Source of the DNA: Escherichia coli
GTDB taxonomy: Bacteria; Pseudomonadota; Gammaproteobacteria; Enterobacterales; Enterobacteriaceae
DNA length: 64,000 nucleotides
NCBI RefSeq assembly: GCF_024223415.1
Contig: NZ_CP100500.1
Direction: 5' to 3' (one strand)
Position numbers and translations under genes: made by a program
Shown here: one piece after another, positions 1-64,000 of the stretch
Numbering within the stretch: the stretch's first letter is position 1
Layout of the letters: the number at the start of each line of letters is the position of its first letter
Notes under the pieces: generated by a model
What the model was told of the DNA's origin: nothing
Databases searched by the model: none
Seen by the model: only the letters and a program-made list of their open reading frames with translations

Positions 1-1
1 T

Positions 2-604
2 CCGCTGGTCGGTCGTACTGCGCTGTATGCGGAAATCGAACCCACCGACCGCATGAAAAATCTGGTCTCCCGGGGTAAGAAAATTTACTCCAGTATTGAG
101 CTGGCACGAAATTTCACCCCTACGGGCACCCCGTATCTTATTGGCCTTGCCATGACAGACACCCCGGCAAGCATCGGCACGGAGCGTCTTCAGTTCGCCC
201 TGCAGCAGCGCCGTTCGGTCATGACCTTCAATAATCAGCAGACGGAAGCACCGATGTTCTCTGACGCCATTGAGGCTGAAGTGATCGAACTGACGGAGCG
301 CCGCAGCGAGGAAGGTGCGCAGTGGCTTAACCGCGTGATGAACATGATTGGGCGAGGACGCAGGGCTGACGACACCCGGTTCTCCCGCATTCATGACGCC
401 GTTGAGGGGATAGCCTCATCGCATGCCGACCTTCTCGACCGCTTCAGTGCACTGGAATCGCGCCATCAGGCAGACAGACAGAAAATCGCCACCCTGTCCA
501 CTGAGCTGGCAGAGCTGAAAAACAGACTGCGCGGACTGGACGCTGATCAGGAAAGTCGTTTTACGGCAACCGGCGGGCAGTCCAGACAACTGGCTGACTA
601 CTGA
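2..604 (+). CDS. O: capsid scaffolding protein, P2 gpO family (5' end outside window)
   Basis: Frame is open from base 2. PLVGRTALYAEIEPTD...YLIGLAMTDTPASIGTERLQF resembles the remembered P2 gpO core. It sits directly before the gpN/gpM homologues. Confidence 0.8.
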   Translation, partial: PLVGRTALYAEIEPTDRMKNLVSRGKKIYSSIELARNFTPTGTPYLIGLAMTDTPASIGTERLQFALQQRRSVMTFNNQQTEAPMFSDAIEAEVIELTERRSEEGAQWLNRVMNMIGRGRRADDTRFSRIHDAVEGIASSHADLLDRFSALESRHQADRQKIATLSTELAELKNRLRGLDADQESRFTATGGQSRQLADY

Positions 605-632
605 CAGAAATAACCACAAGAGGTGATAACCG

Positions 633-1772
633 ATGAATCTGATCATGAGCGATGCCGCGCGGGCCGAGCTTTTTGCTTACCAGGCACAACAGGCGGAGAT
701 GAATAACATCACAATATCTGCGCTCTCCTCCCGCTTTTCGGTACAGCCGGCAGTGCAGCAGAGATTTGAAAACGCATCAAAGGAAAGCCATGATTTTCTT
801 CAGAAAGCCAACAGCATTGGTGTGACAGAGCAGAAAGGTGAAAAGGTACTCCTGGACACCACCGGGCCGGTTGCGCGCACGAACAGCAGTTATGACGGTA
901 CAAATCGTCGTAACCCGCTGAATGTGGTGGACATGAAAGCGCGACGCTATGAGTGCGAGCAGGTGAACTACGACACCTTCATCTCCTACCCTCAGCTTGA
1001 CATGTGGGCCGGACACCCTGACTTCCAGCTGCGTGTGAGTCGCCAGATTGCCAGACAGGTGGCACTTGATCGCATCATGACAGGTTTTAACGGTACGCAC
1101 CATGCGGAAGTCTCGGATATAAAAAAACACCCGCGACTTGAGGACGTCAATAAGGGGTGGCTGCAGGATATCAGGGACCAGGCCCCGCAACGCGTCATGA
1201 AAGACGTGATGCTGACTGCGCGCAATATGGACAATTCGGTGGCATACACAGGCAGATACGCCAATCCCGATGCACTGGTCCAGGATGCACGCTCATCCCT
1301 GCTTGACGAATGGCACAAGGACGCAGACGACCTCGTTGTCATCATGGGGCGAAACCTCTTTAACTCCCTGCGCCTGCCGGTCCTGAACAGTATCAGCATG
1401 CAGAATGCGAATGCCGAACTGCTTGCCGGACAGCTCATTGTGTCAACGCGGACCATTGGCGGCCTTGATGTGTACCTTGCGCCATTTTTCCCGGCTCAGT
1501 CAATGCTCATCACCTCATTCAGCAACCTGTCGGTTTACTGGCAGAAGGGGTCCATGCGTCGTCTCATGAAGGATGAGCCCGAATACAACCGTATCGCCAT
1601 CTATCAGTCCGTTAACGACTGCTATGTGGTTGAGGACCATGGTAAGTGCGCACTGATTGAGAATATCAGCTTTGCCACATATGACCATGACGCGCCGGAC
1701 TGGTACCGGGAGGACATAAAAGCACTGTCAGCGCAGGCTGAAGACAAGGATGCAGGGGAAGAGGAGGATTAA
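633..1772 (+). CDS. N: major capsid protein, P2 gpN family
   Basis: 379 aa with an AGAGGTG SD upstream. Colinear with remembered P2 gpN (YECEQVNYD...DMWAGHPDFQLRV, GFNGTHHAEVSD, GWLQDIRDQAPQRVM). Confidence 0.9.
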   Translation: MNLIMSDAARAELFAYQAQQAEMNNITISALSSRFSVQPAVQQRFENASKESHDFLQKANSIGVTEQKGEKVLLDTTGPVARTNSSYDGTNRRNPLNVVDMKARRYECEQVNYDTFISYPQLDMWAGHPDFQLRVSRQIARQVALDRIMTGFNGTHHAEVSDIKKHPRLEDVNKGWLQDIRDQAPQRVMKDVMLTARNMDNSVAYTGRYANPDALVQDARSSLLDEWHKDADDLVVIMGRNLFNSLRLPVLNSISMQNANAELLAGQLIVSTRTIGGLDVYLAPFFPAQSMLITSFSNLSVYWQKGSMRRLMKDEPEYNRIAIYQSVNDCYVVEDHGKCALIENISFATYDHDAPDWYREDIKALSAQAEDKDAGEEED

Positions 1773-1774
1773 CC

Positions 1775-2551
1775 ATGCTGACACCGGCACAGGCTCATTT
1801 CCAGCACGTGATGGCTTTACGGGCAGGAACGGCAGCAGAAAACGAGGATATCGTGGCCCGCACGGCTCATGAGCAGGTCCTTCACCGTCTGCGCCTGGCA
1901 CAGCAACGCATAAAGGGCGTCCAGGCAAAAGCGGCAAAGGCCGCGCTCAAGCGTGAAATGCTGCCGGGTTTTGCAGGCTGGATAGACGGCACGCTGGAAG
2001 CCGACGGCGGACAGCAGGATGAGGTGATAGCCACACTCATGGTGTGGGCCGTGGACTGTGGCGACCTGGCGCTTGCACTGCGCATCGGGGATTATGTGGT
2101 TCGCCACAACCTCACGATGCCTGACAACTTCGGGCGTACGGCAGCCACGGTACTGACCGAGGAAATCTGCAACCCTGTTCTGACACAGGCCGGAACGGAT
2201 GCACACGCCGATTTGTCCGGCTACATCGAACCGCTGGACACCCTCTGGCAAATTGTCGCGAACCGGGACATGCCCGATGAGGTCCGCGCCAAGCTGTGCA
2301 AGGCATGCGCCTTTGCCCGTCGTGGCCTGACCGATGCCGACAGCATGGCGGTGAGTCTGAAGCTGTTCCGTGAGGCAATGCACCTTAACCCGAATGCGGG
2401 GGTAAAACGTGAGATTGCCACGCTTTCACGGGCCCTGAAAAAGGCCGGACAGGATGAAGCCGCTGCCGCACAGGAGCCTGCGGCACAGAAAGATACAACC
2501 AGAGAACAGACCACGACGCCGAAGGCGAAAGCGAAGGCGAAACGTGGTTAA
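1775..2551 (+). CDS. M: terminase small (endonuclease) subunit, P2 gpM family
   Basis: 258 aa. Matches the P2 gpM pattern (MLTPAQAHF..., DMPDEVRAKL, GVKREI) with a basic K/A-rich tail. Position after gpN fits. Confidence 0.85.
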   Translation: MLTPAQAHFQHVMALRAGTAAENEDIVARTAHEQVLHRLRLAQQRIKGVQAKAAKAALKREMLPGFAGWIDGTLEADGGQQDEVIATLMVWAVDCGDLALALRIGDYVVRHNLTMPDNFGRTAATVLTEEICNPVLTQAGTDAHADLSGYIEPLDTLWQIVANRDMPDEVRAKLCKACAFARRGLTDADSMAVSLKLFREAMHLNPNAGVKREIATLSRALKKAGQDEAAAAQEPAAQKDTTREQTTTPKAKAKAKRG

Positions 2552-2569
2552 CGGCTGACCCCGTCAGAA

Positions 2570-2639
2570 GGCGGCGTGCCGGGCGTTCCGGTTACGGTTT
2601 TCCGTTCCCCTTACACCCGGCACCCACCGCCTTTTTTTT
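2570..2639 (+). terminator. long GC-rich hairpin plus T8 run between gpM and gpL
   Basis: GGCGGCGTGCCGGG (2570-2583) pairs with CCCGGCAC-CCACCGCC (2616-2631) and is followed by TTTTTTTT (2632-2639). Confidence 0.5.
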
Positions 2640-2654
2640 CTGAAGGAGCGATTT

Positions 2655-3149
2655 ATGAGCATGGTCGCAAGACCGGAAGCCGCCCCTGCACGGGACGATA
2701 TCCCCGACACCGACGACGGCGACGCCACCATCACCGCCGGGGCATTCTGGCCGGAGATTGTGCTGCGGGAGCTGCGCCTTGCAGTACGCCTGCCGGGCCG
2801 CATCACCTCCACACGTCTGGCGCACGTTGCCACGGGAGCCGTGGCTCACGTCACGCGGGAGCTGGAAGAGTGGCAGAAGACGCAGTCTGCCGCAGGGTTC
2901 AGCATCCTCGCAGAAGTGCCTGCCGCCACCATCAACGGTGAGAGCGTCAACGTATGGCATTACCGCAACGCCGTCTACAGCGCCACCCGCGCCCTGATTC
3001 TGGAACGCTGGCGGGATGTGGACACCACTGATAAAGGGAACCGCCGGGCTGACGCACTGGATGAGCAGATGGAAGACTTATGGCGCGATGTGCGCTGGTC
3101 CGTGGCAGATATTCTGGGTCGCCCCCGTCTTTTTGCGGAGCTGGTGTGA
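2655..3149 (+). CDS. L: head completion/stabilisation protein, P2 gpL family
   Basis: 164 aa with a GAAGGAG SD at 2641-2647. Size and position between gpM and gpX match P2 order. Confidence 0.75.
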   Translation: MSMVARPEAAPARDDIPDTDDGDATITAGAFWPEIVLRELRLAVRLPGRITSTRLAHVATGAVAHVTRELEEWQKTQSAAGFSILAEVPAATINGESVNVWHYRNAVYSATRALILERWRDVDTTDKGNRRADALDEQMEDLWRDVRWSVADILGRPRLFAELV

Positions 3150-3346
3150 TGAAAGTGAGGGCACTCCAGGGGGATACCGTCGATTTACTCTGTTTCCGGC
3201 ACTACGGCACCACGCAGGGGGTGACCGCACAGGTACTTGATGCCAATCCCGGGCTCTGCCGCCAGGTAATTCTGGAAGCGGGACAGGAGGTGGAGATGCC
3301 GGAGCCGGAAAAGAAACAGCAACGCGAAAAGGTAAAGCTATGGTGA
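3149..3346 (+). CDS. X: tail protein X, P2 gpX family
   Basis: MKVRALQGDTVDLLCFRHYGTTQGVTAQVLDANPGL resembles P2 gpX (MKTFALQGDTLDAICVRYYGRTEGVVETVLAANPGL). The ATG overlaps the gpL stop; the longer ORF-track start is rejected. Confidence 0.8.
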   Translation: MKVRALQGDTVDLLCFRHYGTTQGVTAQVLDANPGLCRQVILEAGQEVEMPEPEKKQQREKVKLW

Positions 3347-3630
3347 CGGGATTTTTTCAGCGCGTCAGTGACTGGATCACCTTCTGGGCGTCAGTGACGG
3401 CAACAACCATTGGTGTTATGACCATCAGCGAAAAAATTGCGCTGGCCGGGCTGCTTCTGGGGTCACTTTCCGCCATCCATGCCTGGTGCCACCGCAGGCG
3501 TACGGAGCAGGCAATGAAGCGCCGCAATGACCTTATCGCCCGCATCCTGGCACGTTCAGAAAACCGCGAGCTTCACGACGGTGAGAGACGGGCACTGGAC
3601 AGCGTGAGACAGGACGGAGAAGAGCGGTGA
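3340..3630 (+). CDS. holin (P2 gpY position)
   Basis: 96 aa with two hydrophobic segments (ITFWASVTATTIGVMTI, IALAGLLLGSLSAIHAW) and a charged C-terminus. Lies immediately upstream of, and overlapping, the endolysin. Confidence 0.6.
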   Translation: MVTGFFQRVSDWITFWASVTATTIGVMTISEKIALAGLLLGSLSAIHAWCHRRRTEQAMKRRNDLIARILARSENRELHDGERRALDSVRQDGEER

Positions 3631-4172
3631 AACTGCCGGTAAAACGTTATGCGGTGGCGGCCATTGTGGCGCTGGGCGTCTCCATGGCACCCGGTGAACT
3701 GAGAACCTCACGGGAAGCACAGATAAAAATCGCCACCCGGGAAGAGTGCCGGGCGACACCGTACCGTGATATTGCAGGAGTAATGACCGTGGGATGTGGT
3801 TCAACAGGGGGCGTGGAGAACCGGGTTTACGGAGAAAAGGAGGTGGCCCGCCGCTGGGTGAATGACCTGCGGCACGCGGAAAACTGTATCAACCAGAACT
3901 TCAGCGGTGCCGCCATGCCCCAGTCCGCCTTTGAGGCGATGACCGACGCGGCGTTCAACGTCGGCTGTACCGGCCTGATGTGGTACCGGGACAGGAGCGG
4001 CAACCGGCAGCGCACCACCATCTGGAAGCACGCACAGGCGCACCGCTGGGTGGCGATGTGCGGGAGACTGACCGATTTTGTCAACAGTGGCGGACGCCGC
4101 TCACAGGGGCTGGTTAACCGCCGGGAGGAGTTCAGACAGTGGTGTCTTCGCGACACGGGAGGCAGCACATGA
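3627..4172 (+). CDS. endolysin, GH24 (T4/P21-type) lysozyme with N-terminal signal-anchor-release-like segment
   Basis: GTG start overlaps the holin stop. The E-8x-D-5x-T catalytic spacing is visible in REECRATPYRDIAGVMT. The N-terminal weakly hydrophobic YAVAAIVALGVSMAPG is like SAR endolysins. Confidence 0.8.
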   Translation: MKLPVKRYAVAAIVALGVSMAPGELRTSREAQIKIATREECRATPYRDIAGVMTVGCGSTGGVENRVYGEKEVARRWVNDLRHAENCINQNFSGAAMPQSAFEAMTDAAFNVGCTGLMWYRDRSGNRQRTTIWKHAQAHRWVAMCGRLTDFVNSGGRRSQGLVNRREEFRQWCLRDTGGST

Positions 4173-4576
4173 GACCGGTTTACGCCGTGATTGTTGCCCT
4201 CATGGTGACCACCCTGACGGCGGCGGCCATGTGGCAGTCATACCGGCTGGGGCGTGCCGGTGAGGCACGTGACGCCGCAGAGCAGCAGCTGGGCGAATAC
4301 AGCCGGGCGCTGCGTGAGTCCTCCGCCGTTATCAGCGATGCCTCCGCCGTACTGCATGAGGTGATGACGCAGCGACAGAAAAGGGCACAGGAAGGAGAAG
4401 TCAGACGTGAACAGCTTCGCGAAATTGCTGCGACGGATGAGTGCGCCGGCACTCTTCCTGACCACCGTTTTACTGACCGGCTGCGCGAACACACGGAACG
4501 CGCCACTGCCCGCGCCCTCCTTCCGGTTCATTCCGGCGGGACTGACGACGGGAACACGGCCCCCGCCCTTCCCTGA
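4169..4576 (+). CDS. i-spanin (P2 LysB / Rz-like)
   Basis: GGGAGG SD; the ATG overlaps the endolysin stop. One N-terminal TM (VYAVIVALMVTTLTAAAMW) followed by a charged coiled-coil-like region. Confidence 0.65.
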   Translation: MRPVYAVIVALMVTTLTAAAMWQSYRLGRAGEARDAAEQQLGEYSRALRESSAVISDASAVLHEVMTQRQKRAQEGEVRREQLREIAATDECAGTLPDHRFTDRLREHTERATARALLPVHSGGTDDGNTAPALP

Positions 4577-4721
4577 ACACCCCACCTGGGGAAATATCGG
4601 GATATGGAGCGACAGCCTCCTGGATGCACTGGAAACCTGCAACGCAGACAAACGGGCCATTGAGGCGATGGAGCGCCGGAGACTCAACCGACAGAACGGA
4701 GAGGCGCATGCTGAAAAGTAA
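4407..4721 (+). CDS. o-spanin lipoprotein (P2 LysC / Rz1-like), overlapping the i-spanin in the +1 frame
   Basis: Signal peptide ends in the lipobox LLTGC and the mature part is proline-rich. It begins inside the i-spanin and extends past it, as in P2 lysB/lysC. An alternative start is at 4437. Confidence 0.65.
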   Translation: MNSFAKLLRRMSAPALFLTTVLLTGCANTRNAPLPAPSFRFIPAGLTTGTRPPPFPEHPTWGNIGIWSDSLLDALETCNADKRAIEAMERRRLNRQNGEAHAEK

Positions 4722-5172
4722 ATCCCTGAGCACACACATGAGTACAGCGTGCCGGTGGTGCAGGGCCAACCCGGAAAAGTTCACCGTGTTCATTGAACGT
4801 GGCGGGATAGAGACCACCGGCGAGACGCCGACGTTCGTGTACAACTACCGGCTGGTGATGTTCGTGATGGACTACACGGGCGATCTGGACAACCTGACGC
4901 TTCCACTGATTGTCTGGCTGGCAGAGAACCAGCCGCAGTTGCTGCTTAATCCTGAGCGCAACAACGATATTCAGTTCACGGCGGCCATTAACGACGACGA
5001 CAGCGCGGACGTGCTGTTTGAGCTGCCGTTACGTGAACGCGTGCGCGTCACCCGCAGGGATGACGGCACCCTCATGACAGAACATCTACCGGAGCCGAAA
5101 TCACGCATCCCGCAGGACGGCGACTGGTCACACATTCTGGAGGATGTGACGTGGAACATTGTCACCGGATAA
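4708..5172 (+). CDS. R: tail completion protein, P2 gpR family
   Basis: MLKSKSL... with a GGAGAGG SD. Colinear with remembered P2 gpR (MLKPDSL..., ...WLRENQP...). 154 aa against 155 aa. Confidence 0.8.
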   Translation: MLKSKSLSTHMSTACRWCRANPEKFTVFIERGGIETTGETPTFVYNYRLVMFVMDYTGDLDNLTLPLIVWLAENQPQLLLNPERNNDIQFTAAINDDDSADVLFELPLRERVRVTRRDDGTLMTEHLPEPKSRIPQDGDWSHILEDVTWNIVTG

Positions 5173-5187
5173 CACGCGGAGAATGTT

Positions 5188-5844
5188 ATGGGGAAACTGA
5201 GATACCGTAACCTCGTTCCCGCTGAAGGAATGAGTAACATGTTTGTCAATATCCGGCTGGCAACCAGCCCGCAGGCAGTGAAGCGCATTGCCGCGCATGT
5301 GGGTAAGGAGCTGCGGCGCGTGAACCAGAGCCGGATGCGCGCCCAGAAAGCGCCGGACGGTTCGGTGTGGACACGCCGTAAACGCCGTATATCACGCCTT
5401 CAGGAGCGCATCAGCTTTATCTGGCAAAACCAGAACCGCACCCTGAAAAACTGGCATCACGGTTCAGGAAAATACGGCCAGACCATCACCGGCTGGGATG
5501 AAGACCGGAGCGGCATACGTACCTTTTACCGGAGTGATATCCTCCGTTTCCTTGAAATCAGGACACGCCGCATCAACCGTGACACCACAAAAACGGTGCC
5601 GATGTTTGCGAAGCTGCGCACGGCCCGTTATCTGAAAGTGAAGGCGGACGCATCAGGTGTGACGGTGGGCTACAGCGGCGTGGCGGCACGCATTGCCCGC
5701 GTTCACCAGTTCGGGGAGCGCGACCGGGTGGCCGCAGGGATGTATACGGATTATCCGGCCCGTGAACTTCTTGGAATAACACCGGCAGATGAACGACTTA
5801 TTCAGCGTATCATTATGGACAATATCGCGAGGGCTGTGGCATGA
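5188..5844 (+). CDS. S: tail completion protein, P2 gpS family (about 65 aa longer than P2 gpS)
   Basis: Motifs MRAQKAPDGS, MFAKLRTARYLK and IARVHQFG match the gpS pattern. An extra internal segment is present relative to P2. Confidence 0.75.
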   Translation: MGKLRYRNLVPAEGMSNMFVNIRLATSPQAVKRIAAHVGKELRRVNQSRMRAQKAPDGSVWTRRKRRISRLQERISFIWQNQNRTLKNWHHGSGKYGQTITGWDEDRSGIRTFYRSDILRFLEIRTRRINRDTTKTVPMFAKLRTARYLKVKADASGVTVGYSGVAARIARVHQFGERDRVAAGMYTDYPARELLGITPADERLIQRIIMDNIARAVA

Positions 5845-6422
5845 ACGCGGAATTAATGCGCCTTATCAGCAACATCATCAGAACCGGCGTGATTTTCGAC
5901 GTGAACCCGCAGACCTGGGAGGTCCGGGTGCGCAGTGGCGGACTGGAGACAGGCTGGCTTCGCTGGAGCACCGCGCGGGCGGGCGCGTTCAGTGTCTGGG
6001 TGCCGCCAGCCACCGGTGAACAGGTGGCGTTCGTCTGTATCGGTGGTAATCCCGAAACCGCGATAATCATCGGCAGCCTCTGGAGCGATGATATCCCGGC
6101 ACCGGGCAGCACACTGAAGGAAATCATCATGACAGCACCGGACGGTGCGGTATTCCGCTACGATGCAGACGCCGGTGCACTGGAGGTTAAGGGGATTAAA
6201 ACAGCCAGCATTCAGGCCGACACGCGCATCACCCTGGACACGTCGGAGGTGGTGTGTACCCGCAAACTTATCACCGCCACCCTGGAGGTGCAGAACGGCG
6301 GCGAGATGCGCGGCAGCATATCCCACAGCGGCGGCAGCCTGACATCCAACGGTATCACCGTTCATACGCACACCCACGGTGGCGTCAGGACGGGCCCGGG
6401 CACCACGGGAGGCCCGCAATGA
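5841..6422 (+). CDS. V: baseplate spike/assembly protein, P2 gpV family
   Basis: N-terminus LISNIIRTGVI...VRVRSGGLETGWLRW...GEQV resembles P2 gpV. The ATG overlaps the gpS stop. Confidence 0.85.
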   Translation: MNAELMRLISNIIRTGVIFDVNPQTWEVRVRSGGLETGWLRWSTARAGAFSVWVPPATGEQVAFVCIGGNPETAIIIGSLWSDDIPAPGSTLKEIIMTAPDGAVFRYDADAGALEVKGIKTASIQADTRITLDTSEVVCTRKLITATLEVQNGGEMRGSISHSGGSLTSNGITVHTHTHGGVRTGPGTTGGPQ

Positions 6423-6769
6423 CCGCTGTTTACAGGGGGATGAACCCGCAGGGAACCGGCACGCTGAGCGACAGCGAACACCTGAAAAACAGCGTGCGGG
6501 ATATCCTGACCACACCGCCAGGCAGCCGGGTGATGCGCCGCGAATACGGCAGCCTGTTACCGGACCTCATCGACGAGCCCATGAACGACACCACGCGTTT
6601 ACAGTGCATGAGCGCCACGGTGACTGCGCTGGCGCGCCATGAACCCCGTATAGCACTGCAGAACGTCGATGTGAACTGGCGGGCTGGCGGACGCGCCGTG
6701 GTGACGTTATCCGGCATCATCACCGAAACCATGCAGAACATCACATTCAGTATCACCCTGAGGGAGTAA
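6419..6769 (+). CDS. W: baseplate protein, P2 gpW (gp25-like) family
   Basis: 116 aa. SVRDILTTPPGSRVMRREYGSLLPDLIDEP is the typical gpW/GPW_gp25 motif. The ATG overlaps the gpV stop; the longer ORF-track start is rejected. Confidence 0.85.
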   Translation: MTAVYRGMNPQGTGTLSDSEHLKNSVRDILTTPPGSRVMRREYGSLLPDLIDEPMNDTTRLQCMSATVTALARHEPRIALQNVDVNWRAGGRAVVTLSGIITETMQNITFSITLRE

Positions 6770-6772
6770 ATC

Positions 6773-7669
6773 ATGCCTTCCGTTGACCTGTCACAGTTAC
6801 CGGAACCGGCCATCATCGCGCAGCCGGATTTTGAGTCCATCCTGGCAGACATTAAAACCATGATGGTGAGCTCCTTCCCGGAAGAATACCGCGCCGCCGT
6901 CACCCGTGCCCTTACTCTGGAATCCGAGCCATTGAACATCATTTCCCAGGCCATGGCCTTTCGTGAAATGCTGCTTCGCCAGCGCATCAATGAAGCCGCC
7001 CGCGCCTGCATGCTCAGCCACAGCCGGGGCAGTGACCTGGACAATCTGGCCGCCAACAACAACACCCGCCGCCTGGTCATTCATCCGGCCACTGATACCA
7101 CGGAAGCAGTGATGGAAAGCGACACATCGCTGCGTCTGCGTGCCCAGTCAGCCTGGGACGGCCTGAGTGTGGCCGGACCGTCCGGCGCGTATGAGTATTT
7201 TGCCCGGAGCGCAAGCGGTCTTGTCCGTGATGCGCGCGCCATCAGCCCGTCACCGGCCACAGTCACCGTCTCCATCCTGTCAGCAGACGGTGACGGCACC
7301 GCCGGTGAGGCGTTACTGAACACGGTGCGCACCGCCCTGAATGCCGAGAACGTGCGCCCGGTTGCCGACCGCCTGACTGTGCAGAGTGCTACCATCGTGA
7401 ACTGGGTAATGGAAGCGAAGCTGTATTTTTATCCAGGGCCGGAGTCTGAACCCATGCTTGCGGCCGCTGACGCCGCTTTCCGTGCATGGCTGGCAGACCA
7501 GGGCCGTATCGGTCAGGACGTGGCCCTGTCAGCCATCACTGCAGCGCTGCATGTTCACGGTGTCCAGCGCGTTGAGGTCATAAAACCCACGCAGAACATC
7601 ACCATCAGTGACACTCAGGCAGCCAGATGTACCACATTCAGCATCAGCGAAGGAGGACGCAATGAGTGA
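6773..7669 (+). CDS. J: baseplate wedge protein, P2 gpJ family
   Basis: 298 aa with a GAGGGAG SD. Size and position match P2 gpJ. Confidence 0.85.
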   Translation: MPSVDLSQLPEPAIIAQPDFESILADIKTMMVSSFPEEYRAAVTRALTLESEPLNIISQAMAFREMLLRQRINEAARACMLSHSRGSDLDNLAANNNTRRLVIHPATDTTEAVMESDTSLRLRAQSAWDGLSVAGPSGAYEYFARSASGLVRDARAISPSPATVTVSILSADGDGTAGEALLNTVRTALNAENVRPVADRLTVQSATIVNWVMEAKLYFYPGPESEPMLAAADAAFRAWLADQGRIGQDVALSAITAALHVHGVQRVEVIKPTQNITISDTQAARCTTFSISEGGRNE

Positions 7670-8225
7670 CAGGAAAAAAACAGACAGCGCACAGCACAGT
7701 ACATCACTGCTTCCACCGTCCGCAGGGCCATTCATGCGCGCCACAGAGGCGACAGGAGTACGCATCAGTACCATACCGGTGGACGCCGACACCCTGTGGT
7801 CGCCGGACCGCTGCCCTGCTCACCTCCTGCCCTACCTTGCATGGGCATGTTCCGTTGACAGCTGGGACCGCAACTGGCCGGAAGAGACCAGGCGACAGGT
7901 GATTCGGGACGCATGGATGATACATCGCCACAAAGGGACCATCAGTGCACTCCGCCGCATCGTTGAACCACTGGGCTACCTCATCCGTGTATCAGAATGG
8001 TGGGAGTTTGACGGCTCGCCCGGGACCTTCACCATTGAGATTGGCACACTTGAAACCGGAGTAAGTGAAGAGCTGCATGAAGAAATGGAGCGTCTGATTG
8101 CCGATGCGCGCCCCGTCAGCCGCCACCTCGTGGGGCTTAGTATCATCCAGGAAATACACGGTGCCATTTACGCCGCTGCCGCAGGTTACGACGGCGACAT
8201 CATCACCATTTACCCGGAAGACTGA
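7662..8225 (+). CDS. I: baseplate/tail fibre-attachment protein, P2 gpI family
   Basis: GAAGGAGGA SD before the ATG at 7662. Contains a LLPYLAWACSVDSWD motif typical of gpI. Overlaps the gpJ end. Confidence 0.8.
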   Translation: MSDRKKTDSAQHSTSLLPPSAGPFMRATEATGVRISTIPVDADTLWSPDRCPAHLLPYLAWACSVDSWDRNWPEETRRQVIRDAWMIHRHKGTISALRRIVEPLGYLIRVSEWWEFDGSPGTFTIEIGTLETGVSEELHEEMERLIADARPVSRHLVGLSIIQEIHGAIYAAAAGYDGDIITIYPED

Positions 8226-8228
8226 ACC

Positions 8229-10463
8229 ATGAGCACGAGAAAATTCAGAACCCTTATCACCGACATCGGGCTGGCAAAGCTGGCCGCAACAACGGCGCCT
8301 GGCGGTAGACCTGTACGCCTTACGCACATGGCTGTAGGGGACGGCAATGGAGAGCTTCGTCAGCCGCAGAAAAACCAGACATCGCTTTACAATGAGGTTT
8401 GGCGCCAGTCTGTCAACCGCGTCTTCACCGACCCGGAGAACCCGAACCGCCTCATCGCCGAACTGGTCATTCCTCCTGAAACCGGCGGATTCTGGGTGCG
8501 TGAAATTGGTGTGTTTGATGATACAGGTACAATGATTGCAGTAGGAAATACCGCTGAAAGTTACAAGCCCACCAGAGAGGAAGGTTCAGGGCGGGCGCAG
8601 ATATTCCGTGCAGTAATCACCGTCACCTCCGACGCCGTGGTGGAACTGGTCATGGACACAACAACAATTCTGCCGACCACGGACTACATTGATGAGAAAA
8701 TAGCGGAACACGCACGTTCCCGTAACCACCCTGACGCGACACTGACAGAAAAAGGATTCACCCAACTGAGCAGCGCCACAAACAGCACCTCTGAAACACT
8801 GGCCGCCACACCGAAGGCCGTCAAGGCTGCATATGACCTTGCAGCCGGTAAAGCACCCGCCAGCCACACCCACCCGTGGAATCAGATAACAGGTGTGCCA
8901 TCAGCCTCGCTGACGGCAAAAGGCACCGTACAGCTGAGCAGTGCCACAAACAGTGAGTCAGAGACTGAGGCCGCCACCCCCAAAGCGGTTAAAGCCTTAC
9001 ACGATATGGTGACGAGCAAGTATACAGGACAGGATGCAACCACCGGACGCAAAGGCATCGTACAGCTGAGCAGCGCCACAAACAGCAATTCCGAAACACT
9101 GGCGGCCACACCGAAGGCAGTAAGTGATGCACTGAGCATGGCGTTCGTGAAGCCAACAACATCCCTGGGGGAAACAGACCTGAACACTCTGGGGAGTAAG
9201 GAAGACGCGGGAGATTATTACCAGCAGAGTGACTCAGGTGCGAGAACAGACAGAAACTATCCTGTAGAGAAGGCAGGAGAGTTACGCATCCGTGTTGGTG
9301 CATGGGGATTCTGCCAGCATGAATACACGAGCTGGGATCCGCCACGAAAATTTATCAGGACAGTTACCGGAAACTTTAACGGTAACGGCCCATGGTCAGA
9401 GTGGGTGGAGGTGACAAACACAGATGCAACAACTGGACGCAAAGGCATCGTACAGCTGAGCAGCGATACAAACAGCAATTCCGAAACGCTGGCGGCCACA
9501 CCAAGAGCCGTCAAGGCTGCATATGACCTTGCAGCCGGTAAAGCACCCGCCAGCCACACCCACCCGTGGAATCAGATAACAGGTGTGCCATCAGCCTCGC
9601 TGACGGCAAAAGGCACCGTACAGCTGAGCAGTGCCACAAACAGTGAGTCAGAGACTGAGGCCGCCACCCCCAAAGCGGTTAAAGCCTTACACGATATGGT
9701 GACGAGCAAGTATACAGGACAGGATGCAACCACCGGACGCAAAGGCATCGTACAGCTAAGCAGCGCCACAAACAGCAATTCCGAAACGCTGGCGGCCACA
9801 CCAAAAGCTGTTAAAGCTGCGTATGACCTTGCCAACAGCAAAGCCTCGGCAGCCCACACTCATCGCTGGGCTCAGATCACAGACGCCCCTGTTTTTTCGT
9901 CTGTTGCCCGCGTCATCATGGGTAAACAAAGCATAAAAGATATTCTTGATTACCTTGGTTTAGGAGAAGGCTCGACGCTGCCAGTTGGCGTACCCGTTCC
10001 GTGGCCTTCGTCAAGACCACCTGAGGGGTGGTTACAGTGCAACGGTGCCGCATTCACGCGTACAAAATACCCAAAACTGGCGGTGGCCTACCCTGACCTC
10101 AGGCTACCAGATTTGCGCGGGGAATTTATTCGTGGATGGGATGACCTGCGAATGATTGACAGGGGACGCTTATTGTTATCCACACAGGAAGCAACATATA
10201 TTTGTACCGCCATACAGGCGTACCACGGCGTAGCGGGAGGTGCAGATATTCAGGCAGGGATTTCATTTGCATCACATGATAACGACATCATAAACATAAC
10301 CCCTGATCAACCCAGAACCGGTAACGGCATCCTGTACGGCACAAAACCAGTTGACAGATGGGCAATAGCCAGAGCCGGTAAGCTGGTGAGTAATGAAAAA
10401 GACAGATGGATAGCGATCAGACCGCGCAATATCGCTTTTAATTATATTGTGAGGGCAGTTTAA
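8229..10463 (+). CDS. H: tail fibre protein, P2 gpH N-terminus with a mosaic distal part
   Basis: The first ~200 aa are colinear with remembered P2 gpH (KFRT.IT..G.AKLAA.TAPG..., AELVIPPE.GGFW.RE.G..DD.GT.IAV.N.AESYKP). Six QLSSATNS.SET.AATPKAV repeats. C-terminal tail-collar-type motif PEGWLQCNGAAF...YPKLAVAYP...LPDLRGEFIRGWD. Confidence 0.9.
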   Translation: MSTRKFRTLITDIGLAKLAATTAPGGRPVRLTHMAVGDGNGELRQPQKNQTSLYNEVWRQSVNRVFTDPENPNRLIAELVIPPETGGFWVREIGVFDDTGTMIAVGNTAESYKPTREEGSGRAQIFRAVITVTSDAVVELVMDTTTILPTTDYIDEKIAEHARSRNHPDATLTEKGFTQLSSATNSTSETLAATPKAVKAAYDLAAGKAPASHTHPWNQITGVPSASLTAKGTVQLSSATNSESETEAATPKAVKALHDMVTSKYTGQDATTGRKGIVQLSSATNSNSETLAATPKAVSDALSMAFVKPTTSLGETDLNTLGSKEDAGDYYQQSDSGARTDRNYPVEKAGELRIRVGAWGFCQHEYTSWDPPRKFIRTVTGNFNGNGPWSEWVEVTNTDATTGRKGIVQLSSDTNSNSETLAATPRAVKAAYDLAAGKAPASHTHPWNQITGVPSASLTAKGTVQLSSATNSESETEAATPKAVKALHDMVTSKYTGQDATTGRKGIVQLSSATNSNSETLAATPKAVKAAYDLANSKASAAHTHRWAQITDAPVFSSVARVIMGKQSIKDILDYLGLGEGSTLPVGVPVPWPSSRPPEGWLQCNGAAFTRTKYPKLAVAYPDLRLPDLRGEFIRGWDDLRMIDRGRLLLSTQEATYICTAIQAYHGVAGGADIQAGISFASHDNDIINITPDQPRTGNGILYGTKPVDRWAIARAGKLVSNEKDRWIAIRPRNIAFNYIVRAV
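8817..9105. repeat. ~290-bp direct repeat inside gpH, copy 1
   Basis: Near-identical by eye to 9507-9795 (offset 690 bp), e.g. tcaaggctgcatatgaccttgcagccggtaaagcacccgccagccacacc occurs at 8821 and 9511. Confidence 0.85.
9507..9795. repeat. ~290-bp direct repeat inside gpH, copy 2
   Basis: See copy 1. The two copies bracket 9106-9506, which encodes a knob-like domain. Confidence 0.85.
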
Positions 10464-11074
10464 TGAGTAACACTGCAGTTCTGGATGAAAACGGTATCGC
10501 CACTTTCGCAGGCGATATCACTGTATATCACTATGATGAGGAAACCCGGGAATACACCTCATCCTCTGTGGAGTATCTGGCCCTGGGGGTGGGTACCCCG
10601 GCACATTCATGCGCCGATGCCCCGCCAGAGGCAATGCCGGGTTACGTGATTTGCCGGACGTCCACGCTGGACGGGTGGGAGTATGTCCCCGATCATCGTG
10701 GAGAGACGGTATACAGCACAGAGAACGGTAATCCGGTCCAGATTACCCAACCAGGTGACTACCCGGAAGGGACAACGACAAAACAGCCTGCCACACCATG
10801 GGATACCTGGAACGGTGAGGCGTGGGTAACCGATACAGAACGGCAGCAAGCCGAAGAGCTGGAGGTTGCCAGACAGCAACGCAAGGAACGGGTGGATCAG
10901 GCGATGAAGTCCATCGACCTCATCAACCTTAAGTTGCGGGCAGGTCGCAGTCTGACACCAGAAGAAACGGCAAAACTGAATGCCGTGCTGGATTATATCG
11001 ACGAGCTGAACGCACTGGATATCAGCACGGAGCCTGAAATAAGCTGGCCGGAAACACCACCAGAAATGGAATGA
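10463..11074 (+). CDS. G: tail fibre assembly chaperone (P2 gpG / Tfa family)
   Basis: TAATG overlap with the gpH stop. 203 aa with the typical Tfa features (W.W....W......) and a C-terminal coiled-coil-like part. Confidence 0.8.
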   Translation: MSNTAVLDENGIATFAGDITVYHYDEETREYTSSSVEYLALGVGTPAHSCADAPPEAMPGYVICRTSTLDGWEYVPDHRGETVYSTENGNPVQITQPGDYPEGTTTKQPATPWDTWNGEAWVTDTERQQAEELEVARQQRKERVDQAMKSIDLINLKLRAGRSLTPEETAKLNAVLDYIDELNALDISTEPEISWPETPPEME

Positions 11075-11117
11075 GCGGGGAAAAGGAACGGGCATTCATA
11101 AATAATTCATCATGCAG

Positions 11118-11137
11118 GTGCCGCAAGAATGCGGCAC
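11118..11137. terminator. hairpin between the convergent gpG and gpU genes
   Basis: GTGCCGCA-agaa-TGCGGCAC, a perfect 8-bp stem, lies between two convergent stop codons (11074 and 11145). There is no strong T-run. Confidence 0.45.
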
Positions 11138-11144
11138 ATTACCT

Positions 11145-11633
11145 TCACATCAGATCATTTACGCCGCTTACTGTGGTATTCCAGACCGAACTTAACTTCC
11201 CTTTCATTCCCGAAAGCATATCAGACACCGGTGACGAGGCCATACTCTCCCGCAAATCCTCATCACAGCGTTCCAGACTGACAGTGAACTCAATTTTTTT
11301 GGCCTTACCGTGGCGGTCAAGTTCGCTTCGCGTTGTGCGGACAGCCGTTATCACATACATGCCGTATATCTGCCCCACACCGTCAATCAGCGGCCATGGG
11401 CGACCAGTGTAAGCCTGCGTCGTTAAAAGGCTGAGGGAAACCTCACCGCCGGTAATTTCGGGATAAAGCACACCGGACAACGTGATCTGGTCGTCACCCG
11501 CCCCGATATACTGCCAGCTGGCCGAACGATTGATGCGTTCATTTTTAACGTGGCGCCAGGTTTTATTATGTTGCAGTTGTTGATGAGGCAGCGTACGCAA
11601 CTCAAAAACAAACATGCCGTAAATCATCATCAT
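11145..11633 (-). CDS. U: tail protein, P2 gpU family
   Basis: FVFELRTLPHQQL...WRHVKNERI...ITLSGVLYPEITGG...GRPWPLIDGVGQIYGMYVI is colinear with remembered P2 gpU. Confidence 0.85.
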   Translation of the reverse strand: MMMIYGMFVFELRTLPHQQLQHNKTWRHVKNERINRSASWQYIGAGDDQITLSGVLYPEITGGEVSLSLLTTQAYTGRPWPLIDGVGQIYGMYVITAVRTTRSELDRHGKAKKIEFTVSLERCDEDLRESMASSPVSDMLSGMKGKLSSVWNTTVSGVNDLM

Positions 11634-11644
11634 GCGAGGTACTC

Positions 11645-14600
11645 CTAATCTCTGTCACGGAAACTACCGACTGTCTGGCGGATACGGCGTTCCATTTCCG
11701 CACGGACGGCATCACCCACCATTTTTGCCAGTTCGCGCGGGTTTTGCGTGTGAACATCATGCAGGTGAATATGCAGTTCGCCAGTTAATCCCCATGGTGC
11801 CGCCTCACTCTGGCGCGGTCGGGGCGATGCGGGGGATATGGGCTGGCGCACAGCCTCAACCACCGGACGGGATGTTGCCGCCATCACTGGTGTCATTAGC
11901 GGGGAGAACGTCGGCATGACATCGTGAGTCATAACCGGTTTGATCACCGGCGGAACCACTGGCGTAATATTACCGGACAGTACCGGACGGACGACCGGAG
12001 GAATAACCGGCACATTATTCACGGACACCACCGGCTTCACGACCGGCGACACGTTCGCCGTGGTGGATATCAGCGGCGAAACACTGACAGGCGGTGGCGC
12101 TGGCAGCGGTGGCAACGAAGGCACACTGACCGACGGCACCTGCGGCAGTCTGACAGGTGGCTCACTGACACTACCCGGTAACAGGGAAGCTGCGCGGTTA
12201 AAGCGTTCCTCCTTCCACTCACCACGAACGGCCAGCGCTTCCGGCAGGTTTTTAAAGATAATATCGCCGGGACCAGCGCGTTTTTTCGCCTGTTTCGCCT
12301 CATCCAGCAGACCACCGGTGTTATCGACGATTTTGTTCAGGCGGCGCATAGTGCCGGTATTCTCCCCCGTCAGGGGTGGTTGCCCCCCTTTGGGTTTTTC
12401 GCCGTATTTTTTATCCTCGTCCTTTTTCGGCGGATTAATGACGTTAACATCCGCCAGAAGCATGGCAGCTTTCTCGTTCAGCAACTCCTTCTGTTTTAGT
12501 TCTTCCGCTTTTTTCCGGGCGCGCTCAACCGCTGACGGAATCAGCCCGAGTTTTTCCAGCACCCGGGTTAATGAGTCAATCAGCAGCGTAACCGGACCGG
12601 TCACCAGATTGCTGATAAACTCCCCGACCTTCTGCCCGAACGTCCGCCCGGCTTCCGTGCACTTGTCCAGCTCATCCTTTGTTGTGCTTACCGGCGCGAA
12701 CAAATCCACGAACCACTGCCACACACGCCCGATTGTCTGCCCGACATACTCAAACAATGGTCCCAGTGGTGCCACAGCCTCGCGCAGTGGCGTAAGCCCC
12801 TGCCACAGGCCGGACAAGAACCCGCCCACGACAGCCTTCAGCTGGTCCCAGTGCCGCCAGATAAGCACTGCCGCACCGACCAGTGTCGCCACCACAAGGC
12901 CCACCGGACTTAACAGAAAACCCAGCGCCCCGCCAAGTGCGCCCACCGCACCACTCACCATCCCCCACAGTGCGGGCAGACCTGACAGTCTGAGCGCCAG
13001 TATTCCGATACCGCGCCCCAGTGAAATCAGTGCGCCGCCAGGTGAAGTGAACGCAGCCAGCAGACCACCACGCAGCGCGCCAAGTCCCGCCTGCACACCA
13101 CGAAGCCGCCCCGCAACTACGCCCAGCAGTGCAGCAAACCGTCCGGCACCGGAGGTGATACCGACAAACAGCACGCGCCAGCCACCGATACCGCCCAGCG
13201 GACCACCGAGTACGCCGCGCAGCTGCGTCAGTAACGGCAGCGCACGACCGAGGCCGGATGTGCCGGTCAGCAGGGCAAACCCAAGACGCAGTTTTGCCAG
13301 CGGCCCCATCAACACACCAGTGGCAAGTGACAGCGCCCCCATGGCCGCAACCGCAGCCAGCAGTACACCACCGGCAATCAGCAGTTGTTTTGTCAGTTCA
13401 GGGTGCGCCTGAGCCAGCGCGGTGACTTTCGCAATAACCCGGGTGAACGACTGCGTGACAGAACGCAGCGGCCCGTCAACGAGGTCAGCGATACGGATAC
13501 GCAGTCCTTCCCATGCGCTGTTCAGTGATTTCAGGTCACCGTCCAGGTTATCAACCATAACACGGGCAGTCTGATTAAGTTCCCCGGTGGCCAGTTCAAT
13601 CTCCTGCGTAAGACGGGGAAGATTATTTTCCCCCGCCGCAGTGACAAGATTCATCAGGGAAACATAGGACTCCTGCCCGGCAATAGCCCTGAAAAAGGAG
13701 ACCTGCGCGGCATTACCGTATTTTCGGGTGGCCTGGTACAGCTCATTCAGGATATTTTCCATCCGGCGCATGTTCCCGTAAGCATCCTGCGTCTCCACGC
13801 CAAGCTCTTTCAGTGCCATTGCAGCGGCCTTCGGCGGATCAACCAGACGTGACAGACTGGCACGCAGCGCCGTACCTGCATCACTTCCACGGATCCCCAC
13901 ACTGCCAAGGACACCCGTCATGGCTGCCGCCTGTTCAAGGGACAGGCCAAGTGAAGCTGCAACCGGCCCCGTGTACTTCATGGTTTCACCCAGCGAACGG
14001 AGATCCGTATTGGTTCGTGTGAAGGTGGCGGCCAGCGTGTCACCCACGCGATCCATCTGGTCAGCGGACAGACCAAACTGTGTGAGGATATTCGAACTGA
14101 TATCGGCAGTCTGTCCCAGGTCCATCCCTGCAGCCATTGCCAGATCAAGCACGCCGGGTAGCGCCGCCTGTATGGCCTGTGGTGTGAAGCTGGCCATGGC
14201 AAGGAACGCCTGACCGCTGGCAGCATCACCGGCGGTAAACTGCGTTTCAGAGCCCAGCTTAATGGCCTGTTCGCGCAGCGCCTTAAACTGCGGACTGTTT
14301 TTGTCAATACGGGTCAGCGCCTGGACGCGCGACATCTCCTTACCAAAACTGACCGCCGGTTGCAGGAAACGTCCGGCCGCATAGCCGCCTGCCGCCGCCG
14401 TACCAACCGCCGTAAGTCCGACCGTTTTAAGTTTTCCCGCCGTCTCCTGAGCACGGGAATATTGCTGGCGTGCCTGCGTGACACGTGCCAGCGCCTGCCG
14501 TTCGCGTTCCAGCTGGTCGTTGTATTGCTGTGTTCGCCGTATGGCCTGTTGAATGGTGTTGTCACTGCCGGAAAGCGCAATACCGTGGCGCCGCAGCTCA

Positions 14601-14956
14601 CCACCCAGTTCGCGCATTCGCTGAACTTCACGCGCACGGACCTCATTGAGACGCTCAAGTTTGAGGCTCAAATCGTTCATCAGCTTTTTCTGTTTGTCAG
14701 ACAGCACGGTTCCGGCGCGCTGAATTTGCTGAAGTGCGCTTAACTGGCGTTGCGCCCTGACAATGCCGTTTCCGGCCTTGTTTGCAGCCTCGCGGGCGCG
14801 ATCAAATGAACGGGCGTGGCGTTCCAGGTTTTTGATCGCACCCTGCGTTCTCTGTATGGAGTCGCCAAGCTGGCCCATCATGCGACGGGCGTTTTCGGTG
14901 GGACGGGTCAGCCTGTCAACAGCGCTGAAGGCGACCCGTATATCAAGCGTTTTCAT
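11645..14956 (-). CDS. T: tail tape measure protein, P2 gpT family
   Basis: About 1100 aa: coiled-coil N-terminus, central Gly/Ala-rich TM-like region and a P/V-rich C-terminal repeat region. The ATG at 14956 overlaps the E' stop as in P2; the ORF-track GTG at 14992 is less likely. Confidence 0.85.
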   Translation of the reverse strand: MKTLDIRVAFSAVDRLTRPTENARRMMGQLGDSIQRTQGAIKNLERHARSFDRAREAANKAGNGIVRAQRQLSALQQIQRAGTVLSDKQKKLMNDLSLKLERLNEVRAREVQRMRELGGELRRHGIALSGSDNTIQQAIRRTQQYNDQLERERQALARVTQARQQYSRAQETAGKLKTVGLTAVGTAAAGGYAAGRFLQPAVSFGKEMSRVQALTRIDKNSPQFKALREQAIKLGSETQFTAGDAASGQAFLAMASFTPQAIQAALPGVLDLAMAAGMDLGQTADISSNILTQFGLSADQMDRVGDTLAATFTRTNTDLRSLGETMKYTGPVAASLGLSLEQAAAMTGVLGSVGIRGSDAGTALRASLSRLVDPPKAAAMALKELGVETQDAYGNMRRMENILNELYQATRKYGNAAQVSFFRAIAGQESYVSLMNLVTAAGENNLPRLTQEIELATGELNQTARVMVDNLDGDLKSLNSAWEGLRIRIADLVDGPLRSVTQSFTRVIAKVTALAQAHPELTKQLLIAGGVLLAAVAAMGALSLATGVLMGPLAKLRLGFALLTGTSGLGRALPLLTQLRGVLGGPLGGIGGWRVLFVGITSGAGRFAALLGVVAGRLRGVQAGLGALRGGLLAAFTSPGGALISLGRGIGILALRLSGLPALWGMVSGAVGALGGALGFLLSPVGLVVATLVGAAVLIWRHWDQLKAVVGGFLSGLWQGLTPLREAVAPLGPLFEYVGQTIGRVWQWFVDLFAPVSTTKDELDKCTEAGRTFGQKVGEFISNLVTGPVTLLIDSLTRVLEKLGLIPSAVERARKKAEELKQKELLNEKAAMLLADVNVINPPKKDEDKKYGEKPKGGQPPLTGENTGTMRRLNKIVDNTGGLLDEAKQAKKRAGPGDIIFKNLPEALAVRGEWKEERFNRAASLLPGSVSEPPVRLPQVPSVSVPSLPPLPAPPPVSVSPLISTTANVSPVVKPVVSVNNVPVIPPVVRPVLSGNITPVVPPVIKPVMTHDVMPTFSPLMTPVMAATSRPVVEAVRQPISPASPRPRQSEAAPWGLTGELHIHLHDVHTQNPRELAKMVGDAVRAEMERRIRQTVGSFRDRD

Positions 14957-15469
14957 GCTCTGCGTTCCCGCTGCGAAGGGCCGCCCGCTCACGCCAGGCG
15001 ACCACCTCGCCGGGATCCATCAGGAAGATTTCAGCGGGAGACCAGTTGAAAATAACGGCGATATCCGCCACAAAGTCTTCAATGTGCTCAAAGGGCACGA
15101 CGGTTATCAGCCTGCCGTCGCCGCCCCGCTCTTCCCGCCAGAGTCCTGACCGGCCAAAAAATTAACCGCCACCCCGCACAGCTGAATAAAATCAGCGGAC
15201 CCCATGCGCTTAAGCAGAACCTCGTCCAGTCGCGGCGAAGTGACGCGCGGGAGTAACTCAAACATCGCGTCCGTTTTCATGTTCAGCACGTCAAGCAGTG
15301 ACAGCCCGCGCAGTGAACCGGCCTGCTGTACAGCAGGCGTGATTTCCACATACGTGATTTTTTTGTTACCGAGCACAAGGGGCGTTTTCAGCGTCACGCC
15401 GCGCTCACTGGTCACGTCCGCCGCATCAGCACCGTCAGTAACAGGGGCAACAACCGGATTTTCTTTCAT
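14943..15469 (-). CDS. E': tail assembly chaperone E+E' (programmed -1 frameshift product)
   Basis: After the slippery TTTTTTG the -1 frame stays open to the TGA at 14943-14945. It encodes ...PFEHIEDFVADIAVIFNWSPAEIFLMDPGEVVAWRERAALRSG..., the usual E' tail. Confidence 0.75.
15107..15469 (-). CDS. E: tail assembly chaperone, P2 gpE family
   Basis: GAGG SD. LRGLSLLDVLNMKTDAMFELLPRVTSP resembles P2 gpE (LRGVSLAAVANSEVDALIKVLPRMTAP). Confidence 0.85.
   Translation of the reverse strand: MKENPVVAPVTDGADAADVTSERGVTLKTPLVLGNKKITYVEITPAVQQAGSLRGLSLLDVLNMKTDAMFELLPRVTSPRLDEVLLKRMGSADFIQLCGVAVNFLAGQDSGGKSGAATAG
15155..15161 (-). other. -1 ribosomal frameshift slippery heptamer T TTT TTG
   Basis: Plus strand reads CAAAAAA, which is TTTTTTG on the coding strand near the end of gpE. 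This is the same heptamer as the P2 E/E' site. Confidence 0.75.
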
Positions 15470-15519
15470 GCATAAAACCTCAAATCAGGGGGCGACGCCG
15501 CGCGCCGCCGTGGGAAACA

Positions 15520-16038
15520 TTAACCACCAAGACCAATCGCCGAGCGCACGCGGTCCGGGAAGACGTTTTTGCCGTCCTTGCGTTCGATGTGGTTCAGTAA
15601 ATCAATCTCCAGCACCGGACGGTCGTTAATGCTGAGTTTGTAGTAGGTACTCCTGACCGCATAGGTGTGAGACGTGACCTCACCCTGTTTTGCCTCCCCC
15701 GTATCAATTTCCGTCACGCGGCCGCGAAGCTCAATTTCATACAGGTCGCTCTGCTCTTCATCGTTGTAGTACTCACCGACAAAGCGCAGCAGCGTACCGT
15801 CGATCGTGCCGCCGTACTTAAGGAACAGTTCGCGGGTCGGCCCGCCCATGGTGAAACTCGCATCCAGCGCGCCGTCATCCAGACCAAGGTCGATATTCAC
15901 CGCGCCGGCCATACCACCACCGCGATAGGCTTCCGTTTTACGGGTCAGTTTGGGGGGCGTGAAGCCGGTCACCCTGCCAATCTGGTTCACCCCGTCAGTA
16001 AACAGCGTGAACACCCTGAGATTTTTTGGTACGGCCAT
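15520..16038 (-). CDS. FII: tail tube protein, P2 gpFII family
   Basis: 172 aa, the same length as P2 FII. TAATG overlap with the sheath stop. Confidence 0.9.
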   Translation of the reverse strand: MAVPKNLRVFTLFTDGVNQIGRVTGFTPPKLTRKTEAYRGGGMAGAVNIDLGLDDGALDASFTMGGPTRELFLKYGGTIDGTLLRFVGEYYNDEEQSDLYEIELRGRVTEIDTGEAKQGEVTSHTYAVRSTYYKLSINDRPVLEIDLLNHIERKDGKNVFPDRVRSAIGLGG

Positions 16039-17321
16039 TAAGCACCTCCAAGCGTCGCAAATGCAGGACCAAAGAATTCATCAGTAAACGTCTGGTAAAG
16101 TTCCATATCCTCAAGCGGCGGAACGGGCGTGTACTTGTAGCGGATACGCACGCGTCCCTGACGAAGTTCCGTGGTGCTGTTATCCACCACGTCATACCAG
16201 CACTCCGCACCAATGAGACGTCCTGACGTAACCAGCGCATCCAGTTTTGCGCGAATTGCGCTTAACACGTCTTTCACATTAGCAGGGGTCAGCGGGGCAT
16301 CAATCGTTTCAAACTGCGCTTCCGCAATGGAATCAGCCAGCACCTGAGCGGTTCGCGTGTACACCTCAAAGATATACGCCTTCGTTTCCGGCGTACGGTT
16401 GCCCCAGAAGCGGAAACCGTTACGGCAAATGATGGTAGTGATTTCCTTGTTGTTGAGATTGTTGGCATCGCTGTCTTCGGACTGAAGGGACCAGAACACC
16501 GGGCTGGAAATACCCAGCACATTTGTTACCGGCACGTTGGACAGCGATTTATGCCAGCCCTGTTCGTGGTCAATACGTGCACGTAAACCGCAGGCGTACG
16601 CCGCAGCCGGGAAGACCTCATTAGCGCCGGATTTCGGGTTATAGGCGATGAAGTCAGGCCAGAGCAGCATAAGTTCGCGCTCGTTAAATCTGGCGCGGTA
16701 GCTGATTGCATCAGCGGGCTTCTTGCAGTTGTGACAGCCCGCGTAGACAAATGCGCGAAGTTTTTCTGCAATTACACACAGGGATTTTGTGACAGCTTCA
16801 GTATCCAGTCCGGGAGCTGCGATGATGCGCGGACGGTAACCGATGGCATCATCCTGTTCAGCTATCAGAAGTGCATACATACCGGTATAATTACCGTCGC
16901 CATCCGTGCCACCAATGACATACTGGTCCTGCGTTTTGTGTGGGTATACAGGATGTGCATCTTCAGACTCATCAATACCAAAAAATGCCCTGTCTTCAGG
17001 ATCCAGATGACCGAATGATGTAACTCCTGTATCCGGGGCGCCCTGAGAACTGGTATCAGGAACGCGCACCACAATCACCTTCGTGCTCACCTGGTCGGCG
17101 ACAGCCTTAAGCGATTTGTAAAGCGTCCCCTTTGTGCCGGCCTTACCCAGCACATCACTGACGCGGGTCAGCAGTGTGGGTTTGTTCAGCGGGAACAGAG
17201 TTTCATCCGCGTCATCTGCCGTAGCCACAATACCAATAACACTGGAATCCACATCATTAATGGCGGTGGCAAGGCCGGTACTTTCCCTTACGCGCGCACC
17301 ATGAAAGCGTGTTTCACTCAT
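16038..17321 (-). CDS. FI: contractile tail sheath protein, P2 gpFI family
   Basis: MSETRFHGARV...IGIVATADDADETLFPLNKPTLLTRV...AGTKGTLYKSLKAVADQ is colinear with the remembered P2 FI N-terminus. The 49-codon upstream extension in the ORF track is rejected. Confidence 0.9.
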   Translation of the reverse strand: MSETRFHGARVRESTGLATAINDVDSSVIGIVATADDADETLFPLNKPTLLTRVSDVLGKAGTKGTLYKSLKAVADQVSTKVIVVRVPDTSSQGAPDTGVTSFGHLDPEDRAFFGIDESEDAHPVYPHKTQDQYVIGGTDGDGNYTGMYALLIAEQDDAIGYRPRIIAAPGLDTEAVTKSLCVIAEKLRAFVYAGCHNCKKPADAISYRARFNERELMLLWPDFIAYNPKSGANEVFPAAAYACGLRARIDHEQGWHKSLSNVPVTNVLGISSPVFWSLQSEDSDANNLNNKEITTIICRNGFRFWGNRTPETKAYIFEVYTRTAQVLADSIAEAQFETIDAPLTPANVKDVLSAIRAKLDALVTSGRLIGAECWYDVVDNSTTELRQGRVRIRYKYTPVPPLEDMELYQTFTDEFFGPAFATLGGA

Positions 17322-17394
17322 ATGTTTCACCCTTGTCTGGCTGGTTGATTTTGCGTAATCATTACCCACACACGCGGTAATCTCACCCCTTTGA

Positions 17395-17418
17395 TGTTGT
17401 CTCCTGACAGCGACAACA
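17395..17418. promoter_or_regulatory. Ogr/Delta-type late-promoter activator site (TGT-N12-ACA dyad)
   Basis: TGTTGTC-tcctgacagc-GACAACA. The inner TGT (17398-17400) and ACA (17413-17415) are exactly 12 bp apart. It lies in the divergent FI/D intergenic region, about 55 bp upstream of a plausible FI transcription start. Confidence 0.55.
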
Positions 17419-17482
17419 AAACAGCCATTCAACGCCGCTGCGGTGCATGAAACCATTACAGAACGCACCAGGAGAGAACACC

Positions 17483-18574
17483 ATGAAAGAGCTGTCAGTT
17501 ACCGTTCCGTCACCGGATATCGACATCACCATCAACAACAACACACTGGCAAACCTCACAGAGCGACTCATGACGCTGACCCTGACGGATAACCGGGCCT
17601 TTGAGGCAGACCGCGTCACCCTCACCCTTGACGATACGGACGGGCAGTTACAGTTGCCACCACGTGGCGCACGCCTGAGAGTGATGATTGGCTGGCGAGG
17701 AGAATCACTGGTTAACAAGGGCACCTACGTCGTTGATGAGGTTGCGTGGGAAGGACCTCCAGATAAACTGATCATCACCGCCAGCAGCGCAGATTTTCGG
17801 GAAGAGTTCAACGTGAGGCGGGAGGTATCCTGGCACGACGTGACCGTAAAACAGGTTGTGTCAGCCATCGCTCACCGCTACGGCCTGAAGACACAGATAA
17901 GCGAAATCCTCATGGATATCGAAATTGACCACGCTGACCAGACCGAAGAGAGCGATATATCCTTCCTGACCCGCATGGCTGAAATGCTGGGTGCGATTGC
18001 CACCGTAAAAAACGGCAGCCTGTTATTCATTCTGCCGGGTGGCGGAACCGGGCCGGACGGAAGAGCCCTGCCTTCGTTCGCCATTACCCGCAGCAGCGGC
18101 GACAGTCACCGCTTTCGCATTGCTGACCGTGATGCGTATACGGGGGTCCGGGCGCACTGGCTCGATCTGAAGTTCGGGCAAAAGAAAAAAGTGAACGTGA
18201 AGCGACGCAGGGAAGCCGGGAAACAGAAACAGGAGAAGAGCAGCAGCCGGGAGGGTGATTACATGGAAGGCGCGGAAGGGAACGTCTACGTTCTGCGCAG
18301 GACTTACCAGAATGAAGAAACCGCACGACGTGCAGCTGCGGCAAAGTGGCAGGAGTTACAGCGGGGAGCAGCGGCATTCTCCATCACTCTGGCACGGGGT
18401 CGTGCCGACCTGTACCCCGAAATGCACGGCAGGGTAACAGGTTTTAAAAGCGAGGTGGACAATCAGGACTGGATTATTGCCAGGGTGGAGCACATCATAG
18501 ATGAAAGCGGCTTCACCACACAACTGGAGCTGGAAGCGAAAATCCCCGAATGGATAGCAGATTCAGGCGGATAA
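17483..18574 (+). CDS. D: late control/tail protein, P2 gpD family
   Basis: GGAGAG SD. LMTLTLTDNRAFEADRVTLTLDDTDGQLQLPPRGA is the hallmark gpD motif. Confidence 0.85.
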   Translation: MKELSVTVPSPDIDITINNNTLANLTERLMTLTLTDNRAFEADRVTLTLDDTDGQLQLPPRGARLRVMIGWRGESLVNKGTYVVDEVAWEGPPDKLIITASSADFREEFNVRREVSWHDVTVKQVVSAIAHRYGLKTQISEILMDIEIDHADQTEESDISFLTRMAEMLGAIATVKNGSLLFILPGGGTGPDGRALPSFAITRSSGDSHRFRIADRDAYTGVRAHWLDLKFGQKKKVNVKRRREAGKQKQEKSSSREGDYMEGAEGNVYVLRRTYQNEETARRAAAAKWQELQRGAAAFSITLARGRADLYPEMHGRVTGFKSEVDNQDWIIARVEHIIDESGFTTQLELEAKIPEWIADSGG

Positions 18575-18617
18575 AATTAAAATGAGCCATCTCCACTCAG
18601 CCAGATAAGGAGAAGCC

Positions 18618-18869
18618 ATGTTCCGTTGTCCCCTATGCGGTGCATCCGCACGTATCCGCACCAGTCGCAATGAAAATGATTCAGGCACAGTTCGCCTGAA
18701 GTACTACCAGTGCAATAACCTCGAATGCGGGATCGGCTTTACCACACTGGAGGGTTTTAACAAATTCACATCAAAACGCGCCCCGTCGCCGCAGGGTACA
18801 GAGCGGATACCGTGGGAAGATTTTCCGGGATCTCACAGGGGGAATACTCAGATTAATCTTGATATTTAA
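18618..18869 (+). CDS. ogr: late gene transcription activator, Ogr/Delta zinc-finger family
   Basis: MFRCPLCGASARIRTSR...YYQCNNLECGIGFTTLE matches P2 Ogr (MFHCPLCQHAAHARTSR...YHQCQNVNCSATFITYE) with the CxxC...CxxxxC arrangement. Confidence 0.9.
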   Translation: MFRCPLCGASARIRTSRNENDSGTVRLKYYQCNNLECGIGFTTLEGFNKFTSKRAPSPQGTERIPWEDFPGSHRGNTQINLDI

Positions 18870-18918
18870 GAACAATAATCAGGTTGAGAGGACATCATAA
18901 GGCAAGTAGATTAACGGC

Positions 18919-19013
18919 AGATACTTTCCCGCAACCACGGGCAAGTATTTAATTATCCATGATGAAATATGACCTAAATTGTTTTTTGCCCGCCGGAAAG
19001 CGGGCATTTTTTT
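18919..19013 (+). ncRNA. predicted sRNA, A-type copy A0 (directly after ogr)
   Basis: Promoter TTGAGA (18884-18889), 17-bp spacer, TAGATT (18907-18912). Internal hairpin CCCG-caacca-CGGG. Terminator GCCCGC-cggaaa-GCGGGC (18988-19005) followed by a T-run. The 5' end is estimated. Confidence 0.45.
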
Positions 19014-19227
19014 ATTCTTTTGTGGTTATGGGGTCATCAGGAACCACGTGCAGATTATATTTTTGTTTTTTTGGCGTTCCTCCGGCAGCAACGAGTTCAT
19101 CAATAAGACACTGACACGCCTGAACATCCCGGGCATGTCTTAGTTTCACCTTTATTGATTTAACCTTATCCTCACCGGAGGAGAAATGCAGTTCAATCTC
19201 AATATCGTTTCTTCGGAACAATCTCAT
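19012..19227 (-). CDS. hypothetical small protein R1 (71 aa), the only intact copy of a triplicated ORF
   Basis: MRLFRRNDIEIELHFSSGEDKVK.... The start with an SD is conserved in the two decayed copies (AGGAGG in copy 2). The stop abuts the bidirectional terminator. No family recognised. Confidence 0.4.
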   Translation of the reverse strand: MRLFRRNDIEIELHFSSGEDKVKSIKVKLRHARDVQACQCLIDELVAAGGTPKKQKYNLHVVPDDPITTKE

Positions 19228-19321
19228 ACGCCCCCTGAATATATCAGAAATACTAGTATCGAAAAATGAGAAAACAGTTAGACAGGAGAAACATATTAAC
19301 ACAAATCATTTATACCTATAG

Positions 19322-19339
19322 ATGAAATTATAATTTCAT
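19322..19339. promoter_or_regulatory. perfect 18-bp palindrome ATGAAATTATAATTTCAT between divergent R1 and B1
   Basis: Read directly from the sequence. Degenerate versions sit at the same place in unit 2 (~20497) and unit 3 (~21143). Confidence 0.4.
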
Positions 19340-19371
19340 TCATGAATATGATAGATAACTATATTGTGAAC

Positions 19372-19478
19372 AAAATGAAAAATGGCTAAATTAAAAATGG
19401 GCATGGAGGAATGCCCGGTTATCAATATAATGTGACGTAGATCATTGTTTTGCCCGCCGGAGAGCGGGCATTTTTTTT
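19372..19478 (+). ncRNA. predicted sRNA, B-type copy B1
   Basis: -10 TATATT at 19360-19365. Hairpin GGGCAT-ggagga-ATGCCC. Terminator hairpin 19452-19469 followed by T8. Ends are estimated. Confidence 0.35.
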
Positions 19479-19582
19479 GCGCCTGCCATCGAGGCGCCTT
19501 CCCTGGCGCACACAAAGCAGCCCTGATTTTCCATGAAAACTTCAGGGTTGAGCTGCGGGCACAAAGTGAGTAGATTAGCTAC

Positions 19583-19679
19583 GGGTACCTCCCCCTGACA
19601 ACAGGAAGGGTGTCCATTATCCATGATATACAAACGAAAAGTCTTGTTTTTTGCCCGCCGAAGCGCGGGCATTTTTTTA
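19583..19679 (+). ncRNA. predicted sRNA, A-type copy A1 (immediately upstream of hok locus 1)
   Basis: TTGAGC (19548-19553), 17-bp spacer, TAGATT (19571-19576). 5' hairpin around CCUGACAACAGG. Terminator 19653-19670 followed by T7. Confidence 0.45.
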
Positions 19680-19723
19680 TGCATCAGACAAGATACAGCC
19701 CACCCCAACTGACACCTGAAATA

Positions 19724-19752
19724 TTGCCGCAACAAAAAGAAACAGTTAAATT
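19724..19752 (+). promoter_or_regulatory. candidate hok/mok mRNA promoter
   Basis: TTGCCG (19724-19729), 16/17-bp spacer, TTAAAT/TAAATT (19746-19752). The predicted start coincides with GGGUGCCUU (19759-19767), which is complementary to a 3' element (20102-20110). Confidence 0.5.
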
Positions 19753-19794
19753 ACGCGCGGGTGCCTTTCGGCTGATGGCCGGAGGGAAAACCTG

Positions 19795-19864
19795 AAGGCC
19801 GGATGTGGAAAGGCCCCGGAAAACATTTCTGTTTAACCGAGGCCCTAACCGCATTACCTTGACA
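19795..19864 (-). ncRNA. sok: candidate Sok-like antisense RNA (ends approximate)
   Basis: Minus-strand promoter TTGCTC (19899-19894), 17-bp spacer, TAACCT (19876-19871), overlapping the hok SD. The transcript would cover the mok start at 19805, as in R1 hok/sok. No terminator could be resolved. Confidence 0.35.
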
Positions 19865-20038
19865 AGTGAAAGGTTAGCGCCTCTCCGGAAAAGGAGCAAG
19901 TGCTATGTCGCAAAAATCGCTTACGGCCATCACGTTCTGCGTGACGGCAATCCTCATCATCTGGATATTGCACGGTTCGCTGTGCGAAATACGGATGAGC
20001 TTCTGGGGAGCGGAGTTTGCGGCGTTCTTACAATGTAA
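19805..20038 (+). CDS. mok: mok-like overlapping reading frame
   Basis: 77-codon ORF with a GAAGG SD. It starts 100 nt upstream of hok and overlaps almost all of it in another frame, which is the hok/mok architecture. Confidence 0.5.
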   Translation: MERPRKTFLFNRGPNRITLTSERLAPLRKRSKCYVAKIAYGHHVLRDGNPHHLDIARFAVRNTDELLGSGVCGVLTM

Positions 20039-20045
20039 GAAGTAA
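19905..20045 (+). CDS. hok: Hok/Gef-family type I toxin (46 aa)
   Basis: AAGGAG SD. MSQKSLTAITFCVTAILIIWILHGSLCEIRMSFWGAEFAAFLQCKK has one TM plus the SLCE...AAF motif of Hok proteins; closest by memory to HokA. Confidence 0.8.
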   Translation: MSQKSLTAITFCVTAILIIWILHGSLCEIRMSFWGAEFAAFLQCKK

Positions 20046-20134
20046 GGAAACCGCGACGGGGGAGCAATCCCCCGTCAATCGGTTGCCAGGGTAAGGTCGA
20101 TAAGGCACCCTATCTCACAGACATGAACAAACAA

Positions 20135-20167
20135 ACCCGCAGCATAAAAACTGCGGGTTTTCTTTTT
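20135..20167 (+). terminator. intrinsic terminator of hok locus 1
   Basis: ACCCGCAG-cataaaaa-CTGCGGGT followed by TTTTCTTTTT. Confidence 0.7.
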
Positions 20168-20298
20168 GGTGTCCTCACCGACTTGAAACAGTGATCAGAC
20201 TATAAGACAAAGCCCGCAATGTTGCGGGCTTACTCTACCTCTCGAAAATGTGGTCACTGCGTGGACATACGCTGATACAAATCCTTTATATCAATAAA

Positions 20299-20397
20299 TT
20301 AAATCTTTGTTTTTTTCATCAACAATGATTTAACCTTATCCTCACCGGAGGAGAAATGCAGTTCAATCTCAATATCGTTTCTGTGGAACAGCCTCAT
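20299..20397 (-). pseudogene. truncated copy R2 of the small ORF (32 codons)
   Basis: MRLFHRNDIEIELHFSSGEDKVKS is identical in pattern to R1; it then diverges and stops. An AGGAGG SD is retained. Confidence 0.4.
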
Positions 20398-20544
20398 AAG
20401 ACAACCTCCTGAATTCATCAGAAACACAGTCAACTGAAAACCAGAAAGCAGACAAACAGTGGACACACATTAATACAAATCATTTATACCTATAGATGAA
20501 ATTGCAGTTTCATCTATAACATGACAGGTAACAATATTGTGAAA

Positions 20545-20651
20545 AAACTCAAAACTCGTTAGATTAAAGACGGACAGAGCAATGCTACTTTATCAATAAC
20601 ATGTAACCTGTACTTCCTTATTTTGCCCGCCGAAGCACGGGCATTTTTTTT
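20545..20651 (+). ncRNA. predicted sRNA, B-type copy B2 (divergent body)
   Basis: -10 AATATT near 20533. Terminator 20625-20642 followed by T8. The body differs from B1/B3. Confidence 0.3.
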
Positions 20652-20755
20652 GCGCCTGCCATCGAGGCGCCTTCCCTGGCGCACACAAAGCAGCCCTGAT
20701 TTTCCATGAAAACTTCAGGGTTGAGCCAAAAGCACAAAGACAGTAGATTAACCAC

Positions 20756-20849
20756 GGGTGCCTTCCACCTGACAACAGGAAGGGTGTCCAGTATCAATGA
20801 CAGACAACTCACATTGCTGTTTTGCCCGCCGGAAAGCGGGCATTTTTTT
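20756..20849 (+). ncRNA. predicted sRNA, A-type copy A2
   Basis: TTGAGC (20721-20726), 17-bp spacer, TAGATT (20744-20749). Hairpin CCTTCC-acctgacaaca-GGAAGG. Terminator 20824-20841 followed by T7. Confidence 0.45.
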
Positions 20850-20981
20850 ATTCTTTTGTGGTTATTGGGTCATCAGGAACAACATGCAGATTATGCTTTG
20901 ATTTTTTTGGTGTTATTACAGCAGCAACGAGTTTATTAATAAGACACTGACATGCCTGAACATCCCTGACATATCATAATA

Positions 20982-21053
20982 TCACTTTATTTTTTTAGCT
21001 TGTCCTTTCTGGAGCAGAAATATCTCAACATCGTTTCTGTGGAACAACCTCAT
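20982..21053 (-). pseudogene. decayed copy R3 of the small ORF (stop after 23 codons, internal deletions)
   Basis: MRLFHRNDVEIFLLQKGQAKKIK*. Flanking DNA is still alignable by eye to the R1 gene. Confidence 0.35.
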
Positions 21054-21192
21054 TTGCCCTTGAATGTATCATAAATATCAGCATCGGAAAACCAACAGCA
21101 ATACAGAAGAAACATGTTAATGCAAATCACTTATACCTATAGATGAAATTACAGTTTTGTTCATAAATATGATAAGTAACTATATTGTGAAT

Positions 21193-21300
21193 AAAATGAA
21201 AACTAGCTAAATTAAACGTGGGCATGGTGGAATGCCTCGTAATCAATAATACATGATCCGTACTTCCTTGTTTTGCCCGCCGGAAAGCGGGCATTTTTTT
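21193..21300 (+). ncRNA. predicted sRNA, B-type copy B3
   Basis: -10 TATATT at 21181-21186. Hairpin GGGCAT-ggtgga-ATGCC. Terminator 21275-21292 followed by T7. Confidence 0.35.
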
Positions 21301-21404
21301 GGCGGTTACCATCGCCTCACCTTCCTGGTTCACATGAAGCAACCCTGATTTTCCATGAAAACTTCAGGGTTGAGACAAAAGCACAAAGACAGTAGATTAA
21401 CCAC

Positions 21405-21497
21405 GGGTACCTTCCACCTGACAACAGGAAGGCTGTCCAGTATCAATGACAGACAACTCACATTGCTGTTTTGCCCGCCGGAAAGCGGGCTTTTTTT
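21405..21497 (+). ncRNA. predicted sRNA, A-type copy A3
   Basis: TTGAGA (21370-21375), 17-bp spacer, TAGATT (21393-21398). Terminator 21473-21490 followed by T7. Confidence 0.45.
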
Positions 21498-21601
21498 GGC
21501 AGTTATCATAGCCGCACCTTCCTGGCACATATGAAGCAACCCTGATTTTCCATGAAAACTTCAGGGTTGAGACAAAAGCACAAAAACAGTAGATTAACCA
21601 C

Positions 21602-21699
21602 GGGTGCCTGCCACCTGACAACAGGAAGGGTGTCCATTATCCATGATATACAAACGAAAAGTCTTGTCTTTTGCCCGCCAAAGCGCGGGCATTTTTTTA
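21602..21699 (+). ncRNA. predicted sRNA, A-type copy A4 (immediately upstream of hok locus 2)
   Basis: TTGAGA (21567-21572), 17-bp spacer, TAGATT (21590-21595). The 3' half is identical in pattern to A1. Terminator 21673-21690 followed by T7. Confidence 0.45.
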
Positions 21700-21909
21700 T
21701 GCATCAGACAAGATACAGCCCACCCCAACTGACACCTGAAATATTGCCGCAACAAAAAGAAACGGGTGCCTTTCGGCTGATGGCCGGAGGGAAAACCTGA
21801 AGGCCGGATGTGGAAAGGCCCCGGAAAACATCTGTGTTTAACCGAGGCCTGACCCTTCCTACCGTGACAAGTGGAAGGTTAGCGCCTCTTTGTAAAAGGA
21901 GCAAGCGCT

Positions 21910-22050
21910 ATACCGCAAAAAACGATTATTGTTGGCATTTTATGCCTGACAATAACCCTGGTCATCTGGATGGTCCACGATTCGTTATGTGAATTCAGCT
22001 TTGATATCTGGGGAGCGCGTTTTGCGGCGTTCTTGCAGTGTAAACCGTAA
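21910..22050 (+). pseudogene. hok: hok-family toxin gene with ATG>ATA start and deleted promoter
   Basis: (I)PQKTIIVGILCLTITLVIWMVHDSLCEFSFDIWGARFAAFLQCKP. The first codon is ATA where locus 1 has ATG. A 16-bp deletion removes the -10 element present in locus 1. Confidence 0.65.
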
Positions 22051-22200
22051 GAAACCGCAGCGGGGGAGAAATTCCCCGCTATCCGGTTGTTGGGGTGGGC
22101 CGATATGGCGCCCTTTCCCTGTAGAGACAAAACAAAAAACCAGATTTGCCCGCCATTGAGAGGGCTTTTTTGTCACCCTCACCAGTGAGGGCATCATCAT

Positions 22201-22422
22201 TCAGAGGCGCGTAAGCCACCCGGCGTTAACATCCTGCCTGTCAACCCTGGCCGCAGAGTCTGAACGGCAGGTACCGGAAGGAGTACCAAAAACATCCCTG
22301 ACAAGTTCCGCCACCTTCCCGATATCATCAGGTGTCACATTCCTCACCTCGGCAGTGATCCGTGGCGTACCATCATCGTTAACAAGAGTGGCTTTAAAGC
22401 TGGTGCGAAGGGAAAACAACAT
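22201..22422 (-). CDS. hypothetical small protein (~73 aa)
   Basis: GGGAGGGG SD upstream of clustered ATGs. No family recognised. Not part of the serS region as I remember K-12. Confidence 0.3.
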   Translation of the reverse strand: MLFSLRTSFKATLVNDDGTPRITAEVRNVTPDDIGKVAELVRDVFGTPSGTCRSDSAARVDRQDVNAGWLTRL

Positions 22423-22626
22423 CAACATCCCCTCCCTTTGGTTCGTTGCACTGACGGCACGACACCATCAGGAAAAAGAAAAGCCCACAACGTCAGTATT
22501 GTGGACTTTTTTCTTCAAAGATGGACATTATCTGGACACATGAAAATAAAATCCATTTATTTTCATATAGTTAAGTACCATGCAAAAGCGCCCGCAGGCG
22601 CTTTTTAGATTCAGAAAAATTAGGTA

Positions 22627-23940
<1,314 letters not shown>

Positions 23941-24009
23941 TTAAATGGGAGATGTGGCCACAGCCTGCGACCACAGGGATACAGTAACAACATTACCGCA
24001 ACGATAACA

Positions 24010-25353
24010 TTAACGGTAGCGTTTTATGGGGCTATTTTGATCCTGTTCAGCCAGCCAGGCGAGCTTTTCGCCAATCTTGCCTTCAAGGCCCCTGTTTGTC
24101 GGGAAATAATAGCGTGTTTGTGCTATTTCCGGCGGGAAGTAAACCTCACCGGCAGCATAAGCGTTTGATTCATCATGAGCGTAACGATATTCCTGCCCGT
24201 AGCCCATTTCCTTCATTAATTTCGTCGGCGCATTACGCAAATGAACCGGCACGTCATAATCCGGGCGTTCGCGAGCATCGGCCAGCGCGGCTTTAAACGC
24301 AGTGTAGACAGCGTTGCTTTTTGGCGCGCAGGCCAGGTAAACAATCGCCTGAGCAATGGCGCGTTCACCTTCCGCCGGGCCAACGCGAGTAAAGCAATCC
24401 CAGGCCGCAATTGCCACCTGCATCGCCCGTGGATCGGCATTACCGACGTCTTCAGACGCTATCGCCAAACAGCGACGCGCGACATATAACGGATCGCCAC
24501 CAGCGGTAATAATTCGCGCATACCAGTAGAGCGCCGCATCGGGTGCGCTACCACGTACCGACTTATGCAGTGCGGAAATCAGATCGTAAAAGCGATCGCC
24601 TTTGTTATCAAAGCGGGCGCTACGTTCACCGGCGATTTCGGTCAGTAATTCAGGCTTCAGGACCCGCTTACCGCTATCATCGACTTCGGCCATATCCGCC
24701 ATCATTTCCAGCGTATTTAACGCCCGGCGCGCGTCGCCATTCACCAGTTCTGCAATGGCACGTCGTGTTTCATCTGGCAGAACAATATCCTGACCACCAT
24801 AGCCACGGGTTTTGTCTTCCATCGCCTGAGTTAGTACTTGCTCAATATCCTCTGTACTCAGGGATTTCAACAGATAAACACGGGCACGGGAAAGCAGTGC
24901 CGAATTAAGCTCAAACGACGGGTTTTCAGTGGTTGCGCCAATAAAAGTGATGGTGCCGTCTTCAATATGTGGCAGAAATGCATCCTGCTGGCTTTTGTTG
25001 AAACGGTGAACTTCGTCAACAAAAAGAATAGTGCGGCGACCTGCATTGCGGTTTTGCCGGGCGCGCTCGATCGCCTCGCGAATCTCTTTCACGCCAGAGG
25101 TGACGGCAGAAATACGTTCCACATCAGCGTTCGCATAGCGGGCAATCACTTCAGCGAGGGTTGTTTTGCCGGTACCCGGTGGCCCCCAGAGGATCATAGA
25201 ATGCAAATGCCCGGCTTCGATAGCGCGCGGCAGCGGCTTCCCCGCAGCCAGCAAATGTTGCTGGCCGATATACTGTGCTAAATTTTCTGGCCGCATACGC
25301 GCGGCCAGAGGTTGAAAAGTATTATCCGAAAAATCGAGCGACAGATTGCTCAC
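24010..25353 (-). CDS. rarA: replication-associated recombination protein A (AAA+ ATPase)
   Basis: 447 aa; Walker [10 protein letters not shown]; matches E. coli RarA/YcaJ and the K-12 synteny. Confidence 0.95.
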
Positions 25354-25363
25354 TCAGGTGCCT

Positions 25364-25975
25364 CTACTTACGTTGATCATCTACCGTGACGCCTTGCGGC
25401 GGGGTGAAGGTAAATTTCGCTGCATCCACAGCCCCATTTTGCTGGGATTTCAGCTGATAACTGCTGCGCTGATCGTCCTGCTCCACCGCGCTAAACTGAT
25501 GGATTGTGCCATCACGTCCCACGTTAATGGTGAACTGCTTCAGATTGCCATTGCTGGCTTTCGGCGTCAGGACAAAGTCATCGCCATTCTGTTTGATATT
25601 GTACTGCTGCCAGTCGCTGGACTGGTTGCGGGCAATCAGCATAAACGGCGTATTACCGGTGGCATCTTTCAGCCAGGTTGCCGTAGCTTGCTCAACGAAC
25701 GGGTTATAGAACCACAGTGTTTTACCGTCAGAAACCAGAATGCTTTCATCAGGTTGTGTCATATGCCAGTTGAATAAGTTTGGACGTTTCACCCACAGAT
25801 CGCCCTGACCTTCCTGCACCGCCGCGCCGCTACCGTCAGTCACTTTTTGTGTGAAGCTGGCGTGGAAGCTGCTGACTTTATCCAGGCGGCTTTTCAGATC
25901 GCTTGCGGCATCAGCCCAAACGCTGCTTGCTACTAAGCTTGAGAGTAATGCACAGGTGATGGCAATTTTTTTCAT
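25364..25975 (-). CDS. lolA: outer-membrane lipoprotein carrier protein
   Basis: [31 protein letters not shown]... matches E. coli LolA. The ORF track adds one extra Met. Confidence 0.95.
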
Positions 25976-26086
25976 CATTATTCCTCAAATTACGTCACTC
26001 CCGATCGGGAGTTCCCTCTACTCTCTATTCCAGGCTAATAATCAGCTTGAGGAAAGAAGAAAATACTGAATTTTCAGTTGATAGAG

Positions 26087-26124
26087 TGCCGGATGCGACG
26101 CTACCGCGCCTTATCCGGCATACG
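26087..26124. repeat. REP (repetitive extragenic palindromic) element
   Basis: GCCGGATGCGACGCTACCGCGCCTTATCCGGCATAC fits the REP consensus. Located between ftsK and lolA. Confidence 0.6.
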
Positions 26125-26133
26125 ATGCATTAA

Positions 26134-29100
26134 TTAGTCAAACGGCGGTGGGGCCAGCACTTCACGATTACCGTTGTGCCCCTGTTCGCTGACAATCCCC
26201 TGCGCTTCCATCTGTTCGATAATACGCGCTGCACGGTTATAACCAATGCGGAACTGACGCTGTACGCCAGAAATTGACGCTTTGCGTTTTTCAGTGACAA
26301 ACTGCACCGCCTGATCGAACAACGGATCCAGTTCTTCAGCGCCATCGAAACCACCCGCACCACCTTCGCTTTCGCTGTCGGAGGTGATGCCATCAACATA
26401 CTGTGGGCGACCACGCGCTTTCCAGTCCTGCACCACGGCATGAACTTCCTGATCGCGAACAAAAGCACCATGGACACGTACCGGCAACGTGGAGTTCGGC
26501 CCAGAGTAGAGCATATCCCCCATACCCAGCAGTGATTCCGCGCCAGCCTGATCAAGAATGGTACGTGAGTCAATCTTACTGGATACGGTAAAGGCGATAC
26601 GGGTCGGAATATTCGCTTTAATCAGACCAGTAATAACATCAACCGATGGACGCTGAGTTGCCAGTACGAGGTGGATACCCGCGGCACGGGCTTTTTGCGC
26701 CAGACGTGCTATCAGCTCTTCCACTTTTTTACCTACCGTCATCATCAGGTCGGCAAATTCATCCACCAGCACCACAATGTATGGCTCTTTTTTCAGCACC
26801 GGATGCTGAGCATCCATACTGTCACCCGGCTTCCAGTACGGGTCTGGAATCGGACGCATCATGCGATCGGCTTCAGCAATTTTTTCGTTATAACCCGCCA
26901 GATTACGCACACCCAGCGCAGACATCAGTTTATACCGACGCTCCATCTCGTTAACACACCAGCGCAGCGCGTTGGCGGCATCTTTCATATCAGTAACGAC
27001 TTCCGTTAACAGATGCGGAATGCCTTCATAAACCGAAAGCTCCAGCATTTTCGGGTCGATCATGATGAAACGCACATCTTCTGGCTGCGCTTTATAAAGC
27101 ATGCTCAGGATCATCGCGTTCACACCGACAGACTTACCGGAACCGGTAGTCCCCGCAACCAACAAGTGCGGCATTTTCGCCAGATCGGCAACCACCGGCT
27201 CACCGGCGATATCTTTACCCAGCACCACGGTTAATGGCGACGGATTATCGCGGAATTTGGCGTTATCCAATACTTCGCGCAGATAAACGGTTTGTCGTTT
27301 TTTATTCGGTAACTCCAGACCTACATAGGGTTTGCCAGGAATAACTTCAACGACACGCACCGCCACCGTCGAAAGTGAACGGGCAAGGTCCCGTGACAAG
27401 TTAGAAATGCGCGCCGCTTTTACGCCCGGTGCCAGGTTAAGTTCAAAGCGAGTGATAACCGGCCCCGGAGAGTAATTGACGACATCGGCTTTAATACGGA
27501 AATCAGCCAGACGTGCTTCCACCAGACGCGCCATTTGTTCAAGCGCAAAGGTATCTACCGGCTCCACTTCGCTCGGCGGCGGTGTCAGCAAATCCAGAGA
27601 AGGCAGCGGCGTCGTCGGTTTATGCAACGGACGGCTGTCGCCATTACGCATCAACAGCGGATGAAGCAGAGTATCCTGCGGCTGTGGCGCAACTGGCTGT
27701 TGCGGCTGCTGATATTGCGGCTGTGGTGCAGCCGATTGTTGTGGCTGCTGATACTGCGGCTGCGGCGCAACTGGCTGTTGCGGCTGCTGATATTGCGGCT
27801 GCGGTGCAACCGGTTGTTGCGGCTGCTGATATTGCTGCTGCGGTGCAACCGGTTGTTGCGGCTGCTGATATTGCTGCTGTGGCGCAACCGGCTGTTGTGG
27901 CTGCTGATACTGCTGCTGCGGTGCAACCGGTTGTTGCGGCTGCTGTACAGGTTCAACAATTGGCGTAAACAACGGTTCGTGTGGACCATCATCCAGCAAC
28001 GCTTTCATTGGCGAAAATTCAAAATCATCCAGCGAGAACGGATTCGCCCCAGCCGGTTGTTCGCCGGAATAACGTTGTTGTTGAGTTTGCGCAAACTGAC
28101 GAGCCAGTTCAGCCTCTGCCGCAGCATCTGCATCTTCTGCGTTTACGGGCACATCATGTTGATACTGTTCGCCATAGCGTTGCTGCTGTGTCTGGGCGAA
28201 CTGACGTGCCAGTTCATCCTGCTGCATCGCATCGATTTCATCATCGTTATACTGATCGCCAGAATCGTACTGATTGCGCTGGGCTTCACGGGCTTTTTCT
28301 TCCGCCGCACGCTGTGAGGGCAGCTTAATACCGTAAGACGCCAATTCACGACGAGTTGGCACGCGGATACGTTTCGGTCGTGGCAACTGCGGGCCAATCC
28401 CCTCTTTGACCTGCGGACGCGGTCCACCGCTATTTGCCAGACTGAAGACTGGCGCGGCAACGGTTGCGGCAGCCCCCGTCGCCAGTGTCGCTTTTTTCAC
28501 GCCAGATGCCAGCGGAGAAACAGCGGCAGCGGCTTCTACTGGAGGTACTGCTGCAACAGAAGGTGCTTTCAGCGAAGATTTGATCGGTTCTGGTTCTTTA
28601 ACCGGTTCTGGAATCGGTTGATACCAGGCCGCAAGTTGTTCACGTTCACGGGCTCGCTTCTCTTCCACTTCTTCAAAGTAGTAAAGCGGCGGACGCGCGG
28701 GTTTTGTCTCTTCTACAACGGGTTCAGGCTCCACAATAGGCTGCTGTTCAACAGGTTGCTGCTGTTGGTACAACGGCTCCTGAGCGGCTGGCTGCTGATA
28801 AGTTTGCTCAGTCTGGTATGTAGACTGTGGAGCAAAAGTGGATTGCTGCTCTTCGGCTTGCCAGGCGTTACCTGCCACCGGTTGTTCTGGCGCAGGGGCA
28901 TAATACGGCTGTTGCGCAGGCTGTTCCGGCGCAGTTGCGTAATACGGTTGCTGAACAGGTTGTTCCGCCGCAGGAGCGTAGTAAGGTTGTTGCGCAGGTT
29001 GTTCAGCTGCAGGTGCATAATACGGCTGCTGCGGCTGTACTGGTTGTTGCAGCGGCTCATTATATTGCACTGCAGGCTGCGCATATTGTGACTGCTGTGG

Positions 29101-30240
29101 GTAACCTTCCGGTGCAGGAGCAATAACCGGCTCTCCCGTTTGTGGACCCGGTACAGGCTGCCAGGCTACTGTAGGTTGCGCAGGTGGAACATCAACAGAG
29201 GCAACAGGTGGCGTCTGAGTCACAGGTTCAACCGGTGCAGCCCAGCTTTGCGTCGCCGTGGTAGCAGCAGCTGCTACAGCGACAGGTTCGGTAATTGGCG
29301 CACCGTTTAATAATGGATCGTATTCGTCATATTCTGGCTGCGTTGCACGATTGCCCGAAAATAGGACGTCGTCCGGGTCGGCAGCCACACCGCGTGCAGT
29401 GTAGGTAATCTCTTCGTCATCATCCATCCGCTTACCGGAGAACAACGCAGCGTCTGTTTGCCGCCCCATCGGATTAATGAATTTTTCCGCCAACCGTTTA
29501 CGACGCGCTAGCGCGCCGCGAAGAATACGGGCACGGCGTGATTCATGCTGTTTGCCGTGATTTTCATCTTCATACTCTTCGTCGTCTTCATACTCATCTT
29601 CATCGACCCAGGTATCATCGCGACGGGTACGATTACTGGCGAAGGTGAGAATGTTTAAAATCCAGCCGCCGAGTTTTTCAGCAATGGTCACCCATGACCA
29701 ACCGGTGAACAACGTCAGGCCCGCTGCCCAAACGCAGAGCAGCGCAATAGTTCCCCCGCTACTGTGTAGCAGTGGTTGTAGCGTAGTGCTTAGTAAGCTG
29801 CCAATGACGCCACCGGAGGCAAAATACCAGATATCGTCAGCGTTGATTGCCGCCAGACCACAGGAGGTAAGGATGAGCGCCAAAACGCCAATGATGCGTA
29901 GCGAAACGGCAAAATAATCAATGTATTCGTCGCTGGACTGATGACGCCAGGCAAACCAACAACCGCCGACAATAATGACGGGAATGGTGTAAGCCATCAC
30001 GCCAAAAATAAAGAACAGCGTATCTGCCAACCACGCACCGGGCATCCCACCTAAATTATGGATAGGTTCATGCCAGGCCGTTTGCGACCAGCTGGGGTCC
30101 GAAGGGTTAAAGCTTAGTAAGGCAGCCATCAACCAGACGGCAAACAGGACAATAAGGATCAGCAACGCCTCCAGAAGGCGGCGGCCGCTACTTAACTTTG
30201 TCAATGTGACTTCTTTGTCTTCAGTGTATTCCTGGCTCAA
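26134..30240 (-). CDS. ftsK: DNA translocase FtsK
   Basis: 1368 aa. The N-terminal membrane domain, PQ-rich linker and C-terminal motor (GTTGSGKS) plus gamma domain match E. coli FtsK. Confidence 0.97.
27680..27950. repeat. tandem 39-bp coding repeat (~7 units) in the ftsK linker
   Basis: Units such as ctgcggtgcaaccggttgttgcggctgctgatattgctg repeat head to tail and encode [10 protein letters not shown](Q/P)QY. Confidence 0.85.
28880..29035. repeat. second tandem 39-bp coding repeat (~4 units) in the ftsK linker
   Basis: Encodes QPYYAPA(A/P)EQP(A/V)Q repeated four times. Confidence 0.8.
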
Positions 30241-30374
30241 GAAAGGCTCTCCAGGTTACAGGCTTTTCCTGCCCGATGCTAAAACGGACAACAGTACCAG
30301 GTTACCCCAGTACTGTTGCTGTATGGATTAACAGGAGTGTAATCAAAATACGCCGATTTTGCACCTGTTCCGTG

Positions 30375-30869
30375 TTAGCGCGTCTTAATAACCAGACGAT
30401 TACTCTGCTTGACTTCTTCCATAACAACGTATGTCCGTGTGTCATTGACGCCAGGCAGACGCAGCAGGGTTTCCCCCAGCAACTTACGGTAAGCTGACAT
30501 ATCCGGCACGCGTGTTTTCAACAGGTAGTCGAAATCACCGGATACTAAATGACACTCCTGAATTTCTTCAAGTTTTTGTACAGCGGTATTGAATTGTTCA
30601 AACACATCCGGTGCGCCACGATTCAGAGTAATCTCAACGAATACCAGAAGTGATGCATCCAGATAATGGGGGTTCAGCAGCGCCGTATAGCCCTGAATAA
30701 ACCCTTGTCTTTCCAGCCGACGCACACGCTCAAGGCACGGCGTTGGGGAAAGTCCCACACGTTTAGAAAGCTCGACGTTAGAAATACGCCCATCCTTTTG
30801 CAACTCATTAAGAATGTTACGATCGATACGGTCGAGATCTTTGCCAGGGCGCTTCTTGCTATCTACCAT
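30375..30869 (-). CDS. lrp: leucine-responsive regulatory protein
   Basis: MVDSKKRPGKDLDRIDRNILNELQKDGRISNVELSKRVGLS... (164 aa) matches E. coli Lrp. The ORF-track extension is rejected. Confidence 0.97.
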   Translation of the reverse strand: MVDSKKRPGKDLDRIDRNILNELQKDGRISNVELSKRVGLSPTPCLERVRRLERQGFIQGYTALLNPHYLDASLLVFVEITLNRGAPDVFEQFNTAVQKLEEIQECHLVSGDFDYLLKTRVPDMSAYRKLLGETLLRLPGVNDTRTYVVMEEVKQSNRLVIKTR

Positions 30870-31296
30870 TATTATTGTCTCTCTGTATTCCTTCCCTACT
30901 CCTGTCTGACCCTGAAACATCACTGTTCAGAGTCGCTACCCGTCACGATAGACCGAAATCATGAAGATTCACGGCGCGCAATGCCTGGGTCTACGGTGAG
31001 AAGACCGTTGCCTTGTGGCAGCTATCGACATCACGAATGGCGTCTGTCCACGCCATACGTAGATTTCACTAGCACGGTAAACATGGTATTTACATGCATG
31101 GTTATGCGCATATAAGAATACTGTTTTTTTTCTTCCTCGAATGTTTTCGCAAAACACCAGGGGATTGTCAAAGCAAAACATCGATTTTTAGTACAACATG
31201 CCAGATATTCATTAACAGGGGCGTTTATTCATCATTTAATCGGCTTATAAAGCGGGAAATTTAAGTAGCAGAGGTGATAATGACGGGAGAATTTGA

Positions 31297-32379
<1,083 letters not shown>

Positions 32380-32501
32380 TTTTACAAATCAGTAACAAAA
32401 GTAAAGAAGGCGACACCATGCGACTATGGGTCGCCTTTATTTTTTCCCCGTTGTAACATTGCTCTGCAAATAATTCTGATAACTCACCTGCTAAGCGTGC
32501 A

Positions 32502-34268
32502 ATGAATAAATCTCGTCAAAAAGAGTTAACCCGCTGGTTAAAACAGCAAAGCGTCATCTCCCAACGTTGGCTGAATATTTCTCGTCTGCTGGGCTTTGTG
32601 AGCGGCATATTGATCATTGCCCAGGCATGGTTCATGGCGCGAATTCTGCAACATATGATTATGGAGAATATTCCCCGTGAAGCCCTGCTGCTTCCCTTTA
32701 CGTTACTGGTTCTGACCTTTGTACTGCGCGCATGGGTGGTCTGGTTACGCGAACGGGTGGGTTATCACGCCGGGCAGCATATCCGCTTTGCCATCCGCCG
32801 TCAGGTTCTCGACCGTCTGCAACAAGCAGGGCCAGCGTGGATTCAGGGTAAACCTGCGGGGAGCTGGGCGACGCTGGTACTCGAGCAAATTGACGATATG
32901 CATGATTACTATGCACGCTATCTGCCGCAAATGGCGCTGGCAGTGTCGGTGCCGTTGCTGATTGTGGTGGCGATCTTCCCCTCTAACTGGGCTGCGGCGC
33001 TCATTCTGCTGGGCACAGCACCGCTAATTCCGTTGTTTATGGCGCTGGTTGGAATGGGGGGTGCCGATGCTAACCGACGTAACTTTCTCGCTCTTGCTCG
33101 CTTAAGTGGGCATTTCCTCGATCGCCTGCGCGGCATGGAAACATTGCGTATTTTTGGTCGTGGTGAAGCTGAAATTGAAAGTATTCGTTCTGCTTCGGAA
33201 GATTTCCGCCAACGGACAATGGAAGTGCTACGGCTGGCGTTTTTATCCTCCGGCATTCTCGAATTTTTTACCTCGCTGTCAATTGCTCTGGTGGCGGTCT
33301 ACTTTGGTTTTTCCTATCTCGGCGAGCTGGATTTTGGTCACTACGATACTGGCGTGACGCTGGCTGCGGGTTTTCTGGCCCTGATCCTTGCGCCAGAGTT
33401 TTTCCAGCCATTACGCGATCTCGGTACGTTTTATCATGCTAAAGCCCAGGCTGTTGGCGCAGCTGACAGTCTGAAAACGTTTATGGAAACCCCGCTCGCC
33501 CATCCGCAGCGCGGTGAGGCGGAATTAGCATCGACCGATCCGGTGACCATTGAGGCCGAGGATCTGTTTATCACGTCGCCGGAAGGTAAAACGCTGGCCG
33601 GACCGCTGAACTTTACTTTGCCAGCAGGCCAACGTGCAGTGTTGGTTGGTCGCAGCGGTTCAGGTAAAAGCTCACTGCTGAACGTGCTTTCTGGTTTTCT
33701 CTCATATCAGGGATCATTACGAATCAACGGGATAGAATTACGTGATTTATCACCAGAATCATGGCGTAAACATCTCTCCTGGGTTGGGCAAAACCCACAA
33801 TTACCGGCAGCAACATTGCGGGATAACGTACTACTGGCGCGACCTGATGCCAGCGAACAAGAATTACAAGCAGCGCTGGATAACGCCTGGGTCAGCGAGT
33901 TTCTACCGCTCCTGCCACAAGGCGTTGATACACCTGTTGGCGACCAGGCTGCCCGCCTTTCCGTGGGGCAGGCGCAGCGCGTGGCGGTGGCCCGTGCGTT
34001 ACTAAATCCCTGTTCGCTATTACTGTTGGATGAACCCGCTGCCAGCCTTGATGCTCACAGTGAACAGCGCGTAATGGAGGCGCTGAATGCCGCCTCTCTG
34101 CGTCAGACAACGTTAATGGTCACCCACCAGTTAGAAGATCTTGCTGACTGGGATGTCATTTGGGTTATGCAGGATGGCCGGATTATTGAGCAAGGACGTT
34201 ACGCGGAATTAAGTGTGGCTGGTGGCCCATTCGCCACATTACTTGCCCATCGTCAGGAGGAGATTTAA
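32502..34268 (+). CDS. cydD: cysteine/glutathione ABC exporter subunit CydD
   Basis: 588 aa with TMD plus NBD (GRSGSGKSS, LSVGQAQR). K-12 synteny. Confidence 0.95.
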   Translation: MNKSRQKELTRWLKQQSVISQRWLNISRLLGFVSGILIIAQAWFMARILQHMIMENIPREALLLPFTLLVLTFVLRAWVVWLRERVGYHAGQHIRFAIRRQVLDRLQQAGPAWIQGKPAGSWATLVLEQIDDMHDYYARYLPQMALAVSVPLLIVVAIFPSNWAAALILLGTAPLIPLFMALVGMGGADANRRNFLALARLSGHFLDRLRGMETLRIFGRGEAEIESIRSASEDFRQRTMEVLRLAFLSSGILEFFTSLSIALVAVYFGFSYLGELDFGHYDTGVTLAAGFLALILAPEFFQPLRDLGTFYHAKAQAVGAADSLKTFMETPLAHPQRGEAELASTDPVTIEAEDLFITSPEGKTLAGPLNFTLPAGQRAVLVGRSGSGKSSLLNVLSGFLSYQGSLRINGIELRDLSPESWRKHLSWVGQNPQLPAATLRDNVLLARPDASEQELQAALDNAWVSEFLPLLPQGVDTPVGDQAARLSVGQAQRVAVARALLNPCSLLLLDEPAASLDAHSEQRVMEALNAASLRQTTLMVTHQLEDLADWDVIWVMQDGRIIEQGRYAELSVAGGPFATLLAHRQEEI

Positions 34269-35990
34269 ATGCGCGCTTTGCTACCCTATCTGGCACTGTA
34301 TAAACGTCATAAATGGATGTTAAGTCTTGGTATTGTGCTGGCAATTGTGACGCTGCTCGCCAGTATCGGTCTGTTGACACTTTCCGGCTGGTTCCTCTCG
34401 GCCTCAGCGGTTGCGGGGGTTGCCGGACTGTACAGCTTCAACTATATGCTACCCGCTGCGGGCGTGCGTGGTGCAGCAATCACCCGTACTGCCGGGCGTT
34501 ATTTTGAACGTCTGGTAAGTCACGACGCGACTTTCCGCGTGTTGCAGCATCTGCGCATTTACACCTTCAGCAAATTGTTGCCCCTCTCCCCTGCCGGACT
34601 GGCGCGCTATCGTCAGGGCGAATTGCTCAACCGCGTGGTGGCGGATGTTGATACGCTCGATCATCTTTACCTGCGCGTTATCTCGCCGCTGGTGGGCGCT
34701 TTTGTGGTGATTATGGTGGTGACAATCGGGTTAAGTTTCCTTGATTTCACCCTCGCCTTTACGCTGGGCGGCATTATGTTACTGACGCTTTTCCTGATGC
34801 CACCGCTGTTTTATCGTGCGGGAAAAAGCACCGGGCAAAATCTGACTCATCTTCGCGGACAGTATCGCCAACAACTGACGGCCTGGCTGCAAGGGCAAGC
34901 TGAGCTGACCATTTTTGGTGCCAGCGATCGTTATCGCACGCAACTAGAGAATACAGAAATTCAATGGCTGGAAGCGCAACGCCGTCAATCTGAACTGACC
35001 GCATTGTCGCAAGCGATAATGCTGCTCATTGGCGCGTTAGCGGTGATCCTGATGCTGTGGATGGCGTCTGGCGGCGTTGGCGGCAATGCTCAACCCGGCG
35101 CGTTAATTGCCCTGTTTGTCTTCTGCGCGTTAGCCGCGTTTGAAGCACTGGCACCAGTAACGGGTGCATTTCAGCATCTGGGGCAAGTCATTGCCTCTGC
35201 CGTTCGGATCACTGATTTAACGGATCAAAAACCGGAGGTCACCTTCCCTGATACCCAAACTCGTGTTGCCGATCGCGTTTCGCTGACGTTACGGGATGTT
35301 CAGTTCACTTATCCGGAGCAATCTCAACAGGCACTTAAAGGGATTTCTCTTCAGGTAAACGCCGGGGAACATATAGCGATTCTCGGGCGAACCGGATGCG
35401 GCAAATCAACACTGTTACAACTGCTGACCCGCGCATGGGACCCGCAACAGGGCGAGATTTTGCTTAACGATAGCCCCATATCCAGCCTGAATGAAGCGGC
35501 TCTACGACAGACCATCAGCGTTGTTCCTCAGCGAGTGCATCTGTTTAGCGCCACGCTGCGTGATAATCTGTTACTCGCCTCGCCTGGCAGTAGTGATGAG
35601 GCTCTGTCGGAGATCTTGCGTCGCGTTGGTCTGGAGAAGCTGCTCGAGGATGCAGGTCTCAACAGTTGGTTAGGTGAAGGCGGACGCCAGCTCTCCGGTG
35701 GTGAACTGCGCCGTCTGGCTATCGCCCGTGCGCTGTTACATGATGCGCCACTGGTGTTGCTGGATGAACCTACCGAAGGCTTAGATGCCACAACCGAAAG
35801 CCAGATCCTTGAATTGCTTGCAGAAATGATGCGTGAGAAAACGGTGTTAATGGTCACCCATCGACTTCGCGGACTCTCTCGTTTCCAACAAATAATAGTG
35901 ATGGACAACGGGCAAATTATTGAGCAAGGTACTCACGCAGAACTGCTTGCCAGACAGGGGCGTTATTACCAGTTCAAGCAGGGTTTGTAA
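34269..35990 (+). CDS. cydC: cysteine/glutathione ABC exporter subunit CydC
   Basis: 573 aa with TMD plus NBD (GRTGCGKST, LSGGELRR). Its start abuts the cydD stop. Confidence 0.95.
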   Translation: MRALLPYLALYKRHKWMLSLGIVLAIVTLLASIGLLTLSGWFLSASAVAGVAGLYSFNYMLPAAGVRGAAITRTAGRYFERLVSHDATFRVLQHLRIYTFSKLLPLSPAGLARYRQGELLNRVVADVDTLDHLYLRVISPLVGAFVVIMVVTIGLSFLDFTLAFTLGGIMLLTLFLMPPLFYRAGKSTGQNLTHLRGQYRQQLTAWLQGQAELTIFGASDRYRTQLENTEIQWLEAQRRQSELTALSQAIMLLIGALAVILMLWMASGGVGGNAQPGALIALFVFCALAAFEALAPVTGAFQHLGQVIASAVRITDLTDQKPEVTFPDTQTRVADRVSLTLRDVQFTYPEQSQQALKGISLQVNAGEHIAILGRTGCGKSTLLQLLTRAWDPQQGEILLNDSPISSLNEAALRQTISVVPQRVHLFSATLRDNLLLASPGSSDEALSEILRRVGLEKLLEDAGLNSWLGEGGRQLSGGELRRLAIARALLHDAPLVLLDEPTEGLDATTESQILELLAEMMREKTVLMVTHRLRGLSRFQQIIVMDNGQIIEQGTHAELLARQGRYYQFKQGL

Positions 35991-36031
35991 GCTATTATTG
36001 AACGATCCGACTTGCGTGGAGTTTTGCGGTC

Positions 36032-36736
36032 ATGCGCCTGGTTCAGCTTTCTCGCCATTCAATAGCCTTCCCTTCCCCGGAAGGCGCATTACGTGAGCCT
36101 AACGGCCTGCTGGCACTTGGGGGCGATCTTAGCCCTGCGCGCCTGTTAATGGCTTACCAGCGTGGTATTTTTCCGTGGTTTTCTCCAGGCGACCCCATCC
36201 TCTGGTGGTCGCCAGATCCCCGCGCGGTGCTATGGCCAGAATCACTGCATATCAGCCGTAGTATGAAGCGATTTCATAAACGCTCGCCCTATCGTGTCAC
36301 GATGAATTACGCTTTTGGTCAGGTCATTGAAGGCTGTGCCAGCGATCGCGAAGAAGGAACCTGGATCACGCGTGGCGTGGTCGAAGCCTACCATCGCCTT
36401 CACGAACTCGGTCATGCCCACTCCATTGAAGTCTGGCGTGAAGATGAGCTTGTCGGCGGTATGTACGGCGTGGCCCAGGGAACGCTATTTTGTGGCGAGT
36501 CCATGTTCAGCCGGATGGAAAATGCGTCTAAAACGGCGCTTCTGGTATTCTGTGAGGAATTTATCGGTCATGGCGGTAAGCTTATCGACTGCCAGGTCCT
36601 TAACGATCACACAGCATCGCTTGGTGCCTGCGAAATTCCCCGCCGGGATTACCTTAATTATCTCAATCAAATGCGCCTCGGACGATTGCCGAATAATTTC
36701 TGGGTACCACGATGCTTGTTTTCACCACAAGAATGA
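36032..36736 (+). CDS. aat: leucyl/phenylalanyl-tRNA--protein transferase
   Basis: 234 aa; [50 protein letters not shown] matches E. coli Aat. Confidence 0.95.
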
Positions 36737-37017
36737 ATGTTTTCGGCACATTTCTCCCCAGAGTGTTATAATTGCGGTCGCAGAGTTGGTTACGCTCATT
36801 ACCCCGCTGCCGATAAGGAATTTTTCGCGTCAGGTAACGCCCATCGTTTATCTCACCGCTCCCTTATACGTTGCGCTTTTGGTGCGGCTTAGCCGTGTGT
36901 TTTCGGAGTAATGTGCCGAACCTGTTTGTTGCGATTTAGCGCGCAAATCTTTACTTATTTACAGAACTTCGGCATTATCTTGCCGGTTCAAATTACGGTA
37001 GTGATACCCCAGAGGAT

Positions 37018-37239
<222 letters not shown>

Positions 37240-37420
37240 TTGTTTTACCGCCTGATGGGCGAAGAGAAAGAACGAGTAAAAGGTCGGTTTAACCGGCCTT
37301 TTTATTTTGTGATATGTAGGAAGTACTTTGGAAGTATAAGTCCATAACTTGTCTCGATGTAGATATACTGCACAACTTGTTTACAGTATGAGCAAACAAT
37401 AATTATCATTAAAATTCTTC

Positions 37421-37449
37421 TTGACCGTTTTACTCCAACTCCCTATAGT
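37421..37449 (+). promoter_or_regulatory. serW promoter
   Basis: TTGACC, 17-bp spacer, TATAGT, followed by a GC-rich discriminator (GCGCCCCG). Lies 44 nt upstream of the tRNA. Confidence 0.6.
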
Positions 37450-37492
37450 AGCGCCCCGTTGCCCCCCATGAGGTCAGGCAACAAAACAATTT

Positions 37493-37580
37493 GGTGAGGT
37501 GTCCGAGTGGCTGAAGGAGCACGCCTGGAAAGTGTGTATACGGCAACGTATCGGGGGTTCGAATCCCCCCCTCACCGCCA
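37493..37580 (+). tRNA. serW: tRNA-Ser (anticodon GGA), 88 nt with a long variable arm and encoded CCA
   Basis: GGTGAGGTGTCCGAGTGGCTGAAGGAGCACGCCTGGAAAGTGTG...GGTTCGAATCCCCCCCTCACCGCCA. Its position after infA identifies it as serW rather than serX. Confidence 0.97.
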
Positions 37581-37588
37581 GATATTGA

Positions 37589-37621
37589 GCGCATGTTATT
37601 GTTTAACATGCGCTTTTTTTA
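37589..37621 (+). terminator. intrinsic terminator after serW
   Basis: GCGCATGTTA-ttgt-TAACATGCGC followed by a T-run. Confidence 0.7.
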
Positions 37622-37731
37622 TTTTTCCTTCCAGGCAGTATGCCACAGGGTATGCCATCTGAAACCGGTTTGTATGAGCCTCGATCACATCTTATCAGAC
37701 AATTTCCGATCTTTGAGCATACAGGGCAAAG

Positions 37732-38574
37732 CTATACTGCCAGCATGTCAGGATAGTGTCTGACGATAATATCATTCAGTCTGTCAACCAGTTCCGGTTT
37801 CCTGAACGTGATATGCGCGGAGCCTTTCCTGAAGTATCTGATGCTGAACATCTCATCCTCATAGCATGCTTCACCCTGAACGGACCGGATGTGCTCATCC
37901 AGACGAATGAGGATATTGTCCCGGTCAGTGGGTATGGGTTTACCGCTGAACAGATACAGTATCCTTTCCAGGTCGGCAAGCCGCCCGGCCTGCGGACCAT
38001 GGTTCAGACCAAATACCCACCAGTCCCATTTCACCAGGTTGTTGAGGATAATCTTACTGCCGAATTTACAGGGTGACCCGCTGTTGTGCGTCCGGCTCAG
38101 TCCTCTGAAGAGGTTGATGACGCCCCGTTCAGCCATTTCATCCCTGTTACGGTGCAGTTGTTCAGACGTACTCAGGATATTCGCTTCGCTGATTTCCGGA
38201 AAATTATCCTCCTCCAGTGAACGGTACCATTCATCACGCGCCTGTGCATCCATCAGACTCAGCATCCCGGAGCGTTGCATCAGGTCACGCCAGATTTCAC
38301 GGTCAAGGTTCCGGGTGATGGCTTTCATTGCGGTTTCCGGTTTTTCCATCAGCCAGCAGCCACAGCGAAAATCCTGTTTCACGGCCCAGTCCCGGGCCGT
38401 TTTACCTCCGATGCTTTCTGTCATTACTGAGATTTCTGCCAGTTGCCGGATAAGCCTTTCGGTTTGTTGCAGTGCTTCATTCCGTACCGTCACAACGTGC
38501 CGGATACTGGTTGAGCAGATAACGTCCGTATGTCCGTTAAGCGTTTCCGGACGGGAGACTGTGATATCAGACAT
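37732..38574 (-). CDS. DUF4942-like protein (usual distal gene of CbtA-type islands)
   Basis: 280 aa. Position downstream of the cbtA/DUF5983/DUF957 genes. The family name is from memory and no search was run. Confidence 0.55.
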   Translation of the reverse strand: MSDITVSRPETLNGHTDVICSTSIRHVVTVRNEALQQTERLIRQLAEISVMTESIGGKTARDWAVKQDFRCGCWLMEKPETAMKAITRNLDREIWRDLMQRSGMLSLMDAQARDEWYRSLEEDNFPEISEANILSTSEQLHRNRDEMAERGVINLFRGLSRTHNSGSPCKFGSKIILNNLVKWDWWVFGLNHGPQAGRLADLERILYLFSGKPIPTDRDNILIRLDEHIRSVQGEACYEDEMFSIRYFRKGSAHITFRKPELVDRLNDIIVRHYPDMLAV

Positions 38575-38670
38575 AACCGATATTCCTTTTTGCAGATAAA
38601 TGAAAACGCCAGCCGTATTCGGACTGGCGTCAGTGGAATGAATCGTGGTGAGTGAGATGATGAGTGAGAC

Positions 38671-38868
38671 TCACAGGTTCTGGTGCTGAAGCTGCAGCTG
38701 GCGCAGGGTGCGGATATCCTCCCTGGCCTGTTCGATACAGGGCAACAGTGCTGCCGAATCCGTTTTATCCTCATCGTTGTCGAAGATAATGCAGGAGCCG
38801 CAGTCGATATTGTCCTGCAGCCACGCAATCAGAATATCCGGTGCTGTTTCTGTGGTTAATGATTTCAT
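38671..38868 (-). CDS. DUF957-like small protein (65 aa)
   Basis: MKSLTTETAPDILIAWLQDNIDCGSCIIFDNDEDK.... The longer 194-aa ORF in the track is a frame artefact. Confidence 0.55.
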   Translation of the reverse strand: MKSLTTETAPDILIAWLQDNIDCGSCIIFDNDEDKTDSAALLPCIEQAREDIRTLRQLQLQHQNL

Positions 38869-38887
38869 ACGGTGTCTTTTGTCCCGG

Positions 38888-39376
38888 TTACCAGTCGAAA
38901 GTGGGAAAACCCGGCAGACATTCAGCGCCGGCATCCAGATGAATGAGACTGACGCCATAACGCCGGATGAGAGTGACAACCAGACGACGAAACGTTTTTG
39001 ACAGACCCAGGCGTTTAAGCCGCAGAGCCGGGTACGACCACGCATCAGTACGTAACAGATATCCGCTGCCTGTAAAATGAATCCATTCTGATTCGCCGTT
39101 GTCATTCGTCTGATGCGACAGCGAGTACAGCCAGGCATTGTCCTGCTCCGTGATATGTGCGGTACTGCAGCGTATGCCGGTAAGGGCCGCAAATGGTGGC
39201 ATGCAGTCTGCTGAGGTCCGGTCAGATTCATCAGCAACACGAAGGGAACAGCCATTATCGCAGACCACGTTAATCAGTTCAGCGAGATTAACACCATCGA
39301 CGTCAGCGACAATGCGCCCCATGTTCAGTGCCTGTACGTTAACGCTGTCGGCTTCCAGTGTCAGGGACAGTTTCAT
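38888..39376 (-). CDS. DUF5983-like protein
   Basis: 162 aa; [23 protein letters not shown].... Its start overlaps the cbtA stop (ATGA). Confidence 0.55.
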
Positions 39377-39750
39377 GGTTTCACCTCACAGTGTTTACCC
39401 AGGGTGATGTTGTTCACCATTCTGTAGTGGCTGCGGGTCATCAGGCCGGTCGCCCGGCGGGCCCGGAGAATATCAATGCTGCTGATTAACTGCGATGAAG
39501 CTCCTGCGCTGAATCCCGGCTGGTCGGTACGCACCAGCGCGTATTTTTCCACAAGAAAGTTCACCGCATCACACAGTGAAATACCCGCCTCAATATGCTG
39601 CTCAATCACACGTTCATCGGCGAACGGTGTGTCATTCAGCGTGAGGCCGTAGTGCTGGTCCAGCAGCCGGGTGAGCAGTGTCTGCCAGATTTCAACCGGA
39701 GACGGGCAGCGCGATGTTGCCCGTACGTGTGTGTCGGGGAATGTTTTCAT
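39373..39750 (-). CDS. cbtA: CbtA/YkfI/YpjF-family type IV toxin (cytoskeleton-binding)
   Basis: ...[66 protein letters not shown]... is nearly identical to remembered K-12 CbtA. Start taken at MKTFPD. Confidence 0.85.
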
Positions 39751-39808
39751 CTTAAGTACTCTGTAACAGGTGATGATAAAGAAGTGCTGTCCGGGGTTAT
39801 GCGGTGGT

Positions 39809-40174
39809 TCAGGGTGTTGCCGGTGTCGGATAAATGGCGATATACACGTAACCACAACTGCCGAGGGTGTCGGCATCGCAGGTCAGCCCTTTCGCATACA
39901 GTGTCACGGTATGCTGATGGCGGGGACTGAGTTCACCGCTGGTGAGCATGAGTTCCAGCTGTTTCATCAGCAGCGGAAAGGCCTGGTCCAGGTGGTACGC
40001 ATCTGCGTCGCTGAACCGGCCTCTGATACCGGCGCGGTCTGCAAGGTAATGCAGGCGGTTACCCTCCTGCACCAGACGGGCACCAAAACAGGGTGTCACG
40101 GTGCAGGGCAGTCCCCACTAGGGGCGGTCGCTGTTGTCGTCAGGATGCGTTGTCCCGGTGAGTGTGTCTGACAT
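39809..40174 (-). pseudogene. cbeA: cbeA (yeeU)-family antitoxin interrupted by an in-frame TAG at codon 19
   Basis: Reads MSDTLTGTTHPDDNSDRP*WGLPCTVTPCFGARLVQEGNRLHYLADRAGIRG.... K-12 CbeA has W at the stop position. The TAG corresponds to plus-strand cta at 40118-40120. Confidence 0.8.
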
Positions 40175-40224
40175 GATAAAGTCCTCACTGATAATCGGTT
40201 AAGAATGGTTTTAACAATGACGGG

Positions 40225-40869
40225 TCAGCCGGTGCGCAGACCGGCTTCGGTGAAGGTGTATCCGTTGATGAGAAGGGCCTCATCCACGGCGTCGTCTGAG
40301 GTCAGCCAGTCGTACTCGTTTTCCAGTTGACTGTATAACCAGAAGGCAAGGTCCCGCAGGGCGTCACAGACAACGGTTTCCGCGCTGGCTGTCATTGCCT
40401 GTCCGGTCGGACTGTCCCGGGTGACGGTGATATCCATGCTGTACGGATGGCAGTAGTGTCCCCGGTGGCGGATTTCAGCCTGAAGCTGCCGGAAGTTACG
40501 CTTCTGCACCGCCTGCAGGGCATCCGCGATACGATGAAGCTCACGGTCCTGCGGGGCATATTCCCTGATTTTCCGGGGTGCCGCTGGCTGCCAGCGCCAG
40601 CGTCCTTCAAAACAGGCTCCGTCCCCCTGGCTGCAGAATCCGCTGAACCAGATGCACGGCTCTTCCATAAACCTGCCGTTGCTGAGCCGGATAACACGCT
40701 GGCGGAGGGCAATCCCGACAATCTCACAGACCGTCCTGAAGTCCTCATACACGTTTTCATACCAGTTGCTGTCAGCATGATGCTGACGGTACCATTCACG
40801 GGCCTTCTCCCGTGCTGTGGCGGAAAGTTCATCCGGCGTATACACGGTGGTGATGATAATTCTGCTCAT
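40225..40869 (-). CDS. hypothetical protein (214 aa) inserted between the yeeT and cbeA homologues
   Basis: GGAG SD 6 nt before the ATG at 40869. Motifs FSGFCSQGDGACFEG and a C-terminal ENEYDWLTSDDAVDEALLINGYTFTEAG. No family named with confidence. Confidence 0.5.
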   Translation of the reverse strand: MSRIIITTVYTPDELSATAREKAREWYRQHHADSNWYENVYEDFRTVCEIVGIALRQRVIRLSNGRFMEEPCIWFSGFCSQGDGACFEGRWRWQPAAPRKIREYAPQDRELHRIADALQAVQKRNFRQLQAEIRHRGHYCHPYSMDITVTRDSPTGQAMTASAETVVCDALRDLAFWLYSQLENEYDWLTSDDAVDEALLINGYTFTEAGLRTG

Positions 40870-40885
40870 CCGCATCTCCACTGAC

Positions 40886-41107
40886 TCAGTTCAGGGTGAC
40901 GCTCATCAGCCGGACATACGGGCCAAAACTGTCCTTCCGGCGTTCGGCAAACACGGCAAGCACACCGGGGATATCCTGCACTTCACGACCGGTATACGCT
41001 TCAGCACTGCCGTGCCAGCGGTATTTACCGGTACAGAACGGAAAAAGACGGGATGACGGATACTGACGGTGAACGCGCATGGCTTCACCACGGGTGATGA
41101 TTTTCAT
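40886..41107 (-). CDS. yeeT: YeeT-like protein (DUF987)
   Basis: MKIITRGEAMRVHRQYPSSRLFPFCTGKYRWHGSAEAYTGREVQDIPGVLAVFAERRKDSFGPYVRLMSVTLN is nearly identical to K-12 YeeT. Confidence 0.85.
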   Translation of the reverse strand: MKIITRGEAMRVHRQYPSSRLFPFCTGKYRWHGSAEAYTGREVQDIPGVLAVFAERRKDSFGPYVRLMSVTLN

Positions 41108-41196
41108 GAGAACAGTCCTCCTGAATGTGAAAGTGAGAAACAGCTGAGAAAGAGAAACTGAAGTGACAATATGAAGGTGGCTGTGACGGTGACGGA

Positions 41197-41673
41197 TTAA
41201 AGCAGACCGTGTTCCGCAAAGGAGAACACCCGGCTGCCACCGACTATCAGATGGTCCGGTACCCGGATATCCACCAGGGCCAGTGCCTGTACCAGACGTT
41301 CAGTGATAAGGCGGTCTGCCTTACCGGGTGTGACCTCACCGGACGGATGATTGTGCGCCAGCACCACGGCAGCGGCATTGTGGTACAGGGCGCGTTTAAC
41401 CACCTCCCGGGGATGCACTTCCGTGCGGTTGATGGTACCGGTGAAGAGGGTTTCACCGGCAATCAGCTGATTCTGGTTGTTCAGGTACAGCACCCGGAAC
41501 TCTTCCCGCTCCAGTCCCGCCATGTGCAGAATCAGCCATTCCCGTGCCGCATGCGTGGAGGTGAAGGCCACGCCGGGTTCATGAAGATGGCGGTCCAGGG
41601 TTTTCAGGGCCCGCTGAATGAGGCTGCGCTCGCCGGGCGTCATCGCGCCGGGCAGAAAGGAAATCTGTTGCAT
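41197..41673 (-). CDS. yeeS: RadC-like JAB-domain protein (YeeS/YkfG/YfjY family)
   Basis: Metalloprotease motif HNHPSGEVTPGKADRLIT. GAGG SD before MQQISFLPG. Confidence 0.85.
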   Translation of the reverse strand: MQQISFLPGAMTPGERSLIQRALKTLDRHLHEPGVAFTSTHAAREWLILHMAGLEREEFRVLYLNNQNQLIAGETLFTGTINRTEVHPREVVKRALYHNAAAVVLAHNHPSGEVTPGKADRLITERLVQALALVDIRVPDHLIVGGSRVFSFAEHGLL

Positions 41674-41684
41674 AACCTCACCCC

Positions 41685-42158
41685 TCAGTCGATGATGCGC
41701 ATAATGGCGCTGCATTCCGGATGCTGCAGGGCGTAATCCCGCAGCCGGTAATAATGGACCGTCATGGCATAATGCTCCGTACGGCAGGCGTGATGACTGT
41801 AGGCCATCAGGCAGGCGGCAATGCCGGCGGCTTCAGGGCTCATTTCCGCGCGGTTGCCGTTCATGGTGTTAAACAGTGCCCATGTTTCGTCATCATCGTC
41901 ACCCGGTTCGGGAGCCATAAATGCGCCGCCGTTGTTCAGGGTGTACATATTCCAGATACCCCCACTGTAGTCTTCACACAGACGGTCCATCCAGCCGAAG
42001 ATTCGGGGCTCAAGGGTCACCCACTGCGGAATGAGGCCAAAGTGCTGCGGCCAGAAGCTGATGCGCTGTTCGTCAGGCACTGGGCTGGCAACCAGCTGAG
42101 GTGGATTATTCCCGGATGCAGTGGTTGCGGAAACAGAGTCATGCGAAACCGTTTTCAT
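41685..42158 (-). CDS. antirestriction protein (KlcA/ArdB-like; YafX/YfjX family)
   Basis: 157 aa; WPQHFGLIPQWVTLEPRIFGWMDRLCEDYSGGIWNMYTLNNGGAFMAP is the characteristic block of this family. Confidence 0.75.
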   Translation of the reverse strand: MKTVSHDSVSATTASGNNPPQLVASPVPDEQRISFWPQHFGLIPQWVTLEPRIFGWMDRLCEDYSGGIWNMYTLNNGGAFMAPEPGDDDDETWALFNTMNGNRAEMSPEAAGIAACLMAYSHHACRTEHYAMTVHYYRLRDYALQHPECSAIMRIID

Positions 42159-42262
42159 AAGTGAAATCCTTAAGTGAATAAGTGAACAAGTGAATTAAGG
42201 AAATAAGTGAATGAATAAGTGAATAAGAGAGAAAAGACAGGGCACTGACAGCGTCGCGTTAA

Positions 42263-43081
42263 TCAGCGCATGCTCTCCAGCAGCGTTTCTGCCATCACCC
42301 ACAATGCGCGGTTGAGTTTTATATCGGTATCAATGCTGTGAATGGCCCGGGTATGGATACGTTTTCCTTTTGCACTGCGACCGGAAATCCCGCCTTTCAG
42401 CATATTCTCCTGGATGGTCTGATAAGCACTCCACAGGTCCTTACCGTAATCCTCCCGGCGTCGTGGTGTCAGAATGTCGGCGGTGGTGACGGGCTGATGT
42501 TCGTCACCATAACGGTAAGTCAGTGCCGCCTGTGCCAGCGCCTGGCGTGCCGGTGGCGGCAGGACCAGCGACTGCATGGCATCACGCTTCTCCTCTATCC
42601 GGTCAAACACGCCCACCACCTCGTAAGCCCCTTCAATGACTCTGTCCACCACATTTCCCCGGTGCGGAACACGCACTTCCCCCAGAGACTGACCGCAGAC
42701 GCATCCGTTCTGGCAGACGAACCTGAAGTAACCCGGCAGCATCTGGTAGCTGGAGGTACCGTCATGAGAGTTGAGCAGAATAATTTCAGGGACATGTTGT
42801 CCGTTTATCTCCCCGTCACGGCGCAGACGCAGCATGTGTTTGGTATACCCCCGGCGGCCCGGGTCCCGCACGCGGGTCTGGCAGGCAAAGAAGGGCTGAA
42901 AGCCTTCCCGCTGCAGGCTTTCCAGCACGGTAATGGTGGGGATGTATGTATAGTTCCGGCTCCGGGAGGTGTGCTTATCTTCCCCGAAAATCCCGGGCAC
43001 ATGGTGCATCAGTTCTTCATGTGTCAGCGGACGGTCACGGCGTATCTGGTTCGCATAACCAAAACGACTGGCTAATCGCAT
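42263..43081 (-). CDS. DUF932 protein (YfjQ/YafZ family)
   Basis: 272 aa; MRLASRFG...PLTHEELMHHVPGIFGEDKHTSRS.NYTYIPT pattern; island context. Confidence 0.75.
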   Translation of the reverse strand: MRLASRFGYANQIRRDRPLTHEELMHHVPGIFGEDKHTSRSRNYTYIPTITVLESLQREGFQPFFACQTRVRDPGRRGYTKHMLRLRRDGEINGQHVPEIILLNSHDGTSSYQMLPGYFRFVCQNGCVCGQSLGEVRVPHRGNVVDRVIEGAYEVVGVFDRIEEKRDAMQSLVLPPPARQALAQAALTYRYGDEHQPVTTADILTPRRREDYGKDLWSAYQTIQENMLKGGISGRSAKGKRIHTRAIHSIDTDIKLNRALWVMAETLLESMR

Positions 43082-43125
43082 ACTTTGCTCCTTATCAGTG
43101 GTTAAGACTGACTGACGTAATCAAT

Positions 43126-43157
43126 GAAAAAGCCGCGTCTCCCGGAGAAGACGCGGC
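43126..43157 (-). terminator. intrinsic terminator upstream of the DUF932 operon
   Basis: GCCGCGTCT-cccggaga-AGACGCGGC, with an A-run on the plus strand (a T-run on the minus strand). Confidence 0.5.
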
Positions 43158-43605
43158 CTGATGGATGAAATGAATGAGGGTTTACCGAAGTCCTTCAGCA
43201 TTGAGGTGAAGCCGCCGGAAATGTGTTCCCGGGTCATCTTCGATAAATACATTGCGGTAAGCTGTTATGGCAGAAACCGCCTGCACGTGTGAGAAAGGTC
43301 TTCGCTTAAGACGTACTCTGTGTGATCCGGTATTTCTGGTTTCTCCTGATTAATAGCCTCTGCCACAAAGTGTGGAAGAGGCTGAATCATGGTATTTACT
43401 TCTTTCATCATGGTGGTATTCCGGTGTATTAACCGGGATCTGATTCCGGAAAATAAGGAATAAACGTAAAGGAGCAGAATGCTCGTTATGCCAGACACGC
43501 AGGGGGTAATGCCTCTTCCGGGTGGTTAACCATATTGCCGGGATGTGATGCTTCATATTCCATAACAGAGCGTTGCCTGATGATACTGACTACCAGTGGT
43601 TTGAT

Positions 43606-44060
43606 TCACATATTGGTCGCTGCCCGTTGCTGTACGCCGGCGGCGAAAATGATCTCCAGAGCATTCTGATCGATAACACGGGCCAGATTCGCGTTCAGAT
43701 TTTCAGTTTCATTTTCGGTCAGCAGGAAACTGACGGCAAGCCACGTCACCTGCTCCTGAATCATGGCAGGAATTTTGATGCGCTCCTCTTCAGCCAGAGT
43801 ACCGGCAATTTTTCCTGATACCACTGCAATCATTCCTCCCGGAACGCCGCCCGCCAGCGAATATGAAATAACCGGGGTATGCGTTCAGTGATACAGCCAG
43901 CCAGTAAAGCCGGACCGGACAGACACAGCAATATGAGTCCTGCCAGCACAGACGCTGTGCTGGTTAATGCTCTGAACAAAAAGCGAAGAATGGCAAATCC
44001 TGCGATAAGCAGGATCAGCACGCCGACTATCTGTAACATAGTCCCCCTGATAAATATCAT
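43606..44060 (-). pseudogene. yeeR: yeeR remnants (N-terminal about 60 aa and C-terminal about 70 aa, internal part missing)
   Basis: MLQIVGVLILLIAGFAILRFLFRAL... and ...GKIAGTLAEEERIKIPAMIQEQVTWLAVSFLL... resemble the two ends of the much longer YeeR as I remember it. Confidence 0.4.
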
Positions 44061-44159
44061 GTTATTGTTAATGCCAGCGAATGTGGCGTTGAATATCCGT
44101 TGCGCCGGTCCGGGTCCCGATCATGATGACCGGGACCACAAAGAGGCAATGCAGAATTG

Positions 44160-47100
44160 TCAGAAAGTCACATTCAGCGTGGCCTGACCGTTATAACCTT
44201 CAGCGCTGCTGCCGCTGACGCTGCGGGCATAACCGGCCTGAACACCCAGGGTGATATTTTCCCGGACACGGGCTTCCAGTCCGGCCTGCAGGTCCAGTGA
44301 TGTGCCATTCTGTGACGGTGAGAACATCATGTTACTGCCGGCTGCGGCTGTACCCATGCTCATGTCTCCCCGGGAGCTGAAGGTGCGGATAACAGAAGGC
44401 TGTACCCACCCGTTCACCGGCAGTTCACTCACACTGTGTCTGGCACTGCCGCGCAGGGTGTCACGGGATGAGCTGCCTTCACCAAAGCTCATATCGTTGT
44501 GGCTGCCCAGACGGAAACCGGCACGCACATGTTGTGCACTGCCATGCCCGAACTTCACATAACCGGCGTTATCCTGGCCGTCATCCAGGGAGAGTCCCTG
44601 CCAGGTGTACTGCAGTTGTGGCTCCAGCATCAGATGGTCAGTGATACTGAAGGGCAGACCGGTTTCCAGTGAGCCCAGCCAGCCCCGGCCCCGGGCGCGG
44701 AAGTCGTTACTGTCCGATGACGCTTTCATGCTGTGGCGGGTTTCCTGTGCCACAAGGTCAGCCCACAGGCCGGAGGACGTGTGTACCAGATTCAGGTATC
44801 CGCCCAGGCTGCCGGCATCATCCCGGACCGTGCCGGCGCGGGAGCCGTTATCATCCCTGACATCAACGGCAGAATGACCCGCAGCACCATATACCCCTGC
44901 GGTCACAGACATACCGGCAACCTCTGTTCTCAGCAGGTCCCCCTCCAGACGGACGAAGCCATAGCTGCCGCTGCTTTCCGGCGTGGCCCCACGGACAATA
45001 CCGCCGTTGTTACCGTGACCGAGATGACCGCCCTGAATGCTGAGGCGGACGCTGTTATTTTCACCGTTCACATCGCTCTGATGGCTGCGGGAGCCTGCCA
45101 GAATCCGGTCGTAGTCCATCCCCTGCGTCAGCATGGAGGCGTACAGGGGGACTTCCGCGCGATAACGCGTTTCACTGCGCAGATACCAGCTCTGGTCACC
45201 GTCACGGGTCAGGGTGTAGTCATACACCCCGGCCTGCAGCGGGTTGCCCTGAACAAAAGCGCCTTCCTCCGTGGTGGCACCATTAATGGCCTCCACCACC
45301 TGAATGCCCTTACCGGTGGTCGCCAGCCCCGACGCACTGTTGCCGGCGTTCACCAGGTTCAGGGTGGTTTTCCCGGTGGCACTGCCACCGTCAATCACCA
45401 GCCTGTCGGCATTGTGCTGTGCCAGGTCAGGGCGGACACGCAGGGTGATGCTGCCGTTCTGTCCCCGGAGATTTTTCACCGTCAGGGTGGCCGGCGTGAA
45501 GGCTCCGCTGCGGGTGCTGACGAAGTTAATCTTCCCGGCATGACGGAGTTCATCCACCACCGATTTCACCGTGGCGTTGTCCGGAATGTTCCAGGTGGCA
45601 CCGGAGGTGAGGGTGACATCCGTGGGGTCAATGGCACCGGTCAGCACGGTGCTGCCGGTCAGGCTCAGGGTGGTACCGCGCCGGGCAATGATATCCGTGG
45701 TGACGGTACTGTCGGCCAGCGTCAGTGCGCCTTCGTTAAGGCTGACGGCGTTCCGGGTGAGAGTGGTGTTGCTGACAGTGAGTGTGCCGCTTCCTGATTT
45801 TTCCACCCTGCCGTTACCGGTGAGTACGCCCCCCTGCAGAAGCGCATCGCCTTCACGGGTGACCAGGGTGCCGTCATTCACCGTCTTCCCGGAGAGGGTC
45901 AGCGTGGCACCGTTATTCAGCGTGGTGGTGCCGGTCAGGGTTCCGCCCTGCGCGGTGAGCTGCCCGCCGTTCACGGTGGTGTCACGGGCGCTGTCGCCGG
46001 CCTTCAGGGTAAAGGCGCTTCCCTTGCCCAGCGCGAGTCCTGAGGCGTGTCCGCTGCCGATACTGAAGGCACCGCCACCGTCATACTGACCGCTGACAGT
46101 GGCACCGGAATCGGCCAGCAGCATACCGCCTCTGCCCATGGATACCGTGGTGGCTGTACCACCGGTCAGGACTGCCAGCGTGCCCCCGTCATCCACCCGG
46201 GTGTCAGTGGCCGTGTGACCGTTCAGTACATCAAGACGACCGCCTGACTCCAGCAGCACGCCGTCAGCCTTTCCGTCTGCCACGGAAAAGTGGCCCGCAC
46301 GGTTTGTGCCGGAGACGGTGGCTGCCGTACCGGTAACCAGCGCACCGCCCGTATTCTGGGTGACGGCGGTGGCCTTACCACCGGCATTCACCTGCAGCTT
46401 TCCTTTCTGATTGATGGTGGTATTCTCAGCCACCGCTCCCGTCTTCACCACCTGCCAGCCACCGTCGTTAATCACCGTGTTCTGTGCCACACCGCCCTGA
46501 TGAACATACTGGTTGCCGCCGTTAAGGGTGGTGGACAGAGCGTGACCATGTACCGACTGGTCGCCACCGGCCTGTATGGTGGTTTCTCCTGCCATACCTT
46601 CGCCCGCAATGACCTGCCGCCCGTTTCTGTTCACGGTGGTGGAGAGTGCCATCCCTGCCACGAGCTGACCGGTGGCATCGTTATCAGAGTCCGGCCCGCC
46701 TTCAGCGCCGGTATTCACAACGGTGTCGGTTGCCACTGCGCCGGGTTTAACGGTCTGATAACCGTCGCGGTTAATGACAGTACCGACAGCCCTGCCTCCC
46801 TGATGTACCCACTGCTCACCACCGTTCAGGGTGGTGTTCACCGACTGCCCCCGGAGGCTCTGCCCCCCGCCGGCATGGATAACGGTGTCAGTGGCTGTAC
46901 CGCCCGTCATCACAACCTGACGACCATTTGCGGTGACCGTGGTGTTGCTGGCTGTCCCGCCATTATCTATCCACTGCCCACCGTTGTTTTCCTCACTGTC
47001 CGGCCCCAGCTCCAGCCCGGTACTAATGGTCATGCCACTGGCCGTACCGAAGACAATCTGGTTGTCGTGATTTGTCAGCGTACCGCCATTCACTGTATCT

Positions 47101-47279
47101 CCTGCCTGTACAGCGCTGTCAGCAGCCGGCGCGGGCGCTGACATGACTGCAGCAAGGGACAGTGCGGCAGCCACGCCCGCACGCTTCCCCCGCGTGCGGG
47201 CCAGTTCAGAGGCCACCGCGAAGGTGCCCGTGACGTGATTCCATACCAGCCGGTAACTGGTGTTCAGATGTCGCTTCAT
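44160..47279 (-). CDS. flu: antigen 43 self-associating autotransporter adhesin
   Basis: 1039 aa, colinear throughout with remembered K-12 Flu (MKRHLNT.YRLVWNH...ASELAR.RGKR... to ...GYNGQATLNVTF). Confidence 0.95.
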   Translation of the reverse strand: MKRHLNTSYRLVWNHVTGTFAVASELARTRGKRAGVAAALSLAAVMSAPAPAADSAVQAGDTVNGGTLTNHDNQIVFGTASGMTISTGLELGPDSEENNGGQWIDNGGTASNTTVTANGRQVVMTGGTATDTVIHAGGGQSLRGQSVNTTLNGGEQWVHQGGRAVGTVINRDGYQTVKPGAVATDTVVNTGAEGGPDSDNDATGQLVAGMALSTTVNRNGRQVIAGEGMAGETTIQAGGDQSVHGHALSTTLNGGNQYVHQGGVAQNTVINDGGWQVVKTGAVAENTTINQKGKLQVNAGGKATAVTQNTGGALVTGTAATVSGTNRAGHFSVADGKADGVLLESGGRLDVLNGHTATDTRVDDGGTLAVLTGGTATTVSMGRGGMLLADSGATVSGQYDGGGAFSIGSGHASGLALGKGSAFTLKAGDSARDTTVNGGQLTAQGGTLTGTTTLNNGATLTLSGKTVNDGTLVTREGDALLQGGVLTGNGRVEKSGSGTLTVSNTTLTRNAVSLNEGALTLADSTVTTDIIARRGTTLSLTGSTVLTGAIDPTDVTLTSGATWNIPDNATVKSVVDELRHAGKINFVSTRSGAFTPATLTVKNLRGQNGSITLRVRPDLAQHNADRLVIDGGSATGKTTLNLVNAGNSASGLATTGKGIQVVEAINGATTEEGAFVQGNPLQAGVYDYTLTRDGDQSWYLRSETRYRAEVPLYASMLTQGMDYDRILAGSRSHQSDVNGENNSVRLSIQGGHLGHGNNGGIVRGATPESSGSYGFVRLEGDLLRTEVAGMSVTAGVYGAAGHSAVDVRDDNGSRAGTVRDDAGSLGGYLNLVHTSSGLWADLVAQETRHSMKASSDSNDFRARGRGWLGSLETGLPFSITDHLMLEPQLQYTWQGLSLDDGQDNAGYVKFGHGSAQHVRAGFRLGSHNDMSFGEGSSSRDTLRGSARHSVSELPVNGWVQPSVIRTFSSRGDMSMGTAAAGSNMMFSPSQNGTSLDLQAGLEARVRENITLGVQAGYARSVSGSSAEGYNGQATLNVTF

Positions 47280-47281
47280 TA
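47274..47281. repeat. target-site duplication CTTCATTA (flu side)
   Basis: Identical 8-mer at 49724-49731. It contains the flu start codon (the reverse complement of cat at 47277-47279). Confidence 0.9.
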
Positions 47282-47318
47282 GTAAGCGTACAGCGAGAGC
47301 CGTATTGACGGGGATGTG

Positions 47319-64000: not shown

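Follow-up and report, generated by a model that had tools for sequence, protein, structure and literature searches.

A degenerate hok/sok-type locus, probably a pseudogene with an unmutated antisense side, in the cargo of a P2-like prophage of Escherichia coli

Genomic context and family of the two hok loci

The right end of a P2-like prophage was identified in the window (the whole 64,000-nucleotide stretch of E. coli DNA analysed here), with gpD at 17447-18574 followed by ogr at 18618-18869. Between ogr and serS lies ~3.7 kb of repeat-rich, mostly non-coding DNA that contains both hok loci; beyond this stretch the chromosome continues with serS (22627-23919, minus strand), followed by rarA, lolA and ftsK. 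Homology to E. coli K-12 is found only from 22584 onward, where it restarts at the serS terminator, and therefore all DNA to the left of 22584 is inserted. The tail sheath gene lies on the minus strand, divergent from the plus-strand gpD and ogr genes (window 16038-18574), an orientation that departs from the P2 gene order. The closest sequenced phages bearing this hok family were P88-like (Xuanwuvirus).

The two hok/sok-type loci, here locus 1 and locus 2, are paralogues and can be aligned from ~280 bp upstream of the transcript to the transcript 3' end, the transcript body of locus 2 being ~82% identical to that of locus 1. Locus 1 (19724-20168, plus strand) served as the intact reference and was delimited by sequence, family alignment, terminator scan and fold. 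Its hok promoter consists of a -35 element TTGCCG (19724-19729) and a -10 element TAAATT (19747-19752) with a 17-nt spacer, placing the transcription start at ~19759 on the plus strand. The hok frame runs on the same strand from ATG 19905-19907 to a stop at 20045, followed by the 3' element AAGGCACCC (20102-20110) and a terminator detected by the terminator scan (20133-20160). Locus 1 thereby has the layout of an ~400-nt hok mRNA with a sense promoter, which locus 2, with its -10 deleted, does not. In RefSeq, a Hok/Gef protein (WP_000078913.1) is annotated at locus 1 and there is no annotation at locus 2.

The hok2 frame comprises 46 uninterrupted codons from an ATA (21910-22050, plus strand), ending in the stop codon TAA at 22048-22050. 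Searches against Pfam PF01848 (HOK_GEF; cut-off 22) gave 29.0 bits for Hok1 and 22.6 bits for Hok2, the latter with Met assumed at position 1, and PHROG 251 ("MokW-like host killing") matched Hok1 with an E value of 8.5e-22 and Hok2 with 2.1e-17. The NCBIfam HokA model (NF007290) gave 30.7 bits for Hok1 and 39.5 bits for Hok2, both missing its cut-off of 89; HokA is the closest named type, but neither locus is a HokA locus. A canonical start was not present in hok2, and translation from the next in-frame ATG (21970) would give a 26-aa C-terminal fragment only. Mok-type frames with GTG starts were seen in both loci (77 codons from GTG 19805 and 60 codons from GTG 21810). The mok-equivalent frame measured merely 10-21 codons in five other family loci; being unconserved in the sampled family, a mok frame was dropped as an additional hallmark.

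A protein search with the locus-2 frame identified an intact relative, P0002, a 91% identical protein on 119 contigs, which is encoded directly after ogr in P2-like prophages adjoining copA (L004-L011). Complete genomes supplied further family loci, each immediately downstream of ogr or at the end of a prophage; their sites were serS, flk, tRNA-Leu/pgsA and ytfP, with one locus in a lambdoid setting. The protein P0001 (98% identical, serS-adjacent) was considered as an intact orthologue and rejected, as the underlying DNA (L003) shows both the ATA and the deletion of locus 2, and the annotation had taken ATA as Met.

A 75-aa ORF on the minus strand (22201-22428) lies between hok2 and serS; it has no RefSeq annotation and gave no match in Pfam or PHROG. 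An ORF of 73-75 aa is found in the same place after hok in the prophages at copA (L004-L011) and at serS (L028, L030), the DNA there being collinear with the window.

Loss of the hok2 promoter and start codon

The family alignment comprised 14 distinct sequences, including 10 intact loci and locus-2 alleles. The 10 intact loci derive from six chromosomal integration sites and have otherwise unrelated upstream sequences. All 10 have a -35 element ATTGC[C/G] followed by 17 nt, a -10 element TA[A/G/C]ATT and then 7 nt to the G of GGG[T/C]GCC, and all 10 have an ATG start. In locus 2, the -35 element TTGCCG survives without a -10 partner (21744-21749, plus strand; ATTGC is invariant in the 14 family sequences). 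The alignment located the junction of a 15-bp deletion at 21763-21764 on the plus strand, where the sequence AAAAAGAAAC is joined directly to GGGTGCC. The 15 bp absent from locus 2 are AGTTAAATTACGCGC (19744-19758 of locus 1), or the same stretch with the register shifted by one C, and they represent the -10 box TAAATT plus the spacer to the transcription start. The first-pass annotation of this DNA had reported that 16 bp including the -10 were missing; loss of the -10 was confirmed, while the length came down to 15 bp, one G having been counted twice. The ATA that it read at the start position is present in the sequence (21910-21912, versus ATG 19905-19907 in locus 1) and is preceded, 8 nt before it, by a family-conserved Shine-Dalgarno sequence AAGGAG (21896-21901, plus strand).

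Both the 15-bp gap and the ATA were confined to locus-2 alleles. Since the -10 stretch and the ATG are kept in all 10 intact relatives, both lesions of locus 2 are derived, which agrees with the earlier view that the toxin side has been inactivated. The gap is therefore a deletion in locus 2; the converse, an insertion in locus 1, had been offered as a way in which that view might fall, and it failed because 10/10 intact relatives retain the stretch. The ATA arose from ATG via one transition.

No replacement promoter was found in a plus-strand promoter scan across the junction. The fit of the family promoters to the sigma-70 consensus is poor (8/12 for the hok1 promoter and 6/12 for the sok promoters) and the consensus scan listed neither, so that the promoters were identified by their conservation in the family and by positional homology. 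The top sigma-70-like match of the region, TTGTCA-16-AATAAT (10/12), is on the minus strand at 21925-21952, inside the hok2 frame; it is probably fortuitous, as a near-identical string is present in the intact locus L004. Upstream of locus 2, the neighbouring repeat unit ends in a strong intrinsic terminator (TGCCCGCCAAAGCGCGGGCA followed by a T-run; 21672-21698, plus strand; terminator scan and sequence). This 7-bp, GC-rich terminator lies 70 bp upstream and insulates locus 2 from read-through.

The former hok2 mRNA and its closing helix

The former hok2 mRNA body extends on the plus strand from the +1-equivalent GGGTGCC to a degenerate terminator (21764-22171), as judged by Rfam, identity to locus 1 and fold. 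The Rfam sok model (RF01794) aligned to 21764-21921 in locus 2 with 48.1 bits (E 1.2e-8) and to 19759-19918 in locus 1 with 46.2 bits (E ~1e-8); both matches are full-length (model 1-157) and neither reaches the gathering score of 59 bits. The 5' closing element, of the tac type (GGGTGCC, 21764-21770, plus strand), pairs with 22107-22113 in the MFE fold. A Sok-target (sokT-type) hairpin, GAGGC...GCCTC (21844-21888, plus strand), was recognised by consensus fold, alignment and Rfam alignment, and at its apex lies the patch that is hypervariable in the family, with invariant sequence on both sides. Further downstream on this strand are a conserved GC-rich 3'-UTR hairpin (22058-22081; alignment, fold and terminator scan) and an fbi-type 3' closing element, ATGGCGCCC (22105-22113).

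This 3' element had been called degraded in the first-pass annotation. It does differ from AAGGCACCC of locus 1, but the intact loci L004 and L009 carry exactly ATGGCGCCC, and the 5' end of L009, GGGCGCC, is its perfect complement (a C/G covariation). The closing helix in the MFE folds has 7 pairs including one G-U, the same in locus 2 and in intact L004. ATGGCGCCC is thus the native 3' element of the lineage of locus 2 and has not been degraded, and in the MFE fold locus 2 retains the complementary tac and fbi closing elements of hok/sok. A lesion at the 3' end was identified in the terminator, GCCC-10 nt-GGGC plus T6 (22148-22171, plus strand; comparison with L004 and fold), the stem of which is weakened to 4 bp versus 6 bp in intact L004 (GCCCGC/GCGGGC). 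The terminator scan found no terminator in locus 2, though it detected that of locus 1.

Upstream and as far as ~68 nt into the transcript, locus 1, locus 2 and L004 are nearly identical. Locus 2 then has a target-hairpin region of its own, whereas the type seen in L004 returns in its coding region and 3' UTR. In addition, window 20820-22549 is collinear with the entire post-ogr cargo of L004 (87.9%). Locus 2 appears from these comparisons to be mosaic in origin.

The antisense side

The putative sok2 promoter lies on the minus strand, with a -10 element TAACCT (21876-21881, plus-strand string aggtta; invariant in the 14 family sequences and at the Rfam sok position) and a -35 element TTGCTC (21899-21904, plus-strand string gagcaa; family alignment) that overlaps the complement of the hok Shine-Dalgarno sequence. 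Spacing of the two strings is 17 bp in both loci (locus 1 copies at 19871-19876 and 19894-19899), TTGCTC-17-TAACCT is invariant or nearly so across the 14 family sequences, and from CAAGTGG up to the start codon locus 2 and intact L004 have the same sequence. The antisense promoter is therefore intact and spaced as in locus 1, just as had been proposed, and it is identical to that of L004. Its position also matches that of the sok promoter of plasmid R1.

The predicted Sok2 RNA is ~55-57 nt long (21813-21869, minus strand; fold, z = -2.6 to -4.5), with deduced ends. For both loci the predicted Sok starts ~7 nt past the -10 and consists of a single-stranded 5' tail of ~17-19 nt, one hairpin and UUUCC. 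In this model locus 2 would keep the antisense promoter and the tail-plus-hairpin RNA typical of hok/sok, and Sok2 RNA is probably still made.

Distribution and decay of the locus-2 allele

The locus-2 allele was found at ≥99% identity in 26/5426 complete E. coli genomes, and there were no copies of intermediate identity. Its exact 46-aa product, annotated as Hok/Gef, is present on ≥1000 public contigs (1668 blocks in the index). Every locus-2 copy read at the DNA level had the deletion and all but one had the ATA; among further public contigs that were read, the deletion was found in 7/7 and the ATA in 6/7. At the six sampled places of the 46-aa product, and in L003, both lesions were present throughout, and hence the Hok/Gef annotations there read ATA as Met. 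As the same allele occurs in 26 complete genomes and in further contigs, the lesions are not an assembly artefact.

Two nonsense mutations were identified among the alleles: L11* (21941 T>G; alleles L026 and L027) and W34* (22011 G>A; allele L024 and strain GF4), the latter giving a 33-aa product, P0005, on 176 contigs. The W34* allele of GF4 (L012/L020) also has an insertion of IS421 (IS4 family) in the 3' UTR, after 22076. Missense changes comprised V22L (L003) and the variants I15K, G35E and A36E (records P0007, P0009 and P0011), and in allele L025 the 5' closing element is altered by G>A at 21766. In most alleles the 46-codon frame is still uninterrupted. A different kind of change was seen in L034 (GCA_020594835.1), which carries a ~75-bp hok1-type conversion tract (~21855-21930) that restores the ATG, leaves the promoter deletion in place and turns the Sok-tail target into a hybrid sequence. 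We read this allele as direct evidence of recombination between paralogous hok loci.

An open frame in the window and in most alleles, together with an intact Shine-Dalgarno sequence, target hairpin and closing helix and the many GenBank records in which Hok/Gef is annotated with ATA as Met, could be taken to indicate that hok2 is a weakly functional toxin, expressed by read-through or cryptic transcription and inefficient initiation at ATA and held in check by Sok2. AUA starts in E. coli support ~0.1-3% of the initiation seen with AUG (bioRxiv 10.1101/063800), and the ATA by itself would be leaky. However, the -10 is deleted, no substitute promoter was seen, the terminator 70 bp upstream stands in the way of read-through, and a read-through transcript would be without the native 5' end that the closing helix requires. 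The two independent nonsense mutations, the IS insertion and the several missense changes in the population, as well as the lack of any RefSeq annotation, also speak against this reading, which we regard as very improbable. With the promoter loss and the nonsense alleles added to the ATA, the hok2 frame is evidently not maintained, and hok2 would be essentially neither transcribed nor translated.

Repeat units and mobility of the array

The region from ogr to hok2 (18984-21700) is composed of reshuffled repeat modules, namely 18984-19675 and the partial copies 20314-20848 and 20820-21694. A unit of ~175 nt occurs in four copies (19502-19675, 20675-20848, 21324-21497 and 21521-21694), two of which contain a promoter-like TTGAGA-17-TAGATT in the scan (21370-21398 and 21567-21595). 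A strong terminator, TGCCCGCC...GCGGGCATTTTTTT, closes every unit, and the RNA predicted per unit is ~95 nt long, made up of a hairpin at the 5' end, a single-stranded linker and this terminator. By sequence the 175-nt units have the appearance of a multicopy family of sRNA genes within the post-ogr cargo; Rfam searches with them returned nothing beyond terminator-like noise. They were also considered as internally deleted hok loci, an idea rejected since they share with hok no more than motifs of 9-16 nt, namely ACGGGTGCCT and the type of terminator. The published prophage Pas sRNAs were likewise set apart by their description, Pas being located in lambdoid prophages and the text of that paper making no link to such units.

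In strain SCU-115 (L023) the same phage is present at zapB, with an array that is collinear to window 22606 minus window 19680-20326, the segment with hok1. Occurrence of the same array at zapB indicates that the array travels with the phage. Loss of hok1 in SCU-115 is consistent with unequal crossover between repeated modules, and the modules in 18984-21700 allow such a crossover to explain why hok1 is present here and absent there.

The arrangement might alternatively have arisen in two steps, locus 2 being what is left of an earlier, independent P2-like prophage at serS into whose att the hok1 prophage later integrated. Collinearity of 20820-22549 with the cargo of a copA prophage that has a single module (L004) is what such a history would leave, and two intact hok loci in tandem between ogr and serS do occur in other strains (L013). 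An att search for stacked prophage remnants, however, gave a sole copy of the serS-terminator att, at 22585-22606, and no internal copy between the modules. The array of SCU-115, at zapB and without hok1, moves with the phage, and presence or absence of hok1 is accounted for by unequal crossover. The idea of stacked remnants was rejected on this basis, and we hold an older prophage relic to be highly unlikely. The P2-like prophage of the window is inserted at the serS terminator.

Specificity of Sok2

In plasmid R1, binding of Sok to its target begins via the 5' tail. The predicted Sok2 differs from Sok1 at 10/57 positions, 8 of which fall in the first 20 nt, i.e. in the 5' tail, and the 3' 38 nt contain only 2 differences. 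Predicted pairing of the tail with the hok1 leader was -19.7 kcal/mol for Sok2 versus -32.0 kcal/mol for the cognate Sok1, and that of the full duplex with hok1 was -82 versus -114 kcal/mol. With its divergent 5' tail, Sok2 would be a poor partner for hok1 mRNA in the recognition step; the duplex is still predicted to be thermodynamically strong overall, and there may be some cross-reaction. The hypervariable target of the tail in the family is as would be expected of a specificity determinant.

Matching targets for Sok2 were searched for in several collections. In 5426 complete E. coli genomes, no other loci with ≥90% identity to an 87-nt Sok2 target query were found. With the whole of locus 2 as query, identities were ≤81.5% in PLSDB plasmids and ≤78.7% in phage records, with no target match of ≥90% in either. 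Megablast of the phage records gave no match, family members being recovered only by the distant mode at ≤79% identity.

The first-pass annotation had suggested that a retained antitoxin promoter could confer protection in trans against locus 1 or incoming hok plasmids. Selection would then have kept Sok2 as an orphan antidote against hok1 or against hok mRNAs arriving on plasmids or phages, as a form of anti-addiction or immunity. In all alleles that were read the sok2 promoter and RNA are indeed free of mutations, whereas nonsense mutations gather in the toxin frame, and the near-identity of the 3' 38 nt to Sok1 and the strength of the heterologous duplex point the same way. Against this, the 0/7 independent point changes that fell in the 92 bp of the sok promoter and Sok RNA (481 bp surveyed) compare with an expectation of 1.3 (P ~0.23), and n=7 gives the comparison almost no power; the lack of change in sok2 appears to be what chance would produce and carries no sign of selection. 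Since the tail is mismatched at 8 of 20 nt in a part that is hypervariable in the family, the E. coli genomes, PLSDB and the phage records yielded no intact hok whose target matches, retention is at chance level and SCU-115 has locus 2 without hok1, trans-protection is unsupported. A protective role is unlikely, and selection as an orphan antidote is a reading to which we assign a low probability.

Discussion

We consider it likely that locus 2 is a pseudogenised copy of a type I toxin/antisense module encoding a 46-aa Hok-family protein, carried as cargo after ogr in a P2-like (P88-like) prophage, with an antisense side that is merely unmutated so far. The toxin side is disabled by three derived lesions, the 15-bp deletion of the -10, the change of ATG to ATA and the weakened terminator. 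Retention of sok2 would follow from too little time and too small a mutational target, and its promoter overlaps sequence that was under constraint until recently, namely the target hairpin and the Shine-Dalgarno sequence of hok; an antidote role under selection would not be needed to account for it. A more adventurous version, in which Sok2 is a selected orphan antisense RNA that provides immunity against superinfecting P2-like phages or plasmids with a cognate hok, or has been recruited as a trans-acting sRNA, with the dead hok2 frame serving as a recombination reservoir as L034 suggests, has in our view a very low probability.

The mechanism of plasmid R1 hok/sok (parB) is known from work of Gerdes, Thisted and Franch. 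Like R1 parB, locus 2 has a tac-type 5' end, a target hairpin, a sok promoter that overlaps the surroundings of the hok Shine-Dalgarno sequence, an fbi-type element and a terminator, as well as a predicted Sok of a 5' single-stranded tail and one hairpin; its alignment to the Rfam sok model is full-length. Unlike R1 parB, the loci described here are prophage-borne, score below the Rfam gathering threshold (48.1 and 46.2 versus 59) and belong to a family in which mok is unconserved in the sample.

The chromosome of E. coli K-12 carries the loci hokA-E, and degenerate chromosomal hok/sok loci of E. coli were reportedly described by Pedersen and Gerdes in 1999. Degenerate and intact hok loci coexist among enteric strains (PMC2887945). 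Locus 2 resembles these chromosomal loci in being decayed in some strains with intact copies elsewhere, and in the design of a long mRNA closed by 5'-3' pairing with Sok encoded upstream of the toxin start. It differs from them in its lesions, which are a small deletion and a start-codon transition and not an IS or a large rearrangement (IS421 being found in one allele), and in being prophage cargo of a 46-aa subfamily and not part of the core chromosome.

A functional prophage-borne module, hokW-sokW of the Stx prophage Sp5, in which sok has its own promoter, has been reported (PMC8621323). Like hokW-sokW, the loci described here are type I modules carried by a prophage, with Hok ORFs that match PHROG 251, and locus-2 DNA is 75-79% identical to Stx and P2-like phage records. 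HokW, however, has 51 aa and belongs to a functional module in a lambdoid phage, whereas the frame of locus 2 has 46 codons, lies after ogr in a P2-like prophage and is a pseudogene.

Locus 2 is a fresh instance of the known decay of redundant hok/sok copies, and its biological importance is small. It bears on annotation, as GenBank/TPA records (P0004, P0001) count it as an intact Hok/Gef and RefSeq omits it, which makes counts of type I toxins annotation-dependent. For the 46-aa Hok subfamily that P2-like prophages carry after ogr, comparison across the family defines both promoters, that of hok and that of sok, together with the hypervariable Sok-tail patch. The alleles, finally, record unequal crossover and gene conversion among tandem hok modules, a plausible route to new toxin/antisense specificities.

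What the first reader, a model, noticed from the sequence alone, without database searches (positions are those of the whole stretch)
39373..40174. Intact cbtA-family toxin paired with a cbeA antitoxin gene carrying an amber codon
Read from its ATG (40174), the antitoxin gene gives MSDTLTGTTHPDDNSDRP-TAG-WGLPCTVTPCFGARLVQ.... K-12 CbeA has DRPWWGLPCTV at this point, so a TGG has become TAG at codon 19 (plus strand cta, 40118-40120). Everything downstream remains in frame and conserved, and a GTG at 40099 could reinitiate a 96-aa product. The toxin (39373-39750) is intact. Possible explanations are that the truncated protein suffices, that paralogous antitoxins elsewhere cover the toxin, that the toxin is silent, or that suppression or read-through is used.
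Basis: partly seen in the sequence, partly recalled or inferred. Interest (0 to 1): 0.55.

Follow-up and report, generated by a model that had tools for sequence, protein, structure and literature searches.

The report
Amber-broken antitoxin beside intact toxin
One copy of a well-known E. coli toxin-antitoxin pair has a stop codon early in its antitoxin gene, caused by a single base change at a known mutation-prone methylation site; the same kind of break is common in other E. coli strains and is known to be harmless, so this is ordinary gene decay.

Summary
On the minus strand, a YeeU/CbeA-family antitoxin gene (40174-39809) has TAG at codon 19 (40120-40118), is otherwise in frame, and is followed by an intact 125-aa CbtA-family toxin (39750-39373). 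The window is E. coli, and the module lies in a CP4-44-like island at the tRNA-Ser(GGA) gene next to infA. The nearest alleles in 5,426 complete E. coli genomes carry TGG. They differ from the window by only 4 bases across 4.8 kb, so the change is recent, or possibly a base-calling error. The mutated base is the inner cytosine of a Dcm site (plus strand CCAGG to CTAGG, 40118-40122), a known C-to-T hotspot. The same W19 amber occurs in other paralogues in 44 complete genomes and 5 metagenome contigs, on at least 6 haplotypes. Other nonsense alleles are also present (W20 25 genomes, Q64 22, Q87 7, W20-TGA 4), often beside an intact toxin. RefSeq annotates the W19/W20 amber alleles as a 101-aa CDS starting at CTG. 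Published K-12 work shows that paralogous antitoxins cross-protect and that deleting all three has no growth cost. My verdict is ordinary, recurrent pseudogenisation, of low interest.

The parts
39809..40174 (-). YeeU/CbeA-family (type IV) antitoxin gene, 121 codons plus stop, interrupted by an amber codon at codon 19
   Evidence: Translation. It is identical to WP_032289760.1 of the closest genomes except at codon 19.
40118..40122 (+). Decayed Dcm site. The plus strand reads CTAGG where the closest relatives have CCAGG. The T at 40119 replaces the inner (methylated) cytosine and creates the minus-strand TAG (40120-40118).
   Evidence: Plus-strand context of the window versus L001. Single-base difference at 40119. 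Of 14 Dcm sites in the 4.8-kb module, this is the only one altered.
39809..40111 (-). Possible restart ORFs: CTG 40111 (100 aa, the start type PGAP uses for equivalent alleles) and GTG 40099 (96 aa). Both lack W20-G21, and the GTG product also lacks L22 to T25.
   Evidence: PGAP CDS of 306 nt starting at CTG in L010-L012 and L014. A GGGGA Shine-Dalgarno-like element (-5.5 kcal/mol) lies 0 nt from the CTG and 12 nt from the GTG. Translation of either ORF has not been shown.
39373..39750 (-). Intact CbtA-family toxin gene, 125 aa, 58 nt downstream of the antitoxin stop codon
   Evidence: PF06755, full-length match. No base difference from the toxin gene annotated WP_000847116.1 in the closest relatives. 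103 of 125 residues identical to K-12-type CbtA. Weak own Shine-Dalgarno, -2.4 kcal/mol.
38888..39376 (-). DUF5983 (YeeW-like) gene whose ATG overlaps the toxin stop codon (ATGA)
   Evidence: Pfam PF25638 plus PF19419. Overlap shown.
40225..40881 (-). 218-aa ORF directly upstream of the antitoxin. It has no Pfam family and carries the second of the two differences from the closest alleles in the 1-kb query (40233, missense).
   Evidence: RefSeq names for it vary: hypothetical protein, 'antitoxin of toxin-antitoxin stability system', DUF8835.
40886..43081 (-). Upstream island genes typical of CP4-44-type elements: DUF987 (YeeT-like), RadC/JAB (YeeS-like), antirestriction protein, DUF932
   Evidence: Pfam matches. 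Same gene order as in the annotated relatives.
37493..37580 (+). tRNA-Ser(GGA) next to infA, the insertion site of the island
   Evidence: ARAGORN and Rfam. Strain SCU-316, with a 99.987% identical core, has clpA right after this tRNA and no island.

Best explanation
This is a copy of the CbtA/CbeA (YeeV/YeeU) type IV toxin-antitoxin module, carried on a CP4-44-like island at tRNA-Ser(GGA). Its antitoxin gene has recently suffered a G:C to A:T transition at the 5-methylcytosine position of a Dcm site (ancestral CCAGG, now CTAGG, plus strand 40118-40122). That change turns Trp19 (TGG) into amber.

The full-length antitoxin is no longer made. At best a weakly initiated 96-100-aa product lacking the conserved W20-G21 motif could arise, so this copy is a null or strongly reduced allele. 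The intact toxin beside it does no harm, for three reasons. (i) At native expression these toxins are not growth-limiting even without any antitoxin. (ii) Antitoxins of this family act on the targets (FtsZ/MreB) rather than on their own toxin, so paralogous copies elsewhere in the genome cross-protect. (iii) The early stop leaves 367 nt untranslated ahead of a toxin gene with a weak ribosome-binding site, which may lower toxin expression through polarity.

Shown: the mutation, its Dcm context, its recency, its recurrence elsewhere, and the coexistence of dead antitoxins with intact toxins in nature. Inferred: that deamination of 5-methylcytosine caused it, that the allele is a null, and the polarity effect.
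For: - Single-base difference from the closest alleles, and only 4 SNPs in 4.8 kb of the module.
- The ancestral site is CCAGG and the changed base is its inner C. Of the 9 transition routes to a stop codon in this gene, only 2 lie at a Dcm 5mC: W19-TAG and Q64-TAG.
- CCWGG is an established G:C to A:T hotspot in E. coli (PMC3527292; PMC13250602).
- In 5,426 complete genomes, W19-TAG occurs in 44 and Q64-TAG in 22, each spread over several identity classes. The non-Dcm controls W20-TAG (25), Q87-TAG (7) and W20-TGA (4) each fall in one class, and W19-TGA and Q36-TAG give 0.
- Five metagenome contigs carry W19-TAG. With the complete genomes this makes at least 6 haplotypes, 8-39 nt apart over 345 nt.
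- Window-specific SNPs 12 nt upstream and 7 nt downstream of the mutated base limit any gene-conversion tract to under 19 nt, so the window's event is independent.
- Intact cbtA sits beside W19-amber alleles and beside a Q64-amber pseudogene.
- W20, G21 and L22 are (nearly) invariant, and no complete family member starts after position 15.
- Amber lineage L006/L011 has F54S, H61P, H86T/N and T98A at conserved positions.
- Cross-neutralisation, and a viable triple antitoxin deletion, are published (PMC5371832).
- The toxin's Shine-Dalgarno is weak, and the last ~130 nt before it are C-rich and G-poor.
Against: - The hotspot evidence is suggestive, not proof. The counts are genomes, not independent events, and a non-Dcm neighbour (W20-TAG) is also frequent.
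- Conversion among K-12-type paralogues could account for part of the multi-haplotype pattern.
- Whether this strain has an active dcm gene cannot be seen in the window.
- The downstream ORF in the window has no further lesion, so a functional restart product is not excluded.
- PGAP annotates equivalent alleles as intact 101-aa proteins.
- No read data are available, so the base call itself cannot be verified.
Confidence: 0.6

Rival explanations
1. The amber is genuine, but translation restarts at CTG 40111 or GTG 40099. The resulting 96-100-aa protein still works as an antitoxin, so the allele is a benign N-terminal truncation.
For: Residues 1-18 are dispensable in family terms. K-12 YfjZ is 105 aa and its residue 5 aligns with residue 19 here, and 107-108-aa members exist. 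Position 19 itself is variable (W/R/T/Q/G). The restart ORF keeps 92 of 100 Pfam profile positions (E 3.6e-50). A GGGGA element lies 12 nt before the GTG, and the stop codon is only 18 nt upstream, which would allow termination-reinitiation. PGAP calls the equivalent 101-aa CDS non-pseudo in 40 or more genomes whose cbtA is intact in the ones examined.
Against: Every restart product lacks W20 and G21, which are (nearly) invariant in 60 diverse members, and no complete natural member begins after position 15. The Shine-Dalgarno spacing is poor for both start codons (0 and 12 nt) and both are non-ATG. One amber lineage has four replacements at conserved positions downstream of the stop, as expected for a dead ORF. 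True nulls (Q64 amber) are tolerated equally well, so tolerance says nothing in favour of function.
Confidence: 0.2
2. The A at 40119 (coding strand) is a base-calling or assembly artefact, and the strain really has TGG. Dcm motifs are the classic site of nanopore consensus errors, and multi-copy islands are where short-read polishing fails.
For: With the default ONT models of 2018-2019, about 70% of consensus errors lay in CCAGG/CCTGG (PMC6591954). DNA modification induces strand-specific nanopore errors (PMC11610603). The change is exactly at the methylated base. This haplotype with TAG is absent from 5,426 complete genomes, and the exact 96-aa product is on record nowhere. The element is repeated, with a median of 3 copies per genome.
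Against: The window is not generally corrupted at Dcm sites. All 44 sites across 15 kb of core are intact, with only 2 non-Dcm mismatches to strain SCU-316, and 13 of 14 in the island module are intact. The same W19 amber exists in SPAdes-named (NODE_...) metagenome contigs and in many complete genomes from different laboratories, so it is a real allele in nature. Three other ordinary SNPs accompany it in the 4.8-kb module.
Confidence: 0.15
3. The full-length antitoxin is still made, by amber suppression or programmed read-through of UAG.
For: Only that the downstream frame is intact and the allele type persists in nature.
Against: The window has no suppressor tRNA; its only tRNA is Ser-GGA. 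The context is UAG-U, which from general knowledge is an efficiently terminated context in E. coli. Wild E. coli are not known to carry amber suppressors. Other stops (TGA at W20, TAG at Q64 and Q87) are also tolerated, so no special mechanism is needed.
Confidence: 0.03

Closest known systems
CbtA/CbeA (YeeV/YeeU) type IV toxin-antitoxin module of cryptic prophage CP4-44, E. coli K-12
   Same: Same two Pfam families (PF06154 antitoxin, PF06755 toxin), same order and strand, and the same neighbours: DUF987/YeeT, RadC/YeeS, DUF5983/YeeW, Ag43-type autotransporter. The antitoxin is about 89% identical at the DNA level, and the toxin shares 103 of 125 residues.
   Different: It sits at tRNA-Ser(GGA) next to infA rather than at the K-12 CP4-44 site. 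An extra 218-aa gene lies between the yeeT-like gene and the antitoxin. The antitoxin ORF is interrupted at codon 19.
RefSeq WP_044863316.1, the 101-aa 'YeeU family antitoxin' annotated in E. coli genomes with W19-TAG or W20-TAG in CP4-44 cbeA
   Same: The same codon-19 TGG to TAG change in the same sequence context (CCCC-TAG-TGGGG). The downstream frame is intact, and cbtA is intact in the W19-amber genomes examined.
   Different: It is a different paralogue (33-39 differences in 345 nt) at a different locus. The window's event is an independent mutation, and this haplotype with TAG is not in the collection.
Amber hotspots at Dcm sites in lacI
   Same: A C to T change at the inner cytosine of CCWGG that creates TAG and recurs independently. 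The general hotspot status of CCWGG is confirmed in PMC3527292 and PMC13250602.
   Different: Here it is seen as standing natural variation in a dispensable gene, not in a selection experiment. The excess over non-Dcm sites is only suggestive.
YfjZ and YafW, the short K-12 paralogues of CbeA
   Same: They are naturally about 105 aa and lack the first ~14 residues of CbeA, yet they are proven antitoxins that cross-neutralise CbtA (PMC5371832).
   Different: They keep 4 residues plus the (T/R)-W-G-L segment. Any restart product here begins after W20-G21.

Membership tests
CbtA/CbeA (YeeV/YeeU) type IV toxin-antitoxin module | Antitoxin gene of family PF06154 (YagB/YeeU/YfjZ) | tested here: met
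PDB 2INW and 2H28 (YeeU) match at E 6.5e-78 and 1.1e-74.
CbtA/CbeA (YeeV/YeeU) type IV toxin-antitoxin module | Toxin gene of family PF06755 immediately downstream on the same strand | tested here: met
   Full-length profile match at E 1.6e-59, with a 58-nt spacer.
CbtA/CbeA (YeeV/YeeU) type IV toxin-antitoxin module | Complete, translatable antitoxin reading frame | tested here: not met
   TAG at codon 19. The closest alleles have TGG.
CbtA/CbeA (YeeV/YeeU) type IV toxin-antitoxin module | Context in a CP4-type island (YeeS/RadC, YeeT/DUF987, YeeW/DUF5983, Ag43) at a tRNA gene | tested here: met
   and the annotated relatives.
CbtA/CbeA (YeeV/YeeU) type IV toxin-antitoxin module | The toxin inhibits FtsZ/MreB, and the antitoxin counteracts it by bundling the targets without binding the toxin | not testable with these tools
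   Known for the K-12 proteins (PMC5624674; PMC5371832). Inferred here from homology only.
Dcm (CCWGG) 5-methylcytosine deamination hotspot mutation | The ancestral sequence at the site is CCWGG | tested here: met
   L001-L004 have CCAGG on the plus strand (CC-TGG on the coding strand).
Dcm (CCWGG) 5-methylcytosine deamination hotspot mutation | The change is C to T at the inner cytosine, on either strand | tested here: met
   Plus strand CCAGG to CTAGG at 40119.
Dcm (CCWGG) 5-methylcytosine deamination hotspot mutation | Recurs independently more often than comparable non-Dcm transitions | tested here: inconclusive
   Both Dcm-site ambers occur in several identity classes (44 and 22 genomes). 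The five non-Dcm controls give 25, 7, 4, 0 and 0 genomes, each non-zero one in a single class. At least two origins of W19-TAG are certain, the window and the K-12 type. The counts are not corrected for phylogeny.
Dcm (CCWGG) 5-methylcytosine deamination hotspot mutation | The host has an active Dcm methylase | not testable with these tools
   The dcm gene lies outside the 64-kb window. I know from general knowledge that most E. coli carry it.

The most novel reading that the evidence does not exclude
The codon-19 amber might be more than neutral decay. It could be a recurrently selected switch in which a methylation-prone site in the antitoxin repeatedly produces alleles that lower or alter antitoxin output while keeping the toxin. 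That would shift the toxin:antitoxin balance and change traits such as early biofilm formation, which rises 2-4-fold when these antitoxins are deleted in K-12 (PMC5371832). This reading would predict that W19-amber lineages keep intact toxins and restart ORFs for longer than neutral decay allows.
Probability: 0.05. Interest if true: 0.45.

Novelty: new member of a known kind. Interest (0 to 1): 0.15.

Why it matters
It matters little on its own. It adds one more decaying copy of a redundant cryptic-prophage toxin-antitoxin module.

Three practical points follow:
1. An intact toxin beside a broken antitoxin is not paradoxical in this family and should not be flagged as such.
2. Annotation is inconsistent. 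PGAP calls W19/W20 amber alleles intact 101-aa proteins with a CTG start, yet calls Q64 amber alleles pseudogenes.
3. Nonsense calls at CCWGG sites in enterobacterial assemblies need read-level confirmation, because the same position is both a true mutational hotspot and a nanopore error hotspot.

Tried and rejected
- Exact look-up of the 96-aa ORF product in public assemblies: nothing on record.
- Pattern scan of one genome per species: 0 hits, so the window's genome is not in that collection.
- My first hypothesis, that the Dcm hotspot alone explains the recurrence, was weakened when the neighbouring non-Dcm control W20-TAG turned up in 25 genomes. I kept it only as the likely mutational cause of this event, with the excess rated inconclusive.
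- AlphaFold2 prediction of a full-length homologue with a 60-sequence alignment gave mean pLDDT 55, with residues 1-51 mostly below 50. I judged it unusable, ran no fold search, and drew no structural conclusion about residues 19-26.
- The YeeU crystal-structure paper (Arbing et al. 2010, PMC8229532) and Brown and Shaw 2003 (PMC262102) are not held.
- Gene conversion from a K-12-type amber allele as the source of the window's TAG: rejected, because the tract would have to be under 19 nt.
- A wholesale nanopore-corrupted assembly: rejected, because 57 of the 58 Dcm sites compared with close relatives are intact. A single residual error is not excluded.
- A suppressor tRNA or a second cbeA/cbtA copy inside the window: none found.
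- My first broad literature search on Dcm amber hotspots returned mostly irrelevant papers.

Full report
**1. The observation**

On the minus strand, the ORF starting at ATG 40174 reads MSDTLTGTTHPDDNSDRP, then TAG (40120-40118). It continues in frame as WGLPCTVTPCFGARLVQEGN... to TGA at 39811-39809. It matches the solved YeeU structures 2INW and 2H28 at E 6.5e-78 and 1.1e-74, and K-12 YeeU reads DRPWWGLPCTV at this point.

Fifty-eight nucleotides downstream lies an open 125-aa ORF (39750-39373) that covers the whole CbtA_toxin profile (PF06755, E 1.6e-59). Its stop codon overlaps the ATG of a DUF5983/YeeW-like gene. A 96-aa GTG ORF (40099) and a 100-aa CTG ORF (40111) exist after the stop.

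**2. Where it sits**

The core flank (lrp, trxB, cydDC, aat, infA) is 99.99-100% identical to several E. coli chromosomes, so the window is E. coli. The module belongs to an island inserted at tRNA-Ser(GGA) 37493-37580 next to infA. Strain SCU-316 has clpA immediately after this tRNA.

The island has the usual CP4-44-type content: DUF4942, DUF5983, toxin, antitoxin, a 218-aa ORF without a Pfam family, DUF987, RadC, an antirestriction protein, DUF932, an Ag43-type autotransporter, IS66 and a GTPase. The window contains no second cbeA or cbtA copy. Its only tRNA is Ser-GGA, so no suppressor is visible.

**3. How recent the change is**

The family is found in 4,925 of 5,426 complete E. coli genomes, with a median of 3 copies per genome. 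The closest alleles (99.8%) sit at the other Ser-GGA tRNA, near ghrA. They encode an intact 121-aa antitoxin (WP_032289760.1) and a toxin with no base difference from the window's.

Within 1001 nt the window differs from them at two bases: 40119 (TGG to TAG) and 40233 (a missense in the upstream ORF). Across 4.8 kb of the module there are only 4 differences. No complete genome has this haplotype with TAG or at this junction, and the exact 96-aa product is on record nowhere. The amber is therefore a very recent point change, or an error in this one sequence.

**4. The mutated base lies in a Dcm site**

The wild-type coding strand is CCC-TGG-TGG, which contains CCTGG. On the plus strand the relatives read CCAGG (40118-40122) and the window reads CTAGG. 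The change is C to T at the inner cytosine, which is the base Dcm methylates. This base is an established G:C to A:T hotspot through deamination of 5-methylcytosine (PMC3527292, PMC13250602). The gene has 37 single-base routes to a stop codon. Nine are transitions, and only two of those lie at a Dcm 5mC: W19 to TAG and Q64 to TAG.

**5. Recurrence elsewhere**

A metagenome scan for TAG at this codon found 5 contigs, each carrying a different paralogue that is 87-91% identical to the window.

For the complete genomes I used 55-nt megablast queries with the variant base at position 28, so that every 28-mer seed must contain it. The query flanks are from the K-12-type haplotype, so the counts cover only alleles that share at least 28 exact bases with it around the site. 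Results were:

| Variant | Site type | Genomes | Identity classes |
|---|---|---|---|
| wild type | n/a | 4,044 (6,713 places) | n/a |
| W19-TAG | Dcm | 44 | several |
| Q64-TAG | Dcm | 22 | several |
| W20-TAG | non-Dcm | 25 | one |
| Q87-TAG | non-Dcm | 7 | one |
| W20-TGA | non-Dcm | 4 | one |
| W19-TGA | non-Dcm | 0 | n/a |
| Q36-TAG | non-Dcm | 0 | n/a |

Together with the metagenome contigs, W19-TAG is found on at least 6 haplotypes that differ by 8-39 nt over 345. The window's own event is certainly independent, because window-specific SNPs 12 nt upstream and 7 nt downstream leave room for a conversion tract of under 19 nt.

Two conclusions follow. First, nonsense alleles of this antitoxin are common, about 1.5% of copies at these seven sites alone. 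Second, the two Dcm-site ambers are the most frequent and the only multi-haplotype ones. That fits a hotspot but does not prove it, because the counts are genomes rather than events and W20-TAG is also frequent.

**6. Why an intact toxin is tolerated**

In the three W19-amber genomes I inspected at the CP4-44 position, cbtA is intact. In genomes with the Q64 amber, which RefSeq flags as 'internal stop' and which leaves no restart option, cbtA is intact in two of the three inspected. So a dead cis antitoxin beside an intact toxin occurs in natural isolates.

Published K-12 work explains this. CbeA, YafW and YfjZ each neutralise all three toxins. Deleting all three antitoxin genes affects neither growth nor viability. 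The loci are transcribed weakly, and the toxins show their effects on overexpression (PMC5371832; PMC5624674). CbeA acts by stabilising FtsZ/MreB assemblies rather than by binding its toxin (PMC5624674), which makes protection in trans natural.

There is one further inference. The early stop leaves 367 nt untranslated ahead of a toxin gene with a weak Shine-Dalgarno (-2.4 kcal/mol), and the last ~130 nt are C-rich and G-poor. Rho-dependent polarity could therefore lower toxin expression at the same time. This was not tested.

**7. Whether a restart product works**

In favour:
- Residues 1-18 are dispensable in the family. YfjZ is 105 aa, and its residue 5 aligns with residue 19 here. Members of 107-108 aa exist.
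- Position 19 is variable (W 73, R 9, T 7, Q 3, G 2).
- PGAP annotates the equivalent alleles as a non-pseudo 101-aa CDS starting at CTG (WP_044863316.1).

Against:
- W20, G21 and L22 are (nearly) invariant in 60 diverse members.
- No complete member begins later than four residues before position 19, whereas every restart product begins after W20-G21.
- The only Shine-Dalgarno-like element (GGGGA, -5.5 kcal/mol) lies 0 nt from the CTG and 12 nt from the GTG.
- One amber lineage (metagenome contig L006 and strain JP538, L011) carries F54S, H61P, H86T/N and T98A at positions conserved in at least 90% of members, residues never seen in those 60 sequences, while its cbtA is still intact. That pattern looks like relaxed constraint.

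A structure prediction meant to show the role of residues 19-26 was of too low confidence to use (mean pLDDT 55). I therefore favour a null or strongly hypomorphic allele, but the restart rival is not excluded.

**8. The artefact rival**

CCAGG/CCTGG motifs accounted for about 70% of nanopore consensus errors with the default models of 2018-2019 (PMC6591954). Repeated islands are also hard to polish with short reads.

I tested for general corruption. The window has 144 CCWGG sites and only three CTAGG/CCTAG sites. All 44 Dcm sites across 15 kb of core are identical to strain SCU-316, which differs from the window there by 2 mismatches, neither at a Dcm site. In the island module, 13 of the 14 Dcm sites are unchanged. 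So the sequence is not a raw nanopore consensus, but a single residual error cannot be excluded without reads. The same amber is real elsewhere, including in SPAdes-named metagenome contigs and in many independently sequenced genomes.

**9. Comparison with what is known, and verdict**

The locus is a member of the CbtA/CbeA type IV toxin-antitoxin family by both domain families, gene order and island context. It fails only the requirement for a complete antitoxin frame. The kind of lesion is already present and annotated in public genomes, and the mutational route is the classical Dcm amber hotspot. This particular haplotype with the amber is new to the collections I searched, but that is a trivial novelty.

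My probabilities are:
- about 0.6 for a genuine Dcm-site mutation giving a tolerated null or hypomorph;
- about 0.2 for a genuine mutation with a functional restart product;
- about 0.15 for a base-calling artefact;
- about 0.03 for suppression or read-through.

Interest is low. A specialist would not be surprised, and no open question becomes testable because of it.

Noticed in passing
window 1-18900: A P2-family prophage occupies the first ~19 kb. It includes the major capsid (633-1772), small terminase, lysozyme, baseplate J, tail fibre (8229-10463), tape measure (11645-14992), tube, sheath, gpD (17447-18574) and an Ogr-like zinc-finger ORF (18618-18869). Strain SCU-316, whose core is otherwise 99.987% identical, has dmsABC upstream of serS instead.
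   Followed up: partly
window 18900-22600: About 3.7 kb between the prophage's ogr gene and serS has no ORF of 150 aa or more. It holds diverged direct repeats instead: 174 nt in 4 copies, 231 nt in 2, 169 nt in 2, and 95 nt in 3 copies each containing a GC hairpin plus T run. The 231-nt pair (19759-19918 and 21764-21921, plus strand) gives full-length but sub-threshold matches to the Rfam sok antitoxin RNA RF01794 (46-48 bits against a gathering score of 59; E about 1e-8). This suggests two hok/sok-like type I toxin-antitoxin loci as prophage cargo.
   Followed up: partly
window 40225-40881 (-): A 218-aa ORF between the DUF987/YeeT-like gene and the antitoxin has no Pfam family. K-12 CP4-44 has no gene at this position. 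RefSeq names for it are inconsistent: hypothetical protein, 'antitoxin of toxin-antitoxin stability system', DUF8835. The window's copy carries a missense at 40233 relative to its closest relatives.
   Followed up: no
window 42270-42860 (-), DUF932 gene: A mosaic segment: 55 differences from the closest relative within about 600 nt, against 4 differences in the adjacent 4.8 kb. This indicates a recombination tract inside the DUF932 gene.
   Followed up: no
loci L010-L012, L014, L015 versus L016-L018 (RefSeq annotation): PGAP treats early amber alleles (W19, W20) of cbeA as intact 101-aa proteins with a CTG start (WP_044863316.1, WP_071792336.1). It marks the Q64 amber allele as a pseudogene with an internal stop. 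The treatment of truncated antitoxins is therefore inconsistent.
   Followed up: yes
window 37493-37580 and loci L001, L002: Nearly the same 5.8-kb module (99% identical) sits at the Ser-GGA tRNA next to infA in the window, but at the Ser-GGA tRNA next to ghrA in the closest relatives. Islands found at the infA site in other genomes are only ~89% identical. The module has evidently moved, or been exchanged, between the two tRNA-Ser(GGA) sites.
   Followed up: partly
window 44160-49950: The island carries an Ag43/AIDA-type autotransporter (44160-47279), an IS66-family transposase (47319-48857) and a match to IS102 RNA (RF00124, 49751-49947, 88 bits).
   Followed up: no
window 55671 and 56263: These are the only other CTAGG/CCTAG pentamers in the 64-kb window, which has 8 CTAG in all against 144 CCWGG sites. 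They could be further decayed Dcm sites in island cargo genes. I did not compare them with relatives.
   Followed up: no
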